A DNA stretch of 64,000 nucleotides from Convolutriloba macropyga (Eukaryota), in contig NC_134470.1 of NCBI RefSeq assembly GCF_964194025.1, positions 30,008,001 to 30,072,000 on the forward strand. Reading direction: 5' to 3'. Of the stretch, positions 1 to 64,000 are shown in pieces. Both the position numbers and the translations under genes were made by a program. The notes under the pieces were generated by a model. It had not been told where the DNA came from. It did not search any database and worked only from the letters and a program-made list of their open reading frames with translations. Every line of letters begins with the position of its first letter. The stretch's first letter is position 1.

Positions 1-760
1 GATGAATCATTGGTCTATACTCTGACACTCAGATCCGGGAGGTTGGGAACACGCGCGCAGGTTGGAATCTTTTTCTGGAAAGAACTAATTTTAATTATGA
101 AAAAAATTTGGCTCAACCTGTGAAAAGAATTAGGCTAAACAACTTTTTGAGATTCCCCGACTATTCATATCAAGTAACTATTTACAGTTCCCTGGAACTA
201 TTCAATCTTTTTATGAAGTCAAGAACCAGAGTGGGGTGAGTTAATCGAATTTTTTCATCAAAAAAAGTCCTGAAGAAATTAATTTAAGTTTCATTGAAAA
301 CTTATGTTTTCGAAACGTGGCTGGGAATTGAGTTATTGACCACACTCTATTCGATGAACATAAACTAGGAGCCAGCGTCCCTGCCAAATATAGCGCCCCT
401 GATTTTGGAATTTAAAACATAAAAAGAGCCCAATAGTGCTTTTGATTTGGTAGTAGTGGCTGCTCGTAATGAAGCTCAATAAAATTCAAAATTTTGTTGC
501 TCTTTAGTTGACTCTTAACTTCAGTTTATGAAATTGGTTCCAGTAAAAACATTCTATTTTCGCTATTATCACCACCTAATCGTATTTGCAGGTCGAATAT
601 ATGTATATTCCGGTAGCTTTCTTATAATTATCTGAAAAATGATTTTCAAAAACGCAAATAAGACTTTGAAGAGATGTTAGGAGCAAATTAGGATAGAGAA
701 GAGTCATAAAACCTTACAACAATTAATCAAAACCTGAAAAAGAAGCAAAAAAATCAAACG
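1..760. repeat. Direct repeat copy 1 (~750 bp, truncated by window start)
   Basis: Collinear and highly similar to ~1654-2400 (shared GGGAGGTTGGGAA.ACGCGCGCAGGTTGGAAT and GTAGTAGTGGCTGCTCGTAATGAAGCTCAATAAAATTC). Confidence 0.85.
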
Positions 761-1653
761 ATAACTATGTTTCTTGAGTGCATGCTCTAGTGAGCATAAG
801 AAAAATTGTATCAGGTCAATAAGTTGTTTCAAGGGACTGCAAGAAAAAATAACCACATTACGCAATCCGCAAAAAATTGAATCCCCGAATTTATTAAATG
901 TTTAAATCGTTGAATCCTTCAATTCAAGCTTTTCACAAAGAATTTCAATTAATGAATCAATCCACGAAGATCACCCTCACGCAAACCTCAACCTCCACTT
1001 CAACCCACCTCCACCACCACCTCAACTCCTGCCACCTCCCCTTCCACTGCCACCCCCACCTTCAGCCCAACTCCATATGTAAGATCTTAATTGTAAGATG
1101 AGATGTTGCTGCTAAAAATTAATATTTAAAATAACTTCATGCCATAGTTCAGGTTCTATGCCGGAAGCTGCCTAAAAGTGCACAAAGACGCTGGAAGGTG
1201 ACCATCTTGTTTAAATAACTAATTCAGACACCATTCACGATCACCCCTCCTCAACCAGACCTGCATTGTTCTAAACTGCATTCTAAACTGCATTGCTTCT
1301 AAACTCTACCTCTGACCCACTATCTCACTTTTGTCCTTGTTACAAATCAAAATAGCAGATAGCATGTGCGGCCATTTTATCATTTATCGTCTTGCTCAAG
1401 TTCAAAATTTTCAATTTTTGTCGATTTTCTCTGTTCAGTCTGTTAATATATCACTCTGTTTTTGCTGAGTTAATTCTGTCAATTATCCACGCTGAGATCT
1501 ACCGAAGTTCAGCAGTAAGCCATTTTCAGTTGGAGATCAGGGTTTGAAAAGTTCCTCTCAATGTTAGCTCTACCGTTAGACTTAAAAAACATCGTTTGTT
1601 TAAATGATTTCGTACATATTTGCTATGTTTGAATGGTTTCTAAATTGATGATG

Positions 1654-2400
1654 GATGAAACATGGCTGCTACACTCTGACACTCTGATCTGGGAGGTTGG
1701 GAAGACGCGCGCAGGTTGGAATGATTTTCTGGAAAGAACTAATTTTGATTATAAAAAAAAAACGTTGGCTCGACCTAAGAAAAGAATTAGGCTTAACAAA
1801 TTTTTGAGATTCTCTGACTATGTAAATCAAGTCATTAATTACATCTTTCTGGAACAATTCAGTCTTTTCATAAAGTCAAGAACCAGACTGAGGTGAGTTA
1901 ATCGAATTTTTTTCATCAATAAAAAAGTCCTGAAGAAATTAATTTACGTTTCAATTGAAAACTTATGTTTTCGAAATGTGGCTGGGACTTGAGTTATTGA
2001 CCACTCCCTTTGCGATGAACATAAACTAGGAGCCAGTGCCAAATATAGCGCCCCTGATTTTGGTATTAAAATACAAAAAGAGCAAAATAGTACTTTTGAT
2101 TTGGTAGTAGTGGCTGCTCGTAATGAAGCTCAATAAAATTCAAAATTTTGTTGCTCTTTAGTTGACCCTGAACTTCAGTTTGTGAAATTCGGTTCACTAA
2201 AAACACTGTAGTTTGGCTATTATCACAAGCTATTTGTATTTACAGGTCTAACATATGTAAATTCTGGTAGTTTGATTCTAATTACCCGAAAAATGTTTTT
2301 TAAAAACGCAAATAAGCCTTTGGATAGATTTTAGGAGAAAATTAGGTTAAAGAAGAGTTATAAAACCAAACAACAATTAATTTAAAGCTGAAAAAGTATC
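1654..2400. repeat. Direct repeat copy 2 (period ~1.65 kb)
   Basis: Matches 1-760 with scattered substitutions and indels. Confidence 0.85.
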
Positions 2401-3524
2401 AAAATAAGTTTTAGGTTCGCTTTAGTTATTTCCATCACAATAGTTGATGACCAATTTTGTTTTATTCCACTCCCATCCAAAATATAATTTTGATGAAAAA
2501 TTACCATCTGCGTTATCCTAATGTTCTGTTTTCCAAACATACAGGACTCCAACAGATTCTAAATGGTTCTATGATCATACACAAAAGACTTCACAATTGG
2601 CAGCATCATACTTGCCAGATGAAGCAACTGTTCATTTGAAATTTTAGTAGAAGAACGAAAACAGCGCAAATCCAAGAGTTAGTTGTATGGTTACACCAAA
2701 CACGGCTATGTTTCTGTGCCTGTGGCCCCATCTGCAACCCAAGAGGGTGCGATAAGAACTGTATGGCGTTGAGTACTTCTCAGCCTTCTGAGTACTTCTG
2801 AAGTAAAGCAAAAAGTGACCCAGAATCCTACGTGGTTTCTTATTGCGCTGCAAGTATAACATATTTTGTGCTAGGAATATTGGCCCACAGATCGTTTAGC
2901 CAGCAATTTTTTTTTATGAGAAGTTCAGCCCATAGCTGAGCTCTGATTGGTCAACATATCTGATTGACTAAAGCATCACTAAAGTTCAACCACTACAATT
3001 GAGGGGCGGGTTTTTCAACTGAATTTTTCATTTTGTGGTTGCCCGCTAGACCCCTTGTCGGTCAATTCGGAGATTTCCAGATTGATTCAACAATTCGCAA
3101 AATTTTGCATTTTTTCAATACGCTGCTGCAGGATTAACTGCTGTAAGGGCTATTTCTCTTTTAAAAGTTCAATACTATGCACCGTTCCAGCTCAATTGAG
3201 ATCGAGAGTTCACAAAAAATTATATTCATATATATTCACAAATCAGAATTTCACAAATTTTACATATTTACACATGAAAAGAGAAAGATACATATCTGAA
3301 TTTTGGAGGTGACGGCTACAGACAGCATTGGCATTTATGGCTAAGGTCAAAACAATCACGTTTTAATCGCGGTCTAGTGATCGCTTTTATGATGAATGAA
3401 AGCTGAGATGAGCAAAAAGGCGTAAAGTTTTCGCGCGTTTTCTGGTGTTAAAGAGTATCCATCATTTAATATTGTTAATCTGTATCCATCGGTTTAAAAA
3501 GTCTAAGTTCACATTTTTCTAGCA

Positions 3525-6500
3525 TCAGTTTTGCATTTGGTTTTGAGAATCGTTTATAATTTCTTCTAAGAGACGCGAATCGCTTTTCAAACTTTTCTTT
3601 TCAACGTTTTCTGCTGATTTTTCTTCATTTGCTGATTTTTCTTCTTCCGATTTGTTCAAGTCAAATTTTGCTTCTTCCACTTTTACGTCGCCATTTTTGT
3701 CATCTCTGAAGGTATCTCTATTGTCGCTTTCACTCGAGGGCGATTCTTCTGTGACTGTGACGTCATTGTTATCCATTTTATCATCTTCTACGTCCTCCTC
3801 ATCTTCGGTAAAAGCAAGTTGCTCCGTTTCGGCTTCTGGCTGAGGCGAGAGAAGTTGAAGGCTCGGTTTTCGGCTGGGGTTTTGGCTTTGGGCAATTTGG
3901 CTTGTTGGGGTTGCGCTATTTCGTGAAGAGGGTGGGTTTTCGAGGGTATCAGGGGAGGCAATTGGGAAATCCGAAGTGGTTTTTATGGGTTCTGAGGGCG
4001 ATAGAAGGTCATCGGAGTCCAAAGGTTCAAAAGCGACCTTCTCGTCTGAAAAATATGCAATGCGTTAAAATCAGTGAAAATAAAATGCTGAGAATTGCGA
4101 ATCCAAGGACGCTAAAAAAAGCATCTGAAAAAAAAAACATCCCGATTGAATTGGACAACGGCCATTTCATTTCTCTTTTTTGGTAATTTCTCTCGACACT
4201 TTTCATTAATGTTATTTTTGAGAAATTTTAACAGCAAGGCTTCAGGGCTTTGATATTGATCATTTTTCATATGATAAGATGTATTGAACAACTCATTATT
4301 GATGATGTGAGATGATACATTACAGGTGAATAAAAGAATTACAAACAAAAAAATTGACTAGAGAAAAAATCAACAGGTATCCCATGTTTAAAAAGCCATT
4401 AACTGAGTTGGTATGCTTCGAAATATTTCCTTAAGAGTCCATTATCATTTATTATCGCCCCCTTGTTGTGTCCCGTTATGAACATAGACCACGAGTATCT
4501 GTCTAAATGGAATCTCTCTAAATTAATCTCCGTATGATAAAGCGATTAAAAAATGTGATATGAAACCTGGAATGTACATGTGCTTTTGAATTAAAACACT
4601 CACGTGCACATTTCAAAATGCCGAAAGTCTGCAGTGCCAGACGTTAAAATGCCAGAAGTTCCCCACTTAGCCAGAAGTTGACTCATCATTTTAAAATGTG
4701 TGCGTTTCGTGTTTTAAGAATGGTTACGCGACTCTGCAGAAGTCACCTCAAAAATTCTGACCTAATATCTCTTAAACCGATATTCTCGACAAACGCCAGA
4801 AGTTTTCAGCGACTTCAAGCAGAGTCACGTAATCATTACTTAAAAAAAAACCTTGATGTTTAACATGAGTTATTATCAGTAGTCTAAATTGAAAATGAAA
4901 CTTTTGCAGCAACTTACGATTGTATTTGGATGTATTTGGTTGTAAAGTCATTCTGTTGAAAGCCATTGATTAAAAATTGATTAGGTCTAGCATAAGACAA
5001 GCTTAGTTTTTTTTAAAGAAAATTGTGTACAATTAAACACAAACTGTGTAAAATGGAGAATAAAAATTCGATATAATCTGTTACGGTTCCCCAACGTAAT
5101 GAGCACAAAGTTTTACGCCCCCCAATTACAAGGCTATTTTTTCACAGTATCGTGCTATAAAACAACAAAACAAATAGTAATCGCGATCCTGAAAGGCAGT
5201 GGTCGAGGAGCGGTCAATGTGCCCATAGACAATCATAGGGCAATAGATCCCAAATTTTATATCAAAAATTATCCAGAATATTATAATTTTCGGGGGGATC
5301 ATTCTGCGATGGAGATCAAATTTGCGATATAATGTGAAACCCACACTCTCTGCACAGCAGATGTGATTTTCAAAAACAGCATGGCATTATGGGCGCAGAA
5401 TTTGTCAAGGGCAAAACTTAAATGACGTCGCCTGGTTGAGTAAATAGAGAGTTTATCACACAGCAAGTAAACAATCAGGACAAGAAAAAGTATAAAGACA
5501 TGACGCACTGTCAGAACTGGGGTTGTCTTCTGTCCCCTGTGACTCTAATTCGTCGATCTGTTGTGAAGGTGTTTTTGGTGACGTCACGTCCTGTCCGCTC
5601 TTTTCCACGTCAGATTCATTTTCAACCACAATATTGTGTTGCTCGTGTTGTTCTACTTGTTCTTCTTCTTCTTCTGGTTGTGGTGTCTGCTCAGTTGGTT
5701 GCACATCCGATTTGACTGGTGTCTGACTGGTAGCTGGTTCCACTTCATTGTAAACAACTACAGGTGGATCTGTTGGTACAGGTTCTAGATCAATTACTGG
5801 AGTTGGAGGTTGCTGGGATCCTGCAATAGAAGGAACAGAAACGCTTTTAAAGAGTTTACATTTATATTTCAAGATTCTCTAAATCTTGTGTCAAAAACCT
5901 GCTGCTATCAAAAAGCAACATTTTCCAGTCAACATTCGATTCGCCTTCTACTTGAATCAGTCAAACTTTTTTAAAAAAATATATATATCTGATATTTTAT
6001 TATCTTTATCCTCTTGCATCTATCAAAAAATTAAAATTCAAGATTGATACCGACAGCTGTTTTGTAAGGTGTCACGCAGATCAGGAGAAAACAAAAATAG
6101 AAGACTCGGTCCCATTGGAAATAACTATAGATTAAATTTGAAGAGGTGAGTTCTCCCGTCAAGTTTTAGTATATGTTCTTTAGCAGGTATCTTGAAGTAA
6201 AGATTAAGTGGGCCGTATCGTGATACCACGCATGTGTTTGATTGATCAAGTTAATTGTAATTTCAGAGATCTTTGTTTCTGTATTTTCCAAAACGCGAAG
6301 AACCACAGTTGTCAATACTGCTGCAATGCACCAAAAAGATGATAAAGAGATGTTGTTTACTTATTATTTCACCTGCAGTATTGTGTTATCTGATCATAGA
6401 ACAGATCTAAAGTGATGATTCATTCCTACAGCAGTAACTAGAGAGGGGGAAATAAAAAGAGCCTTACTGTTGGTTCGTTTTGACTTGATACTGGTTCTAG

Positions 6501-9500
6501 TTGAGTCCTTGTTGTTGTTAGTTTGTTGTGCTTGTTCATAGCTCCTGAATAGCGATTGTAGACTCTCGCCTAAAAATAACATTTTCGATGGACAAAAGTA
6601 AGCAAAATGCGAGCTATCGCAGGAGAAGAATTACATATAAATTAGTTCAAAGTAGAAAAAAATCCATAAAATCCATAATCAAAGAACTCAAGATAAGTTA
6701 TAAGATTATAAACTTTCATGTTTTCAAATAAAACTCTGATAAAGAGTATACAAAAATTAGGGATAACTTTTTGGTTAGCATAGAATGCTTGAACGACACA
6801 TCTACTTTAAATATATCATTATTAAGACAACATTCATCGTACCTGACCTTCAATCTCAATGTATCTGCAAAGGCGAAACAACAAATCAACCATTTTGAGC
6901 CTTTGAGCCCAGTTGAGATCAGTATTCACCCGTTAAACAACATAACCGTTTAACGCTCTTTCCGATGAATCACGCACTCCCTCGGCAAAATTTACTTCAC
7001 ATCAGTAAATTACTCAGTTTCACTTTTAGATCACAAGGCAGCCTGGTCATATAAAAATTCCAAAGAAACCACCCCCCCCCCCCAAAAAAAAAAAAATTCA
7101 TCGAGTCGTAAGCATCAAGTAATCAACCGTATACCAGCTATCACTCTGCAGCAAGAAGAAACCACATAACCTACTAGCGCTGGACGAATTGACTGGAGGG
7201 GACTCGATTGTATCGTAGCCTGCTTCAGGTTTAAAGTCTGGGGGAATGGCTTGAGAGTTGGTCGCTGGCAAAGTAGGCCAAAAAGATAAACAATGGGCTT
7301 CAAATGAGGATCTTCGTTATTAGAGGCTATTATAGACCAAACCAACCTTTAGACAGCTTCGTTCTAGATGTTGATATAATATCAGAGTGAGATTCCTCTG
7401 GTATGTCTTTGGGCACGCTCTTGATGTGTGCCAATCTCATGCGTCTACTGGCCAGACTTGGATCCAGTGACACTTGCGGACCACCATGCAAGAGAAGACA
7501 TGTGGATGTCAGACCAAACACCGACGGCTCATTTGTGCATTGCAGGTCAAATTTGGCCACGAGGCAGCTGCGCGACTGAAAAATGCCCAATTGTGATATG
7601 ACCATATCTGGAAGTTTCAGGAGCAATATTTGCAAAATAGACGTGCCAATCAACTGGTACAAAACTGAGTTGATATTGAACGTTTTACAACGGTTGTCGA
7701 TATAACCAGTAAAATTGTATACATGTTTCAAAATAGCGACTGTTGAAATTTTGTAATTCGATGCATAAATATTTGGCAATGTTGATGCTAAATTCATCAA
7801 CTATGAAAATTTTATTGTTTAAGTCATCTTGGATATCATGGACGTAATTGAATGCGAGTAATCTTACCTGATTAGTGTAAATAGGACAGCTATACACTTT
7901 CTGTTGTGATGATAGAACCCTACTGTCATAATCTGCCTTCCTCATTGGTCGAATAGCAATAGGTGGCATCTTCACAGGTGTCGCAGGGCACACAGGTCGC
8001 AGTTTAGACTCCTCCACTCCCCATTCAGAACCCTCGAGATACAAGCTGTGTACAATTAGAGTTATACCTTCTTCGGCAGTTTTACTGTCGGATAGTTTGA
8101 TGTAGCTGAGCGCTGTTGAAACTTCCAAGTTGAGAGCGATCTGAAAATTAAATGACTGAAAAAGCTGTAAAATTTTTCTTAAAAATAAAACTAAACTGTC
8201 CGCTTGCAGCGCAATAAAGCGGTACTTTTGTGGAACTCGAATATCTAATTATAAAGGAAAACAGGTAGCAGGCTGGTACTGCACGGTGACATAAACCTTT
8301 GTCTCTTCACGAAGCCTGTAGTCATTTTAACAGTTTATCTTAAGATAAAATCGGTTAAAAACCCTTCGTTAGCCTTCAATAAGATTTTGATCTGCTGGTT
8401 TCTTTATGAAGTGGGTAATTTGCAACCAAGAAGCAAAATGAAGTCCGAAGTCACGCCAAAAATCTGATTTCAACAGCCTAAATCTCTACTTTCATCATAT
8501 TGTTGATATTAATTTTGATATAGGAGATTAATCTTAGCTGAAGTTTGTTAATGAGCCTTCTAAAAAATTTACCTCGTCAATTGAACACTCGTATTCGTTA
8601 GCTGCTCTTGACTTGAGGTAGCAGAGAATGTTCTCTGGGTTCACCAGTCCACCCAGCCATATCTCCTTGACTGTGCCCCAGCCGATGGCATTCGGGGTCC
8701 TCTTAGAAGGCACTACTCCTCTCTTTAACCAGCTCGAGAACTGTTCATGCCTCAGATTCAGGTCTGCAACGTCAAGACATTTCTAAGTTTATTGATAATA
8801 TTTCATCGTTTATAACTGTTACAGTTTATAACTGTTACTTCAATGACATAGAGCATACGTTTTATTTGATAAGTTTATTATTAACAAAAGTTACCATTCC
8901 TAATTTTAGGTTTTCATTGCAGCTTCAGGTAACTCCAGAGACGTCCAAAAAAATTAATTCCGCAGAAAAAATCGTTGAAAAAGCTATACAAATTAGCCTG
9001 ATATATACCCCAACTTTTAGAGATATAGAGATAAATATGAGCAGCTCATAAGACTCGAAAATCAGATTACGGCACAAAATATCAACTAAAATCAACCAAC
9101 TTTTGAAAACCCATCTCTAGTGTTGTTCATTCTGAATTAGCCTAATTGTTGTGATAAACTTATTAAAAAGTTTCAGAGATGTCAAATGAAAGCGAAGACA
9201 CTGAGCTGTCCAGCTTGCCATTTCTTGGTCAAACACCTATCGCTTCAAAGAATGATGCAAAGAGGGCTAAACCTGACTCCAGTCCTAGTCCGGAATGCTT
9301 ATATGATGTTTTCCTGTCAAAAATAGACAAGATATTCGAAAGCCGCATCCGTATTCTCATCACCACGTGCATTGGGCAAATGCGCAACGATCTTATCCCT
9401 ATAATAAGAAATGAAATTCAAGCTGCAATTCCTAATGCTATTCATTAGGCCATCGAGGCAATCAAAGAAGAATTAAAGGCAGAAATCATGCAAAAAATGA

Positions 9501-12500
9501 GGACGATCTTTTTTACCAAGAACGATGCAGGGTTGTAGCAATGGCTCAAGCTGAAACTGTGGAGAATTATAACAGAAGGGATAACATCAGACTACATGGT
9601 GTGGAAGAAAATGCGAGACAAAACGATGAAGTGATTTTTGTAGGGGAGAAGGATTCTGAAACAATAGAGAATGTTATCGATGTTGCGTCCTCTATGGGTG
9701 TCACTCTCGACGAGAGAGATATATCCACCGCTCATAGACCTCCTGGTGGCAAAACAGTAGAGCGTCGATTATTGTGTGTTTTGCACGATGGGCCAAGAAG
9801 ACAGAAATGTTGCAGAACAAGAAGAAATGGTCCTCGAACGTCAGGGAATTTGATGACATATCACCAGCAGGTGTCAAATTCTTCTCTATGATGGAAAAGG
9901 ATCAAAGAATTGATTCGGTTTGGACACGAGAAGTCACAATATTCTATGTTTGGAGAGAAAATAAGAGAGCATACAAGATAATTGAGCTGAATGAGGCTGC
10001 AAGGAATCTGAATTATGACTTCTGTGAGCTCAGTAAATGCTTCAATCTTTCTCGGAGTAATGTTTTCCCCTCGTCATCGTGTACTGAATTCACCTAAATC
10101 AATGGCTTGTATTTCTTCGCTTTCTGTTCTAAGCCTAAATGTTAGCTCACTAAAAAAACACCCAGAAGATCTGGAAGCACTTGTAAGTAGTCTTCAGACT
10201 CCGCTAGTCATCCTTGTTCAACCGAAACGTGGCTGTCGGAAAATGATAATCCAGTCTTTTATTGTAAATGGCTATATAAGTATATTATCGAAGAATCGTG
10301 ATTCAAAAGGAGGAGGTGTAATGGTACAAATTACTGATAAATGCGCGTTCCAAACAACCTGCAAAAACATGCTAGAAGAGTCATTGGCTGTTAAAATTGA
10401 GAAAGCAGGACATTTTTTTTCGTTCAGTAGTAATTTACAATAAACCAAGAGCAAAAATGGAGCTTGTTGACATTTTGGATGAAATGCTGAGCCATTTCAA
10501 TTCGAAAACTTTTCCAACGGTTATTTGTGGTGATTTCAACATTGATACCTTAAAGGATAATTTACTCATACAAAATTATGTGAATACAATCAACTCCAAC
10601 TTTTCAGCTTCTACCGAACGAACCAACTCGAGTCACTGATCGTTCAGTGTCGTGCATTGATCATTTTATTTACTTGAGCATCAAAGTTTTCGCGATCACT
10701 ATCCCTAACCAACAGTAAGCTTTTAAGAGCTACATCTTTTCTCCATCACCGCGATAAGGTTGATGAATACAATATCTTTTTGAATAAAGAACTAACTGAA
10801 GCGCTCAAATCACCCAACTGCTGTGGAAGCAGGGCTTTCGACGAGTTTCATAAAACTTTCGTTTCGATTTCTGATCGTTTAGCGCCTTTAAAGCATATTC
10901 ATCCTGGAAGAAGTTTTCTACCAAAATGGTTTGATAAAAATCTTAAAATCTACGTAGTCAACGTAAGTTGACGCATAAGAAATGGAAAAAAGACAAATCA
11001 AATTTGAATTTGCTAAACAAATTTCAAAACATTCGGATACGACTCGAAAAGAGCACCAAGAAAGCAAAAAAAACGTATTATAAGAAGAAGTTCGAAAATT
11101 GTATCGGAGACTCAAGACAAATATTCAATCTTCTAAATGAGCTCAATGGAAAGACTCTAATCAATACTACGATTCCTCAATTATATTCCTGTGTTTTGAG
11201 CTCGGATTCTAATCCATCCGCTTTTGAGGTTGCGGAAAAATTTAAGAAGTTTTTTGTAGATGTTGGCAAGAACATTAAGCACAGTATCCCGGCTGAACAA
11301 ATAATTTATCCTAAAGACATTGAAATGTCAATCCGTTTGAGTTCGTTATCCGAAAAACAAATTAAAGGAATCATAGAATCTCTTCCGGAGAAAACATCAT
11401 CGGGTGAAGATGAAATTAAAAACATATTTGGGAAAGCTGCAGGACCTGTGATCACTCGCTATCTAGCTTCAATAATATATCAATCCTTCAAGGAAAGTTG
11501 CTTCCCATCTGAACTCAAAAAAGCTAAGTTAATTCCTCTATTCAAAGATGGTTCCCGGTTGGATGAAAATAATTATAGAACAATATCTCTACTAATGGTT
11601 TGGAGCAAAACATATGAGAGAGCAATTTTCACCAGAATATATGAGTACATGGAAAATTTTATTCTACTATATTCTAAGCAGTTTAGATTCCGGAAAAAAC
11701 ATTCAACAATTGATGCATTGGCGGAATTAACTGAGAAAATAAGGACAAGTAAAGTAGAAACCGTCAATTTTTTTTCTTGACCTCAAAAAGCCTTTTGACA
11801 CATTAGATCACCAAATTTTACTCAACAAAATGGAACTATATGGTATGCGTCATAATGCCTTAAAGTGATTTAAAAGCTATTTATCTGAAAGATCACAAAA
11901 AGTTACAATAGCGGGTGTGTCATCAAATTTGCTAAATATGAACGGTGGCGTTCCCCTTGGGCCACTCTTATTTCTGATTTACATAAATGATCTACCAAAT
12001 GTTTGCTCTCAAGTTGATGTTCATCTCTTTGCCGACGACACAAATATATGAAGAATGAATTGTTCGATGAAAAAATCCAAGCGGACGTTCTAAAGATAAC
12101 GAAGTGGCTAAATGCAAATAAACTAAAGCTTAACATCTCTAAAGTTACAATAGCGGGTGTGTCATCAAATTTCCTAAATATGAACTGTGGCGTTCCCCTT
12201 GGGCCACTCTTATTTCTGATTTACATAAATGATCTACCAAATGTTTGCTCTCAAGTTGATGTTTATCTCTTTGCCGACGACACAAATATATGAAGAATGA
12301 ATTGTTCGATGAAAAAATCCAAGCGGACGTTCTAAAGATAACGAAGTGGCTAAATGCAAATAAACTAAAGCTTAACATCTCTAAAACGTTTCAGTTGAAT
12401 ACAAAAACAAGTGCTTCCAGTCATCAGCAAAATTGAATCTGATTATGTTGTTGACAAAAATGAATGTAAAAAATCTTGGTATAACAGTTGATTCAAAATT

Positions 12501-15500
12501 TTGCTAACAGTCGCACATAAAATTGGTTGTTGCAAGACTGAATAGGCAATGCGGGATAATCTCGAAGCTAAGGCACTTTGTTCTACGTTACCAGTTACTT
12601 GAATACTAAAAAAGCGTAATAAACCCAATTATACAGTACGGCATACTGGTTTATGGATGCTGCACCTTTTCTTCTTTAGATGTAGGTGTGTCCACTAGAC
12701 TTCTTGCATCTCTAAAATTACTTAAAATCCAAAACTCGAAAACCAAAATTGAGCAAAACTCAATTCGTCACCGTGCCTCTCTTCTGTTTAATTTGCTGAA
12801 AATGCAAAGTCTTCTCCCAGAAGATGGGATAAACGCAAGCAAGAGGCAGGTTTCCTATATTTACCATCAAATAACGAATTCTTACATACATGCGAACGAT
12901 GAGCTTGTTCGAAAAATCTTTTTCATTGATTACAGGTGAACCAAAGCTCATACTAAACCTCTTAATTTTTTGCTGACTTCTACGCCAAAATTTTGGCGGT
13001 GCCTTCTTCAAAGGCACCGCGGGCTCATTTTTTGCACTCAAAAGTTCAAATGTTTCATGTCTTAACATAGTTTTTGACAATTGATCTTTCCGAAACTGAC
13101 ACTATAGAACATGTAGCAATATGAAATTTTTCTGTCAAATGGGGCAATAGAGTAAGTACAGTATTTGGTGCTCTTAGCAGTAGAAGGATGCTAAGGTTGG
13201 TTTCTATGCTTAAATGTGATAACAGTTTTTTATTAGTATTATCTGAGGGCAAAAGTATTTTTTCACATTTTCGCTGTCTTTTGAGTTTGTGTCTAATAAG
13301 TTTATCAGTTTAAAAAAATGTAGGGCACTCTGGAAAGCAGGTCTGACGACCTCGTTGCGTGTCCTTTCCTGGCCTTATTTTCAATCATGGTCCTATAATT
13401 AATTGATGTTTATGATGTTAAATTGTTGATATTTTGGTTTAATGATTAATTCCGTTGTCTTAAATGATGTTTGATTGATGTTCAAAATGTATTTATACAA
13501 ATTTTGTCGTATTAATTGGGCGAGGATAAATTTACTCTCTCTCTCTCTCTCTCATTATACTCAACTCTGGGTGAGGAATGGAGTGTAAATAATATCCTCC
13601 TCATAATAAGAATCAAAAGCATGAGATAAAATGTACCTCTGAGGAATGAGTAGAGGGTGTGGGTGGTGGGAAGGTGAGAGTGGGGCAGCCACGTAAGTGG
13701 CACTTCCTCCCTAGCCAGAGAGTGGGCTGCCCTCTGCAACTGGGGAGGGAGACTGTCGATTCCTCTGAGCAGACGAGACTCTATCTCGTGCAGACACTGG
13801 CGAATGAAGCAGAGCCACTCGTTGAAGAACAGACATTCCTGAAGGAAACAACTGCTATGTCAAAAAACTGCTAATATGAAGTTATGTCTTTGTGACTTGA
13901 AGGAACTGGAGTTTGACCTGCAAGAGCGGTATCTAGTGCCAGGGGCTAGTGCTAAGATTCTTTTCTCTTGAAGCTAACCAATGTTACTTTCTTAAATTAA
14001 ATCTGAATTAAGAGTATTTTTGAGTATTAGAGGCACGGGAGTGGTAGCAGATGGAATCATGAATTTTATCAGAGCTCAAGATTTTTCTTGTTCTATATTT
14101 ATCAACCAAACAAAAGCTGCAAACTTGATAATATCTTAGATATCAATTCGATGTTTCCCAGCGAGATTGATCTTTATATATAGGTCGTTAAAATGATGTA
14201 CACAAATTTCACCAAAATATGATTGCATTCAAATTTAAGAAGCTCTGAAGTACATAACCAGCCAATTCTAACAATAATTTAATATTACTTTTCTTTGCGT
14301 TAAGCACAATTTGTCAATAGGAGAACAATAAGTTGGTTCCCAAAAATAGACATATTTCGCTAAAAAGCACAACAGTTTATTGAAGTTCATCTCGTTAAAA
14401 TTAGTCAAACCTGCTGAAGCAAAAGAGACAATGTCTCGTTGCCTGAAGTGCCATCTGAACTGAGGATAGTTGAGCTGAATCGACTGGGTGGGTGGTAAGG
14501 GAAAGACAACACAGTGGGCTCAACGAACAAGGACGCTTCTTCATCTGCCACGTTTAGGAGAGAAGGCAAGTGGTCGTAGCAGAGGTCAATCGACATTCTG
14601 GCTTGGTTGACTTCGTTCTCGAGGTCAGCACCCCCGTTTAGGGCATCGGGTGACAACGGGAAGTATACAGCGCCCAACTTCGACATCCACTTGAAGAATG
14701 GCTCGTTCCTAAGATGACTCCGTATTATAGAAGCATTTTATGTATAAAGTATACATTCGACAGAATCATTTCAAGATACATATCTGCTCAAATAGTTTAT
14801 TTGAAATCTCATAAAGCCACCACATCACTTTGAGAGAAATAAACTCAAAAAAGAAAATTTAAGGAAATCTATCATCAAATGCAACCAAGACATGGTTGTG
14901 GTTTATTTCATTATATTATCAATCATATCGATATAGTGATACTTTGTTGTCATACAACGCTGACTAACTTTGTTCGCGCAACAGTGTTCACTCGATCACG
15001 CGATACATCCAAGTAGTCGGCCGTGGAAGCATTCCTCCACTCGCATTTGTCCACAAACCAACTGGCCACGTGATCCAATTCTGAAAACAGCAACAGCAAT
15101 GACAGCGAGACAAGATGATAGACAACTGGAAACAACTTCTAAGTCAACTTTGGAGAAATTCAATATGGAACAACTCATCTGCGCCTAATCAACTATTTTC
15201 TTCTATCTTTGTTTTATGACCCCACCAACCTTACCCTTCCGTTACGTTATTTGAACGCAAAGAAAAATGAGAGGGTTTAAAATTTGTAAACACATAGAAC
15301 TGTTTTAACGTTGAGAACTTGATAAACAAAAATCAGAAGTCCACAGATAGAAAAAGCCATCTACACAATTAAACAGTTTCGTGTTTGATTAAGAGAGATC
15401 AAGGAAAATTAACACAAAAACTTCAATTTCCATAGTTAATATAAACAGTATTTGGTAAAATTTCGCAAACCAAAACCAAATAACTGAAAAATCTTCTGCC

Positions 15501-18500
15501 ACCGTGATTTTGCACAAAAATTAATTTTATAGCAACTAACCGGTGATATTAGCAGGTGGGAGAGGGATTCTGTATTTCCTCAGACAGTTGACCTCTTCCT
15601 TAAGGTCTCCTTTGGTGAACGTGTTCCTCAGGAGAGCACATGCCATCTCAAGGTCACTCTCACTTGACATCATACGTGCATACACATGCTAGTACAACAA
15701 CCAACAAATCACAATGAAAACAACAATCATATGGAAAGGTAATCATTTTGGTTAACCAAATATAAAAATTAAACTTTTCAAAATAAGATAATTTAATTGT
15801 GTCTGTTGTGTTGTTTTTAACTTAAGTTGGCACAAAAGATCAAATAAATGTTCTCGAAAAATTATAGCTAGTTTCATCAACATATTTTTAATTATCTCTG
15901 ATACCCTATACATACTAGCACTTGCAACTTGCCCAGAAATTTGACTTTTATCGGAATATTTTGAACACTAAAAAATTAGATTTCCATCAGGACTCTTTTG
16001 AGGGAACAATAGCCAACCTGAACTAAAAACTCGATGAAATCGTCATTTGCGGCTGAAATTTCGGACGGTGATCTACGATTTTGATCTCCTTCTCCATCAT
16101 TCAACACAGTTTTCAAATGCCTCTCAGACGCTTGCAATATTTCCTGACCCAGGATCGAATAACATCTACTCAAACCTTGTGTAGATAGACATTGTTTCGC
16201 AATCAAAATTCCATTCACTATACAGAGAGCCAAAATCGGGTTTCGAACTGAAGGGTTGGAACAAATCTGCTTCCAGGTTTCACCAGGTAAAGTTTTCACG
16301 CTTTGTTTGATTGCTCTACTCAAGAATTCTGGTTTCAGACTTAGTTCTGATTCGCTTGGTTTGAAATTTTGTGCATCGAATAAGTCGCCACCGAATTCGG
16401 GCTTGTTCAGTACAGTGTCGTACGATATTGGACATAAGTTGAGTGACTTTGGAAGTGAGAAACTGTGTTTGGGTTCACCCACTAACCATAACTTGTGGGC
16501 TGAATCAGGCTCTAAAAGTATATGCTTGAAATGAATACAGGATTGCATTTTTCATATGAATAGCTCTGAAGTTAATTTTGATTGATAATTTCACATGGTA
16601 CGATTTTGGTTTTTTAATAATTCTAGAGAAAATTGACATGCAAATATAACAGAAGCAAGTTTTCATGCACTTTATTTATAATTTCAGAAAATTGGACATT
16701 TTTTGAGATAGTTTATGTGAAAAGCAAATTGGCTCAGGAAAATTGACAAAAAATTTTTCTGAAAAGCCTTTAATGAGAGTGTAACGTCATCGTGATGTTT
16801 TCAAAATCTTGTGAACTCAGAAAATGCACTGACTAATCATCAAGCTTTTGAATATTCTCATTTCAGATGACTCACCAGTACGTTGCACTATTTGAACCAA
16901 ACTTCCAAACACTCTCTGTAAGAACTGTTTGTCAACTGTTGACACGTGTTTCAACACCACCCAGTTGATCTCTGAACTTGTGAACCTCTTCTCTATAAAC
17001 TCTATGACGTAAGAGGTACTGGGTTCCGTCACTGGGTCAATCACTGTCACTTTGGGTGAGTCCTGGGAACTCTATAATAATGGTTTTACGTCAGCTTCTA
17101 TTGACTGTACTCAAAATTACAAATAACAAATGATTGAGGAGTTTGAAATATAGACATTCAGAAGCTTAGAAATGCGCAGTATGAGTCCTCGTGCGTTATT
17201 CTAGCTGAATTTAGTTAGATACACTTTTTGTCAAAACTGGTCAATAATGTCGAGATAAGATTGCAACTCTTTGAAAAATTCGAGAGCCATAACTTCGCAA
17301 CGCAAAAACAATTCCTCTGAAATTGGAAAACAGCATCATTAAAATTTTGGCTCAACTCGGAGATGGTCACAGCTTCTTTATGAATTCTATCTAGCTTTGC
17401 TTTGATCAACTGTCATCTTTCTGCTTGTTTCTAAACTCTGACCTACAGAAAAAAACGAATTCGTTCAATAAAAACTGGAGTTCTTTTTGTTTCATACTCC
17501 CTTTCTTATTCGATATCCAGTTGAAAACTATGCGTGTTCTTATACTATTATGTTGCTATGTGTAAACATTACACGCGCACGTGTGGACACAGCATTTTAA
17601 AAACGTCTCTTCGTACCTCGGCCAGTTTCTCAATCCTGCTGACAATTTCATCCTCGATATTTGCATATTCCACGTGATCAAGTCCTCCTCCGCTTAGTAG
17701 TGCATCTTCATTGCTTGACTGAGTGCAAGGTAATGAGACCACGAATCCAGACTTAGATTCCAGCAACCCTGCCAGACTCTGCTTCGGACTGCTAGGGTTC
17801 TCCTCATCGTCACTTTGGGTAAAGATCACGTTTATAATCGGCAGATTGTCCTAGAAAGCATTCATTGTTTCAAACATCAAATTTTAGAGAAGACTGATAC
17901 GTAAACAATTTATACATGCAGATTCACCAATTATTGTAATCCGTTGATTATTAACTGTGCGTTTAAATTTTTGAGGGAGGATTTGAGTTCCGCATATATT
18001 TCTTGCCAAAAAAGCATTACAAGCAGCATATAATTTAATAGAAACTATAATGTTCGTTTCATAAAGCTTCATTCTCATCCTCAGTTTAAAAAAATAATTA
18101 CAACTTAATTATCAGCTGCAATCATCATACGGTTACTCCAGCCTATTATTTTAACTAACCTGGACAAATAGTTTGAGAGCTGAACTGAATCGATCAGGTC
18201 TGAGGAGTCGGATGACGATGAGTCTGTGTACGTCTCTCCAGGAGTCTTCGTCATCCTTGGGCATGGACACACTCTCACAGTTCTCACACGAGTACCACTT
18301 GAGCCAGGCGTCACTGTTCTCCACGATGTCACGACACAGTCCATGCAGAGGCGAGTCCTGATACACAACACAGATTAAACCAATCTCCTTGACTAGCAGA
18401 AAAATATATTTGGATCGTGATATGCGAGAAGTAACATTGAACATAGGCATTTAATCTTGAAGGTGTTGAATAATTATACCTAATTTCCTGTCCATTACAT

Positions 18501-21040
18501 TACGACTTCTTGTTGCCCTTATAGGGGTTAATTTGAAGAATTTTGAATCAATGTGGCTTTCCAAGTGCTGGATAGTTGAGTACAGCTTGACATTATCCGA
18601 GGGCTAAATTGAGAAACTTCGAAAACAAATTTTTTAAAGTTTTTTTTACTCGAAAGCTTCCTTTTTCAATTTAGTGAATTTAGGAAATTGGACGTAAACA
18701 TACCAACTTAGACATTGAAAAATATTCACTTCACAATAACGAGGAAAACTGTTCAGTGGCATTCGATTACTTGCAGATTCTAAAAACTGTAACGGCCCAA
18801 CAATCAATAATTTTTGTCAGCAATAAAAATACAACTGTTCAAATGATCAAGTAACAGTTAGACTTCATTGATGAATCATTCGTGAAAACTCCTACGATGA
18901 ATTGAATATTTTAATGGTTTTTTTCCTATTCTCATTCAGGAATTTTACCTCTCCGATTTTAACATAGCTGATCACTGATCAAAAAGATTGGCTTATCTCT
19001 CCTTTTCATAAGTGCGAAAACAAGACACCTCTGATTAATCTAACAACTTATCGGGTGTGAAACCTGGCAGAGAGTGATAAACTGGGTGTGAAACCTGGCA
19101 GAGAGTGATAAACTAACACCAAAGAAGGCAAAAATTTCGAAAAAGCACTAAAGTGAAGACGGGGTACAGATGGGGTACAAAAAACAGGCGAAGATTCCAA
19201 AAAAAGTCAGTTGCTCAAATTGACTTTCATCTAGATGATCTTTTGAACACCTCAAAATTATCTTTTGAAAGCATTGTTCGCCAATAAAAAAATACAAACA
19301 AAGGCACGCATATAACAAAAAAGGCTACAAAGCTAGTTTGAGAGCAATTAAACAAAAGCATCTTCCAGCAGCAAAAAAAAAATCCTAGTCATGCTACCGG
19401 GCAAATGCTCCGATCAGTCATCAACTTGCGTTGCAAAGGATTGTGGCATGTTGCCCCAACTATGCTTCTGCGATAGATGAAAAAACTACCATAAGTTTAT
19501 TGCTTTTCAAATAGACGACTGCAATCATTTGAGCAAATTTTCAAACCTGTTAATCAGTACAGTGTTTGATTTCAAAATTATAGTGTAGGAGCAGCTACAC
19601 AAGGTCCGTCTCTTCAAGCAAACTGCAAATCATTAATTCTAAAAAAACAACTGATAGGTTGCTAGAAGATATTGAAGCCTCAGAAACAATTTAAAAGCAT
19701 GAGACCTCAGAAAAATTGAAAAATGGTGTTATTAAAAAGTTTTGTGTGATTCCAATTGCGATTTATGCACTATGAAAGTTCAAACAACTTTCAGGGAGTA
19801 CCTCTACATAAATCATCATATTTACGTAAACAAAAATCATATTGAGACAAAGGACAACTTGAGAGTGACGCAAATCACAAGCGACCAAAAAAGTTATCTC
19901 CACTAAGAGTACAAACTCACGTCAAGTACGCGATGTCGTCAAAAAATTGCGAAAAGGAATGAACAAAAGGCTGATTTAAACTCAGCGTGGCGTCACTGGT
20001 CGTATCAAAGGACGACAACATAGCCGAAAGAGTTCCGGCAACAAATTGAAAATTTGGCACTAACTAAAAATTAGATGAAATTAAACCAATATCAGTCAAC
20101 GAGACATTTTCCTGGCAAAACAAGAAAAGCTAAATGTAAAACATTATGACTATGAATGAATCATAACCATGAATTAAACGCTTTATGAGTCACAGGACAC
20201 AAAAAAATCGCCTACAATTCTGGCAGCTCTAACACATTGTAGGCAACGCGTCAATGAAAGATATAAGTAGTCAAAATTGGGGTGGTCTACCGCACAGAAA
20301 AAGGATCGCTTCATTCTAAAGCCTCGAACCTCAGTTTATGTTCTTTATGCATGATATTTTTTCTTCTTTTAGTGCCTTAACCATTGTGCCAAAGAGACAT
20401 CAGATCTACATTTTTTCGGATATTATTATACCATTATGTTTCAAGGTTAGTCCATACATTGAGTTCATTGATGATCATCATTTACTCATTTATCTTTATG
20501 TTTGACATATACCAAACTGAATAGTTTGCTTACTGTCCGTTTCGCTTCTGTTTTGTGTGCCTTTAAAAGCTATCACGCGTCTTGTGCGTGCTTTGAAATA
20601 TTGAATCCGTAACGCAAAAGTGTATCAAAGAATTGCTTTTATGGTATGCCCTGAGCCATTTGTTATCAAATTTTTTGGTTGAAAATTTATTTCATTTTCA
20701 AGGTACGTTTCAATTTTGCCCCACCACTCAAAATTAACTAATCTGACAGCCGTTTGTCAAGCTGTATTTGGTAACTTTGATAACTTTCTAGTCTTTCAGG
20801 AGAGATTGGTTTTGGTAATAATAAATTGAAGAAATATTATTAGATTTCACCAAAATTGTGAACAAATTCACAAGGTAATACATTTAAGTTATATACATAG
20901 GATTTACATAGTTAGAGTTTTAATAGTTTTCTTCGTCTGAGGGAAGAACTATAACGTCTTCATCATCAGGGGTTTCCTGAACTTTGGGAATTTTCCGAGG
21001 CTGAGGTTGAACGGATGCGGTTGGTTTTTCTCTCTTAACT

Positions 21041-21085
<45 letters not shown>

Positions 21086-22465
21086 TCTTGTAATCTCTGT
21101 TAAATCGCAGTAGAGCTGCCATTTCTCTCAACCCCAAGGACACTTAGCGAAGCTCCCATATATCACCTTTTCTGTCAAATCTCTTTATATGGAAGACCAC
21201 GCTGAGCAATGTGTCCTCGGGGTCGAAGAACTTCATCGACAATCGGAAGTACGTATTGTCGTTATCTAAACAGAGGAACATTAATTAGATCAATTTCTAT
21301 CTTTAGCAATAGACTCCTAAGGTTAAGAATTTTATATTTCTTATATCTTTTGCTCTGATAAAGTTTATACTACTGAATAAACTTGAGCATTTGAAGAATT
21401 ATATTACCTCTGAGGTCCCTGATGACTTCACAGCTTATAGAGTCCAACCGCATCCGCTCACAAGCCTCCTGATGAACTACAAGTCTGCCCTCTGGGTGTA
21501 TTCTCCCGTCGATGATGACGCGCAGCAACTCCACTTCCATCAATATGCTGTCCAGCATTGATTGGAATTGATGTTCGGGTATGCTTATCGTTTGGTAGAC
21601 AAATCTTTCGTTATTCGAGATTTTGTACAGCACAATTTCAAAATTTGAACCCTCTGATTCAGCTTCTCGCCACATCTTTACTAGGCCGGTTGATGTTTTA
21701 CATTCAAATTGATAACTAGGAGAAGTCATCTCGTTGAGTACAGTATTTGTTCACTCACTATTTTAGTGTAGATCAAATCAAATTCGCAGGAGTGATTTTT
21801 TGGGGAAATTGAGGGCTTTTTATAGTGTTTATCGGTGCATAACTCAAAAATATCTAAACAGGTTGAGATTATTTTCAAGTAATTTTAACATAGAGGAACC
21901 TGGGAATCAGCTGAGAATGGGGCGGTACAGCATTTTGAAGTCATTTTATCAGAACTACTGAAATTCAATTGAATACCCTGAAAATGGCCTCATATGGTAC
22001 GACCTATGCCCTACTGATTAAGCTTTGTAATAAGCATTATTGGTTGGATTAGATAATTAGGCTCCTAAGTTTTCGGGTTTATTTTTATAAATCTAAATCT
22101 TGACAAATAGTTGGTAACACTGCCCTACTTTCCTTCATCTTCTAACACAGATTAAATTTTATTGCAATTGGTTTGAACTTACCACTTAGGTAAACCGTTA
22201 CTATATACGTTCATAGTAACTGTTGAAAAGTTTTTCACTTGATAGGATATCGGGGTTGCTATAGATCGAAAGGAATACTCAGTCGAAATCTCTTGGGAAC
22301 TTTATGCCGGATTTTTCTAAAGAACTGTGCTCTCGTTGTTTTCTACTTATGCTTCCAATATTTTTCGATGATGATTCGAGTATCAAGTCAAAATTTTGAA
22401 AAGAATTTTATGCCAGGCTACTGTGAAGAGCAACGCTCTTCTTGTTGTTTTTTGTATCCGCACAT

Positions 22466-22511
<46 letters not shown>

Positions 22512-25500
22512 TAGATAAGAGCGGAATGATTTTTCGCACAGATAATATCAATAAAAAGCGAAAGCTCCGCACTTTCTTTATATGATGTTTTCAAATAGAG
22601 GGCATAGTCTTTTAAAGATTTAAATGTTCCATGCATTATTCAATTTCTTGAATATTATTAAACGAACTTGTTAGTCCTTTAACAAGATTGTGCAGAGTGT
22701 CAAAAGTTTATCCTCACCCGGAAGGTCTGTCTGGAGTCACTTTTTACGGGACGCTAGTATTAAAGAGAGATCATCTAATGCATGGGATATAATGTTATTT
22801 AAAGTTTTTGAAATATAACTATTAATAAGCTATGAAGTCTGACTTTAGCTAAGTGTAGTAAAGTTCAGCAATTACACTCACCTATTTCAATCATATTACG
22901 AGTATCAAATCACAACTTTGAAAAAGAATTATATGCCACGCTACTGTGAAGAGCAGCGCTCTTCTTGTTTTTTTTTGTATCCGCTCATTGATATTTAGAT
23001 CATGGATTTGAGTGAAATAATTTTTCGCAAAGTTTATATCAATTTGAAGCAAAAAGCTAAGGAGAGCTGCGCTCTACAGAATTTGGTATAAAATTATTTC
23101 ATATACTTACAATTGCATATTATTTAAAAACAATGCTGTTTTATATCGTTTATAAAACAATATAAAACAGCAGTAACTATATCTCTGTATAACTCTGTAT
23201 AAACAACAGTAACTATATCTCTGTATAACTCTGTAACTATATTGTTTTAAAAAAGTTCTAGAGATGCAAGAATAACTGCTGGACGAATTATACGATTCTC
23301 ATCAAAATCTCATTAGCATGCATCCAAAAATCTTGTTGCTTTGCAGCTTCTTGCGTCACTAGAATACATTAAACCTCCTTCTGGCTTTTGTCAGACCTGG
23401 CTACCTCTTGTCGAAGGGGCCAGGCTGAAGTCAGGTGGAGGATAGTCGAAAAAAACAGTCTACGAAACCTAAGGTTTTAAGGACTGTTTTTCCGACTATC
23501 CTCCACCTGAAGTATTTTCAAATCAAAGATGCCTGGATTCCCGGTTTAATTTAAACTGGAGCCTCGCATCTTTGCTGGGTTGTTCCTGAGAACAACACCA
23601 GATTTCCTAGCCTTTATAGAAAGGCGAGGACACCTAAACTAATATTTGGTTTAGGAATCATGTTCAAATGCAATTTCTGCGATCAGGACTTCGCTAAACG
23701 AAAGGAACTCGTGTTGCATAAGCATCAAAAGCATGTTGACCTCCCAAATCAGAACTTTGTTTGCGGACATTGCTCAAACACTTTTACGCTCGCGAAAAAC
23801 TTGGTTCGGCATTTGAAAAATGTCCATAAATTTGCGCGTTCTGTTAGATGCAATTCTTGTCAAACGTTTTTCGGACATGAGCAAGCGTTGCGAAAACATT
23901 GTGCAGACGAGCATTCTGTGGTGGGTTCAGTTATTCGAACTGATCCATCCAATTTCTCTCAAGAAGATCGTTTTATTTTGGAACATGAGAGAAAGTCAGT
24001 TCGCAAGCACTTCCAGTCATTCCGACTCAAAATAAACCACGGTTCAATTTTTGACCCCCTTTGAATTTCTCGTGCTCCAGGAACGAAAAATTACAGATTT
24101 TATCACGCCGAAACTTCACCATTTGGTGACTGCGAAGTTCGCAATCTGCATAGAGGTGAAGTTCACCAAGCCTCTAACTCATGATAGTACTCTTTGTTTC
24201 TTTCACAGTCCAATGGAGAGCCTCTCCACATCATTGATTTCTGAAGAATATTTCGGTCATATTGACAAACTATTGACAAAAATAAACGTGTTTTGCACTG
24301 CAGGAAGAGGGTGGGTGATAGAAAAGTTAAATGTTGTCGAATTGAAGATTTCAAAATATTCCCCTCTTCGCGCGGGATCTTACATTGCAACGCCTCCTGA
24401 ACTTGAAACACAGCGCAAATCAGTCTTGAATATCAAAAACATGAAAGACAATCTGTGCTTCATTTACTCTGTTTTAGCCGCGCTCTTCCCCGTTAAGCAA
24501 AACCAAGAGAGACCGCAAAGTTACCGCCAACACATAAACAGTCTCCACTTCAACCCGCGAAAAATACCAGTGGCTTTAGCTGATATACCGGTTTTCGAGA
24601 AAAACAATCACCTGAAAATAAACGTGTTTGCTTACGAGTGTAGCAAAATGTATCCGGCTTACATCAGCAATTATAAAAATTCAGCGAAGCGAATCAATTT
24701 ATTGTTGCTGTCAGATGAAAATAATTGGCACTATTGTTTGATAAAGAACTTGGATCGAGTTCTAAAGGTTTTACTTCGCTCGGCCGCCACCGCTAGCTCG
24801 AAAAATAACGTTCGAAAATTCTGCGAGCGTTGTCTGCAGACTGTTGCTCGCGAAAAAATTAAGCTTCACAAATCGCTTTGCGAGCATCATCAGCCACAAG
24901 TTATTGAGATGCCGCCACAGGGTTCTACCGTAAAGTTCAAAAACTGGCAGAAGACATTCAAATGGCCGTTTGTGGAGTATGCTGACCTAGAGGCTCTTGA
25001 AGTCAGAACGGAAGATTTCGAAGTGGCCGAAGAGTTGCTCGAGACTGGATTAAATAAAGGTGGAGCATCTAGCTGTGTTACTGAAAATCAGTATCCTTGT
25101 AGCTTTGGAGCTGTTCTTGTTGACAGCAGAAGTTCAAGTGTGCCGAGGCGAAGATTGTATTGCTGTTCTGATGCAAACTTTACAAAAATGGCTGAGATGG
25201 GCAGACAATGAGCGTCAACGCTACAGATTCCTAAAGATGCCCAGTTTTGCCAAAAGGGAACTATTGAACAACTGGTTTGAACCCTGCTGCATATGTCAAC
25301 AAATCTTCGAGTCTGATCATGAAAAAGTAGTCCATCACTGTCATCTCACAGGCACTGTATTTGGCGTTGCTCACAGTAGTTGCAATTTATTGGTTACGGT
25401 TGGTAGTTTTCTCCCTGTTTTCTTCCATAACTTGTCTCGTTACGATGCCCATCATATCATAAAGTACATGAAGCTGGAAGAAAACGAGACTCTCTCAGCT

Positions 25501-28500
25501 ATATCTAGGACAGAAGAGACGTTTATTTCGTTCTCAGTTCAGGTTCCCATTAGAAGTTACTTAAACAAATGTGGTGTCGCGAAACTTGTACGCAATGAAT
25601 TGCGCTTCCTGGACAGTTTTAATTTTATGGCCTCGAGCCTTAATTCACTGGCACAAACGTTGCAAGATGCCGACTTGAAATTACTCCGATTCCACTTTAA
25701 ACAATTTTGTGATTCAGATTTCAAGAAAATAAGAGCAAAGGGAATTTTTCCTTATTCGTATTTAGACTCATTCCGTAGGTTTGAACTTGGCTTTCCTGCC
25801 TACGGTGACCATTGGAAAAACACTCTAACCGGAAGAATTGATGTTACTCAAGAAGTGTATACACGAGCTGTTGATATGTATCATCTCTTCGGTTGTAAAA
25901 ATTTTGGAGACTACCGCGACGCTTATCTGCAGACAGATGTGTACTTACTGGCAGATGTGTTCGAATTGTTCCGCTCGGTGTGCATAAAAGTTTATCGTTT
26001 GGATCCTGCTCATTTTTATAGTGCTCCTAATCTAAGCTGGGATGCAATGCTGGTAACAACTGATGTTGAGTTGGGGCTTCTGTCCGACGTTGATATGCTG
26101 CTTTTCTGCGAAAAAGCTATTCGAGGTGGTCTCAATGGCGTGGGAGCGCTGAGACATTTTCGAGCTAATAACAAATATCTTCAGAATTTCGTTAGGAACG
26201 AAAAGTCCGTTTTTGGCGCTTTTTTTAATGTTACCTTACTCTATGGTGGCATCATGATGAAAAAGCTTCCAAAGGATGGCTACAAGTGGAGCGAGTTTTC
26301 AAACATCGATGAGCTAATTGGAAAGTACAGGTCAAATACCGACTTTGGCTACTTCGTTGAAATTGATCTAGAATATCCGCGAGAGATTCACGATGACCAC
26401 TCTGATTTTCCCTTCGCTCCCGAGAAACATGTTATCCAAGACGATTGGTTGTCTGCGTACAGCAAAAACTTAGCGGCTAACAGATCTGCTGTTCCGAAAT
26501 TGGTCGAAACTTTGTTCGATAAGCCGAATTATATATGTCACATTGAAAACTTGCTATTTTACATCGATCAAGGTTTGAAAGTTGGTAGACTTCATCGAGT
26601 TCTGCAATTTAATCAGTCTGACTGGTTGCGTCCCTATATCGAAAAAAATACGGTTATACGAAAGCAAGCTTCAACAACGTTCGAAAAAAATTTTTATAAA
26701 CTGATGTCGAACGCTTGCTTTGGCAAAACAATGGAAAGCAAACGAAATAGAAAAAATATTCAGTTTGTATCTGATGAGGCGAAAGCCTCCAAACTTACGT
26801 CGAGGCCGAGTGTCAAGTCATTTCAAATTATAAGCGAAAATTTGTGTTCCGTTTATTTTTCCGTACCGAACATTAGATGGGACAAACCAACTCCCGTCGG
26901 AGCAGCCATCTTGGACCTTTCAGAACTTGCTCTGTACCATTTTCATTATAAAGAAATGAAACCGAGGTACGGGAAAAAGATTTGTGTCACTTACAAAGAC
27001 ACTGACTCGCTTCTGTACAGAGTAGAAACCGAAGACTTGTATGAAGACATGTACGAATTTAAACATTTATTGGATCTCAGCGATTACCTAACTTCTCATC
27101 CTCTGTTCGACGCGAGTAATAAAAAAGTGCCCCTGACAATGACTGGCGAGTTGAATGGTTCAGTTTTGGAAGAGAGTGTAATTCTTGGATCTAAGATGTA
27201 CAGCATCAAGTTTCAAAGGGGAGTAAAACAGAGTGCCAAAGGCATGCAAAAACTTGTTAAAAAGACTCTGCATCATGACAAGTTTCGTGAGTGTCTTCTG
27301 ACCGGAGTTAGCAGTCGAGCACCAATGACAAGAATTCATTCAGCAAACCATCAAATAAAGGTTACAACAACAAACAAAACGGCTCTGAGTTGTTTTGATG
27401 ACAGAAGATTCATACTGGATAACGGTGTTGACACTTTACCTGATGGCCACAACAGCCTCAATCAAACCCCAACAGTGACCTTTGAATCGGATTGTCCATC
27501 ACTACAGGATAGTGACTGTGAAAACAGTTCGATTTCAAGCGAAGAAGAGGAGAAGGAGGAGAACTTCGAGCTGATATCGACAGTAGACCTTTCTGATTCC
27601 TGCTCAATAGCTTCTACTACGGTCTCTTCTTTTGGTAAAAACGCTTTTTGCAGTTCAGTTTTTACGAAATAGTTATTATGTACTTATTTTTGTTTCAGCT
27701 CCACCCAATCCTGGCTTTATACCTCGAGAAGTTGATGACTCGGAGCCAGTTTTTAATTGGAGTGATTTCAGTGATGAACAAGATAATAGCGACGAAGATC
27801 GTTGTCTACCCCGGAACCCGTTTATAGATAATGAAGCAATTGAAGGAGAATGTAGTAACAGAAGTGGCGACGAATCTTGTATCATTCAGCCTATGCCTGC
27901 AAAGAGGCGACGACCTCTTGTTTCCTACTCAGACTCAGATTAAAAACACATGGTTAGCAATACAAATTAAATTATAAAATGTTCAATGTGTAATTGGTTT
28001 GAGATATACTACTGAAAAATCTCATCAAATTCAACTCATTAATTAAGCCAATATTTTTAACTGCGTTTAACACTAAAAATCTGAAATGCTTCGTTGCCGT
28101 AAGGCGATCCCGAAACTTTGTGTGTTGTGTATAGCCCACCTTTTGAAATATTTGCAAAGCTGCATATAAGCAATACAGCCCGCATAAGTTTGAAGATAAA
28201 GATTGAGGGGGAGGTGACGAAGCAGTTTCGTGAATGTCAAAACGAACCGAAATTTTGTACAGTGAATTAAATCGTTCTTGGAAATGAGTGAAAAAATTTA
28301 GCGGAATTTTCAGGCTGTTCCAGAATACAATGTTTGTTAATTTCTTGTTTCTTTTTTGTTTGGCTGAGCTTTTGAATGTTGATTGAAGTTGAGTTCCCTT
28401 GAATTTTTTTGGAGATGTACTTACAATTTGAAAGCGGGGACCTGAGTTCATTCTTGGAAAATTGTCTGCCGACCAAACACCTCCAAAAGGAAACTTTAAT

Positions 28501-31500
28501 AAACGTAATTTGCCTACTACTCCTTTGATCGAAATGTTATCCATTGAATATAATTTGGTTTTTTGAAATATTCCTTTTGGTGTCAATAAAAACTTGACTG
28601 AATCTCTCTCCGATAATAAAGAGTTCAACTGCTTCTGGAAGGGCTTCAGAGAAGAATAGCTTCAGAGTAATTGGCGCTCCTGTCAGTTCGGGGAATAGGG
28701 TAAGATTTTTTGACGCCTCTTGTGATGAGGTCAAGTCGAAACTGACAATAAATTTTTTATCGAAATCCTGCAGAGAAATTTTATTACCGCCATTTTTAAA
28801 ACCCAGCGCTGTTAGTGTGTTGTGATATACTCTGACATTATTTTCAGTGTCAATTGGTGTGCCTGCTATAGGTAAGCCATTTCCTCGTATGATTTCAATT
28901 CTTTTTATTTTATACTTGTTTTACAGAAAAGGGTTTGTCTCTTTCGATCCTCTGAACTTAACGTTTGCTACCATGCACATTGTTAAACGTCTGATTGGCT
29001 CCGTTCCCAAAATTGATTCTTTAACGAAAGAATTTTGACCAGATTGCATGATAAAACTTTTGCAAAGAAATTCTATATAGGGGTACCTTGCTGGTGATTT
29101 TAATAATGCCTTCTCGATTGAAAGTCGTACTGATTCAGTGACAGTTATCTTGCGGACAAACATGGACGCTTTTTCTATTACTGCCGTAAACAGTTTGTCG
29201 TTATCGTCGGCCAAGCTAAAAAGACTAGAGTTTAACTCGAATGTCGACTTCAGGGACTATAAGTTTTTCGCAACTAAAAAAGTCGACATAAAGGGAACCA
29301 TAGAGGTTAAGCGTGTAACCTGACTCCAAGGTAGCTTTCAAACGGTTTTGTAACCACTCAGATTAATTGGCGTCTGACGAAGGCTCTGAGTTGTAACTGT
29401 ATCCTTGACAAGCGGCCCAAGTCTCTTTGCTATCACTGTTCGTTGTTAATTATGTCTCAAGAAATGCTCGATGGTGGTAAGAGTTGTTGCTATCAGAAAT
29501 CAAAATACCGTTGGCGTATACTTCGACCTGTGAGAATAGGCTGTGTAGAGCATTGTTTGCAAATACAACTTTGCTTGCGTCACTTGCTTTTACGCGATCT
29601 TTTCCATCTGGCGTGTAGATAGACACTTGAATTCCTAGTTGAATATAGTTAAGGTCAATGCAGTTGCGCTGGTCTCCGCTGATTAAAAAGTCTAATGTTG
29701 GTCCTCTTGAACCGACTTGTGGGTAAATTTCTTGATCGAATCCGCTCTCATAATTCACAAGAACACTAGGTTTCTCAAAAAAGTCTAAAGCTGTATGCGT
29801 TACAGGGTTGGCGATATCTGCTACAATGCTGGTGAACTCAGTACTTTAGAATCTTACGTTTGACAAAATATCTGATCGACTGCGTTTCGTCTTGGTTGTC
29901 TTTAAAGTGCTTTGGGCTGGCCTCTTGCGTGTTGGTATCTCTCTTATCTCTAGTTTGTTTGTTGATAAGGGGTTTTGGGTTGCGCTGCGCCCCGCCGCCT
30001 GGCGAGCGGACGGCGCGGTAACCCGCGAACCGCGGCCGGGAGACACGTGCGTCAATCGCAACCGTTTCGGCGGGCGCGGGCGGGAACGATCGGCTGTTGT
30101 CGATTCTGAAATTGTTTTTGAAACTCATTTCTTCAATGAGTCTTTTGCTGCAGATTTTAGTTTCTTTTTTCCTGCTATCATTTGCCCAATCTCAGGAATT
30201 GCTGCTCGCTGTAATAAGATTGCGTCCCATTTTTTTGGCAAATGGTAAAGCGTACTTTTGTAGTAGTGGTAAAGTACAGCGACCAATTCGTACAGCTAAT
30301 GCGCCCAATCCTGCGGCGCCTGATCCGAACTGCCGTGCGGGACGGCCATGAGTCAGAAAGTTTTCTTCATTTCTCGCAATTTGTGCTTCATAGTGTGCGT
30401 CCATGCTTCCAATCAAACCAACTGTTTATTGGGTAGCCGTTGAGCATAATGAACTACTTTGGTAAAAACTGAAATTTCAATGTCAGCCAGCTTCGGCCTA
30501 TTGAGAGAAATGGCATCAGTTGTCCGGTTTCGTCGCGAATCGTTATGTTTATGGATTGAAATGATGACTTGAATACATTTTTCCATTGCAAGTTTGAGAA
30601 CGATTGATGGCAAATGATCGCGTTTTGTGTCTTTTGTGTCGAGTTGTCTGGAAGGGCTGTTGTTCTAAGAAGTGACGTTAATTTGTTTCCAAGAATCTGT
30701 TCTTGTATCAAATCGCAATAAACAAAAATTGTGTGACGCCCACCGGAGATATCTACTGGATATTTAGGGTTGACACCAATTTTAAGTATGTGTGTTCCGA
30801 GAATGTTTTGCAGATCTGGTGAATGAAGTTTTATACTTGTTGGACTTCTCTGTTCAGTTTCGTCTTTGTTAGTTTATCTTCACCGGAACTGGCGGCGGTC
30901 ATAAAACCATCCTCATTCCCTGTTGATGCCTGGTCTTTTTGGCCACTGTTGCTTAATAGCTTTAGTTTCTGGGTATGGCTTGAAATGCACCATATGATAG
31001 GCCAGTCATTTTCATGTTTTGTTCTGAAGCTTTTTGCAAAAATTTTTTGCATCAAATTTTCAATTGTTGGGTAAAAACCAGTGTCAATTTTGCATTTGAG
31101 GTTTGCCTTTTTCCGAAGATGGTACTGTTTTCTGTCGGCTGGTCGACGACGGCGGCGGCGACCTATATCAGTGAAAAGTTCTTCTGCGCTCGTTGGTTCT
31201 ATTGGCTCTTCATCATCCGACGAGGAATCTGTTTCGTCCATATGCGGCTCTGTAAAACCGTGTGTAACGTTTTTAAACTTTACTGGCCATGATATTTCGA
31301 GAAGTGCCACTTGCCATGTTCCGAATGTTTTGTTTAGATCTATTGGTTTGGGGAATAGATTTGTGAAAGCCGCCATCAAGTTGCCGGAATACGTTTCCGT
31401 GGAAGCGTTGGAGACTAAATTTATTGTAAAAGTATTTTCAGTTGGATCCATTTTTTTAAAATTTCTGAAAATTTTGTCAGTTCTGATTTGTAAAATCGGC

Positions 31501-34500
31501 CGACTATTTCTCCTCACGTTTCATGAGAAACAACGCGGTAAGTTGGAGGATTGAGTGTGAGGACTTTGTCTATTCTGAATATTTCGTGACTGAATTGAAT
31601 CTTATAACCCGATGAAATGTTTCGATGTTGCGTTTGATTCGAACGGTCTCACCAATGGCAAATTTGGGCTTTTGTATCTTGTCGTTTACGTTCAGTGAAA
31701 TGAGATAACATAACTTGTGTGCTGTTTGGTTACGCTCTTTGGAGCAAGACCTGTTATCCTGTTGACTCGAGAGTTAATGACTTTGAGAAAATTCTGCAGG
31801 TTATTTATATATGTACTGGTGTGATTTTCTTTTAAGAACTTATAAATTAAAGACTTTATGGATCGAATGTTTTGTTCTGCATACGAACTTTTCTTTTCGT
31901 TCCGAGTTTGGTAAATTGCTTTTTCTTTCTGCTCGCAAAAATTTTTGAATGATCCCAGAAATTCTTTTCCATCATCAGTCCATACTTTTTCCGGTTTGAT
32001 TTTTGTCGTCATCAAGGCGAAAGCGCGTTTGGTTGTTGATGCGTATTTATCTTTCATAAGCTGAACCCTAAGGAATCTACTAAGTGTATCGACTGCCACC
32101 AATAGATATCGAGTGTTTCGATTTTCTGTGGACAATGATTGCATATCCGCAAGATCAATTGACCATAATTCATTCAAACGATATGACTGTACTTTTAGGC
32201 GTGGAAAACGGTGACGTGTTTGTTTGAACTTTGTCTATGTTGAGCTTGTTGTTAGGTAGGTTTCCACTGTTTTACGTTTTAGGCCTGTTGATATAACCAG
32301 CCTGTTGATACTGCCGTAGGCTGATGTAGTATTCGTGTTTATATAATTTTGTTGAATAGTTTGCAGGTCCCTGCTGTTTGTGATTGCTGATGAGATGACC
32401 CTTTCATTTTTGCATTTTGTGCATGTAAAGTTCTCTCTGTCGTACTCTTCAGCCTTCTCTATCCCTGAACATTGATTGTGTACCCAACCACAAATTGTGC
32501 AGTAAAACAGTGGTTTCCTTCTTTTGCTTTTTCCCAACAGTCCTACAGTTTCCACATGTCAGCTTTCTCGGAGGACCGGGGTTTTGCTCTATCCCACTGG
32601 TTTGAAGAAGCAACTTAATAAGCTTTCTACCTAATAGCTTTACTATCTGTAGCTGAACATGGAAAGCCATGTGGTGTTCAAATCTTTTGCAAGCTTTGGG
32701 CTAACTGATTTGGCGTTTGTGTTGGCAACTAGATGCTGGGCAATTTTGAGCTCTTTTACTAGGGTAAGATCTGCTGGAGAAATTTTTTTTGTAGGGTGCT
32801 GAATGTTTATTAAAAGCTCAAACAAATTGCTGTCAGATGGAGGTCCTCCAGTTTTCCTTTGAATTTTGCCTGTATGCTTATCAGTTGTAACGGTTGTTGA
32901 GTTTTGTAAAAGTTTAATAATTGTTTTCGACTTCTCAATTTTTCCGCTCGAAAGTCCAGTGAGAGTCAATTCTTCTAATATTTGATTTGCCTCGTCAGCG
33001 CTAACATTTGTTTGATGATGTTCTCTTGTTATCATCTCCTCTGTCTCCTCTCCCGATTTTTGCTCCTCATTGAACGTGGCTGCAACACTTAGTTGGGCTG
33101 CGACATCGCTTTCGTTAGAATTTCTTTTGGTTAATAAAATTTCTTTGGCTGTTTGGGGCTTTTGGTTGCTCTCGTTGGCTGCTTCGAGCAATTTGTTATA
33201 AGTTTGTAAATGAATGAGAATGAACTTCCGTGCCTCGTGTTATTGCGCCTGTTCTTTCTTGAAATGATTTTGAATGGGATTGTGAATTAGTTTAATAAAT
33301 TGCAGTCGCTAGCAATTTTCGTTTTTGAGGTAATTTAACTTTCTTATCACAAATAAGAGAAAGAATGGTTTTAAATTTCTTGAACTGCTGTTTGGTTACA
33401 TAAGTATTAGCTAACGAGACATTGCCTTGAACAATATTGTATGAACAGTCAACTAAAAATTTGATAAAATTATCATCGAGATCAATAAGCTTGAAGCGCT
33501 TCAGAACAGGTTTGAAGTTGATGAGCAGTTTGAAAGTAGTCAGATGTTGTGAATTGTTCATCGAGTTCAATTTTCTTCTGCGAATTTCCTACTATATAAA
33601 ATATGCTGAGGTCGTTTGTTAAATGTGAGCAGAATCGTAGGTGCTCGCTGCATCTGGGATCCAAATCAATCAACAAATGACCGAATGGTTCTTTAGTAGC
33701 TAATTTATACGCCGACTGCACAAGATTTCTGCTTCCCAACTGACGACCTAGAACATCGACCTGAACTACATCTCGGGGATTTTTCAGTAAGAGCATATGT
33801 GTAACATTCATGTTAATTGTCTTCAAATTTGGACTTTTCTGGTACAAGTTATGCTTGAAAATTATGGCGTGTTGGTTTTTGTGTCGTCCAGAAATGACCA
33901 AATTCAAAAACTCTTCTTGTTGGCTGGCTTCTGCGTATACAGCATCAAAAATGATCAGTTGACGGTCCGTTTCGAGATGAGAGTTAATCTTGCTCCAATT
34001 GAGTCCTTCGATAATAAATATTATTGTGCCGAGTTTTATTTTGATTTCTGTATATATTTCTTGCCAATGCTGATAGACGTAAATTATTTTGTCAAATTGA
34101 GGATAAAACAGTTCTCTTTGTTTAATTATGATATCTGCCACAAGATGGGTTTTACCTGATCCACTGGGGCCAACTACCATCATCAGTAAGTGAGGTTGAG
34201 TAACAATTACTTTGTTCATTTTGGTGTTGGAATCCAACAACCAAGGCTGAAAGCGAGGACTGACCACATTTCTGGGCGTTCTGTTGAGAATTTGGTAACG
34301 AAAAGAAAATTAAGGCCGCTTGTTATTGCTGCGAATAAAAGAAAAATGTGTATGCTGTAAAATATTAGTGACCTTTCAATGCTCCCACAAAGCTTCCACG
34401 GGGGGCGCTCTTCATCGTTTTGGTCGAATATTATTTTACTAGCAATAGCCAAGTGACAATCTGGAGAGTCAGTCATTGCATTAGGGTGCTCGAGTGGGGT

Positions 34501-37500
34501 GGTGCAGGTGGTGGAGACTGACTAGATTGTCGTGATAATGTAATAAAATACTCTAATAGTTTAGAAGCTTCAACTAAAAGCTCAATTTCAGACAGTGTTA
34601 GATCAATTTCAGTTTGAACAAGAACAAAACGTTGACCCACTTTTTTCCAGCACTGTTTTCTCAACAATATTTCTGTCTTGTCGTTGACTTGAGATAATTG
34701 TAAAGCTGCCGGCTTCGAAATATGCAGTGTGAAGTTATCGGGGTCGTAATTGGTCATTCTAAAATGGCAATCCTTCAAAATAGGACCAGAATACGAGCTT
34801 AAAAATGATCCAAAATAGGACACCAGTTAAGTGCCCAAGCAGAAAGTGACTAGGAAAATTTGAAACCATATACACATATCCTGGTCCAAGTCCGTATTCT
34901 TCGTTCATGAATCCATACGCGTCATGAAATGCAGCATGTGTTCGTAGTATTTTCAAATGCTTAAGATACTCATGCAGTCTACTATTACCGGGTCCTATTA
35001 GTCCTGCATGCGGGGCCAGTTTATTGATGACTTGAAGGTCGGAATTGGGATCAATGAACATGCAAACTGCAAGAAATGCATTTTTTGTTGTTTTGTTCTG
35101 AGGGAAATGCTTAGAAGCAATTTCAAAATTGCTCAAAACTTTATTAATATCTGGAATAAGTATCATTAAATTGGTAAACCAACCGATTTACAGAACACTT
35201 ATATAGGAAGTGGTAGTCAGTGAGAGGTTTTTTGTTATCAGTTTTCTTTTGTTTGTTTAGATGAGTCATCTGGATTTTCCGTGCTTTCCTCCAATGAAGC
35301 ATCCCAGCATCTGCATTGCGCATTGTTCATTCCACATTGAACTTCCAAATAAGTTGAATGATCCCTTCTGTAGATCGATCCCCAGCCGGTTGCCTGAACG
35401 TCGATGTAATCCTCCAATGTCTGCTTGAAAGGGGAGTCTGTTTTCGCAAGACTCTCTATCTTTGCTAATATTCTGCGCTGGTATTCCGTCATTGTAGCAC
35501 ATTCTTGTCGTCTATTTGGACACGAGCGTTCCATCTCCCATATTGTTTCCATCAAGCTGTTTCGTTTTGGGGAAATATCCATTACTGTATCAGCGTTTCT
35601 TGTGAATTGTTCGAAGATGTCTCCTCGTCTTGTAATGTCTGATACATTGAATCGTAGTAATTGCTGATTGAACGTTTGAAATGCGCTTGTTGGTACAAAC
35701 ATTCTTGCTTTGATCTCGAACAGTACTTTGCTTTCATGACGAATATAGGATTTGATAGTCTTCTCCATGTGTTTTGGATTATCGTTTGTATAGACCAGAA
35801 TGTGTTGATGCTCAAATGATATGTCGTCGCACCATCTGTATTGCTGTTGCGTCTTTTGAGGATCATGATGTACAACAGAAAATTGCTACTCTGTAAAGTG
35901 ATCAATCCAGTTAGCGAGGCCCTTCGGTTGAAATTGTGTTGTCAAATTTGAGTCTCTTGCATCAATTTTGCGTCTCTTTGTTTGCGCCTCGAATGAGAAT
36001 TGTGAGGGAATCAGAACTTGAGCACTATAAACAATGTATCAAAAATTGTCAGAACTTTCTGCGCTGTTATTCATGGCACTTGAAGTCCGTTGAGAAATGG
36101 TTTTAGTTCGCGTTTCTTGGTATATATAGCTTTAGTTATTTGTTCAGTACTGATAATTGAGAATTGAGATTACTTTAAAATGATAAAAGCGTGAACTGAT
36201 TGAAAAAAGAGACACAGTTTAGCCCATAAGGTTATTCGAAATAACATCTGTGCCAAAGTGTCTCTTCGTACGGCATTGTAGTTGATGATTTTCACTCAGT
36301 AAATTTAAAACTGCATGTGGGGTAGTTCAATGGCATAACTATAGTGTAAACCTATCAATATGGTCGTGCCTATAGAATTGTTTAAGTTGTGTAGTTGTTG
36401 CATCTTGTAGTTCAGTGGTGTAGACGTCTTTGCTATTGTAATTAAGATTGATTTTGGCGTAGGTTCGAGACTAGATAGGAGGGATCCTAAATCTGTGCGG
36501 TAGACCACCCCAAATTTCACTGATATACAAAAACAAGAAAACTGACCACGCTATTAACAGTTTAAAATCAGATTGTGGCCGAAAAAACAGCAAGAAAGTT
36601 CTTTGAAAATAAAGCAAAGTATGGTAACTCAAACAAAAGCAGTCTAAGTTAAGAAATGTAATCAAATTAAAAATGCATTTGCTCAAATTGTACAACTTAA
36701 CAACACACAATTTCTTCTGAAAACAATTCATCCTAGGAGGACCTGATAGACGAGATGAATATAAAAGCCTGCAAAATTTCTATTGATCTTATCAACCTGA
36801 AAAAAAAACAAATGAAAAACTTCGTACTAACTGACCTCCAAATATTCACGGATAAACGTTTAAACTGCCCCTTACATAAAAATAAAGAAACTAAACAACA
36901 AAAGAAAAAAGCTGTAGGAAAAACTACTGAAGTCTTGGCTATTACAAGCACTCCAAACAAAAATCTTCAATTCAAATATTTTTCGCGTGAACTCCGTGCA
37001 AAGACTATAAACAAAACAATAGAAATAAGAATGTTAAGTGCGCAAAAACTTGAAGTTAAGTAAAATCATAAAAATTGTCGAAAATTCGAAAAAAAATGTG
37101 AAAAATGACAAAAAGTCAAGTCAGCCCTTCACTACCTCCATTCAATAATTTACAGACAATTAGCGTCAAAAATAAATTACAATGTTCTCCCGAAGACACA
37201 TTTTATTCAACACTCAGATAACATTTGTTTCTACAGGGGTTCTTTAGAACTATGCTGCGATAAAAAATTTAATCAACTGACAATTTAAAAAATGAAATGA
37301 TAAAAACTGACTAAATAATTATTTTGAAAAAAGACCGAAAACAAATATTTGGATGACAAATTTTTCAGAGTTCAGGTCCAAAAATCTAAACAGCACGTAA
37401 ATAAGAACCCCTCTCTTTGATTGATTACAAAAAAACGATTCGTAAAACAAAAGGCAAACTATTGCAAATAAATTAAAACTAAAAGTAAACTGATAATTTA

Positions 37501-40500
37501 AGATTTGAGTGCCAAATTTGTTTTTAAAACACATCAATGGGCTCCCAAAACAATAGTGGTAGTTAGTTTTGCTCATCCAATGAAAAAAATTCGATCTCTA
37601 CTCTGCGTCAAATCAAATACAGTTATTGAATTATTCTTCAACTGCAATACTTGCTTTTAATTTGCTAGCGTCGTTTGTAATAAAAAACAGTCAAATTTAG
37701 TATTAAAAATTATGTTTTAAAATGATACTGTAGCCATTAAGAAAATCAAAACCAATATCAATTGAGGAACACTTTTGAAACCCTCAATTAAATTTCCCAA
37801 GGTAGAAAAAATTGCAAGAAATGATAATGTGGAAGAACGTCTTGAGTCTTCAAAAAAACATTATTTGTATTTGAAAAAAAAAGATACACTTTGACAATTT
37901 TTTTTCTCGAGTCTGAAATATTGATGAATATTTGTTAGAACCTAGTAAAGAAAAACAATTCCAGAAAAAACGCAGCCAAGAGATCATTCGTGATAATTGA
38001 GAGCCTTGGTGCTGGTCGTTATATCACCTATTCCTTTGGCGAAAACATAGAAATATTTACTTCCGTATGGTTTCAGTTTTCGCTTATGTCGATTTTCATC
38101 GTAATAAATGATGTCTGCTTTTTTTTGCCAAAAAGAGCTTTCACATTTTACTCAGGATGTGCTTTCAACTCTCAAATAATACCACTCATGTCTCCCTCTG
38201 ATAAACAATCTGATTCAAAAAAGAAAAAAAACGAAAAAACGCACTTAGTATATAGTTTCTGTCCCCATATATATAGAGGAACCAAAAATATATTTGTCAT
38301 ATTCAAAAATTACGACTGCTGAATATGGAACAGGCCCTGATTGACTGACAACTGTGTGTCACAGAACTGAGTTAAATCATTGGGCTGAGCTAAATGGGAA
38401 GCAAAAACGCAAAAGACAGAATTATTCATAAGCACGAAGAACCCACCAACCTGAAGGACGGACACAGTGATGATGTCATCAAATCTATCCTTTGGAATCC
38501 AGTCCGGAGTGGATGTGGAGGATATGCCGAAGTCTTCCAATCCTTTGGAGTCCATTCTCTCCTGGAGATTTCCGTAGAAGAGGAAGAACATCTCCTCAGA
38601 TGAGATCTCACTCCACTTCATCTTGAGAGTGAGGAACACTGAGAACATCAGACGGTGCTCTGGGCTCAGACACCTGGCAAAGTAGAAACAACTGGTCATG
38701 ACTTTTTTAAGCACCAAAAACCTCTTCATTGTCATCTCCATGACTTTAAATCCAGTTAATATTGATACAAAAAAAATCATTTTTCTATCAAAAAAAGCAA
38801 TAATTTGTACATTTAACCTACACTCCCATTGGCATGGTATTCATATCTGTCTTTGGAATTCAAGTGTTCTTTTTCGACTTCACGAATAGGTATAAGAGGT
38901 TAAATAGATGAGGACATGTATTACAATCTAAAAGACTACACGAGAGACCTCAAAATGGGACCAAATACAACTCGAGTCTTGGCCAGAAATATCGTAATAG
39001 AAAGAATGACAGTTTGTTAGGTTTTCAATTCATAGAATACATTCTTAGACGACAATTCAAATCAATTAAGGATATATGTATTATGTAGTCCATATGTGAA
39101 ATTACGAAAGAGTTTACGTATGCTGCGTTTCAAAATAGGAGAATTAATGAAAATAAGGAGTGATCAAGCAGTTACGACTGGTCATGCAACATGGGAAGAC
39201 ATTGAACTTCATATTGGAATGACTTTGTACTCACTTGGAAATAGATGAGAAGAGTTTTTCAGTCAACTCCTGTACAATTTTCTTGACTCGGTTGTTCGGT
39301 TGGCTTGCATAGTCAGCCGACTGCAGTCTCAGCACCTAAACGAGAAAGACACCATAATTCCAAAATCAGATGTGATACCCCCAATGAGGTGCATATTTTA
39401 CGGGGAAAATGTTTATGTCACTATTTATCAATGATGAAAAATGCCAATTATCATTCTTTAATAATGATGAAAAATGTCACTGTTCATGAATGAAAAAAAG
39501 TTCAACTATTGGTTTATGAATGATGAAAATGGTCAATTGTCAGTTTATGAATGATGAAAAATGTGATTGTCGCGTCATGAATAAAGGATACAACTTTTAC
39601 AGTACTTACCTGTTCTGGCTCCTTGAACAGCACCTCATCCTCTTCATTGTCATCTCCATCTTTCTTCTCCTCTGACTCTCCTGAATCCCCTTCTTCCGCA
39701 CCATCCCCAAGGGATGAGTCGTCATCTTCGTCATCAGAATCGTCCGCCGAGCTTGAACTACCGTCGTCTTCTTCTAAACGGGCAACAAAAAACAATAACT
39801 AGCTGCTTCTCCGCTGTTTCAAATTTTCTCAATATTATCTGGCTCATCATCTCTAGACAAGGTATAAATCTTAAAAAATTTTGCAAAAAATGACATTGTA
39901 AGTCGAAGTTATCCATGCAAAAAGGTACCGCAAATCGAAGTTAAAAATATTGTAGAGTAAAAAAATCTTGTAAGACAAAGTTATCTGCAAAAATCTTTAT
40001 GGTAGCACTTAAACTTTTTTAAGATTGAATTCAGCAGGGGAAAAATATTACTTGACTACAAATCAGTTAACAGTTTTTTATCTTCTCTGTCAAACGGCAG
40101 AATTGAATACTGTCTTAAAAAATAAATGAAAATGAAAACGAAAGCTCTCGAAATCCCCTCCTTTATAAAAAATAAATGAATTTCAACTGATCATATGGTC
40201 ACTAAGCTTCTGTAATACAACTAAATCATTCGGAATAAACTCTGATAAAGGTCTAAATAATTAAAATTCGGGAGGGCACAAAAACTTAACAAACTGAAAA
40301 TAGCACTGTAATTGAGTTTTGAACAAAGCAATTGTGCAGAAGTCCCATTCAAAATATGTTAGCCCAGATAATTTTTTGTTAAGTTTCGAATAAGGTACCT
40401 CCTGATTTTTGTCAAACATATGTTCAAGGGGAGGGGCAAATCGGTAAATCAAATCTGCCAAAATTATCTTCAACCAGTTTGCAAATGGACACGTTTAGCA

Positions 40501-43500
40501 ACTCGTCCTATAAATATCTAAGCCTTAAAGTACATAAACGAGTTCGGTTTATTTCAATCGAGAATTAGAAAATATTTGGCGGATTAATCTCTTGAAAGTT
40601 TAGACAAACATAGGGATAAAGTTTTCTGTGCATAGAACAATTTGTAGAATAACGACTCAAGCACTGGCAACCATTTTTCTAACGAAGCGATATCACATGG
40701 ACTCTAAATCTAAATTTAATTTCGAGTAAACGTTTCGAATCAATAGGCCTTGTAAATTCTTCACATCATAGATAATATCTCTGGTGAAAGAATTGTCTGT
40801 AGTGCTAATACCCGAAAGATAAAACATAGACCGACGAGCGTCGGACATTTTGTTCTCGAGCGACAGGCGAGGCAGTTCAATTCATAAGGGTGGTGTGGCC
40901 TACACAAATTATTATGGGTGCAAAAAAATCCGACTAAAAAAGCTTTGAACCCCAACCTCAGCCGTAAAATACTGCATCATTGACCACTCGGTTGTAAGGA
41001 ACTTATGCTTACTTATGTTACGGTCAATGTTGTTTTAGCGACAGACTTAATATCTTAATATCTGACTACGATCAATTTAGGTCACGCAAAAACGAAGAAC
41101 TCAAGCGTGAAAAGGTCAATCGAGAAATTAAATCAAAGAATGTTCCAGAGCAAAACGATCAAGCAAAAAGTTTTGCATATAAAGACGCTCATGTTTACAA
41201 AAATTGCTTCAAACTTCGTTCGAGAGCACTTAACAAACAAACATAAAAATATAAAAAATCCAATTTTTCAAACAAATGAAGCTGAAAGCATTTGGGTTTG
41301 CAAAAATTAGTTTTGATCAGAACAAACTTTTAGCAACAAGACAGCAGTTATCGCTTACAAAAGTTAGATTGATGGAAAATGGGGAACAAGCTTGGCCGAC
41401 AATACGCTCGAAAGATCAGATCGGTAGAAATTCACAATGCAAAACCTAAATGTCCACAAGCTAGCTGTTATGCTATATAATGTTGGCACTGCCGTGCTGA
41501 AGAACCTTTAAAACAGAGAAAGAGATAAAATTTGAGCCAAAATTATTTGAAATTTGTCAAAACTAGCGCCAAAAAAACCTCTTCCACGAATTAGGAAGCC
41601 CGAACGCAAATATTTTTGCCCTCTAAAGTTTCCGGCTCCAACTGCTCGTTCGGACAATTATTTAAAGAAAGATTTGGTCGTTACTGTAATTCAGCAGTTT
41701 TGACTGCATGTAGATCTGTCTCAAAAAAGTATGAACTTCAAAAATGCATTCTTCGATTGTGCGTGATGAAAATTACACCAATTAAGCACCGAACGCCATA
41801 CACACGTGAACATCTATTTGCGTATAGCTTTTTTGTCAGAGACGTGATCAAAATTTGATAAACACGTTGATTATTCTAAACAATAGACTAGAGACAATTA
41901 AATATTTGGTTTGAGTTTGATATTACACATATCATTGTTGAAAAAATTAGTGTGTTAGAAAAACTGAAAGTCGAGCACAGGAAAGAGAAGAATTTGGATC
42001 GTTTGAATTAGTTAAACTTCGCCTTGTTTGCTGATTTGAGTGTTGATTTTGGGGATGAAAAATTGATCGACGTTATTTTTAAAATGGGATCTTTTCTGCT
42101 AGCGCCCCCCCCCCCCCCCCCCCCCCCCCCCCGCTTAGTTAGGCACCCCCCATTTATAAATGTGTAAACATATTGTTAAAGCTAAGTAATCTTATACGTG
42201 AACATATATGAGCAATGAGCATTTAATAAACGCTAGCACAGCTATGGTTTGAAAGTATTACGTATTCAAACAAAATTTGTTGCATATAACGTAAGCATCA
42301 ATATAAATTTCTGTATTAGATCATTTTTGGTGTTATCGCCTACAATAAGGGCTTGATTTGTTAAAACTCTATAAGGAAATTATTCTAAAAGTGCCTTCAA
42401 TCTACCTAGACACTCTTGTTTCAATGAAATGCAAATATCGCTCTTACAATTCGCGAAAACTTAGATTTTGGGGGGTGCAAATTTTAGCGGCTATATAAGG
42501 CTGGGGGGGCGCTAGCAGAAAAGATCCTTAAAATGGCTTAAAATGTGAACAATTGCAACTAGACGCATGCTACAAAATAATGAATCCTAAAATACATTAT
42601 GCTTGTCATTTGAACAATCATAACTTTGATTTTTTACCGACAAAAAATTTGCGTCACTTAATTGTCGAATTTCAAATTCAAGAAGACGTAAACTGAACAT
42701 TAAATCGTAAGTTTTAAAAAAGGTAAAGTAAAAAGCAGCATGTAAAGTTGAAAGTAAAATTTGAGCAGAGCTGTGGTGTAGCAGCACATTCAATCATTTT
42801 CTTGAGGTAGCTGGTCCTGACATCTAAGCTCCCAGTACCTTTAGTATTAATGACAAATTCTACATACGGGTTCTTATTATTTTCGACAATTAAGTGCTTA
42901 AAGTAGTAAGTTAAAAGCCTGTGCAATTCAAAGGATCCAAAACATCAAAAGCAACCGAAAATTACCAAAAAAAGGTAATACTGCGTGAAAGCGACAACAA
43001 TAATACTGCACCCACTATGGACAGCCACGACATCTACCCGTACACAGGGCCAAATACAGACAGGAGTCTGCGCCAGGTTCACAGTGGACCAAACGGGGTC
43101 AGACACCAGCAGGTGAAAACTCTGGGCCATTTGGGATTCGTAGGGAACCCAGGTGACATCTCAAACGAGTCTTCCTCTAATTTGGGATATATTTTCAGGT
43201 ATTTATGGCAAACCAATGAAAAGATCAGATGCAGAAGAGTCAATTAATTTTGTGTTACAATTTCGTGCCATTTGAACCGCTCGAAAACTACAGAAAAAAT
43301 CAGATAAAAGTGTTGATGTTTCTGTTTTTTTTTCTGCTATGAGCAATTCTAAACGAAAAACTAGTAATTTTGCTTCTATAATGCGCTGATTGCTATCAAC
43401 AGCTTAGCTATCAACAACTTTATCAAACAGAAACACGTCGATTGCCAAAATTGTGTTACAGCCTTATTAGGTCATAGCATAGCTATAAAAACAATTTATT

Positions 43501-46500
43501 TTGCTGTCGGAAAATCGTTTATTTCATTCATCAGAAGAATCATTGTTATTGGCTGCCTTTACTAAATCGACGTCTTTTATTTGCCCAGCAAAAATTGCAC
43601 CCCACTTTTCTTTAGACTCGATAAGAGTTTCGCTTTGACTCACTATCGATATGTAAATAAAGCATTGTATTGAGTAGACATGAAACAGAGTGAGTTTAAA
43701 GTGGATCAAGGACACTGTCCGATACCAAAAACAGAAAAGATCCCGTTTTGCAATCATCAGGTGTTCGATTACGAGTTTATAAATTTCATTAGGCGCATTG
43801 CATTTTCACATCAATTGGTTTGACGAAATTGATCGCAGGTATGCAAAACTAAACTTATGGGAGGCGTAATTTTCTAGTATATTTATACAATACATAAAAT
43901 AAACTACTGCCATGAGTGCAATTGTTAACTACCTTATGTACGTATAATTTATTCAATTCAAAAATTCTACTAACGCAGGAATAACTATTCCGTTTGAAAA
44001 ATTGGAGGCTCTTTATGTTACAGCAGTGGGAAATGAGTTTTGTTATATTTACAACTACTTTAAAATACGAAATAAAAACGGAAGCACTTGCTCACCGTAA
44101 CTTCCAGAATCTGTGACTTTATTGAAAGAAATCACAAACTTCGTCATGTGTCCATGCCTAACGTGCAATCCGATCGCCGTTTACTATCGAATTCCGGGCA
44201 TGGATAAGAAATCAATATGTCTTTTTCTGTCCCCTCCGCTAATGTGGAGGGGTAATCTATCAAACAATTGAATGATAATTGGTGAGTTTTGACGCGCACG
44301 AACACCATCTGAGATATCTAGTTCACAGAAGTAAGTATGAAGCTTACGTGGTATCAATTATTGTTGGTTTAGGGGCACAAAACCGCTTTACCAAAGGAGA
44401 CATGAACGTGTGGGGGAGGTCGGCTTCAGTATGGAGTCACTCAAAGCAATGGCCGCCCAACATCGCAAACAAGACACCGCCTGAGTCAAGGGCGGAGTAC
44501 AGCCAAAGTTATATTCAGTTAAATGTATGCTTTGCCCAAATATTAGTTCAAAAACTGTATTAAACTAAATTGAAATTAAATTTTCGCTCTTTCCCTAGTC
44601 CCCAACCTCACAAACTAAATTTTCATGGAGCCGAAAGGGGAAGATAATGGGAAAGATCAATTTTTAGTAAATTGACTCGGATCTTTTCCGTATGCACCCA
44701 CTAAGCTGGGGGGGGGGGGGGCACAAACGGAAAAGATCCTTCGACTCAATTAGCAACAAATAAAATTTGGTATTTAGTGTTTTCGGAGTATAAGTGAAAG
44801 AAAGGTGTTGAGAATATGCTGTTGGTATTACGTGTATCAGCTGCTAACAAACCGTAATTCAATGCTGAGATTATAAACCGAATAATTTGTAGATATTTCG
44901 GTCCAGATCGTCTAGTGGTTAGGACATTGCGTTGTGGCCGCAATAACCCAGGTTCGAATCCTGGTCTGGACAAAATCTTTTTTCATAATGAGACGATATA
45001 TTCATTATTTTTCTAAGTCGAACAGAAAATTTGACTCTCAATTCCATTGAAAACCATTAATAACTTTTACCTTCATCATCTGATTCCACTGCTCGCGTTC
45101 CTTTGGTCGAGATGAATTGCTCATGCTAAAACATAATCAGCCCCAAATTATGCAAATAAACCGGAACAATCAGAGTAATAATATACACGAGTTTTTAAGA
45201 TGTTTCATTATACTCTTGCTTTCTGTTTGATCCAATTAACTTCTACAGCGGGTAGGGGTGAGTGTGATACAGAATTGAAAACAACGATTTGCCTTTAAAA
45301 ACGAAACAGGCAAATAAAGTAATGATCGAGATACTAACCAGTGACATTTCGCTGCCTTCATCCATGGGTTCATTGTCTCTTTCTCTTTCGCCCACTTTCT
45401 CTCCCCCATGCTTGACAAGGACCTCTCTTAAACATAATTGGCACAATGAAGCTAAACTGGCTCCCGGGATAACAAACGTTGTTTTTCCGCTAACTATGAT
45501 ATAGTGCTGAGATTTAGCGATTAGGTTGAGATATAGCGATTTAGGTTGATATTGCGAAAAAAAAGCAAAAATGGGAAAGAAAAAGAAAAGAAGGGATCTT
45601 TACCGTTTGCCACCCCCAGTACGTTATGCGCCCCCCAGTTACAGAGCACGTGCCATTACATAGTAAATCACTATGTAAAAACATTGCATGTGCGTCTGGG
45701 GGGTACAAATAATATGCGCCCACTAAACTGGGGGGACACAAACGGAAAAGATCTGAGCTTTCTGCAATAAAACATTCTTCCAAAACAACAAATTACAAAA
45801 CAGAAAGTTATTTAATTGCTTAGCTACCAGTAGTTATAATACCTTAAGATATTTATTGCTTCTGAACAGAAATAAAACGGTTTATACCTATTTTGTTCGA
45901 TAAAACATTGAGAAGACAAAAAATTTTGGATATAATATGCATTGACAAGCAGTGGAAGCATTGATCAGAAGGTATTTAGAATGTCACGGAGATCAGCGAA
46001 GTAGGTCCGAAACCAACAAAAAATTTTCTACTTTCTACCAAACGAGAGCAGTGAGAGTCAATTTATTTAGCCAGAGCACTTTGGTTTCCAAACACCCTCG
46101 CACTACGAAAAATTTTTGGCCCCACCGATATGTTCTGAGATATGGAAAACAAAAATGAATCTTGGCAAGGAATAAAAATTTCTGTTACTAAAATTTTCAG
46201 ATGTAAACGGTAGAAAGTGTGCAGATATTTTTCTCCAACCAGCTAGAATGTCTCACATCGATTGTTCTTACATCCGAAATGTGTCAAATGTCTCAGAAGA
46301 CAACAAAAAATTGAGGCATTCTCACAAATATGCACAATTTTCAAGCTTCTTACACAAAAAGGAAAGTAAAACTCTAACAAATTATTCAAAAAAAGCGCTT
46401 AATTATACTTTATCGCGAAACTTAGGCATCCATTTTTCACAGCACTGAACGTATCTATAATCCGCTATTGTGTCTACTTTATTGATCGCTTTTGAAGCAT

Positions 46501-49500
46501 GTAAACTTAGTTTAAACATTGTTAAATGTGCATGTAAAAGTGGTTAAAATTTGGCGACATCAGTTTTGAAATGCAAACCCTCCCTCATAAAAGTGAAAAA
46601 CTCTGAATCTATTATGGTAGTGACAGACTTCGAAACAGAAGTAAGCTTATTATTTGTTACTACTGTGAGAGAATTGGTAGAGAGAAGTTGTCACCACAAT
46701 TTTTGAAACTACTGAGTATTTATGAGTAAGCTATTCAATTTAAAACCCCTTAAGAAAAACCCCCAATTTCGTGAATATCCCAAAATGTCTATAAAAAATG
46801 TTCATCGCTTTAGCCGTGGTAAAATTTTGTTCTTTTAGGTATTCGGATGAGTGTCAATGTGTCAATAATCTGTTAAGACGAATGGAAGGAGTTTTCATTA
46901 AAAATTCAAAAGACACCTATCAACGGACACCTGTCCCAAAAATCCCTCAGTTTTGTATAGATCATAAACTTTAAAGAAAAATAATTTCACCACCTTAGCC
47001 GTATTAAATTCCTACTTTAAAGTATTCAGAAGTTTATCAACATGACTATTTATTGAGTTCAAATAGAAATCACTCCTTATTTGAAACAAACAAGAGCAGA
47101 CGGCAACACCTGTCAATATACAACTCTCAATAAAAGCAAAAAATTTGGAAACAAATCAATTGAAAAAAATATTTGTTAATTTCAATTGGAAACCATCATT
47201 AATGGAAATTTTCACATAGGTTTTCATTTAAGTTTTCACTTAAAAATCTCTTGATTAAGCATTAGCATTATGGACGAACAAGAGGATTTACGAAGTTGCT
47301 ACAAAAAAACCTCGTCCTACAATTCAGAACAAATGAAAACATTGTGGTAAATTTAGCTAAGCACTATATGATATGATAGAAGGCTTTAAAATACTTTTAA
47401 TCCTATTAGAGAAAATGCTGTTTGCATGAGATTAATTGCTAACAATTAATAAAGCTCAAGACCACTTTTACATGCTCAAAAGCGCATATTGGATTAGGCA
47501 CAGTTGCAGATTATTGATACATTAACTGCGGATTATAAAAACATTCAGTGCATAATTTAAATACAACCAGTGCGGAATAGAGTTACGAGAAAAAGACATT
47601 CCTATATCAAGCAGGAACATTTTACATACTGCGCAAAAAATAGGATCCAAAGCTTGTATCTCAATTCCGCGGTTAAACTTCTGCGGAGACGGGTTGCGTA
47701 TAGTTAAGAATCTAAAATATAGGAAAAAGAACAAGAGATACTCAGATCGGACTGATTTGCCCGTGACGATTTGGGTATACCCCTGCAGCGTTATGTTGAA
47801 GAAGTAAGGCGTCATTTGAAAAATGGTCAGACGAAAAATCGGGCGAAATTTGTTTGACAGCAATCAAAAACCTCAAACAGAGGAACGAATGCTTTCAAAA
47901 TCTTGTTTCAAAAAGAGTGTTTGTTTAATGAACTAAGATTTAATGCCCGTATTCTACCGCCGATGTGCTCGATTGTCAAAACTGCAGAAAGTAAATCCCC
48001 CAGTAGAAGAGTTGCTTAGCTCGGCAAATGAGAGTGGAGCATCGTCATTGACTTGTCACCCAATCAACGCACACATTTTAAATGTGTGCAACAGTTTCAG
48101 TCTCGTCCGACGATAGGGGAACTCAATTATACCGAGCTTCTGTTTGCGAATAGAAAAAGATCAAACGAATGAGAGAAATTTTGCAGACAAAATGGAGACT
48201 TAAGAGTGATGATTTTCAAAATAATTTAACGTATTCTGTAAAACTTAGAAAGTTGATGCATGCAATAAAATAGAAATGACCTCAAGTTTTTTTCTTATAA
48301 ATTTTATCAACGTTTATGAATATAGGAACAGTGACTATAAACGAATGGCGAAAACCAGACTCCAATTAGCCAAACCGTAAGTTAGGCAACTGTCGTCATT
48401 GTGAGGAAATTTAGAAACATTTGCACTGTATCGTTATAGCCCTCTGGAATTTATTCAACTTCCCGTCTACATCTAAGAGTTCGTGATGGTGATATTTATG
48501 GCGAACTTGGTTAATGGCGATCAGCCCAGTAATAATATTTATTGTGAACCGATTATACCAACGAATAATCAATTATAGGCCACACTTCTTTGTTGAAAAA
48601 CAAAACCAACCTGAATACTTCCAGGAGAGAGGCAAGAGGGAATTGGTAGTTCGGAGAGAGTATTTCCAGATTCTGGATTAGGTAAAATAGAGATGCGGCC
48701 CTCTCTGCAATCGGACTCAGTCGACCAATCAACGAGTCCTGTCTGTCCAACACCAACTTGTACGCTTCCACCTTCTGACTTATCTACAAATGAGAAGGGA
48801 ATGAGTAATATGTGACCGAAAATAATAGGATCTTTTCTAATATAGCCCCCTTGACCGCGCTGAGTGGTTCCAGATTTTTTGCAATTCAGCACGTTTTATT
48901 TCGACACATTGTAACTTGTAACATGCTATATAAAAAGCAATCAATTGTAAAATTGGACAGCAAAACAAACTGGAAGGGGCAGCTGTGACAGGTAAGACAA
49001 AAATAATTTTTGAAGCATGACATCATTCTTGGGAATTAAAATTATGTTCAAGTTGAAAAAAAACTCGATGCTATTTCGAACAGCACTTCGAAATTATCAG
49101 GTTCCATTCCAGGCTTTTTGCACGTTACAGCGATATTTTTGTCGTTGATATTGAGCTGGCACCCCTTTCAGAAGTGGTTAGCCAAATTTACGATGTTCAA
49201 TTTCGAGACCAGAAGCTGCTGAATTATATGACGCGTAGCAGTTTTAGAACAATCACCAAGAGATCTTTCAGAGATCTTTTCAGTTCATGAACAACCCGCC
49301 CAAAAATGTTTTTTGGCATAAGGGAAGAGATATACAAGTACAAACTTGGTAATTGGTCTCGACAATCTTCTTCACAATGCCACTCTCCACCCACACATTG
49401 TCGCCTGAGAAGTTGGTCAGTTTCTCATACAGACTGGACTCCAACTGTCTCACTCTGTCCTCACATCTCCACATGCCCCGCAAAACTCTGGATCTCTCTG

Positions 49501-52500
49501 ATGCCACCATGGGGTGCAGGTGCTGGAAAGTCATGGCCAGAAGCTTCTGGTATAGACTAAGCTGAAAAGCAGGAATTCTTGTCAACTAGTGTAGTTCCAA
49601 CAGTTCAAAATGAGATAGGTAATATGGTCGGTTCTAGACCAGAGAGTAAACCAAATAAAGACCAAATCGTATTTGGAATGTTATTGTTCCAGCATTTCTT
49701 TTTTTCAAGGCATACCGAGGGTGGCTTTTTTAATCCATGCCAAATCAGAAACTGTACGCATCCTAGAAAATCAAAAGTGGTAAAATATGATATTCACTAG
49801 AAACACAGATTTAGCTATCAATTATTTTTTTGCAAATTAGACTTCTTAAATTGCTAGAAATTTGCTTTTCGATACCGATGATCCTGCTTGGGAGGTAGTT
49901 ATATTAGTAACCATAGTGCTTTAATTTCACATTTTTTATTGATGATTTTCAAGGAATTTATTCCATACTTCTCAATACTATGCCAAAGTGGGTATTGAGC
50001 ATAGAGGTTACATAAGCTCAATTTCTTTAAGAAAAACCGTTAAACTTGTATAAAATTTTCAATATAAGCTGTTTTCAATTTTATTCAGAGAAAAAAGGGC
50101 ACTTAATGACCGCTGAGGTAATTTTATCACTTAGGAGAATGCACTTTTCGTTGAAGTAGAAAAGAGCTAAGACCACAAAAAACAATATTCAGTAAAATGA
50201 TTAAGCTAATAACAAAAAAACTAATTAATTTTTTTTAAAAAATTCGACATATTTTTTGATGCATTGTTTTCAACAATTCCATGCATTTTTAATTTTTAAC
50301 AATTCCAAAATCGAAAATCTTTAGTTATTCTCTAGAAAATGTTTTAAGTCTGTATTCGATTACTTTTTCCTTTACGTTCTGATTGTATTGGGAAGTTTTT
50401 TGTAGGAAACCAAACAAAATAGAGCAGTTGAAAAGCGAATTGTTAAATGATTTAATGCCGAAATCAACATTTTGCGATTGTTTTTCGACGGGTCTTCCAA
50501 AATATGAATCCTTCGAAATACTAAGAACGTTATCTGAAATCTCTTCTTCTTTTAATTCCAGAAATATTTCCTACTGTTTTTTGCATTGCCGTCCAGTGAT
50601 TCTCCGTCACTAGTGAAACATCAAAGATTTCCACCAGTCCAGGTTTGAAAATCAGTGAAACAAGGACTCCTTGAAGAAATCACTTGCTAAATGAGATAAA
50701 ATAGAATAATTATATATAAGAATAATTATCCTCAACATTTTTCACCACTTTAATACGTCGATTTGTAGCACTCTAATTGGATTTTAAAAGGTGCTCCGAA
50801 GTCAGCACTCATCAGAGCTTCTGAAACCCTATTAGTTGAAAAATTAAATGTTTACATCGAAAAAAAATATTTACACAAAATAAATACACATGAAAAAGGT
50901 TTTTTTTTCGGTTTTCTAAGCCTTCAGATACACCAAGAATATCATCTTCGTCCGGCTTTCATTAGCTTTTTGAGGAACTATTTGTTAACAACGAAGAAAC
51001 TTTGGTTGAAAGCAAACGGCTCTGCTTCCGCAAAAAATCGAATATATAATTTCAGTTATTGTTTCATTTTTGAAAAAAACCAATGTACTGAATTGATTTT
51101 TTGCTTCATCAGCACACCAAATCTGACTCAGGCTTGATCAACTCTGTAGTTTCTTTGAATAGGTAGCAGATACTTGTCAAAGCTGTGTTTACACTTTTTT
51201 GTACTGTGAAATAACCTTATTTTGTGTCGCATCACTTTCAGACCAAAACTGGTCATAATTTAGATAAAAATTTAGATAAAATTTAGATGAAATTTAGATA
51301 AAATTTAGATAAATTCGAAATAACTGCGCCGACAATTTTTGCTAGACACAGAATGCCAGGCCCTTATGTTTTCACTATCAGAAATTGTTGCTCTTCAAGA
51401 GTTTCCCTAAAGCTGTTCAACGATTTTGTCTGGCTTCTTCAAAACTGTTCTGAAACTAAAAATATGGAGCTGAAAAAAAAGTAATATATAGAACGCATTT
51501 CAAATCAATAATGATATTCTAGTATGTGTCAATCTGGGCCTGCCGGTTTTGTTTTTCTTAGGTTTTTGTTGCTACGAAGAACTGCAATTTCACAGTTGCT
51601 TATATTGTTTAAACTGAAGGAAAATGACCGGTTTTTATTTGTTATCTCACTATTTCGTATTGATTTGGAGTTAAAAATGAAGATGAAATCTGTGTTTGTC
51701 ATAACAAAATTCGGTTTTACTTCTTTTCACACCTATTCACTTATTTTAATACCCTATCATTTAACCTCGATTTATTCACCCCTCTATCACTTAACCACTA
51801 TATCATTTCAGAAGTGGATAACTTAATTCCGCGTTCGGTTGTGATAGTTTCATTTAAACTCCCACGGGCCGCTGAGGCATGGATGGCCATGGCCCGCGAG
51901 GTATGGCCAAATGATTATATTGCTAATTTAATAATGCTTATTTTATAGAAAGGTTAAAATCGGGGTGAAATGATCGAGGGTTTTAAATGATACAGGGGTG
52001 AGTAAATCGGGGTTAAATGATAGGGGGGTTAAATGAAGAGGGGTGAAAAAGCGAGACACCCAAAATTCATTGCGTCGCGGACTTCTGAAGATATTTCTAA
52101 GGAGATCACATAAGTCTAATTCTCTACAATCGGACTTGTTTGCTACTTCTGAAAGATATCGGAATTCAATTTGCCCTTTGATGCGGTTAATTGGGTCTCG
52201 GTTGATTTTATTCAGCAGAGATCACTTTGTTTATAAATGACAACGATAGTTAGGCAATGATACAAAGAGCACTTTATGCACTTTTCTAGCTTTAAAAAAT
52301 CAATGGAAAACAAAATTACCACCTTTTTTTGTTCTTTGTTTTGTTCGAGCTAATAAATAGGTACAACGGCTTATTGAAATATGTATTTCACAATTTGCTC
52401 TTTAAAATTCACAAATTATAATATTGTTGAAAATAAATACATTTCAAATTCACATTCTTCCTTGTTCCTCAAGGCTTCATTTCTCAAGTATACGTTGAAC

Positions 52501-55500
52501 TAGTACAGCTTCTTGTCAAGCTATTTCAAGCTTATCTTATGCTTAATTTACATCAGGTTGTTCTCTCTCCACCTTCTAACATGTGCTGTGGACAATTGCA
52601 TGAATTGGAAAATTGAATTTTTTGCTTTAATTTGCTTTTGAGAGATCAAAATTTTTTTCTTATATAGAATCTGCAAATGAAGAATTAAAACAAATCGGAT
52701 TTCAAAAAATGTGACTTATCTTGTATTCTAATTAATAGAATCGTTAATTCCATTTGGAACAAAAAGTCATTAAAATTTTCACTAAAAAGGCATGGTATTC
52801 GGTTTTCAATTATATTCATTGCCTATTCTGAAAATCTGGGGAAAACGAGCAAGTTAAAAAATGAAATTGACATTTCTCTTTCGACTAATTTTTCCTCTTC
52901 AAGGCAATAGGAATTAAGTGTTACTTTTGAAATCTCGTCTTATTTAACAATTTATAATAGCTCTCGGCTGCTAATGATAACATGTCCTCCAAAGTTTATG
53001 TTGGATTTTTCTGTGCAACACACAGTATTATGCGACCCCTCTTGTTATTATAGGGTGATATAACTTGTTATTAAACAATGGGCAACTATAGCCAAGAGCC
53101 GCTATCAACAAAGTAGATTTAGGATTTAGGGGACGTGAACATATTGCCTACATTACCTAGACAATAGGTTGCAATTCGTAACCAATTGCCGACTTGGTGG
53201 TAAATGAAAAGCCACCACTGTACTATCAACAGCAGTTACAACACGTATTTTTTATAATCTAAGGTATGTAAATTGAGATATCTGCGGGGTTATAGTTAGA
53301 TGTTGATAAATTAGAAACCAGATTCAGTTTTAGCGCTAAGAGAAGTCGAACCAATTATCTCTACAGCCTTGGTGCTATCCTTTATAACACAGCACTAGTA
53401 TTTTTTTCCGTTCGGATGTGCTTTTATAACATCTGTTGTTTGCGACAGCAGTTGCAAAATTAAAACTATTTCCCAGAAAATTAATTTTGATATGAATGTT
53501 AACCTCATTTGGCACGTATGACACCAGAGTGGTCATTGAAGCGACAGCTGAGTTGAACTTGACCCCTTTGTCACACGAGGTCATCATGAGAGAATAGTCC
53601 TCATTGCACACCATCAGGTGACCGTCAAACCCAATCAGTCCAGGCTCTTCCCACTTGGCCTCCTCTCTCTGCATGTTTTTGTTTATGATCAGGGGTTTGA
53701 GAAGAGAGTCCATGGGTTCTGTCACTCCTGTGATTACTAAGGTTGCCTGAACACAAAAACGAACAAATCTTAAATACATGCTCCAAGTCATACTTCAACA
53801 GATATTTCACAATTATTTTTAAAATGCCTTTAGTTTGAGTGTTGCATTAGAAAACTGCTAAATAGAAAATCTAAATAAGTGAGAATTCAGCATGGTAAGT
53901 AAGTTCGAGGAGACTGAAATTTGTTGAAACATAATTTGTTTCGGTCCCTGCAAAAAAAAATTTGTTCGTCTGTTGCGTTCGGCTGTCATATTTCTCTGTT
54001 GCGTTTAATGCTATTGAGCATACTCTAACACTTTTAGACTGCAGTTGTTGCTGAACAACAAATTCTACAGGAATACGCTTGATTCAAAAGTAAATTTAAA
54101 CTTAATTTATCATACAGTTGATATAATTAAATCAAAGTGTACCTAAAGCCGTTTCGTTCTAGAGGGTCAAGGAAATAGACCCCCTCCTCCTCCCCTCCCT
54201 CCCCCCCCCCCCCACGGATAACACCCGTCTCTTTATAATAGGAAATACAACCCCATGGAAAAAACCAAGGAAATATACCCCCACAAAATAAACCCATGTT
54301 GACAAGGAAAGAAGGACCATTTGATTTAAATGAAAACCACACAGCAGAAAATTAAACACACATGCCTATAACACTTAACGTGATGCAAAATCAAATTTTC
54401 ATGTTCAGTATTACGTATTAAAGCTTTAGCATTACAAATCATGCATTTTACTAACAGCAATTCGATAAGATTCAGTCAGTTTTGTTTCGAATGATCGCAT
54501 TTTCTGGCCCCTATAAAAGACCACCTTGGTAGAAAGAAAAGCTGAGGGTAAACGAAGTGGGACTCAAAGAACATACAACAAACTGAAAAATCACTCAGAA
54601 TAGTACAGTCCAAGCCACATTTTTGTTCCCTCATAATTGTTTTTCTAATGGGAAGTCAACAAAAGACAGTGTTCAAAGGGTTGACAACCCATCCTCCGTG
54701 CTATGGTACCTAACAACAGTCACAGTGTTGCCTACTGTTCTACGTTGGGGAAGGGAACAACCGACGCTCAGGTAATAGGAAGTTTTTGTGTTGGTAAAAA
54801 TGAACAAATCAAACTTTTGAGCATACTTGGCTTGCTTTCAATCAACCTTTTGAATGCGTCGTATAAGACACGTGTTGCACCAAATGCGCCAATAAACAAT
54901 CAACAACAATCATTTTGTCATATTAATCCAATTACATTGAAGTGATTGCAAAAAATTCTCACAAAAACCAATTGCTTAATTTAGCAAACTTGAAATTAAC
55001 AATGGAAATTCCAACTAAAAAGAAACCTCGTAATTTGACGAATTATGTAACGCTAAAACCAGCAAAAAGGAACAAGAAGGCTTATATATCAACAGATCAC
55101 CTACACCAAAAAGAGCACTCAAAACTTCTACTATTTGGGTTGCGAATTAGGAAGAAACAATGCGCAAAAAAGGAACCATATTTGGACAGTTAATGACAAA
55201 GTTAGTCGGAAATCAGCCTACCAACATGCACACGCACCAGACTCTACGTTGATTGAGGTTTACGAACCTAACAACCGAGTTAAAGAGGACGTAACAGTCC
55301 AAGAATGAGTATCAGATCGACGCATTTTGTCGAACAAGGTTCTAACAGCCAGCGGAGAATGTGCAATTAAAGCCACTAAAATTTCTCAGATCAAAAGACG
55401 TATCAGCCATAATAAACAAGAGCAGAAAGGATCTGGGCCAATTCCAAAGACCAACGAATATGACATCCCTGAGACACATTAAACAACGAAGAAAAGCGAC

Positions 55501-58500
55501 GATTTTCTCTTGAACGACGGACGTGTTCAGCAGTCGAGAAAAAAAATTCTGGTCTTTGAAACCGAGTACAATTTGCAATTGCGCAGTGACAAAAAAACGG
55601 TTTTTGATAGAGCTTTCAAAAGCTGTCCTGACAACTATCAGATCTTAACTGTGCATTGCCCTGACAAAGGATCAAAAGTGCCGTGCATATTGCCTGCCTG
55701 TTCAACTCCCGAACATACTGAGTCTTGATTCAAACTGCTCCAGATATCATTGCAAGATTTTAAGCTCTGGATTTTGTTGACTAGTTTGCGGAAAAATATC
55801 TCGGCCGACTCGACAAGAATAAGAGTAGGCGAAAAACACTTTTTCATCTCGTAATGTGGAATTTGTATAATCGCACGATTGATCACCTACCGAAAAGTTA
55901 CAATGCGATAGACGGTTTGTATAGCTGTCTTGAATCGATGCGTCAAATTAACAAGCGCGACAGCTGGAAATTCTTGAAGGTGATACACAGACAACATGCG
56001 CTTCAATAATTTCCTATGGAGCTACAAGAAAACGGGAAGCTCATGTTTAACGGAAATTAGAATCACGGCAGAATAAAAAATTGTTTGTGCCACACATGAA
56101 AATCAGCCATTAGAACACTTAAGAGTAATTGCTTCAAATATGTCATTTTGAAAATTTTTTCAATCTTTTGCTATTAATCTGTGTTGTCGAATAATTCAAT
56201 TAACTCAATTTGATTGATGCTACATTTTTTTGACAGTCAAGTGGGGGTTTATTTCCGGGAGTTCCTTGGGTGGTTTCTTTCCGTGGGGGCTTTTTCCTAT
56301 CTAATTTTTTCAAACTTTTCATCATAATTTATTTTACCTTGCCATTCTAGATTATTGAATTCTGTTTTATTTTCAAATAACTTGTATTTGGCAATGTCTC
56401 ATGTATACTTATGTATCATAAAAAGCCATACGAAGCGTGAGATGGTCGGACATACGACAAATTTTGATAATTTCAACCTTCAATTTTTCTTGAACAAATA
56501 AACCCATTTTCAAAAGCCTTTCAATGATAATTCCATTTTTAAGAGCTTTTCAATGGTACAACATTTGCATATCTCCGTAACAGATATCGACCGGCCAAAA
56601 TTTCCTTCGCAAAAAGGCTAGCACAAAGCTCCTTGTCCGCAAACAAAATTGGAGAGCTGGAACAGTCAGAATTTTCATATATATTTAAAGCAGCGTTGCT
56701 TGCTGAGGTCCTATCATACATTTAAAGCAGCATGGATGCAGAGTTGCTTGCATATAAAAGTGAACAATTTAAAAAACCTCTAAACTAGAATGATTAAGAG
56801 ATATCACTTAAAAATTACAATCCCACCAACCGGCTCACAACTCCCTTCGTTTTCTTCATCAGCCTCAGTCTTGACATTCTGATCATTATCCTCCATATTT
56901 TTTCCAGACCCTTCTGGATTCCTCACACCATTTTCATCACCTGCATTTTCACTAGCAGGCATCTCTTTGCCTTGACCATCAACTTCATCTTCGTCGTCCT
57001 CGTCACATTCTTCGTCTTCTCTGCCCTCTTTCAGAGCCTCCAGGATTATTGCCTTACTGTTGGGGTCTTTGCTGTAAAACGACAAAAATTATGATGCCTT
57101 GTAGCATTCTGGAGATTACTGCATCTGGTTTTACACAAAACGCCCGTTCAATCAAAGATCGACCATAAAATGTACGTTGTTGCAATCCACAGATTACTGG
57201 CAATGAGTATACTATATATTCAATTAGTTTTTAAATAAATTTAGGCCAATTAAAATTTTTGTCATGAATGGTTGTACGTGGTATAATTAGAAAGCCCACT
57301 GAGAGTAGATCAAATTAATTAGAGAAAGTATCGAAATTCCCCTTTTCCCAGATTTATCAGAGTTTTGAGCTTTGGCACTAACCATGGCCGAAATGAACAA
57401 TTTTTGCCGCTGATACACACCATTTGGCAACCAAGCTGCCCTTCTCTATTTAATTTTTGTGTACAACAATTTTGAGAGGTTAATTTTCCGCCCCTTTTGG
57501 GAGAGAATCGGTGAAAATTCCAGAAATGTCAGCTATTAGCGTTAAGATTCTCATGCGATTTTTACGACCGTTTCGGGTGGCAATGCACAAATTTAAATGA
57601 TTTTAGAAAAATTTCAGCTCAACAAACGTAGTTTAATATACTAAGAAGAGTGAGTTGTCTACGGCATAGCCTTTGGTTGAAACGCTTAAGGGCTAAAAAC
57701 AACAGGAATTGCTCAGCTACCAGAATCTTTGGGACATCTTAGATGGAAGCCTTCACAACTTTTCTAGAAAAATTTTAAAACTGAGCTTTTTGCAACTTTC
57801 ATTCATAAACAGTGATAAACAATTGTCGACCAATTGGCTTACCAGTTGTTTCAGCTGAGCTGATTAAGCAAGCGCATCCCAGGATGAATATATAAGTATA
57901 GCTACAGTAGCAAGACAAGAAAAACTCAGCGCTTATATATCAATTCATTTGCTCATAAAATTAAATACCGTCAGTACATTAAACTCTTATTAGCAAGTGA
58001 AAACGTGTGAAAATGAAACTCAAGCGCAACACTACGCCTATATCGCTTCATCTATATTGCCAATCATTCACAAATTGCAGAAAAAATTTTATTATTAGTT
58101 CGCAATCATTTCTGTTGTTAGCATATAGTATTCTATGAAAAAATTGTACTCAATTAACAATTTTTACGTGAAATTAAAGTTACACCACAAAAACGAAAAA
58201 AAGATTTTGTTTCCAATCAGACGACAAGCCTATCTGAAACAAGAAATAAAAAAAACAAGTAAATGGAGCGACTTAGATTATAAATAGAACTATCAAGTAA
58301 CCCAAGAAAAAACCAAATACGTGATAAAAAGGCAAAAAAACATTAGGTATGAAAGAGCAATCTTTGAAAAGAGATTAAACAGTTCAAAAGCTTTCCTTGC
58401 AAAAAATAAAACCAAGACATATTTGAGAACGCGGAAGTGCAAACGATAATACAAAGCTTTCTTTGTCAGAAGTTGGCGAGCAGCCGTTACAAATGGTCTG

Positions 58501-61500
58501 ACGAAACGGACAGTGGAAGACAATCAACTGCACAATCTAATGAAGAGAGCAACAAAAAATCTGAAAAATTAGCATTCAATACAGACTCAATTGAAAAACA
58601 GAAATCACTGTTGAATAAATTAAAATAGATGCAACTTATAACAGAGATCAAACGATGAGACATTACTCAGTAATGAAGTCAGAGCAACTGCTCGTAAATC
58701 TGCAATAAAGCTACCAGAATGAAAATCGGCCCAAGAAACTCAAATCGTTCTGTCAACAGTCGGGTGATTCAAAGCTTCATCGAACAACTCGTTGACAAAT
58801 CAGGCATTGTTAACACAATTTGCAGTTCTTTAGCCGCAATTAGTTCGTGCAAAAAATTATAAGAGAACCAGACGCAAATTGTTTACCTTATATCCACGGA
58901 TATATGAAGAGGTCCGATCATATAAATTAATCAACAGTTCACAAAAATGAAGCAGAAAGAAGCTCAGACTTTTGGAAAAAATTTCCGTATAGTAGTTGAG
59001 AAGCGCAATGAAACCAAGGAAAGCGAATCTAGAACTTTTCAAAAAAAAACATAGAAACGTGCCAGGCTTTTGAATTGGAGTGTACAAACCTAGGTAGAAA
59101 AGGGAGTTAAAATGGAAAAGATGCCAGCTTGAGCGGCAGCTGCAACGAGCCGAAAGGAAAGAAATGTACTCAACCGGGAGTTCCAAAAGGCAACTGAAGT
59201 GAACCGTTTAGACTCAGACGATGATGGTGCTAATGGAAGTGTACTCAGCCGATCGCGCTTCATTTCTGAAGAGATAAGGCATAGTGTGTTCACCTGGCCT
59301 GAAAACTTAGACAACTCCAGAATAGAACCATGGTTTGCAGCTTGTTTCTATTGATAGCCATGGGCTGCGCAAGTCAAGATTACTATGTATAAAGAGTTAC
59401 GGTTTAACCCATAATCACTCATGTCTTACGTACGATATATCCAGTAGTAGCGGACAACTAGATTAAAAAAAGCTGTTTCGATGAAAACGCTCTCGCATGC
59501 TCATAGTGCTCGAGTATATTCATTGCTGCTCATAGGCTTAATATCACAACTCCCAAAAAAAACCATCTAGAGACATTGCTGAGTGGCACAGTCCAGTCAA
59601 CAAAACCTCGTAAGTGTTATTCAGGAGCTTTCAGCATGCAACTCTGAGCATCGTTGAAGTTTGGGAACACATGTTATTATCGACGCAAATTTTCAAACAT
59701 TGCCAAAACTTCAGCCGGGGAAGATTCACGGTTCCGATGCATTAAACAAATACTAAAAAACAAGCAGCAACTTCGTGATCATCTTGAAGCAAAACGAAAA
59801 TGACTGCCGATTGAAAAGCAAGAGCAACACTTTATCTGAGGAAGTTTAAGCTTTCTCTGAAACTCAAAGAGAACTGGTTATTAAATGTAATGTACATGAC
59901 TGCCAAGAAGGCATTTCAACGTTCAACGACGAACCATAAAAAGACAGCCGTTTCAGCCCGAAAAGAAAAAAAATAGTTCACAGACACCGCGATTTTCAGT
60001 GCGAGTTCGAACGACAAAGCAACAAACAATTGCACATAAATCACTTGCTAGATGAAGGCACTAACACAATTTTGATTGTCTACTTTTCAGAAAATAAAAA
60101 AGACTTATAGATCACCCAGCAGTGAGGAAGGAAAACTTATGTCACGGATATCAGTGAGGATATGGAATAGAAGACTCTAAAGTCAACGATTTTGGTTTAA
60201 ATGGATGTAACAAGATCACAAAAGAACGCTACACTCAGAACCACAAGCAAATACGGGACATCACAGTGACAACACGATCTCAGCCGCAGTCAGTGGAATG
60301 AGAACGTTCCAGAAGCAAAAACACAAATCAACGTACTTTGCATATAACTAACAAATGATCTAAAGAAAGAAAGGTTTTTAAGCAAAATGAAGGGATTGCC
60401 TTCAAAAATTCATTCAATACAAGCATTTGCAAATCCGTTAATCTCGCAACACGCATACTAAAACTACAGCAAACTGAAACAGAAATTCTTTCACTTCAGT
60501 GTTCGTCCAAACAAGACGTTGAACTTGACGTAAACCGGCACTATTCTGGAAGACCGCTGAACTACAGGATAGGAGCATGAGGTCAGTGGGATAGTCAGTG
60601 GACCCATCACGGGCAAGAGAACACAAAAAGATTTGTCCTTTAGCCTTCATAACTGATGCAAAAACTTCTTAGAATACACAAACGTGGTAGCGCAGACAAA
60701 CATGTGCTTCCAAAATGAAACGTTGTTAGTCAAACAAAGAAGGAAGCTCAGGCACAAAAGATGCTGAAGAGTACAGTGAAGTTTACAGGCAATCGTCACA
60801 AAGTGGGAAAAGTGAGTACCCCAGGAGCCCCACCTACCATATAGCTACAGCTCAGATTTGGGCAAACTTCTTGCACAGAAGACCTCTAAGGTTACCAAGA
60901 TTGAAAAACTTTTATCAACAATCAACAGACACATGTTGAAAAGAGATTCGAAATGACGCCGAAACCCAACAAACTTGGGAGTGTACAAAGTTCGTGCAAC
61001 AATACTTCAAAATTACTAAAAAAGCATGCCTAAGTAATTATTAACGAAAAGCTACCAGCCCGAACTGATTGAAAACACGATTCAAATGGAAAAAATTAGA
61101 TTCTGAGAAAGATCAACAGCCCTGACAGATAATATCAAACCGCTGTTGTTGTTGCAAGTGCAAGCTCCCGAGTAGGATAGAAAAGAATTTTTGTTGAGGT
61201 TTCTATGGCCTCCAAGAACTAACGACCCTGCTCAAAATTAAGAATATCAGCGTCTTGTCTTGGGAGCGAAAAGCTCGTCAAGTTGTGCAAATTTATTATC
61301 AGGCAGGCAGAAATTGATAATAAAGATGAGATTTTTATTGAAGCAAAGCTGACATATGGCCGTTATAATGTGAGAAAAAGGGCGGCGAGGAAGTGACATG
61401 AGCCGTAACAATTTGCACAAATTTATGACAATATTTTTTTCGGAATTGCGTTTTGGTAACCAGGGATGTTCAAAATGCCTAATTTCGGGGGAGCCCAAGC

Positions 61501-61933
61501 AATTCCTAAAGCAAAAAACAAAACAAAACAGTCACAACTACTGGAAGTATATTAATTGAAGTGATTGAAGAAACCAAAGTAAATTCCCAGCGCAAAAAAT
61601 TGATGCTACAATAACTTTTAAAAGATTGCGAGTGAAAACTTGAACATTGTCTGATGTGCAGAACCCTTTCTGCTATAAATTTGCTCATGATCGGCAATGT
61701 TGGCAACATGAAGGTGTCACTTTTGAAAACCGAGCCCAAGAAATCTAATTTACTATGATTAGCGTCATTTTTTTCTTCTGTTTATCACCTGTTTAGTGAG
61801 ATGAGTTTAATGTTGTTGAAACTGTTCCTGATCCACTCCTCTGCCTCCCCGTCTGGGTCTATGATGAGAGGGGGTCGCACGTGCCCAAAAGCCATTACTA
61901 TTCCCGCATTCTCTATTTGACTCAGTGTGTAAC
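3525..61933 (-). CDS. Divergent dynein heavy chain (DNHD1-like/orphan axonemal type), 3' portion only; 26 exons, 5' end lies beyond the window
   Basis: Exons in gene order: 61789-61933, 56831-57071, 53504-53746, 49346-49561, 48611-48783, 45339-45426, 45071-45125, 39610-39773, 39235-39335, 38451-38673, 18160-18357, 17617-17850, 16876-17071, 16018-16511, 15541-15688, 14969-15080, 14411-14708, 13637-13838, 8573-8763, 7868-8140, 7347-7575, 7175-7237, 6843-6864, 6468-6544, 5509-5820, 3525-4045. All junctions are GT-AG with matching phases. Dynein motifs: ENAGIV..RPPLIIDPDGEAEEWIRN (AAA5), PIAERAASLFYLIQNLEILSPNYQFPL, EHRLMFS, HRLIVIRLLRPDR, EIWLGGLVNPE, HSLYLEGSEW, YSCPIYTN (C-terminal domain). 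Exons after 7347 are less certain. Confidence 0.9.
9179..10097 (+). pseudogene. LINE ORF1 (coiled coil + RRM-like), disrupted
   Basis: ENYNRRDNIRLHGVEE, DISTAHR and IDSVWTRE motifs split over three ORFs (9179, 9541, 9774). Confidence 0.75.
10102..12939 (+). pseudogene. LINE ORF2: apurinic endonuclease + reverse transcriptase, disrupted
   Basis: APE motifs SLNVSSL, GGGV, ICGDFNID, PTRVT..SCIDH. RT motifs NYRTISLL, QFRFRKKHST, FDTLDH, LGPLLFLIYINDL, LFADDT, WLNANKLKLN. Confidence 0.9.
11899..12385 (+). repeat. 242-bp tandem duplication inside LINE RT
   Basis: GTTACAATAGCGGG starts at 11902 and 12144; the copies differ at about 3 positions. Confidence 0.95.
19053..19114. repeat. 31-bp perfect tandem duplication
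   Basis: GGGTGTGAAACCTGGCAGAGAGTGATAAACT x2. Confidence 0.9.
20266..20331 (+). repeat. Polinton left TIR
   Basis: AGTAGTCAAAATTGGGGTGGTCTACCGCACAGA...CTCGAACCT, preceded by TSD GATATA. Confidence 0.85.
21042..21081. repeat. (CT)n microsatellite
   Basis: Pure CT run of about 40 bp. Confidence 0.95.
21144..21729 (-). CDS. Polinton accessory gene, two exons (21408-21729, 21144-21265), possibly tandem PC4-like ssDNA-binding domains
   Basis: TATAAAAA about 90 nt upstream; phase-1 GT-AG intron 21266-21407 restores an open frame. PC4-like assignment is by pattern only. Confidence 0.45.
22468..22509. repeat. (AT)n microsatellite
   Basis: Pure AT run of about 40 bp. Confidence 0.95.
23391..23655 (+). 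promoter_or_regulatory. Array of six consecutive stem-loops directly upstream of the pPolB start codon
   Basis: Inverted repeats at 23391-23428, 23431-23510, 23524-23574, 23575-23601, 23605-23630 and 23633-23655; ATG at 23660. The structure is clear, the function is unknown. Confidence 0.7.
23660..27943 (+). pseudogene. Protein-primed family B DNA polymerase (C2H2 ZnF + TP/vOTU-like region + exonuclease with Endo VII/HNH insert + polymerase), two frameshifts, probable terminal intron
   Basis: Three C2H2 fingers (23660-24064); DNLCF...HYCLIKN; ExoI YADLE; HHCHLTG..AHSSCNL; ExoII FHNLSRYDAH; KGIFPY; KLMSNACFGK; YKDTDS. Frameshifts near 24055 and 25140. Motif A Asp is replaced by Asn (FNVTLLYG). 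Confidence 0.93.
27972..28544 (-). pseudogene. Adenain-like cysteine (maturation) protease
   Basis: FGGVWSADNFP, FQIVSTSP...G and QSLSSNLCGLYCLY (catalytic Cys motif). The expected HW is missing. Sits directly after MCP. Confidence 0.8.
28537..29845 (-). pseudogene. Major capsid protein (double jelly-roll, hexon-like), disrupted
   Basis: ALDFFEKP, GPTLDFLISG, NNALHSLFSQVEV, HRAFLET, ASMFVRKI, ARYP, NPF, FDLT and IDTKRNI motifs across several frames. Confidence 0.88.
29846..30404 (-). pseudogene. Basic core/DNA-condensing protein (pVII/pX-like) of Polintons, frameshifted
   Basis: QFGSGAAGLGALAVRIGRCTLPLL..KKMGRNLI followed by an Arg/Lys-rich tail ending RSRSDILSNVRF; lies between mCP and MCP. 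Confidence 0.7.
30454..31451 (-). pseudogene. Minor capsid protein (penton-like), frameshifted
   Basis: N-terminal FTINLVSNAS..FTNLFPKPIDL..WQVALLEISWP; C-terminal IFVYCDLIQEQILGNKLTSLLR..ITIRDETGQLMPF..LTLKF. Confidence 0.88.
31455..32670 (-). pseudogene. Retroviral-like (rve) integrase with N-terminal 2A-like peptide and PHD finger, disrupted
   Basis: GIEQNPGP at 32572-32595; C4HC3 spacing CGNC..CTICGWVHNQC..FTCTKC; SAYGSINRL; DDE residues in WSIDLAD / WTDDGKEF / YAEQNIRSIK; C-terminal PKFAIGETVRI..GY..EIFRI..PPTY..GRFYKSEL. Confidence 0.88.
32643..33240 (-). CDS. Polinton hypothetical protein upstream of integrase
   Basis: 182-aa ORF with G.I...SNLFELL and a terminal WLS, resembling the ORF usually found at this position; start codon unclear. 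Confidence 0.55.
33292..33570 (-). CDS. Conserved small basic Polinton protein
   Basis: FIKFLVDCSYNIVQGNVSL..FKKFKTIL..KRKLL matches the CEC..N+L.GN+.L pattern of the small ORF following Polinton ATPases. Confidence 0.6.
   Translation of the reverse strand: MNSMNNSQHLTTFKLLINFKPVLKRFKLIDLDDNFIKFLVDCSYNIVQGNVSLANTYVTKQQFKKFKTILSLICDKKVKLPQKRKLLATAIY
33482..34219 (-). CDS. A32/FtsK-like genome packaging ATPase
   Basis: Walker A GPSGSGKT, Walker B LIIFDA (normally DD), arginine-finger motif GRHKN, PFGHLLIDL. Confidence 0.9.
   Translation of the reverse strand: MNKVIVTQPHLLMMVVGPSGSGKTHLVADIIIKQRELFYPQFDKIIYVYQHWQEIYTEIKIKLGTIIFIIEGLNWSKINSHLETDRQLIIFDAVYAEASQQEEFLNLVISGRHKNQHAIIFKHNLYQKSPNLKTINMNVTHMLLLKNPRDVVQVDVLGRQLGSRNLVQSAYKLATKEPFGHLLIDLDPRCSEHLRFCSHLTNDLSIFYIVGNSQKKIELDEQFTTSDYFQTAHQLQTCSEALQAY
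34216..34476 (-). CDS. Small two-TM membrane protein typical of Polinton/PLV genomes
   Basis: Two hydrophobic segments ending WSVLAFSLGCWIPTPK; stop overlaps the ATPase start. Confidence 0.65.
   Translation of the reverse strand: MTDSPDCHLAIASKIIFDQNDEERPPWKLCGSIERSLIFYSIHIFLLFAAITSGLNFLFVTKFSTERPEMWSVLAFSLGCWIPTPK
34473..34758 (-). CDS. Polinton hypothetical protein, possibly PC4-like
   Basis: ORF MTNYDP...; 4-bp ATGA overlap with the next gene; ILLRKQCW..TEIDLTLSEIELL pattern. Confidence 0.45.
34759..35166 (-). CDS. Polinton hypothetical protein
   Basis: 135-aa ORF tightly packed and co-oriented within the minus-strand gene block. Confidence 0.45.
   Translation of the reverse strand: MILIPDINKVLSNFEIASKHFPQNKTTKNAFLAVCMFIDPNSDLQVINKLAPHAGLIGPGNSRLHEYLKHLKILRTHAAFHDAYGFMNEEYGLGPGYVYMVSNFPSHFLLGHLTGVLFWIIFKLVFWSYFEGLPF
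35238..36074 (-). pseudogene. Polinton hypothetical protein (first gene of the minus-strand block)
   Basis: 176-aa ORF whose frame extends upstream through two stops to an ATG near 36074; TATATATA at 36121-36128. Confidence 0.45.
36461..36521 (-). repeat. Polinton right TIR
   Basis: Reverse complement reads AGTGAAATTTGGGGTGGTCTACCGCACAGA...CTCGAACCT; followed on the + strand by GATATA. Confidence 0.85.
39415..39580. repeat. Degenerate ~30-bp minisatellite
   Basis: Recurrent AATGATGAAAAATG units. Confidence 0.6.
40941..40999 (-). other. Degenerate tRNA-like sequence (pseudo-tRNA or SINE head)
   Basis: Minus strand shows A-box-like CAACCGAGTGG and B-box-like GGTTCAAAGC at tRNA spacing; stems are poor. 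Confidence 0.3.
42087..42527. mobile_element. MITE with GG-starting TIRs and 8-bp TSD (Merlin-like)
   Basis: TIR GGATCTTTTCTGCTAGCGCCCCCCC at both ends; TSD TTAAAATG at 42079-42086 and 42528-42535. Confidence 0.88.
43017..44484 (+). CDS. C4orf45/SPMIP2-like (DUF4562) small ciliary/sperm microtubule protein, 2 exons (43017-43198, 44373-44484), 97 aa, nested antisense in a dynein intron
   Basis: Phase-2 GT-AG intron joins RQVHSGPNGVRHQQVK..FVG..ESSSNLGYIFR to RHERVGEVGF, matching my recollection of the family motifs FTGPD..YVG..E.T.DL.YLWR and HEYV.EIGW. Confidence 0.7.
44679..44739. mobile_element. 61-bp mini-MITE, GGATCTTTTC family
   Basis: GGATCTTTTCCGT...ACGGAAAAGATCC; flanks ATTGACTC/TTCGACTC (6/8 match). 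Confidence 0.7.
44901..44972 (+). tRNA. tRNA-His-GTG: tRNA-His (GTG)
   Basis: Acceptor stem GTCCAGA/TCTGGAC, D arm with TAGTGGTTAG, anticodon arm TTGCG-TTGTGGC-CGCAA, T loop GGTTCGAATCC, discriminator A; T6 Pol III terminator at 44978. Confidence 0.97.
45594..45754. mobile_element. ~160-bp MITE, GGATCTTTTC family
   Basis: GGATCTTTACCGTTTG..CCCCCAGT / ACTGGGGGGACACAAACGGAAAAGATCT inverted termini. Confidence 0.7.
51258..51313. repeat. 11-bp tandem repeat (AATTTAGATAA) about x5
   Basis: Direct inspection. Confidence 0.85.
51713..52060. mobile_element. MITE with ~100-bp imperfect TIRs starting GG and 8-bp TSD
   Basis: Arms TTTTCAC.CC..CCCTATCATTTAACC.CGATTTA.TCACCCCT inverted at both ends; TSD CAAAATTC at 51705-51712 and 52061-52068. 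Confidence 0.8.
54238..56300 (+). mobile_element. Decayed Mutator-like (MULE) DNA transposon
   Basis: Degenerate inverted termini (ATAGGAAA..CCCCA.GGAAA.AAACCA..GGAAATA.ACCCCCAC). Transposase relic KILVFETEYNL..FDRAFKSCPDNYQILTVH..VPCI at 55510-55728 resembles MULE DGTFK.CP..YQL.TIH. Confidence 0.6.
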
Positions 61934-62556
61934 CTAAAAAGATCATGCAAATTAGCTTTCTGAAAAACGGTCAATTTTGATCAGAAACCGTGCCGTGGTG
62001 CTGGTTACTTCCTGAAATTGAGATCCACAAAGCTGGTATCAAAATTGGCTTTTCATTCAAATATATAACTTACAATATTACAGAAGTCAGACGGTTTTCT
62101 CTATTTATCTACTTGGTTCCGATTTACATAGACGGAATTTACTAGAATACTGAAACACAAAAAATGTTTAAACCCTCTTAAACTTCTATAAAAATATCTT
62201 GTGAGACTTTCAACAGACGCATGGAAGTCTGCACTTTGGAGCGAGAACACGGCTTTATGCAGTTTCAATCCAGGCAGAGGTCAAATTGATGGCTTTTAGT
62301 TCAAACTCAAGAGATCGGAATTAGCTGGTACCGTTTTCATCAGATTTTTCATCAGCCGGCTCTCTTATGTGCAGCAACAATTTATAAAGATGTGTTGCCT
62401 ATATTTTTATCTGTCTGATGGTATTACGAAAAATGGGAATTTTCACGTACATATGGCGGATTGATTGAAAAAAGGAATGAAAAATGACAAAAATTGATGC
62501 CATTAAATGAGTATTGAGCGAGTGAGCTCAATTTTCGTTCCGGTCGAGCTTCACGG

Positions 62557-62564
62557 TATAAATA
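62557..62564 (+). promoter_or_regulatory. TATA box of the histone H1 gene
   Basis: TATAAATA about 210 bp upstream of the H1 ATG. Confidence 0.55.
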
Positions 62565-62776
62565 CTGACTATTAGAGCACTTCGATTACACTTCGCAAAA
62601 TTTGCTCCGCAACCAGTCGAAACTCTAATTGTCAATAAACTTCAATATTGCCCTATCACAGACTAGTTATTTCTCAACCTTATAACATTAGTTATCCAAG
62701 GATTCCCTTAATATATTCAGACATCTAATTCATTTTTATTGTTCAAACTTTCCCTATAATCGAAACTTATCTAAAA

Positions 62777-63286
62777 ATGCCTGCCGTTGTTAAGAAAGCC
62801 ACCTCAGCCGCAACCCCCAAAAACTCCCCATCAAAACCCGCGATTACGATTCACCCAACTTACAGAGCCATGGTTACGAAAGCTGTGAAAGAGTTGAACG
62901 AGAAGGGCGGATCAAGCAAACAAGCCATTGTGAAATACATTTCTGCTAACTTCAAAGTAGGAGACAAAGTCGATCATCAGGTTAAACTAACATTGCGAAA
63001 GATGTGCCAAAATAAAGAACTTCTGCACGCTTCCAAAAATTCAACCGGCGCCAACGGATCTTTCAAATTACCTGCAAAAGAGCCGGCTTCGAAGAAACCA
63101 AAAACCTCACCCAAGAAATCGCCAACCAAAACCACCTCAGAGAAAACCCCAGCGATCAAAAATACCAAGGCAGCGAAATCTCCAGTGAAACAATTGAAAA
63201 AATCCAAAAACCCAAAGAAGCCAACAGTAAAGAAAGCAACACCAGTCAAAAAGTTTACTGCCAAGAAAACCCAAACCACAAATTAG
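62777..63286 (+). CDS. H1: Linker histone H1 (H1.0/H5-like), intronless, 169 aa
   Basis: Globular domain HPTYRAMVTKAVKELNEKGGSSKQAIVKYISANFKVG..GANGSFKL; K/A/P-rich tail with SPKK and TPVKK motifs. Confidence 0.95.
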   Translation: MPAVVKKATSAATPKNSPSKPAITIHPTYRAMVTKAVKELNEKGGSSKQAIVKYISANFKVGDKVDHQVKLTLRKMCQNKELLHASKNSTGANGSFKLPAKEPASKKPKTSPKKSPTKTTSEKTPAIKNTKAAKSPVKQLKKSKNPKKPTVKKATPVKKFTAKKTQTTN

Positions 63287-63317
63287 GATGGCTGAATTAG
63301 CCGTCAAACTAACTGTC

Positions 63318-63394
63318 TGGAAAACTAAGTTGATAACTTCACAAACTAAATTTACATGGAAAACGAAGCTGATAACTTCACAAACTAAATTTAC
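63318..63394. repeat. 39-bp tandem duplication in H1 3' region
   Basis: TGGAAAAC.AAG.TGATAACTTCACAAACTAAATTTAC x2. Confidence 0.85.
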
Positions 63395-64000
63395 CTTTGA
63401 AGCCATACCTTGATGATTTTATTTTGCAATTTTTCTGACCTTGAACTTGAATCATAATTTACATTTTGATACATAAAATAGCTTTTTCTCGGAATGAACT
63501 ACGGTTTTTTCAAAACATATTTCTGCCAGTTTTCGTTTACGAGTGTTTCTATATGATCTGCTGTGATTATGACGTCTGCTGTGAGGCATCCACCATAAAA
63601 AACGAGCAAAAATGCAATAACTTCCTCACCTAATATCTTCAAATATGCAAAGTTTCCATTTTTTAATGAAAATATGTGAAAATAGAAAACGGCACTATGT
63701 CGCCAGTAGCTATTAAACAAACTTAAATTACTTTTTAAACAAATGTTGCAATGTTAGTTCAACAGAAGCCTCGTTTAGATTTGCCGATGTAAACTGAATG
63801 ATGCAAAATTTGATCGAAATAAAGCTCGAAATAATCGCAGATAAACGAAAACAGCAATTGACTAAGGGTACTACGTTGCTCTGTGAAGAAGACTAAGTTT
63901 GAGATGTCACACCGTCAAAAAAACTTAAATTTACAAGGAATAAACTTAAATCTACGAAAAATAATCAAGATATCTCTCGTAGACAAAAAAACCTAGATAA

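Follow-up and report, generated by a model that had tools for sequence, protein, structure and literature searches.

A conserved hairpin array directly upstream of the polymerase gene in Maverick/Polinton elements of Convolutriloba macropyga, apparently an undescribed control element

The six consecutive hairpins that precede a gene for protein-primed DNA polymerase B (pPolB) in the 64,000 nucleotides of DNA of the acoel worm Convolutriloba macropyga analysed here (the window, whose own positions are used throughout) apparently form a real, undescribed control element of Mavericks/Polintons. The array is neither a product of chance, nor coding, nor a dispersed MITE, and comparison between lineages shows its sequence to be under purifying selection in the active ones. 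We think, tentatively and with somewhat less than even confidence, that it acts in cis as a structured RNA, within the leader of the polymerase gene's primary transcript.

Table 1. Positions of the carrier element, its genes and the structured features upstream of the polymerase start codon
Feature	Position	Strand	Remarks
Decayed Maverick/Polinton, 16.3 kb	20266..36524	.	blastn-collinear with Convolutriloba macropyga elements, 72-79% nucleotide identity
Left TIR	20266..20331	+	about 81% inverted repeat of 36461-36521 in the right TIR; first 32 nt common to the L002 termini
Two small genes	21090..21732	-	homologous to L007 genes of 123 and 140 aa; one in-frame stop each (tblastn outer bounds)
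Upstream unit copy 1	22391..22477	+	7-bp GC-rich hairpin 22425-22441, then T run; direct repeat
Upstream unit copy 2	22914..23000	+	hairpin 22948-22964, then T run; direct repeat
AT-rich palindrome, 39 nt	23134..23172	.	adjoins 36-nt tandem repeats 23142-23242
H0	23255..23365	+	111-nt outer hairpin, weak in the window copy, z = -4.0; inverted repeat
Conserved non-coding block H1-H5	23375..23635	+	75-83% identity between lineages; without ORF
H1 domain	23383..23432	+	inner hairpin 23391-23428 (38 nt)
H2	23431..23510	+	80-nt near-perfect hairpin
H3	23524..23574	+	51 nt, two-tier; stems near-invariant, apical loop variable
H4	23575..23601	+	27 nt, 11-bp stem
H5	23605..23630	+	26 nt, 10-bp stem
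H6	23633..23655	+	23 nt, 10-bp stem; 3' arm is the conserved pre-ATG motif
Pre-ATG motif K-GTTTAG-G	23647..23659	+	in type A arrays, 5-10 nt separate its end from the ATG
Protein-primed DNA polymerase B	23660..27672	+	C2H2 zinc fingers, Endonuclease_7-like, DNA_pol_B_2
Ten-gene block	27975..36074	-	homologues of L007/L002 genes; 5 of 10 broken (tblastn outer bounds)
Right TIR	36461..36524	-	inverted repeat of the left TIR

All six inverted repeats proposed in the first-pass annotation lie where it had placed them, and the ATG at 23660 follows the last stem after 4 nt. The suspicion that they form a genuine structure is borne out by folding: the stretch 23391-23659 reaches an RNA minimum free energy (MFE) of -133.5 kcal/mol against -68.9 +/- 4.6 for dinucleotide shuffles (z = -13.9, none of 200 as good), its minus strand gives z = -13.8 as RNA, and DNA parameters give z = -15.2. 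Folded singly, the hairpins have z scores of -3.3 (H1), -12.4 (H2), -5.3 (H3), -2.7 (H4, for which 3 of 200 shuffles fold as well), -3.7 (H5) and -4.4 (H6). The H1 consensus consists of 5-bp and 3-bp helices inside an outer 7-bp helix, with an invariant loop. A hidden small ORF was rejected because stops occur in every frame and the substitutions have no 3-periodicity.

The structured region extends beyond these six hairpins. H0 has counterparts in related loci, namely L002/L007 (two tandem copies) and L006/L010, with G-U-rich stems of about 50 bp in 100-150 nt, and in the H0 of L002 the ratio of G.T to A.C is 23:0. Units homologous to the two upstream hairpins with T runs are present in L006, L007 and L070, and terminator-like sites are in excess upstream of the array (8 against 2.0 +/- 1.5 expected). 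The polymerase and the leftward small genes are divergent, and the intergenic region between them measures 1.5 kb.

Homologous arrays occupy the identical position in three further lineages (L002/L007, L006/L010 and L070), and it is here that the case for selection is made. Four-fold degenerate sites in the neighbouring polymerase gene have reached saturation (31-39% identity); two intact elements nevertheless share 82.7% of the block over 317 nt against 39% of their four-fold sites, and the window copy compared with those two gives 75-77% in the block against 31-33%. Between the window and L002, 2.8 kb without alignment give way to DNA similarity 35 nt ahead of H1. H1-H2 (131 nt) has no indel in three lineages, and the H3-H4 spacing is constant save for 3 extra nt in L010; the loop of H6 holds about 110 nt extra in L006/L010. 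Covariance models R1 and R2, run on 69 sources, match the site upstream of the polymerase only, in five type A loci. A palindromic MITE found elsewhere in the genome had been named as one of the findings that would speak against a function; with blastn-short and R1/R2 there is no copy of the array elsewhere in the 503 kb of the window and 69 loci. Next to nothing is known of gene regulation or replication control in Mavericks/Polintons, and their annotation proceeds by proteins alone. A non-coding block of 320 nt with about 80% identity, fixed against the polymerase start, is a candidate for such control that can be mapped.

The homologues also keep the structure, with some compensatory change, 11 of 90 pairs being altered on both sides. 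Paired cells amount to 93.7% and 92.9%, against at most 57% when the partners are slid, and the both-side changes number 6 and 5 pairs, counts reached by 21 of 500 column shuffles for H1-H2 and by none of 500 for H3-H5, these covariation statistics being weak because they come from three to four lineages only. The sequence has turned over with folding kept in H0, in H5 (4 of 10 pairs altered on both sides between lineages) and in the inner half of H2, which differs per lineage; the outer half of H2 is invariant. Most stems of H1, H3 and H4 are invariant and therefore show constraint on sequence, not on structure.

The G-U compatibility remarked upon in the first-pass annotation proves to be directional, wobble pairs favouring the polymerase-sense strand. 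Counted symmetrically over three lineages, G.T exceeds A.C by 65 to 21 on that strand, a bias that is strong in cluster 1 alone and modest in the other lineages, and the L002 array has an MFE of -269 kcal/mol in sense and -179 in antisense, a gap of 90 kcal/mol. This excess points to a single-stranded form, be it RNA or plus-strand DNA. Another of the early arguments, that stems still paired beside decayed ORFs reveal constraint, has to be given up for the window copy. The sister copy L070, 94% identical to the window copy, differs from it by 4.2% in the array and 4.1% in the polymerase, and 5 of the 9 stem differences break pairs. Because L070 diverges equally in array and genes, good pairing in the dead window copy needs no selection, and the evidence for selection comes from the intact lineages instead.

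The carrier of the array in the window is collinear with L002 4921-21143. Like known Mavericks/Polintons, it combines pPolB, an rve integrase, a packaging ATPase of the A32/FtsK type, short TIRs and a target-site duplication (a perfect 6 bp at L002, an approximate 5/6 in the window) in about 16 kb; it is unlike them in that its polymerase adds an N-terminal region of C2H2 zinc fingers and an Endonuclease_7-like match. Window ORF 33482-34267 matches PF04665 Pox_A32 with 24.7 bits (cut-off 22.8). The integrase is recognised through the 380-aa gene of L007, which matches PF00665 with E = 4.7e-7 and 30.4 bits (just below the cut-off of 32.6), and through an rve match of a 403-aa gene in L006; the window homologue, at 31460-32534, is broken. 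The homologues of the ten-gene block measure 210, 442, 183, 346, 380 (rve integrase), 221, 248 (A32-like ATPase), 92, 135 and 280 aa. The candidate genes for a double jelly-roll capsid protein and an adenovirus-type protease have no Pfam match, and no RNA polymerase gene was found in the element with Pfam. Its 13 genes carry no fewer than 8 frame changes and no fewer than 14 in-frame stops (tblastn); the window copy is a dead element, and the array in it is a fossil of the module.

The polymerase itself is readily identified (PF03175 DNA_pol_B_2, E = 1e-12, 48.2 bits, cut-off 25.8), with 2407 homologues, the best at 76-77% identity. Its cluster has more than 200 members in the C. macropyga assembly (GCA_964194025.3), the L006 and L007 loci being among the intact copies. 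The window copy has 2 frame changes, and its aligned pieces have no in-frame stop. The ORF that begins at 23660 carries the true N-terminus, with its C2H2 zinc fingers, and is collinear with intact relatives of 1330-1357 aa. A conserved sense-strand RNA structure lies directly 5' of the ORF, as one would expect of a structured 5' UTR or IRES, and the array can serve as a marker of polymerase starts and of lineage relationships in the annotation of Mavericks. The pre-ATG motif is common to the arrays that we call type A (acoel) and type B (acoel/plankton), the latter having the near-variants GTTTAG-A and GTTTTAG at a distance of 3-19 nt from the ATG. The motif looks like a 3' splice acceptor and may act as one, so that the hairpins could be spliced out of the mature mRNA; in a related acoel, S. 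roscoffensis, 30% of genes undergo spliced-leader trans-splicing (PMC9911081). A search for transcript contigs covering the polymerase N-terminus returned proteins from genome assemblies only, the NCBI gene model at L069 begins some 1.25 kb into the gene and tells nothing of the UTR, and a start-codon motif sought in all genes of the element was inconsistent across genes.

Under the RNA-leader hypothesis that we tentatively favour, transcription of the polymerase gene would start upstream of the array, within the divergent intergenic region, and the nascent leader would fold as H0-H6 and thereby set the output of polymerase. Either the array would stay in the 5' UTR, where a structure of about -130 kcal/mol would block scanning unless bypassed, or it would belong to an intron or outron cut out at the acceptor-like TTTAG|G, 5-10 nt before the ATG, with folding governing the processing. 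Transcription of the array, the role of the acceptor and the effect on polymerase expression are all deduced from sequence. Several hundred nucleotides of stable, conserved sense structure at an ORF recall the pararetrovirus shunt leaders, IRES elements and adenovirus VA RNAs, in which such structure directly precedes a viral ORF. Mavericks are distantly related to adenoviruses, and if the array acts as RNA, it would add a structured leader, or a structured RNA that is spliced out, to this group of viruses. Neither in sequence nor in Rfam did the array show similarity to such leaders and RNAs at E <= 1. An adenovirus VA-type Pol III gene was rejected on this ground and for lack of a conserved T-run terminator (a T run follows H2 in the window copy only; A and B boxes were checked by eye).

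A TATA-like stretch rich in A/T, situated 20-40 nt upstream of the ATG, would place the start site at or after the array and so counts against an RNA leader.

Hairpin or long-palindrome modules unrelated in sequence (at least six others) stand at the equal position in more distant Mavericks. Beside acoel type A and acoel/plankton type B, metagenome contigs contribute five or more palindrome families; since R1/R2 match only the five type A loci, homology between types A and B is not demonstrable. Long perfect palindromes occur upstream of the polymerase in L029, L035, L041, L043, L049 and L052, and the near-perfect palindromes of distant Mavericks have about 45-86 paired positions per arm without G.T/A.C bias, which makes them look more like a DNA-level element than like an RNA leader. 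L003, L005, L009 and L011 have a polymerase of like architecture and no array.

These modules lend weight to a DNA-level palindromic cis-element, either an enhancer or promoter made of palindromic protein-binding sites or a cruciform site in replication or recombination, which could be recognised, for instance, by the zinc-finger and Endonuclease VII-like N-terminus of the polymerase itself. The Endonuclease_7 match fits this, the family being one of branched-DNA nucleases, as do the strong sequence conservation of both arms and loops, the place of the module between divergent genes, the strong folding with DNA parameters, and the motif TTCTGG(C), which is seven-fold enriched in arrays and found at the base of several unrelated ones. 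Herpesvirus origins are likewise large palindromes between divergent replication genes, next to the DNA polymerase gene, and baculovirus hr regions are likewise arrays of imperfect palindromes that serve as enhancers or origins. Those sites, however, are double-stranded targets of dedicated origin or transactivator proteins, and the hr are repeats of one sequence, whereas the hairpins here all differ, without a repeated unit, which is unusual for a factor-binding array. The sense-strand G.T excess and the strand gap of L002 are unexpected for a double-stranded site, and the loci whose polymerase manages without an array count against it too. Moreover, the protein-primed replication of pPolB replicons begins at the termini, so an internal origin is unneeded. 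We regard a DNA element as a possible but rather unlikely explanation. Should it be right, the array would give an internal cis-site to a replicon presumed to act through its ends only.

Endogenous virophages and polinton-like viruses, which like the present elements are small, integrating, virus-like and double-stranded, have palindromes of about 52 nt in their TIRs, possibly replication primers (bioRxiv 10.64898/2026.07.28.741278). Those lie at genome ends, mostly with non-pPolB replication genes (same source), whereas the present array is an internal one, 3.1 kb in from the left end; it adjoins the start codon of pPolB and comprises 6-8 differing hairpins. Full-text literature searches turned up no description of a Maverick cis-element of the hairpin-array kind. 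To our knowledge none has been described.

It is tempting to go further and to see in the pre-polymerase hairpin or palindrome module a general, undescribed cis-element of animal-associated Mavericks, replaced in sequence and kept in position, which may sense or limit the element's own replication. We hold this for an attractive idea that is probably too broad. Such a module may, for example, be a folded nucleic acid that is recognised by the zinc-finger / Endonuclease VII-like N-terminus of the polymerase, and its role would then exceed that of an ordinary leader.

The first-pass annotation had also suggested a cluster of small-RNA precursors. These would be of the miRNA-like or hairpin-siRNA kind, and either carried by the element or exploited by the host. 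Part of this stands: H2 and the H0 of relatives are precursor-sized, the sense G-U bias is typical of RNA hairpins, and consecutive hairpins within a few hundred nucleotides of one strand do recall polycistronic miRNA clusters. The remainder does not, since the other five hairpins are too short for Drosha/Dicer (38, 51, 27, 26 and 23 nt for H1 and H3-H6, compared with about 55-80 nt and arms of some 22 nt or more in animal pre-miRNAs, on which ground a cluster of the animal type was rejected). Rfam yields weak, generic miRNA-precursor matches that stay below the gathering score (33 bits against 117), complementary targets were not found in the elements or in the 503 kb of loci, and it is the short hairpins, not the long ones, that are best conserved. 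We consider this explanation improbable.

Still less probable, in our opinion, is a transcription terminator or insulator that would shield the polymerase gene from rightward read-through arising in the host or at the left end. The two conserved hairpin and T-run units on the plus strand and the excess of terminator-like sites speak for it, as does the termination of transcription by RNA stem-loops in the linear pPolB plasmids of yeast (PMC6211774). H1-H6, however, are not followed by conserved T runs, and six to eight differing conserved hairpins far exceed what termination needs. Mavericks lack an RNA polymerase gene (none was found here), and nuclear RNA polymerase II is not known to terminate at hairpins.

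Finally, that the array is non-functional palindromic DNA, left by nested foldback or MITE insertions or by replication slippage and persisting by chance, would suit its neutral rate in the dead window and L070 copies and the lineages that manage without it, but is very improbable given a block identity of 75-83% beside saturated neutral sites, the fixed position and register with an indel-free H1-H2, the absence of dispersed copies from 503 kb and the recurrence of independent modules at the equal place.

ARAGORN found no tRNA-like gene in any array, and in Rfam scans of the array, the type B loci, L006 and the whole window one tRNA was the sole family to reach gathering score; IMG/VR scans with the polymerase and with a 21-nt H1 pattern gave no match. 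A second strong-folding spot in the window, at 29941-30120, is a GC-rich coding stretch separate from the array.

The hairpin array is real, and it is more general than the first-pass annotation recognised. All six inverted repeats claimed at 23391-23659 are present, with the ATG after them at 23660, and the predicted RNA fold of this stretch is exactly six hairpins in succession (H1 to H6). Compared with dinucleotide shuffles the folding is very strong (MFE -133.5 kcal/mol vs -68.9 +/- 4.6, z = -13.9), on the antisense strand as well (z = -13.8) and under DNA parameters (z = -15.2), and each hairpin taken singly does better than its own shuffles (z = -3.3, -12.4, -5.3, -2.7, -3.7 and -4.4 for H1 to H6).

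The ORF from 23660 encodes C2H2 zinc fingers and then, past two frame changes, an Endonuclease_7-like region and a DNA_pol_B_2 polymerase, a domain order common to the homologues of this polymerase, which form a large family (2407 hits). Endonuclease_7 is a family of branched-DNA nucleases. On the opposite strand lie genes for an A32-like ATPase and for a homologue of the rve integrase, plus eight others, and short terminal inverted repeats delimit a 16.3-kb Maverick/Polinton; assemblies of the acoel Convolutriloba macropyga supply the nearest polymerase relatives (76-77% aa). The window copy is dead: its 13 genes together show at least 8 frame changes and at least 14 in-frame stops.

Related loci were collected by exact-protein look-ups (10) and a metagenome scan (58), and a homologous array (type A) was found at the same position in five loci: L002 and L007 (cluster 1), L006 and L010 (cluster 2), and L070 (ERZ25071359 ctg32121, at a contig end). 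The latter, a sister of the window copy, is likewise decayed and matches window 22554-30364 at 94.3% identity, so that the window's sub-lineage has at least two copies in C. macropyga assemblies. Between the window and L002, the 2.8 kb upstream have no nucleotide similarity; similarity starts 35 nt 5' of H1 and continues through the polymerase gene. Arrays are larger in intact copies, where H1-H5 come after a single H0 hairpin or a pair of them, each with a stem of ~50 bp; L006 and L010 also have about 110 extra nt within the H6 loop.

When the five type A sequences were aligned to two covariance models (H1-H2 and H3-H5), standard pairs occupied 93.7% and 92.9% of cells, against at most 57% for slid partners, a percentage that 0/500 column shuffles matched in either model. 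Folding is kept despite sequence replacement between lineages in H5, in H2 (inner half) and in the whole of H0; H1, H3 and H4 are nearly invariant, and invariance is commoner in paired than in unpaired columns. The compensatory changes by which the structure was to be judged are indeed seen, 6 pairs having changed on both sides in H1-H2 (a count matched by 21/500 shuffles) and 5 in H3-H5 (0/500), but as they come from three to four lineages only, we regard this covariation as supportive and not strong.

Other Mavericks carry different modules at this place. A type B array is common to L001 (a Tara Oceans contig) and to L004 and L008 (C. macropyga); its blocks are very conserved although in the zinc-finger region these elements share only ~30-45% identity with type A elements and with the window. 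In seven metagenome loci a long hairpin or near-perfect palindrome, each arm having ~45-86 paired positions, stands immediately 5' of the expected polymerase start, and in six of the seven no other fold of the locus is as strong. These seven modules fall into five groups unrelated in sequence, and in the homologous pairs L041/L052 and L043/L049 both arms have changed jointly. No comparable module was found before the polymerase in L003, L005, L009, L011, L016 or L020; the module is thus recurrent, not universal. Arrays show a seven-fold enrichment of the hexamer TTCTGG, which several mutually unrelated arrays have at their base: TTCTGG(C), seen in the arrays of the window, L001, L002, L006, L030, L041, L043 and L052, occurs at 2.4 per kb within arrays vs 0.33 per kb outside, frequently at a hairpin's 5' base, and its surrounding 16 nt are identical between L043 and L052. 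Full-text literature searching aimed at such a hairpin module found no description of one; the nearest published item deals with palindromes in the terminal inverted repeats of virophages and PLVs (bioRxiv 10.64898/2026.07.28.741278).

In which form the array acts may be judged from its wobble pairs, G.T being a wobble on the sense strand and A.C on the antisense strand; pairs predicted on either strand were pooled, which makes the count symmetric. In the H1-H6 core the G.T:A.C counts are 8:2 (window), 12:4 (L002) and 6:4 (L006), and in H0 4:4, 23:0 and 12:7, respectively. The distant metagenome modules show no strand bias in this count. Since G.T exceeds A.C, and since the complete L002 array folds at -269 kcal/mol in sense vs -179 in antisense, the predicted pairing favours a single-stranded sense form (RNA, or the + strand of the DNA once displaced) more than a site that is double-stranded only. 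We rank first, although tentatively and at somewhat less than even chances, the reading of the array as a polymerase-leader module of structured sense-strand RNA. A palindromic element acting at the DNA level comes second and we think it rather unlikely.

The sequence close to the ATG can be read in two ways. Every type A array has K-GTTTAG-G ending 5-10 nt 5' of the ATG, and type B arrays have near-variants (GTTTAG-A, GTTTTAG) 3-19 nt 5' of it. This motif reads like a 3' splice acceptor, and in a related acoel, Symsagittifera roscoffensis, 30% of genes undergo spliced-leader trans-splicing (PMC9911081), so that the hairpins may belong to an outron or 5' intron and be absent from the mature 5' UTR. 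In the other reading, A/T-rich sequence 20-40 nt 5' of the ATG may be a TATA-like element, in which case the start site would lie 3' of the array. Small-RNA precursors, the third-ranked reading of the array, seem improbable. A conserved unit, present in two copies 5' of the array in all type A lineages, comprises ...TATGCCAGG(C)TAC..., a 7-bp GC-rich hairpin (GAAGAGC-NNN-GCTCTTC) and a T run on the + strand, and has the look of a terminator; similarity to the H1 5' arm and to one type B array block is seen in its GCCAGGCTAC part. That the array itself is a terminator or insulator is more doubtful still.

The intact L006 and L007 have polymerases of 80% protein identity and are saturated at four-fold degenerate sites (39% identical), yet their H1-H5 blocks are 82.7% identical over 317 nt. 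The window block is 75-77% identical to both, vs 31-33% at four-fold sites (tallied separately per reading-frame piece). H1-H2 (131 nt) has zero indels across three lineages, H3-H4 spacing is constant save 3 extra nt in L010, and neither a conserved ORF nor 3-periodicity of substitutions was found in the block. For these reasons we consider the block non-coding and, in the active lineages, subject to strong purifying selection. Palindromic DNA without function is a very improbable reading. The survival of stems beside decayed ORFs, to which the first-pass annotation had pointed, is no sign of constraint in this copy: between the window copy and L070, divergence is 4.2% for the array, against 4.1% for the polymerase gene and 4.5-5.6% for other parts, and 5/9 differences at paired positions disrupt pairs. 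The array of these dead copies is not under purifying selection, and its paired stems reflect only the copy's modest age.

Coordinates of features in the window and in related loci
Feature	Location	Remarks
Terminal inverted repeats	window 20266-20331, 36461-36524	short
Upstream unit	window 22391-22477, 22914-23000; L006 4736-4792, 5165-5204; L007 4853-4907, 5135-5179; L070 about 380-450	
AT-rich palindrome, 39 nt	window 23134-23172	adjoins a 36-nt tandem repeat in 2-2.4 copies (23142-23242), just 5' of H0
H0	window 23255-23365	weaker seventh hairpin, long, immediately upstream of array; z = -4.0
Polymerase gene	window 23660-27672	C2H2 zinc-finger N-terminus and Endonuclease_7 match, both ahead of DNA_pol_B_2
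Palindromes, distant Maverick contigs	L029 1-105; L030 1040-1360; L035 3331-3500; L041 4941-5128; L043 2370-2535; L049 5098-5285; L052 1950-2135	
Strong hairpin ~700 nt 3' of polymerase	L052 about 6521; L022 6061-6200	
Conserved ACGGTGGTTTAGGCTAAAAA	L002 5034; L007 2751; L006 2830; L010 3833	minus strand, ~115 nt inside left end, outward-pointing
Second most stable fold of element	window 29941-30120; equivalent place L002 14681-14800, L003 15521-15640	~-56 kcal/mol per 100 nt, GC-rich
Integrase region, tandemly duplicated	L003 16542-17637, 18979-20074	134-aa and 193-aa gene calls each twice
Direct repeat, 0.7 kb	window 15-711 vs 1669-2365	spacing ~1654 nt, 84-93%
242-nt unit	window 11899-12382	two tandem copies (99%)
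tRNA-His gene	window 44901-44972	
Inverted repeat pair, 52 nt	window 51743-52034	spacer 188 nt, MITE-like

The left-end ACGGTGGTTTAGGCTAAAAA was not found in the window copy; GGTTTAGG is common to it and to the polymerase pre-ATG motif. The second most stable fold sits, in three elements, inside the homologue of a 183-aa gene and is probably a low-complexity coding region. L003, with the duplicated integrase region, belongs to cluster 3. The last four features of the table lie outside the element. Finally, short repeats at window 44691-44739 and 45631-45735 recur in the sequences flanking L002 and L003; this suggests that these two loci come from the same host genome as the window or from a close one.
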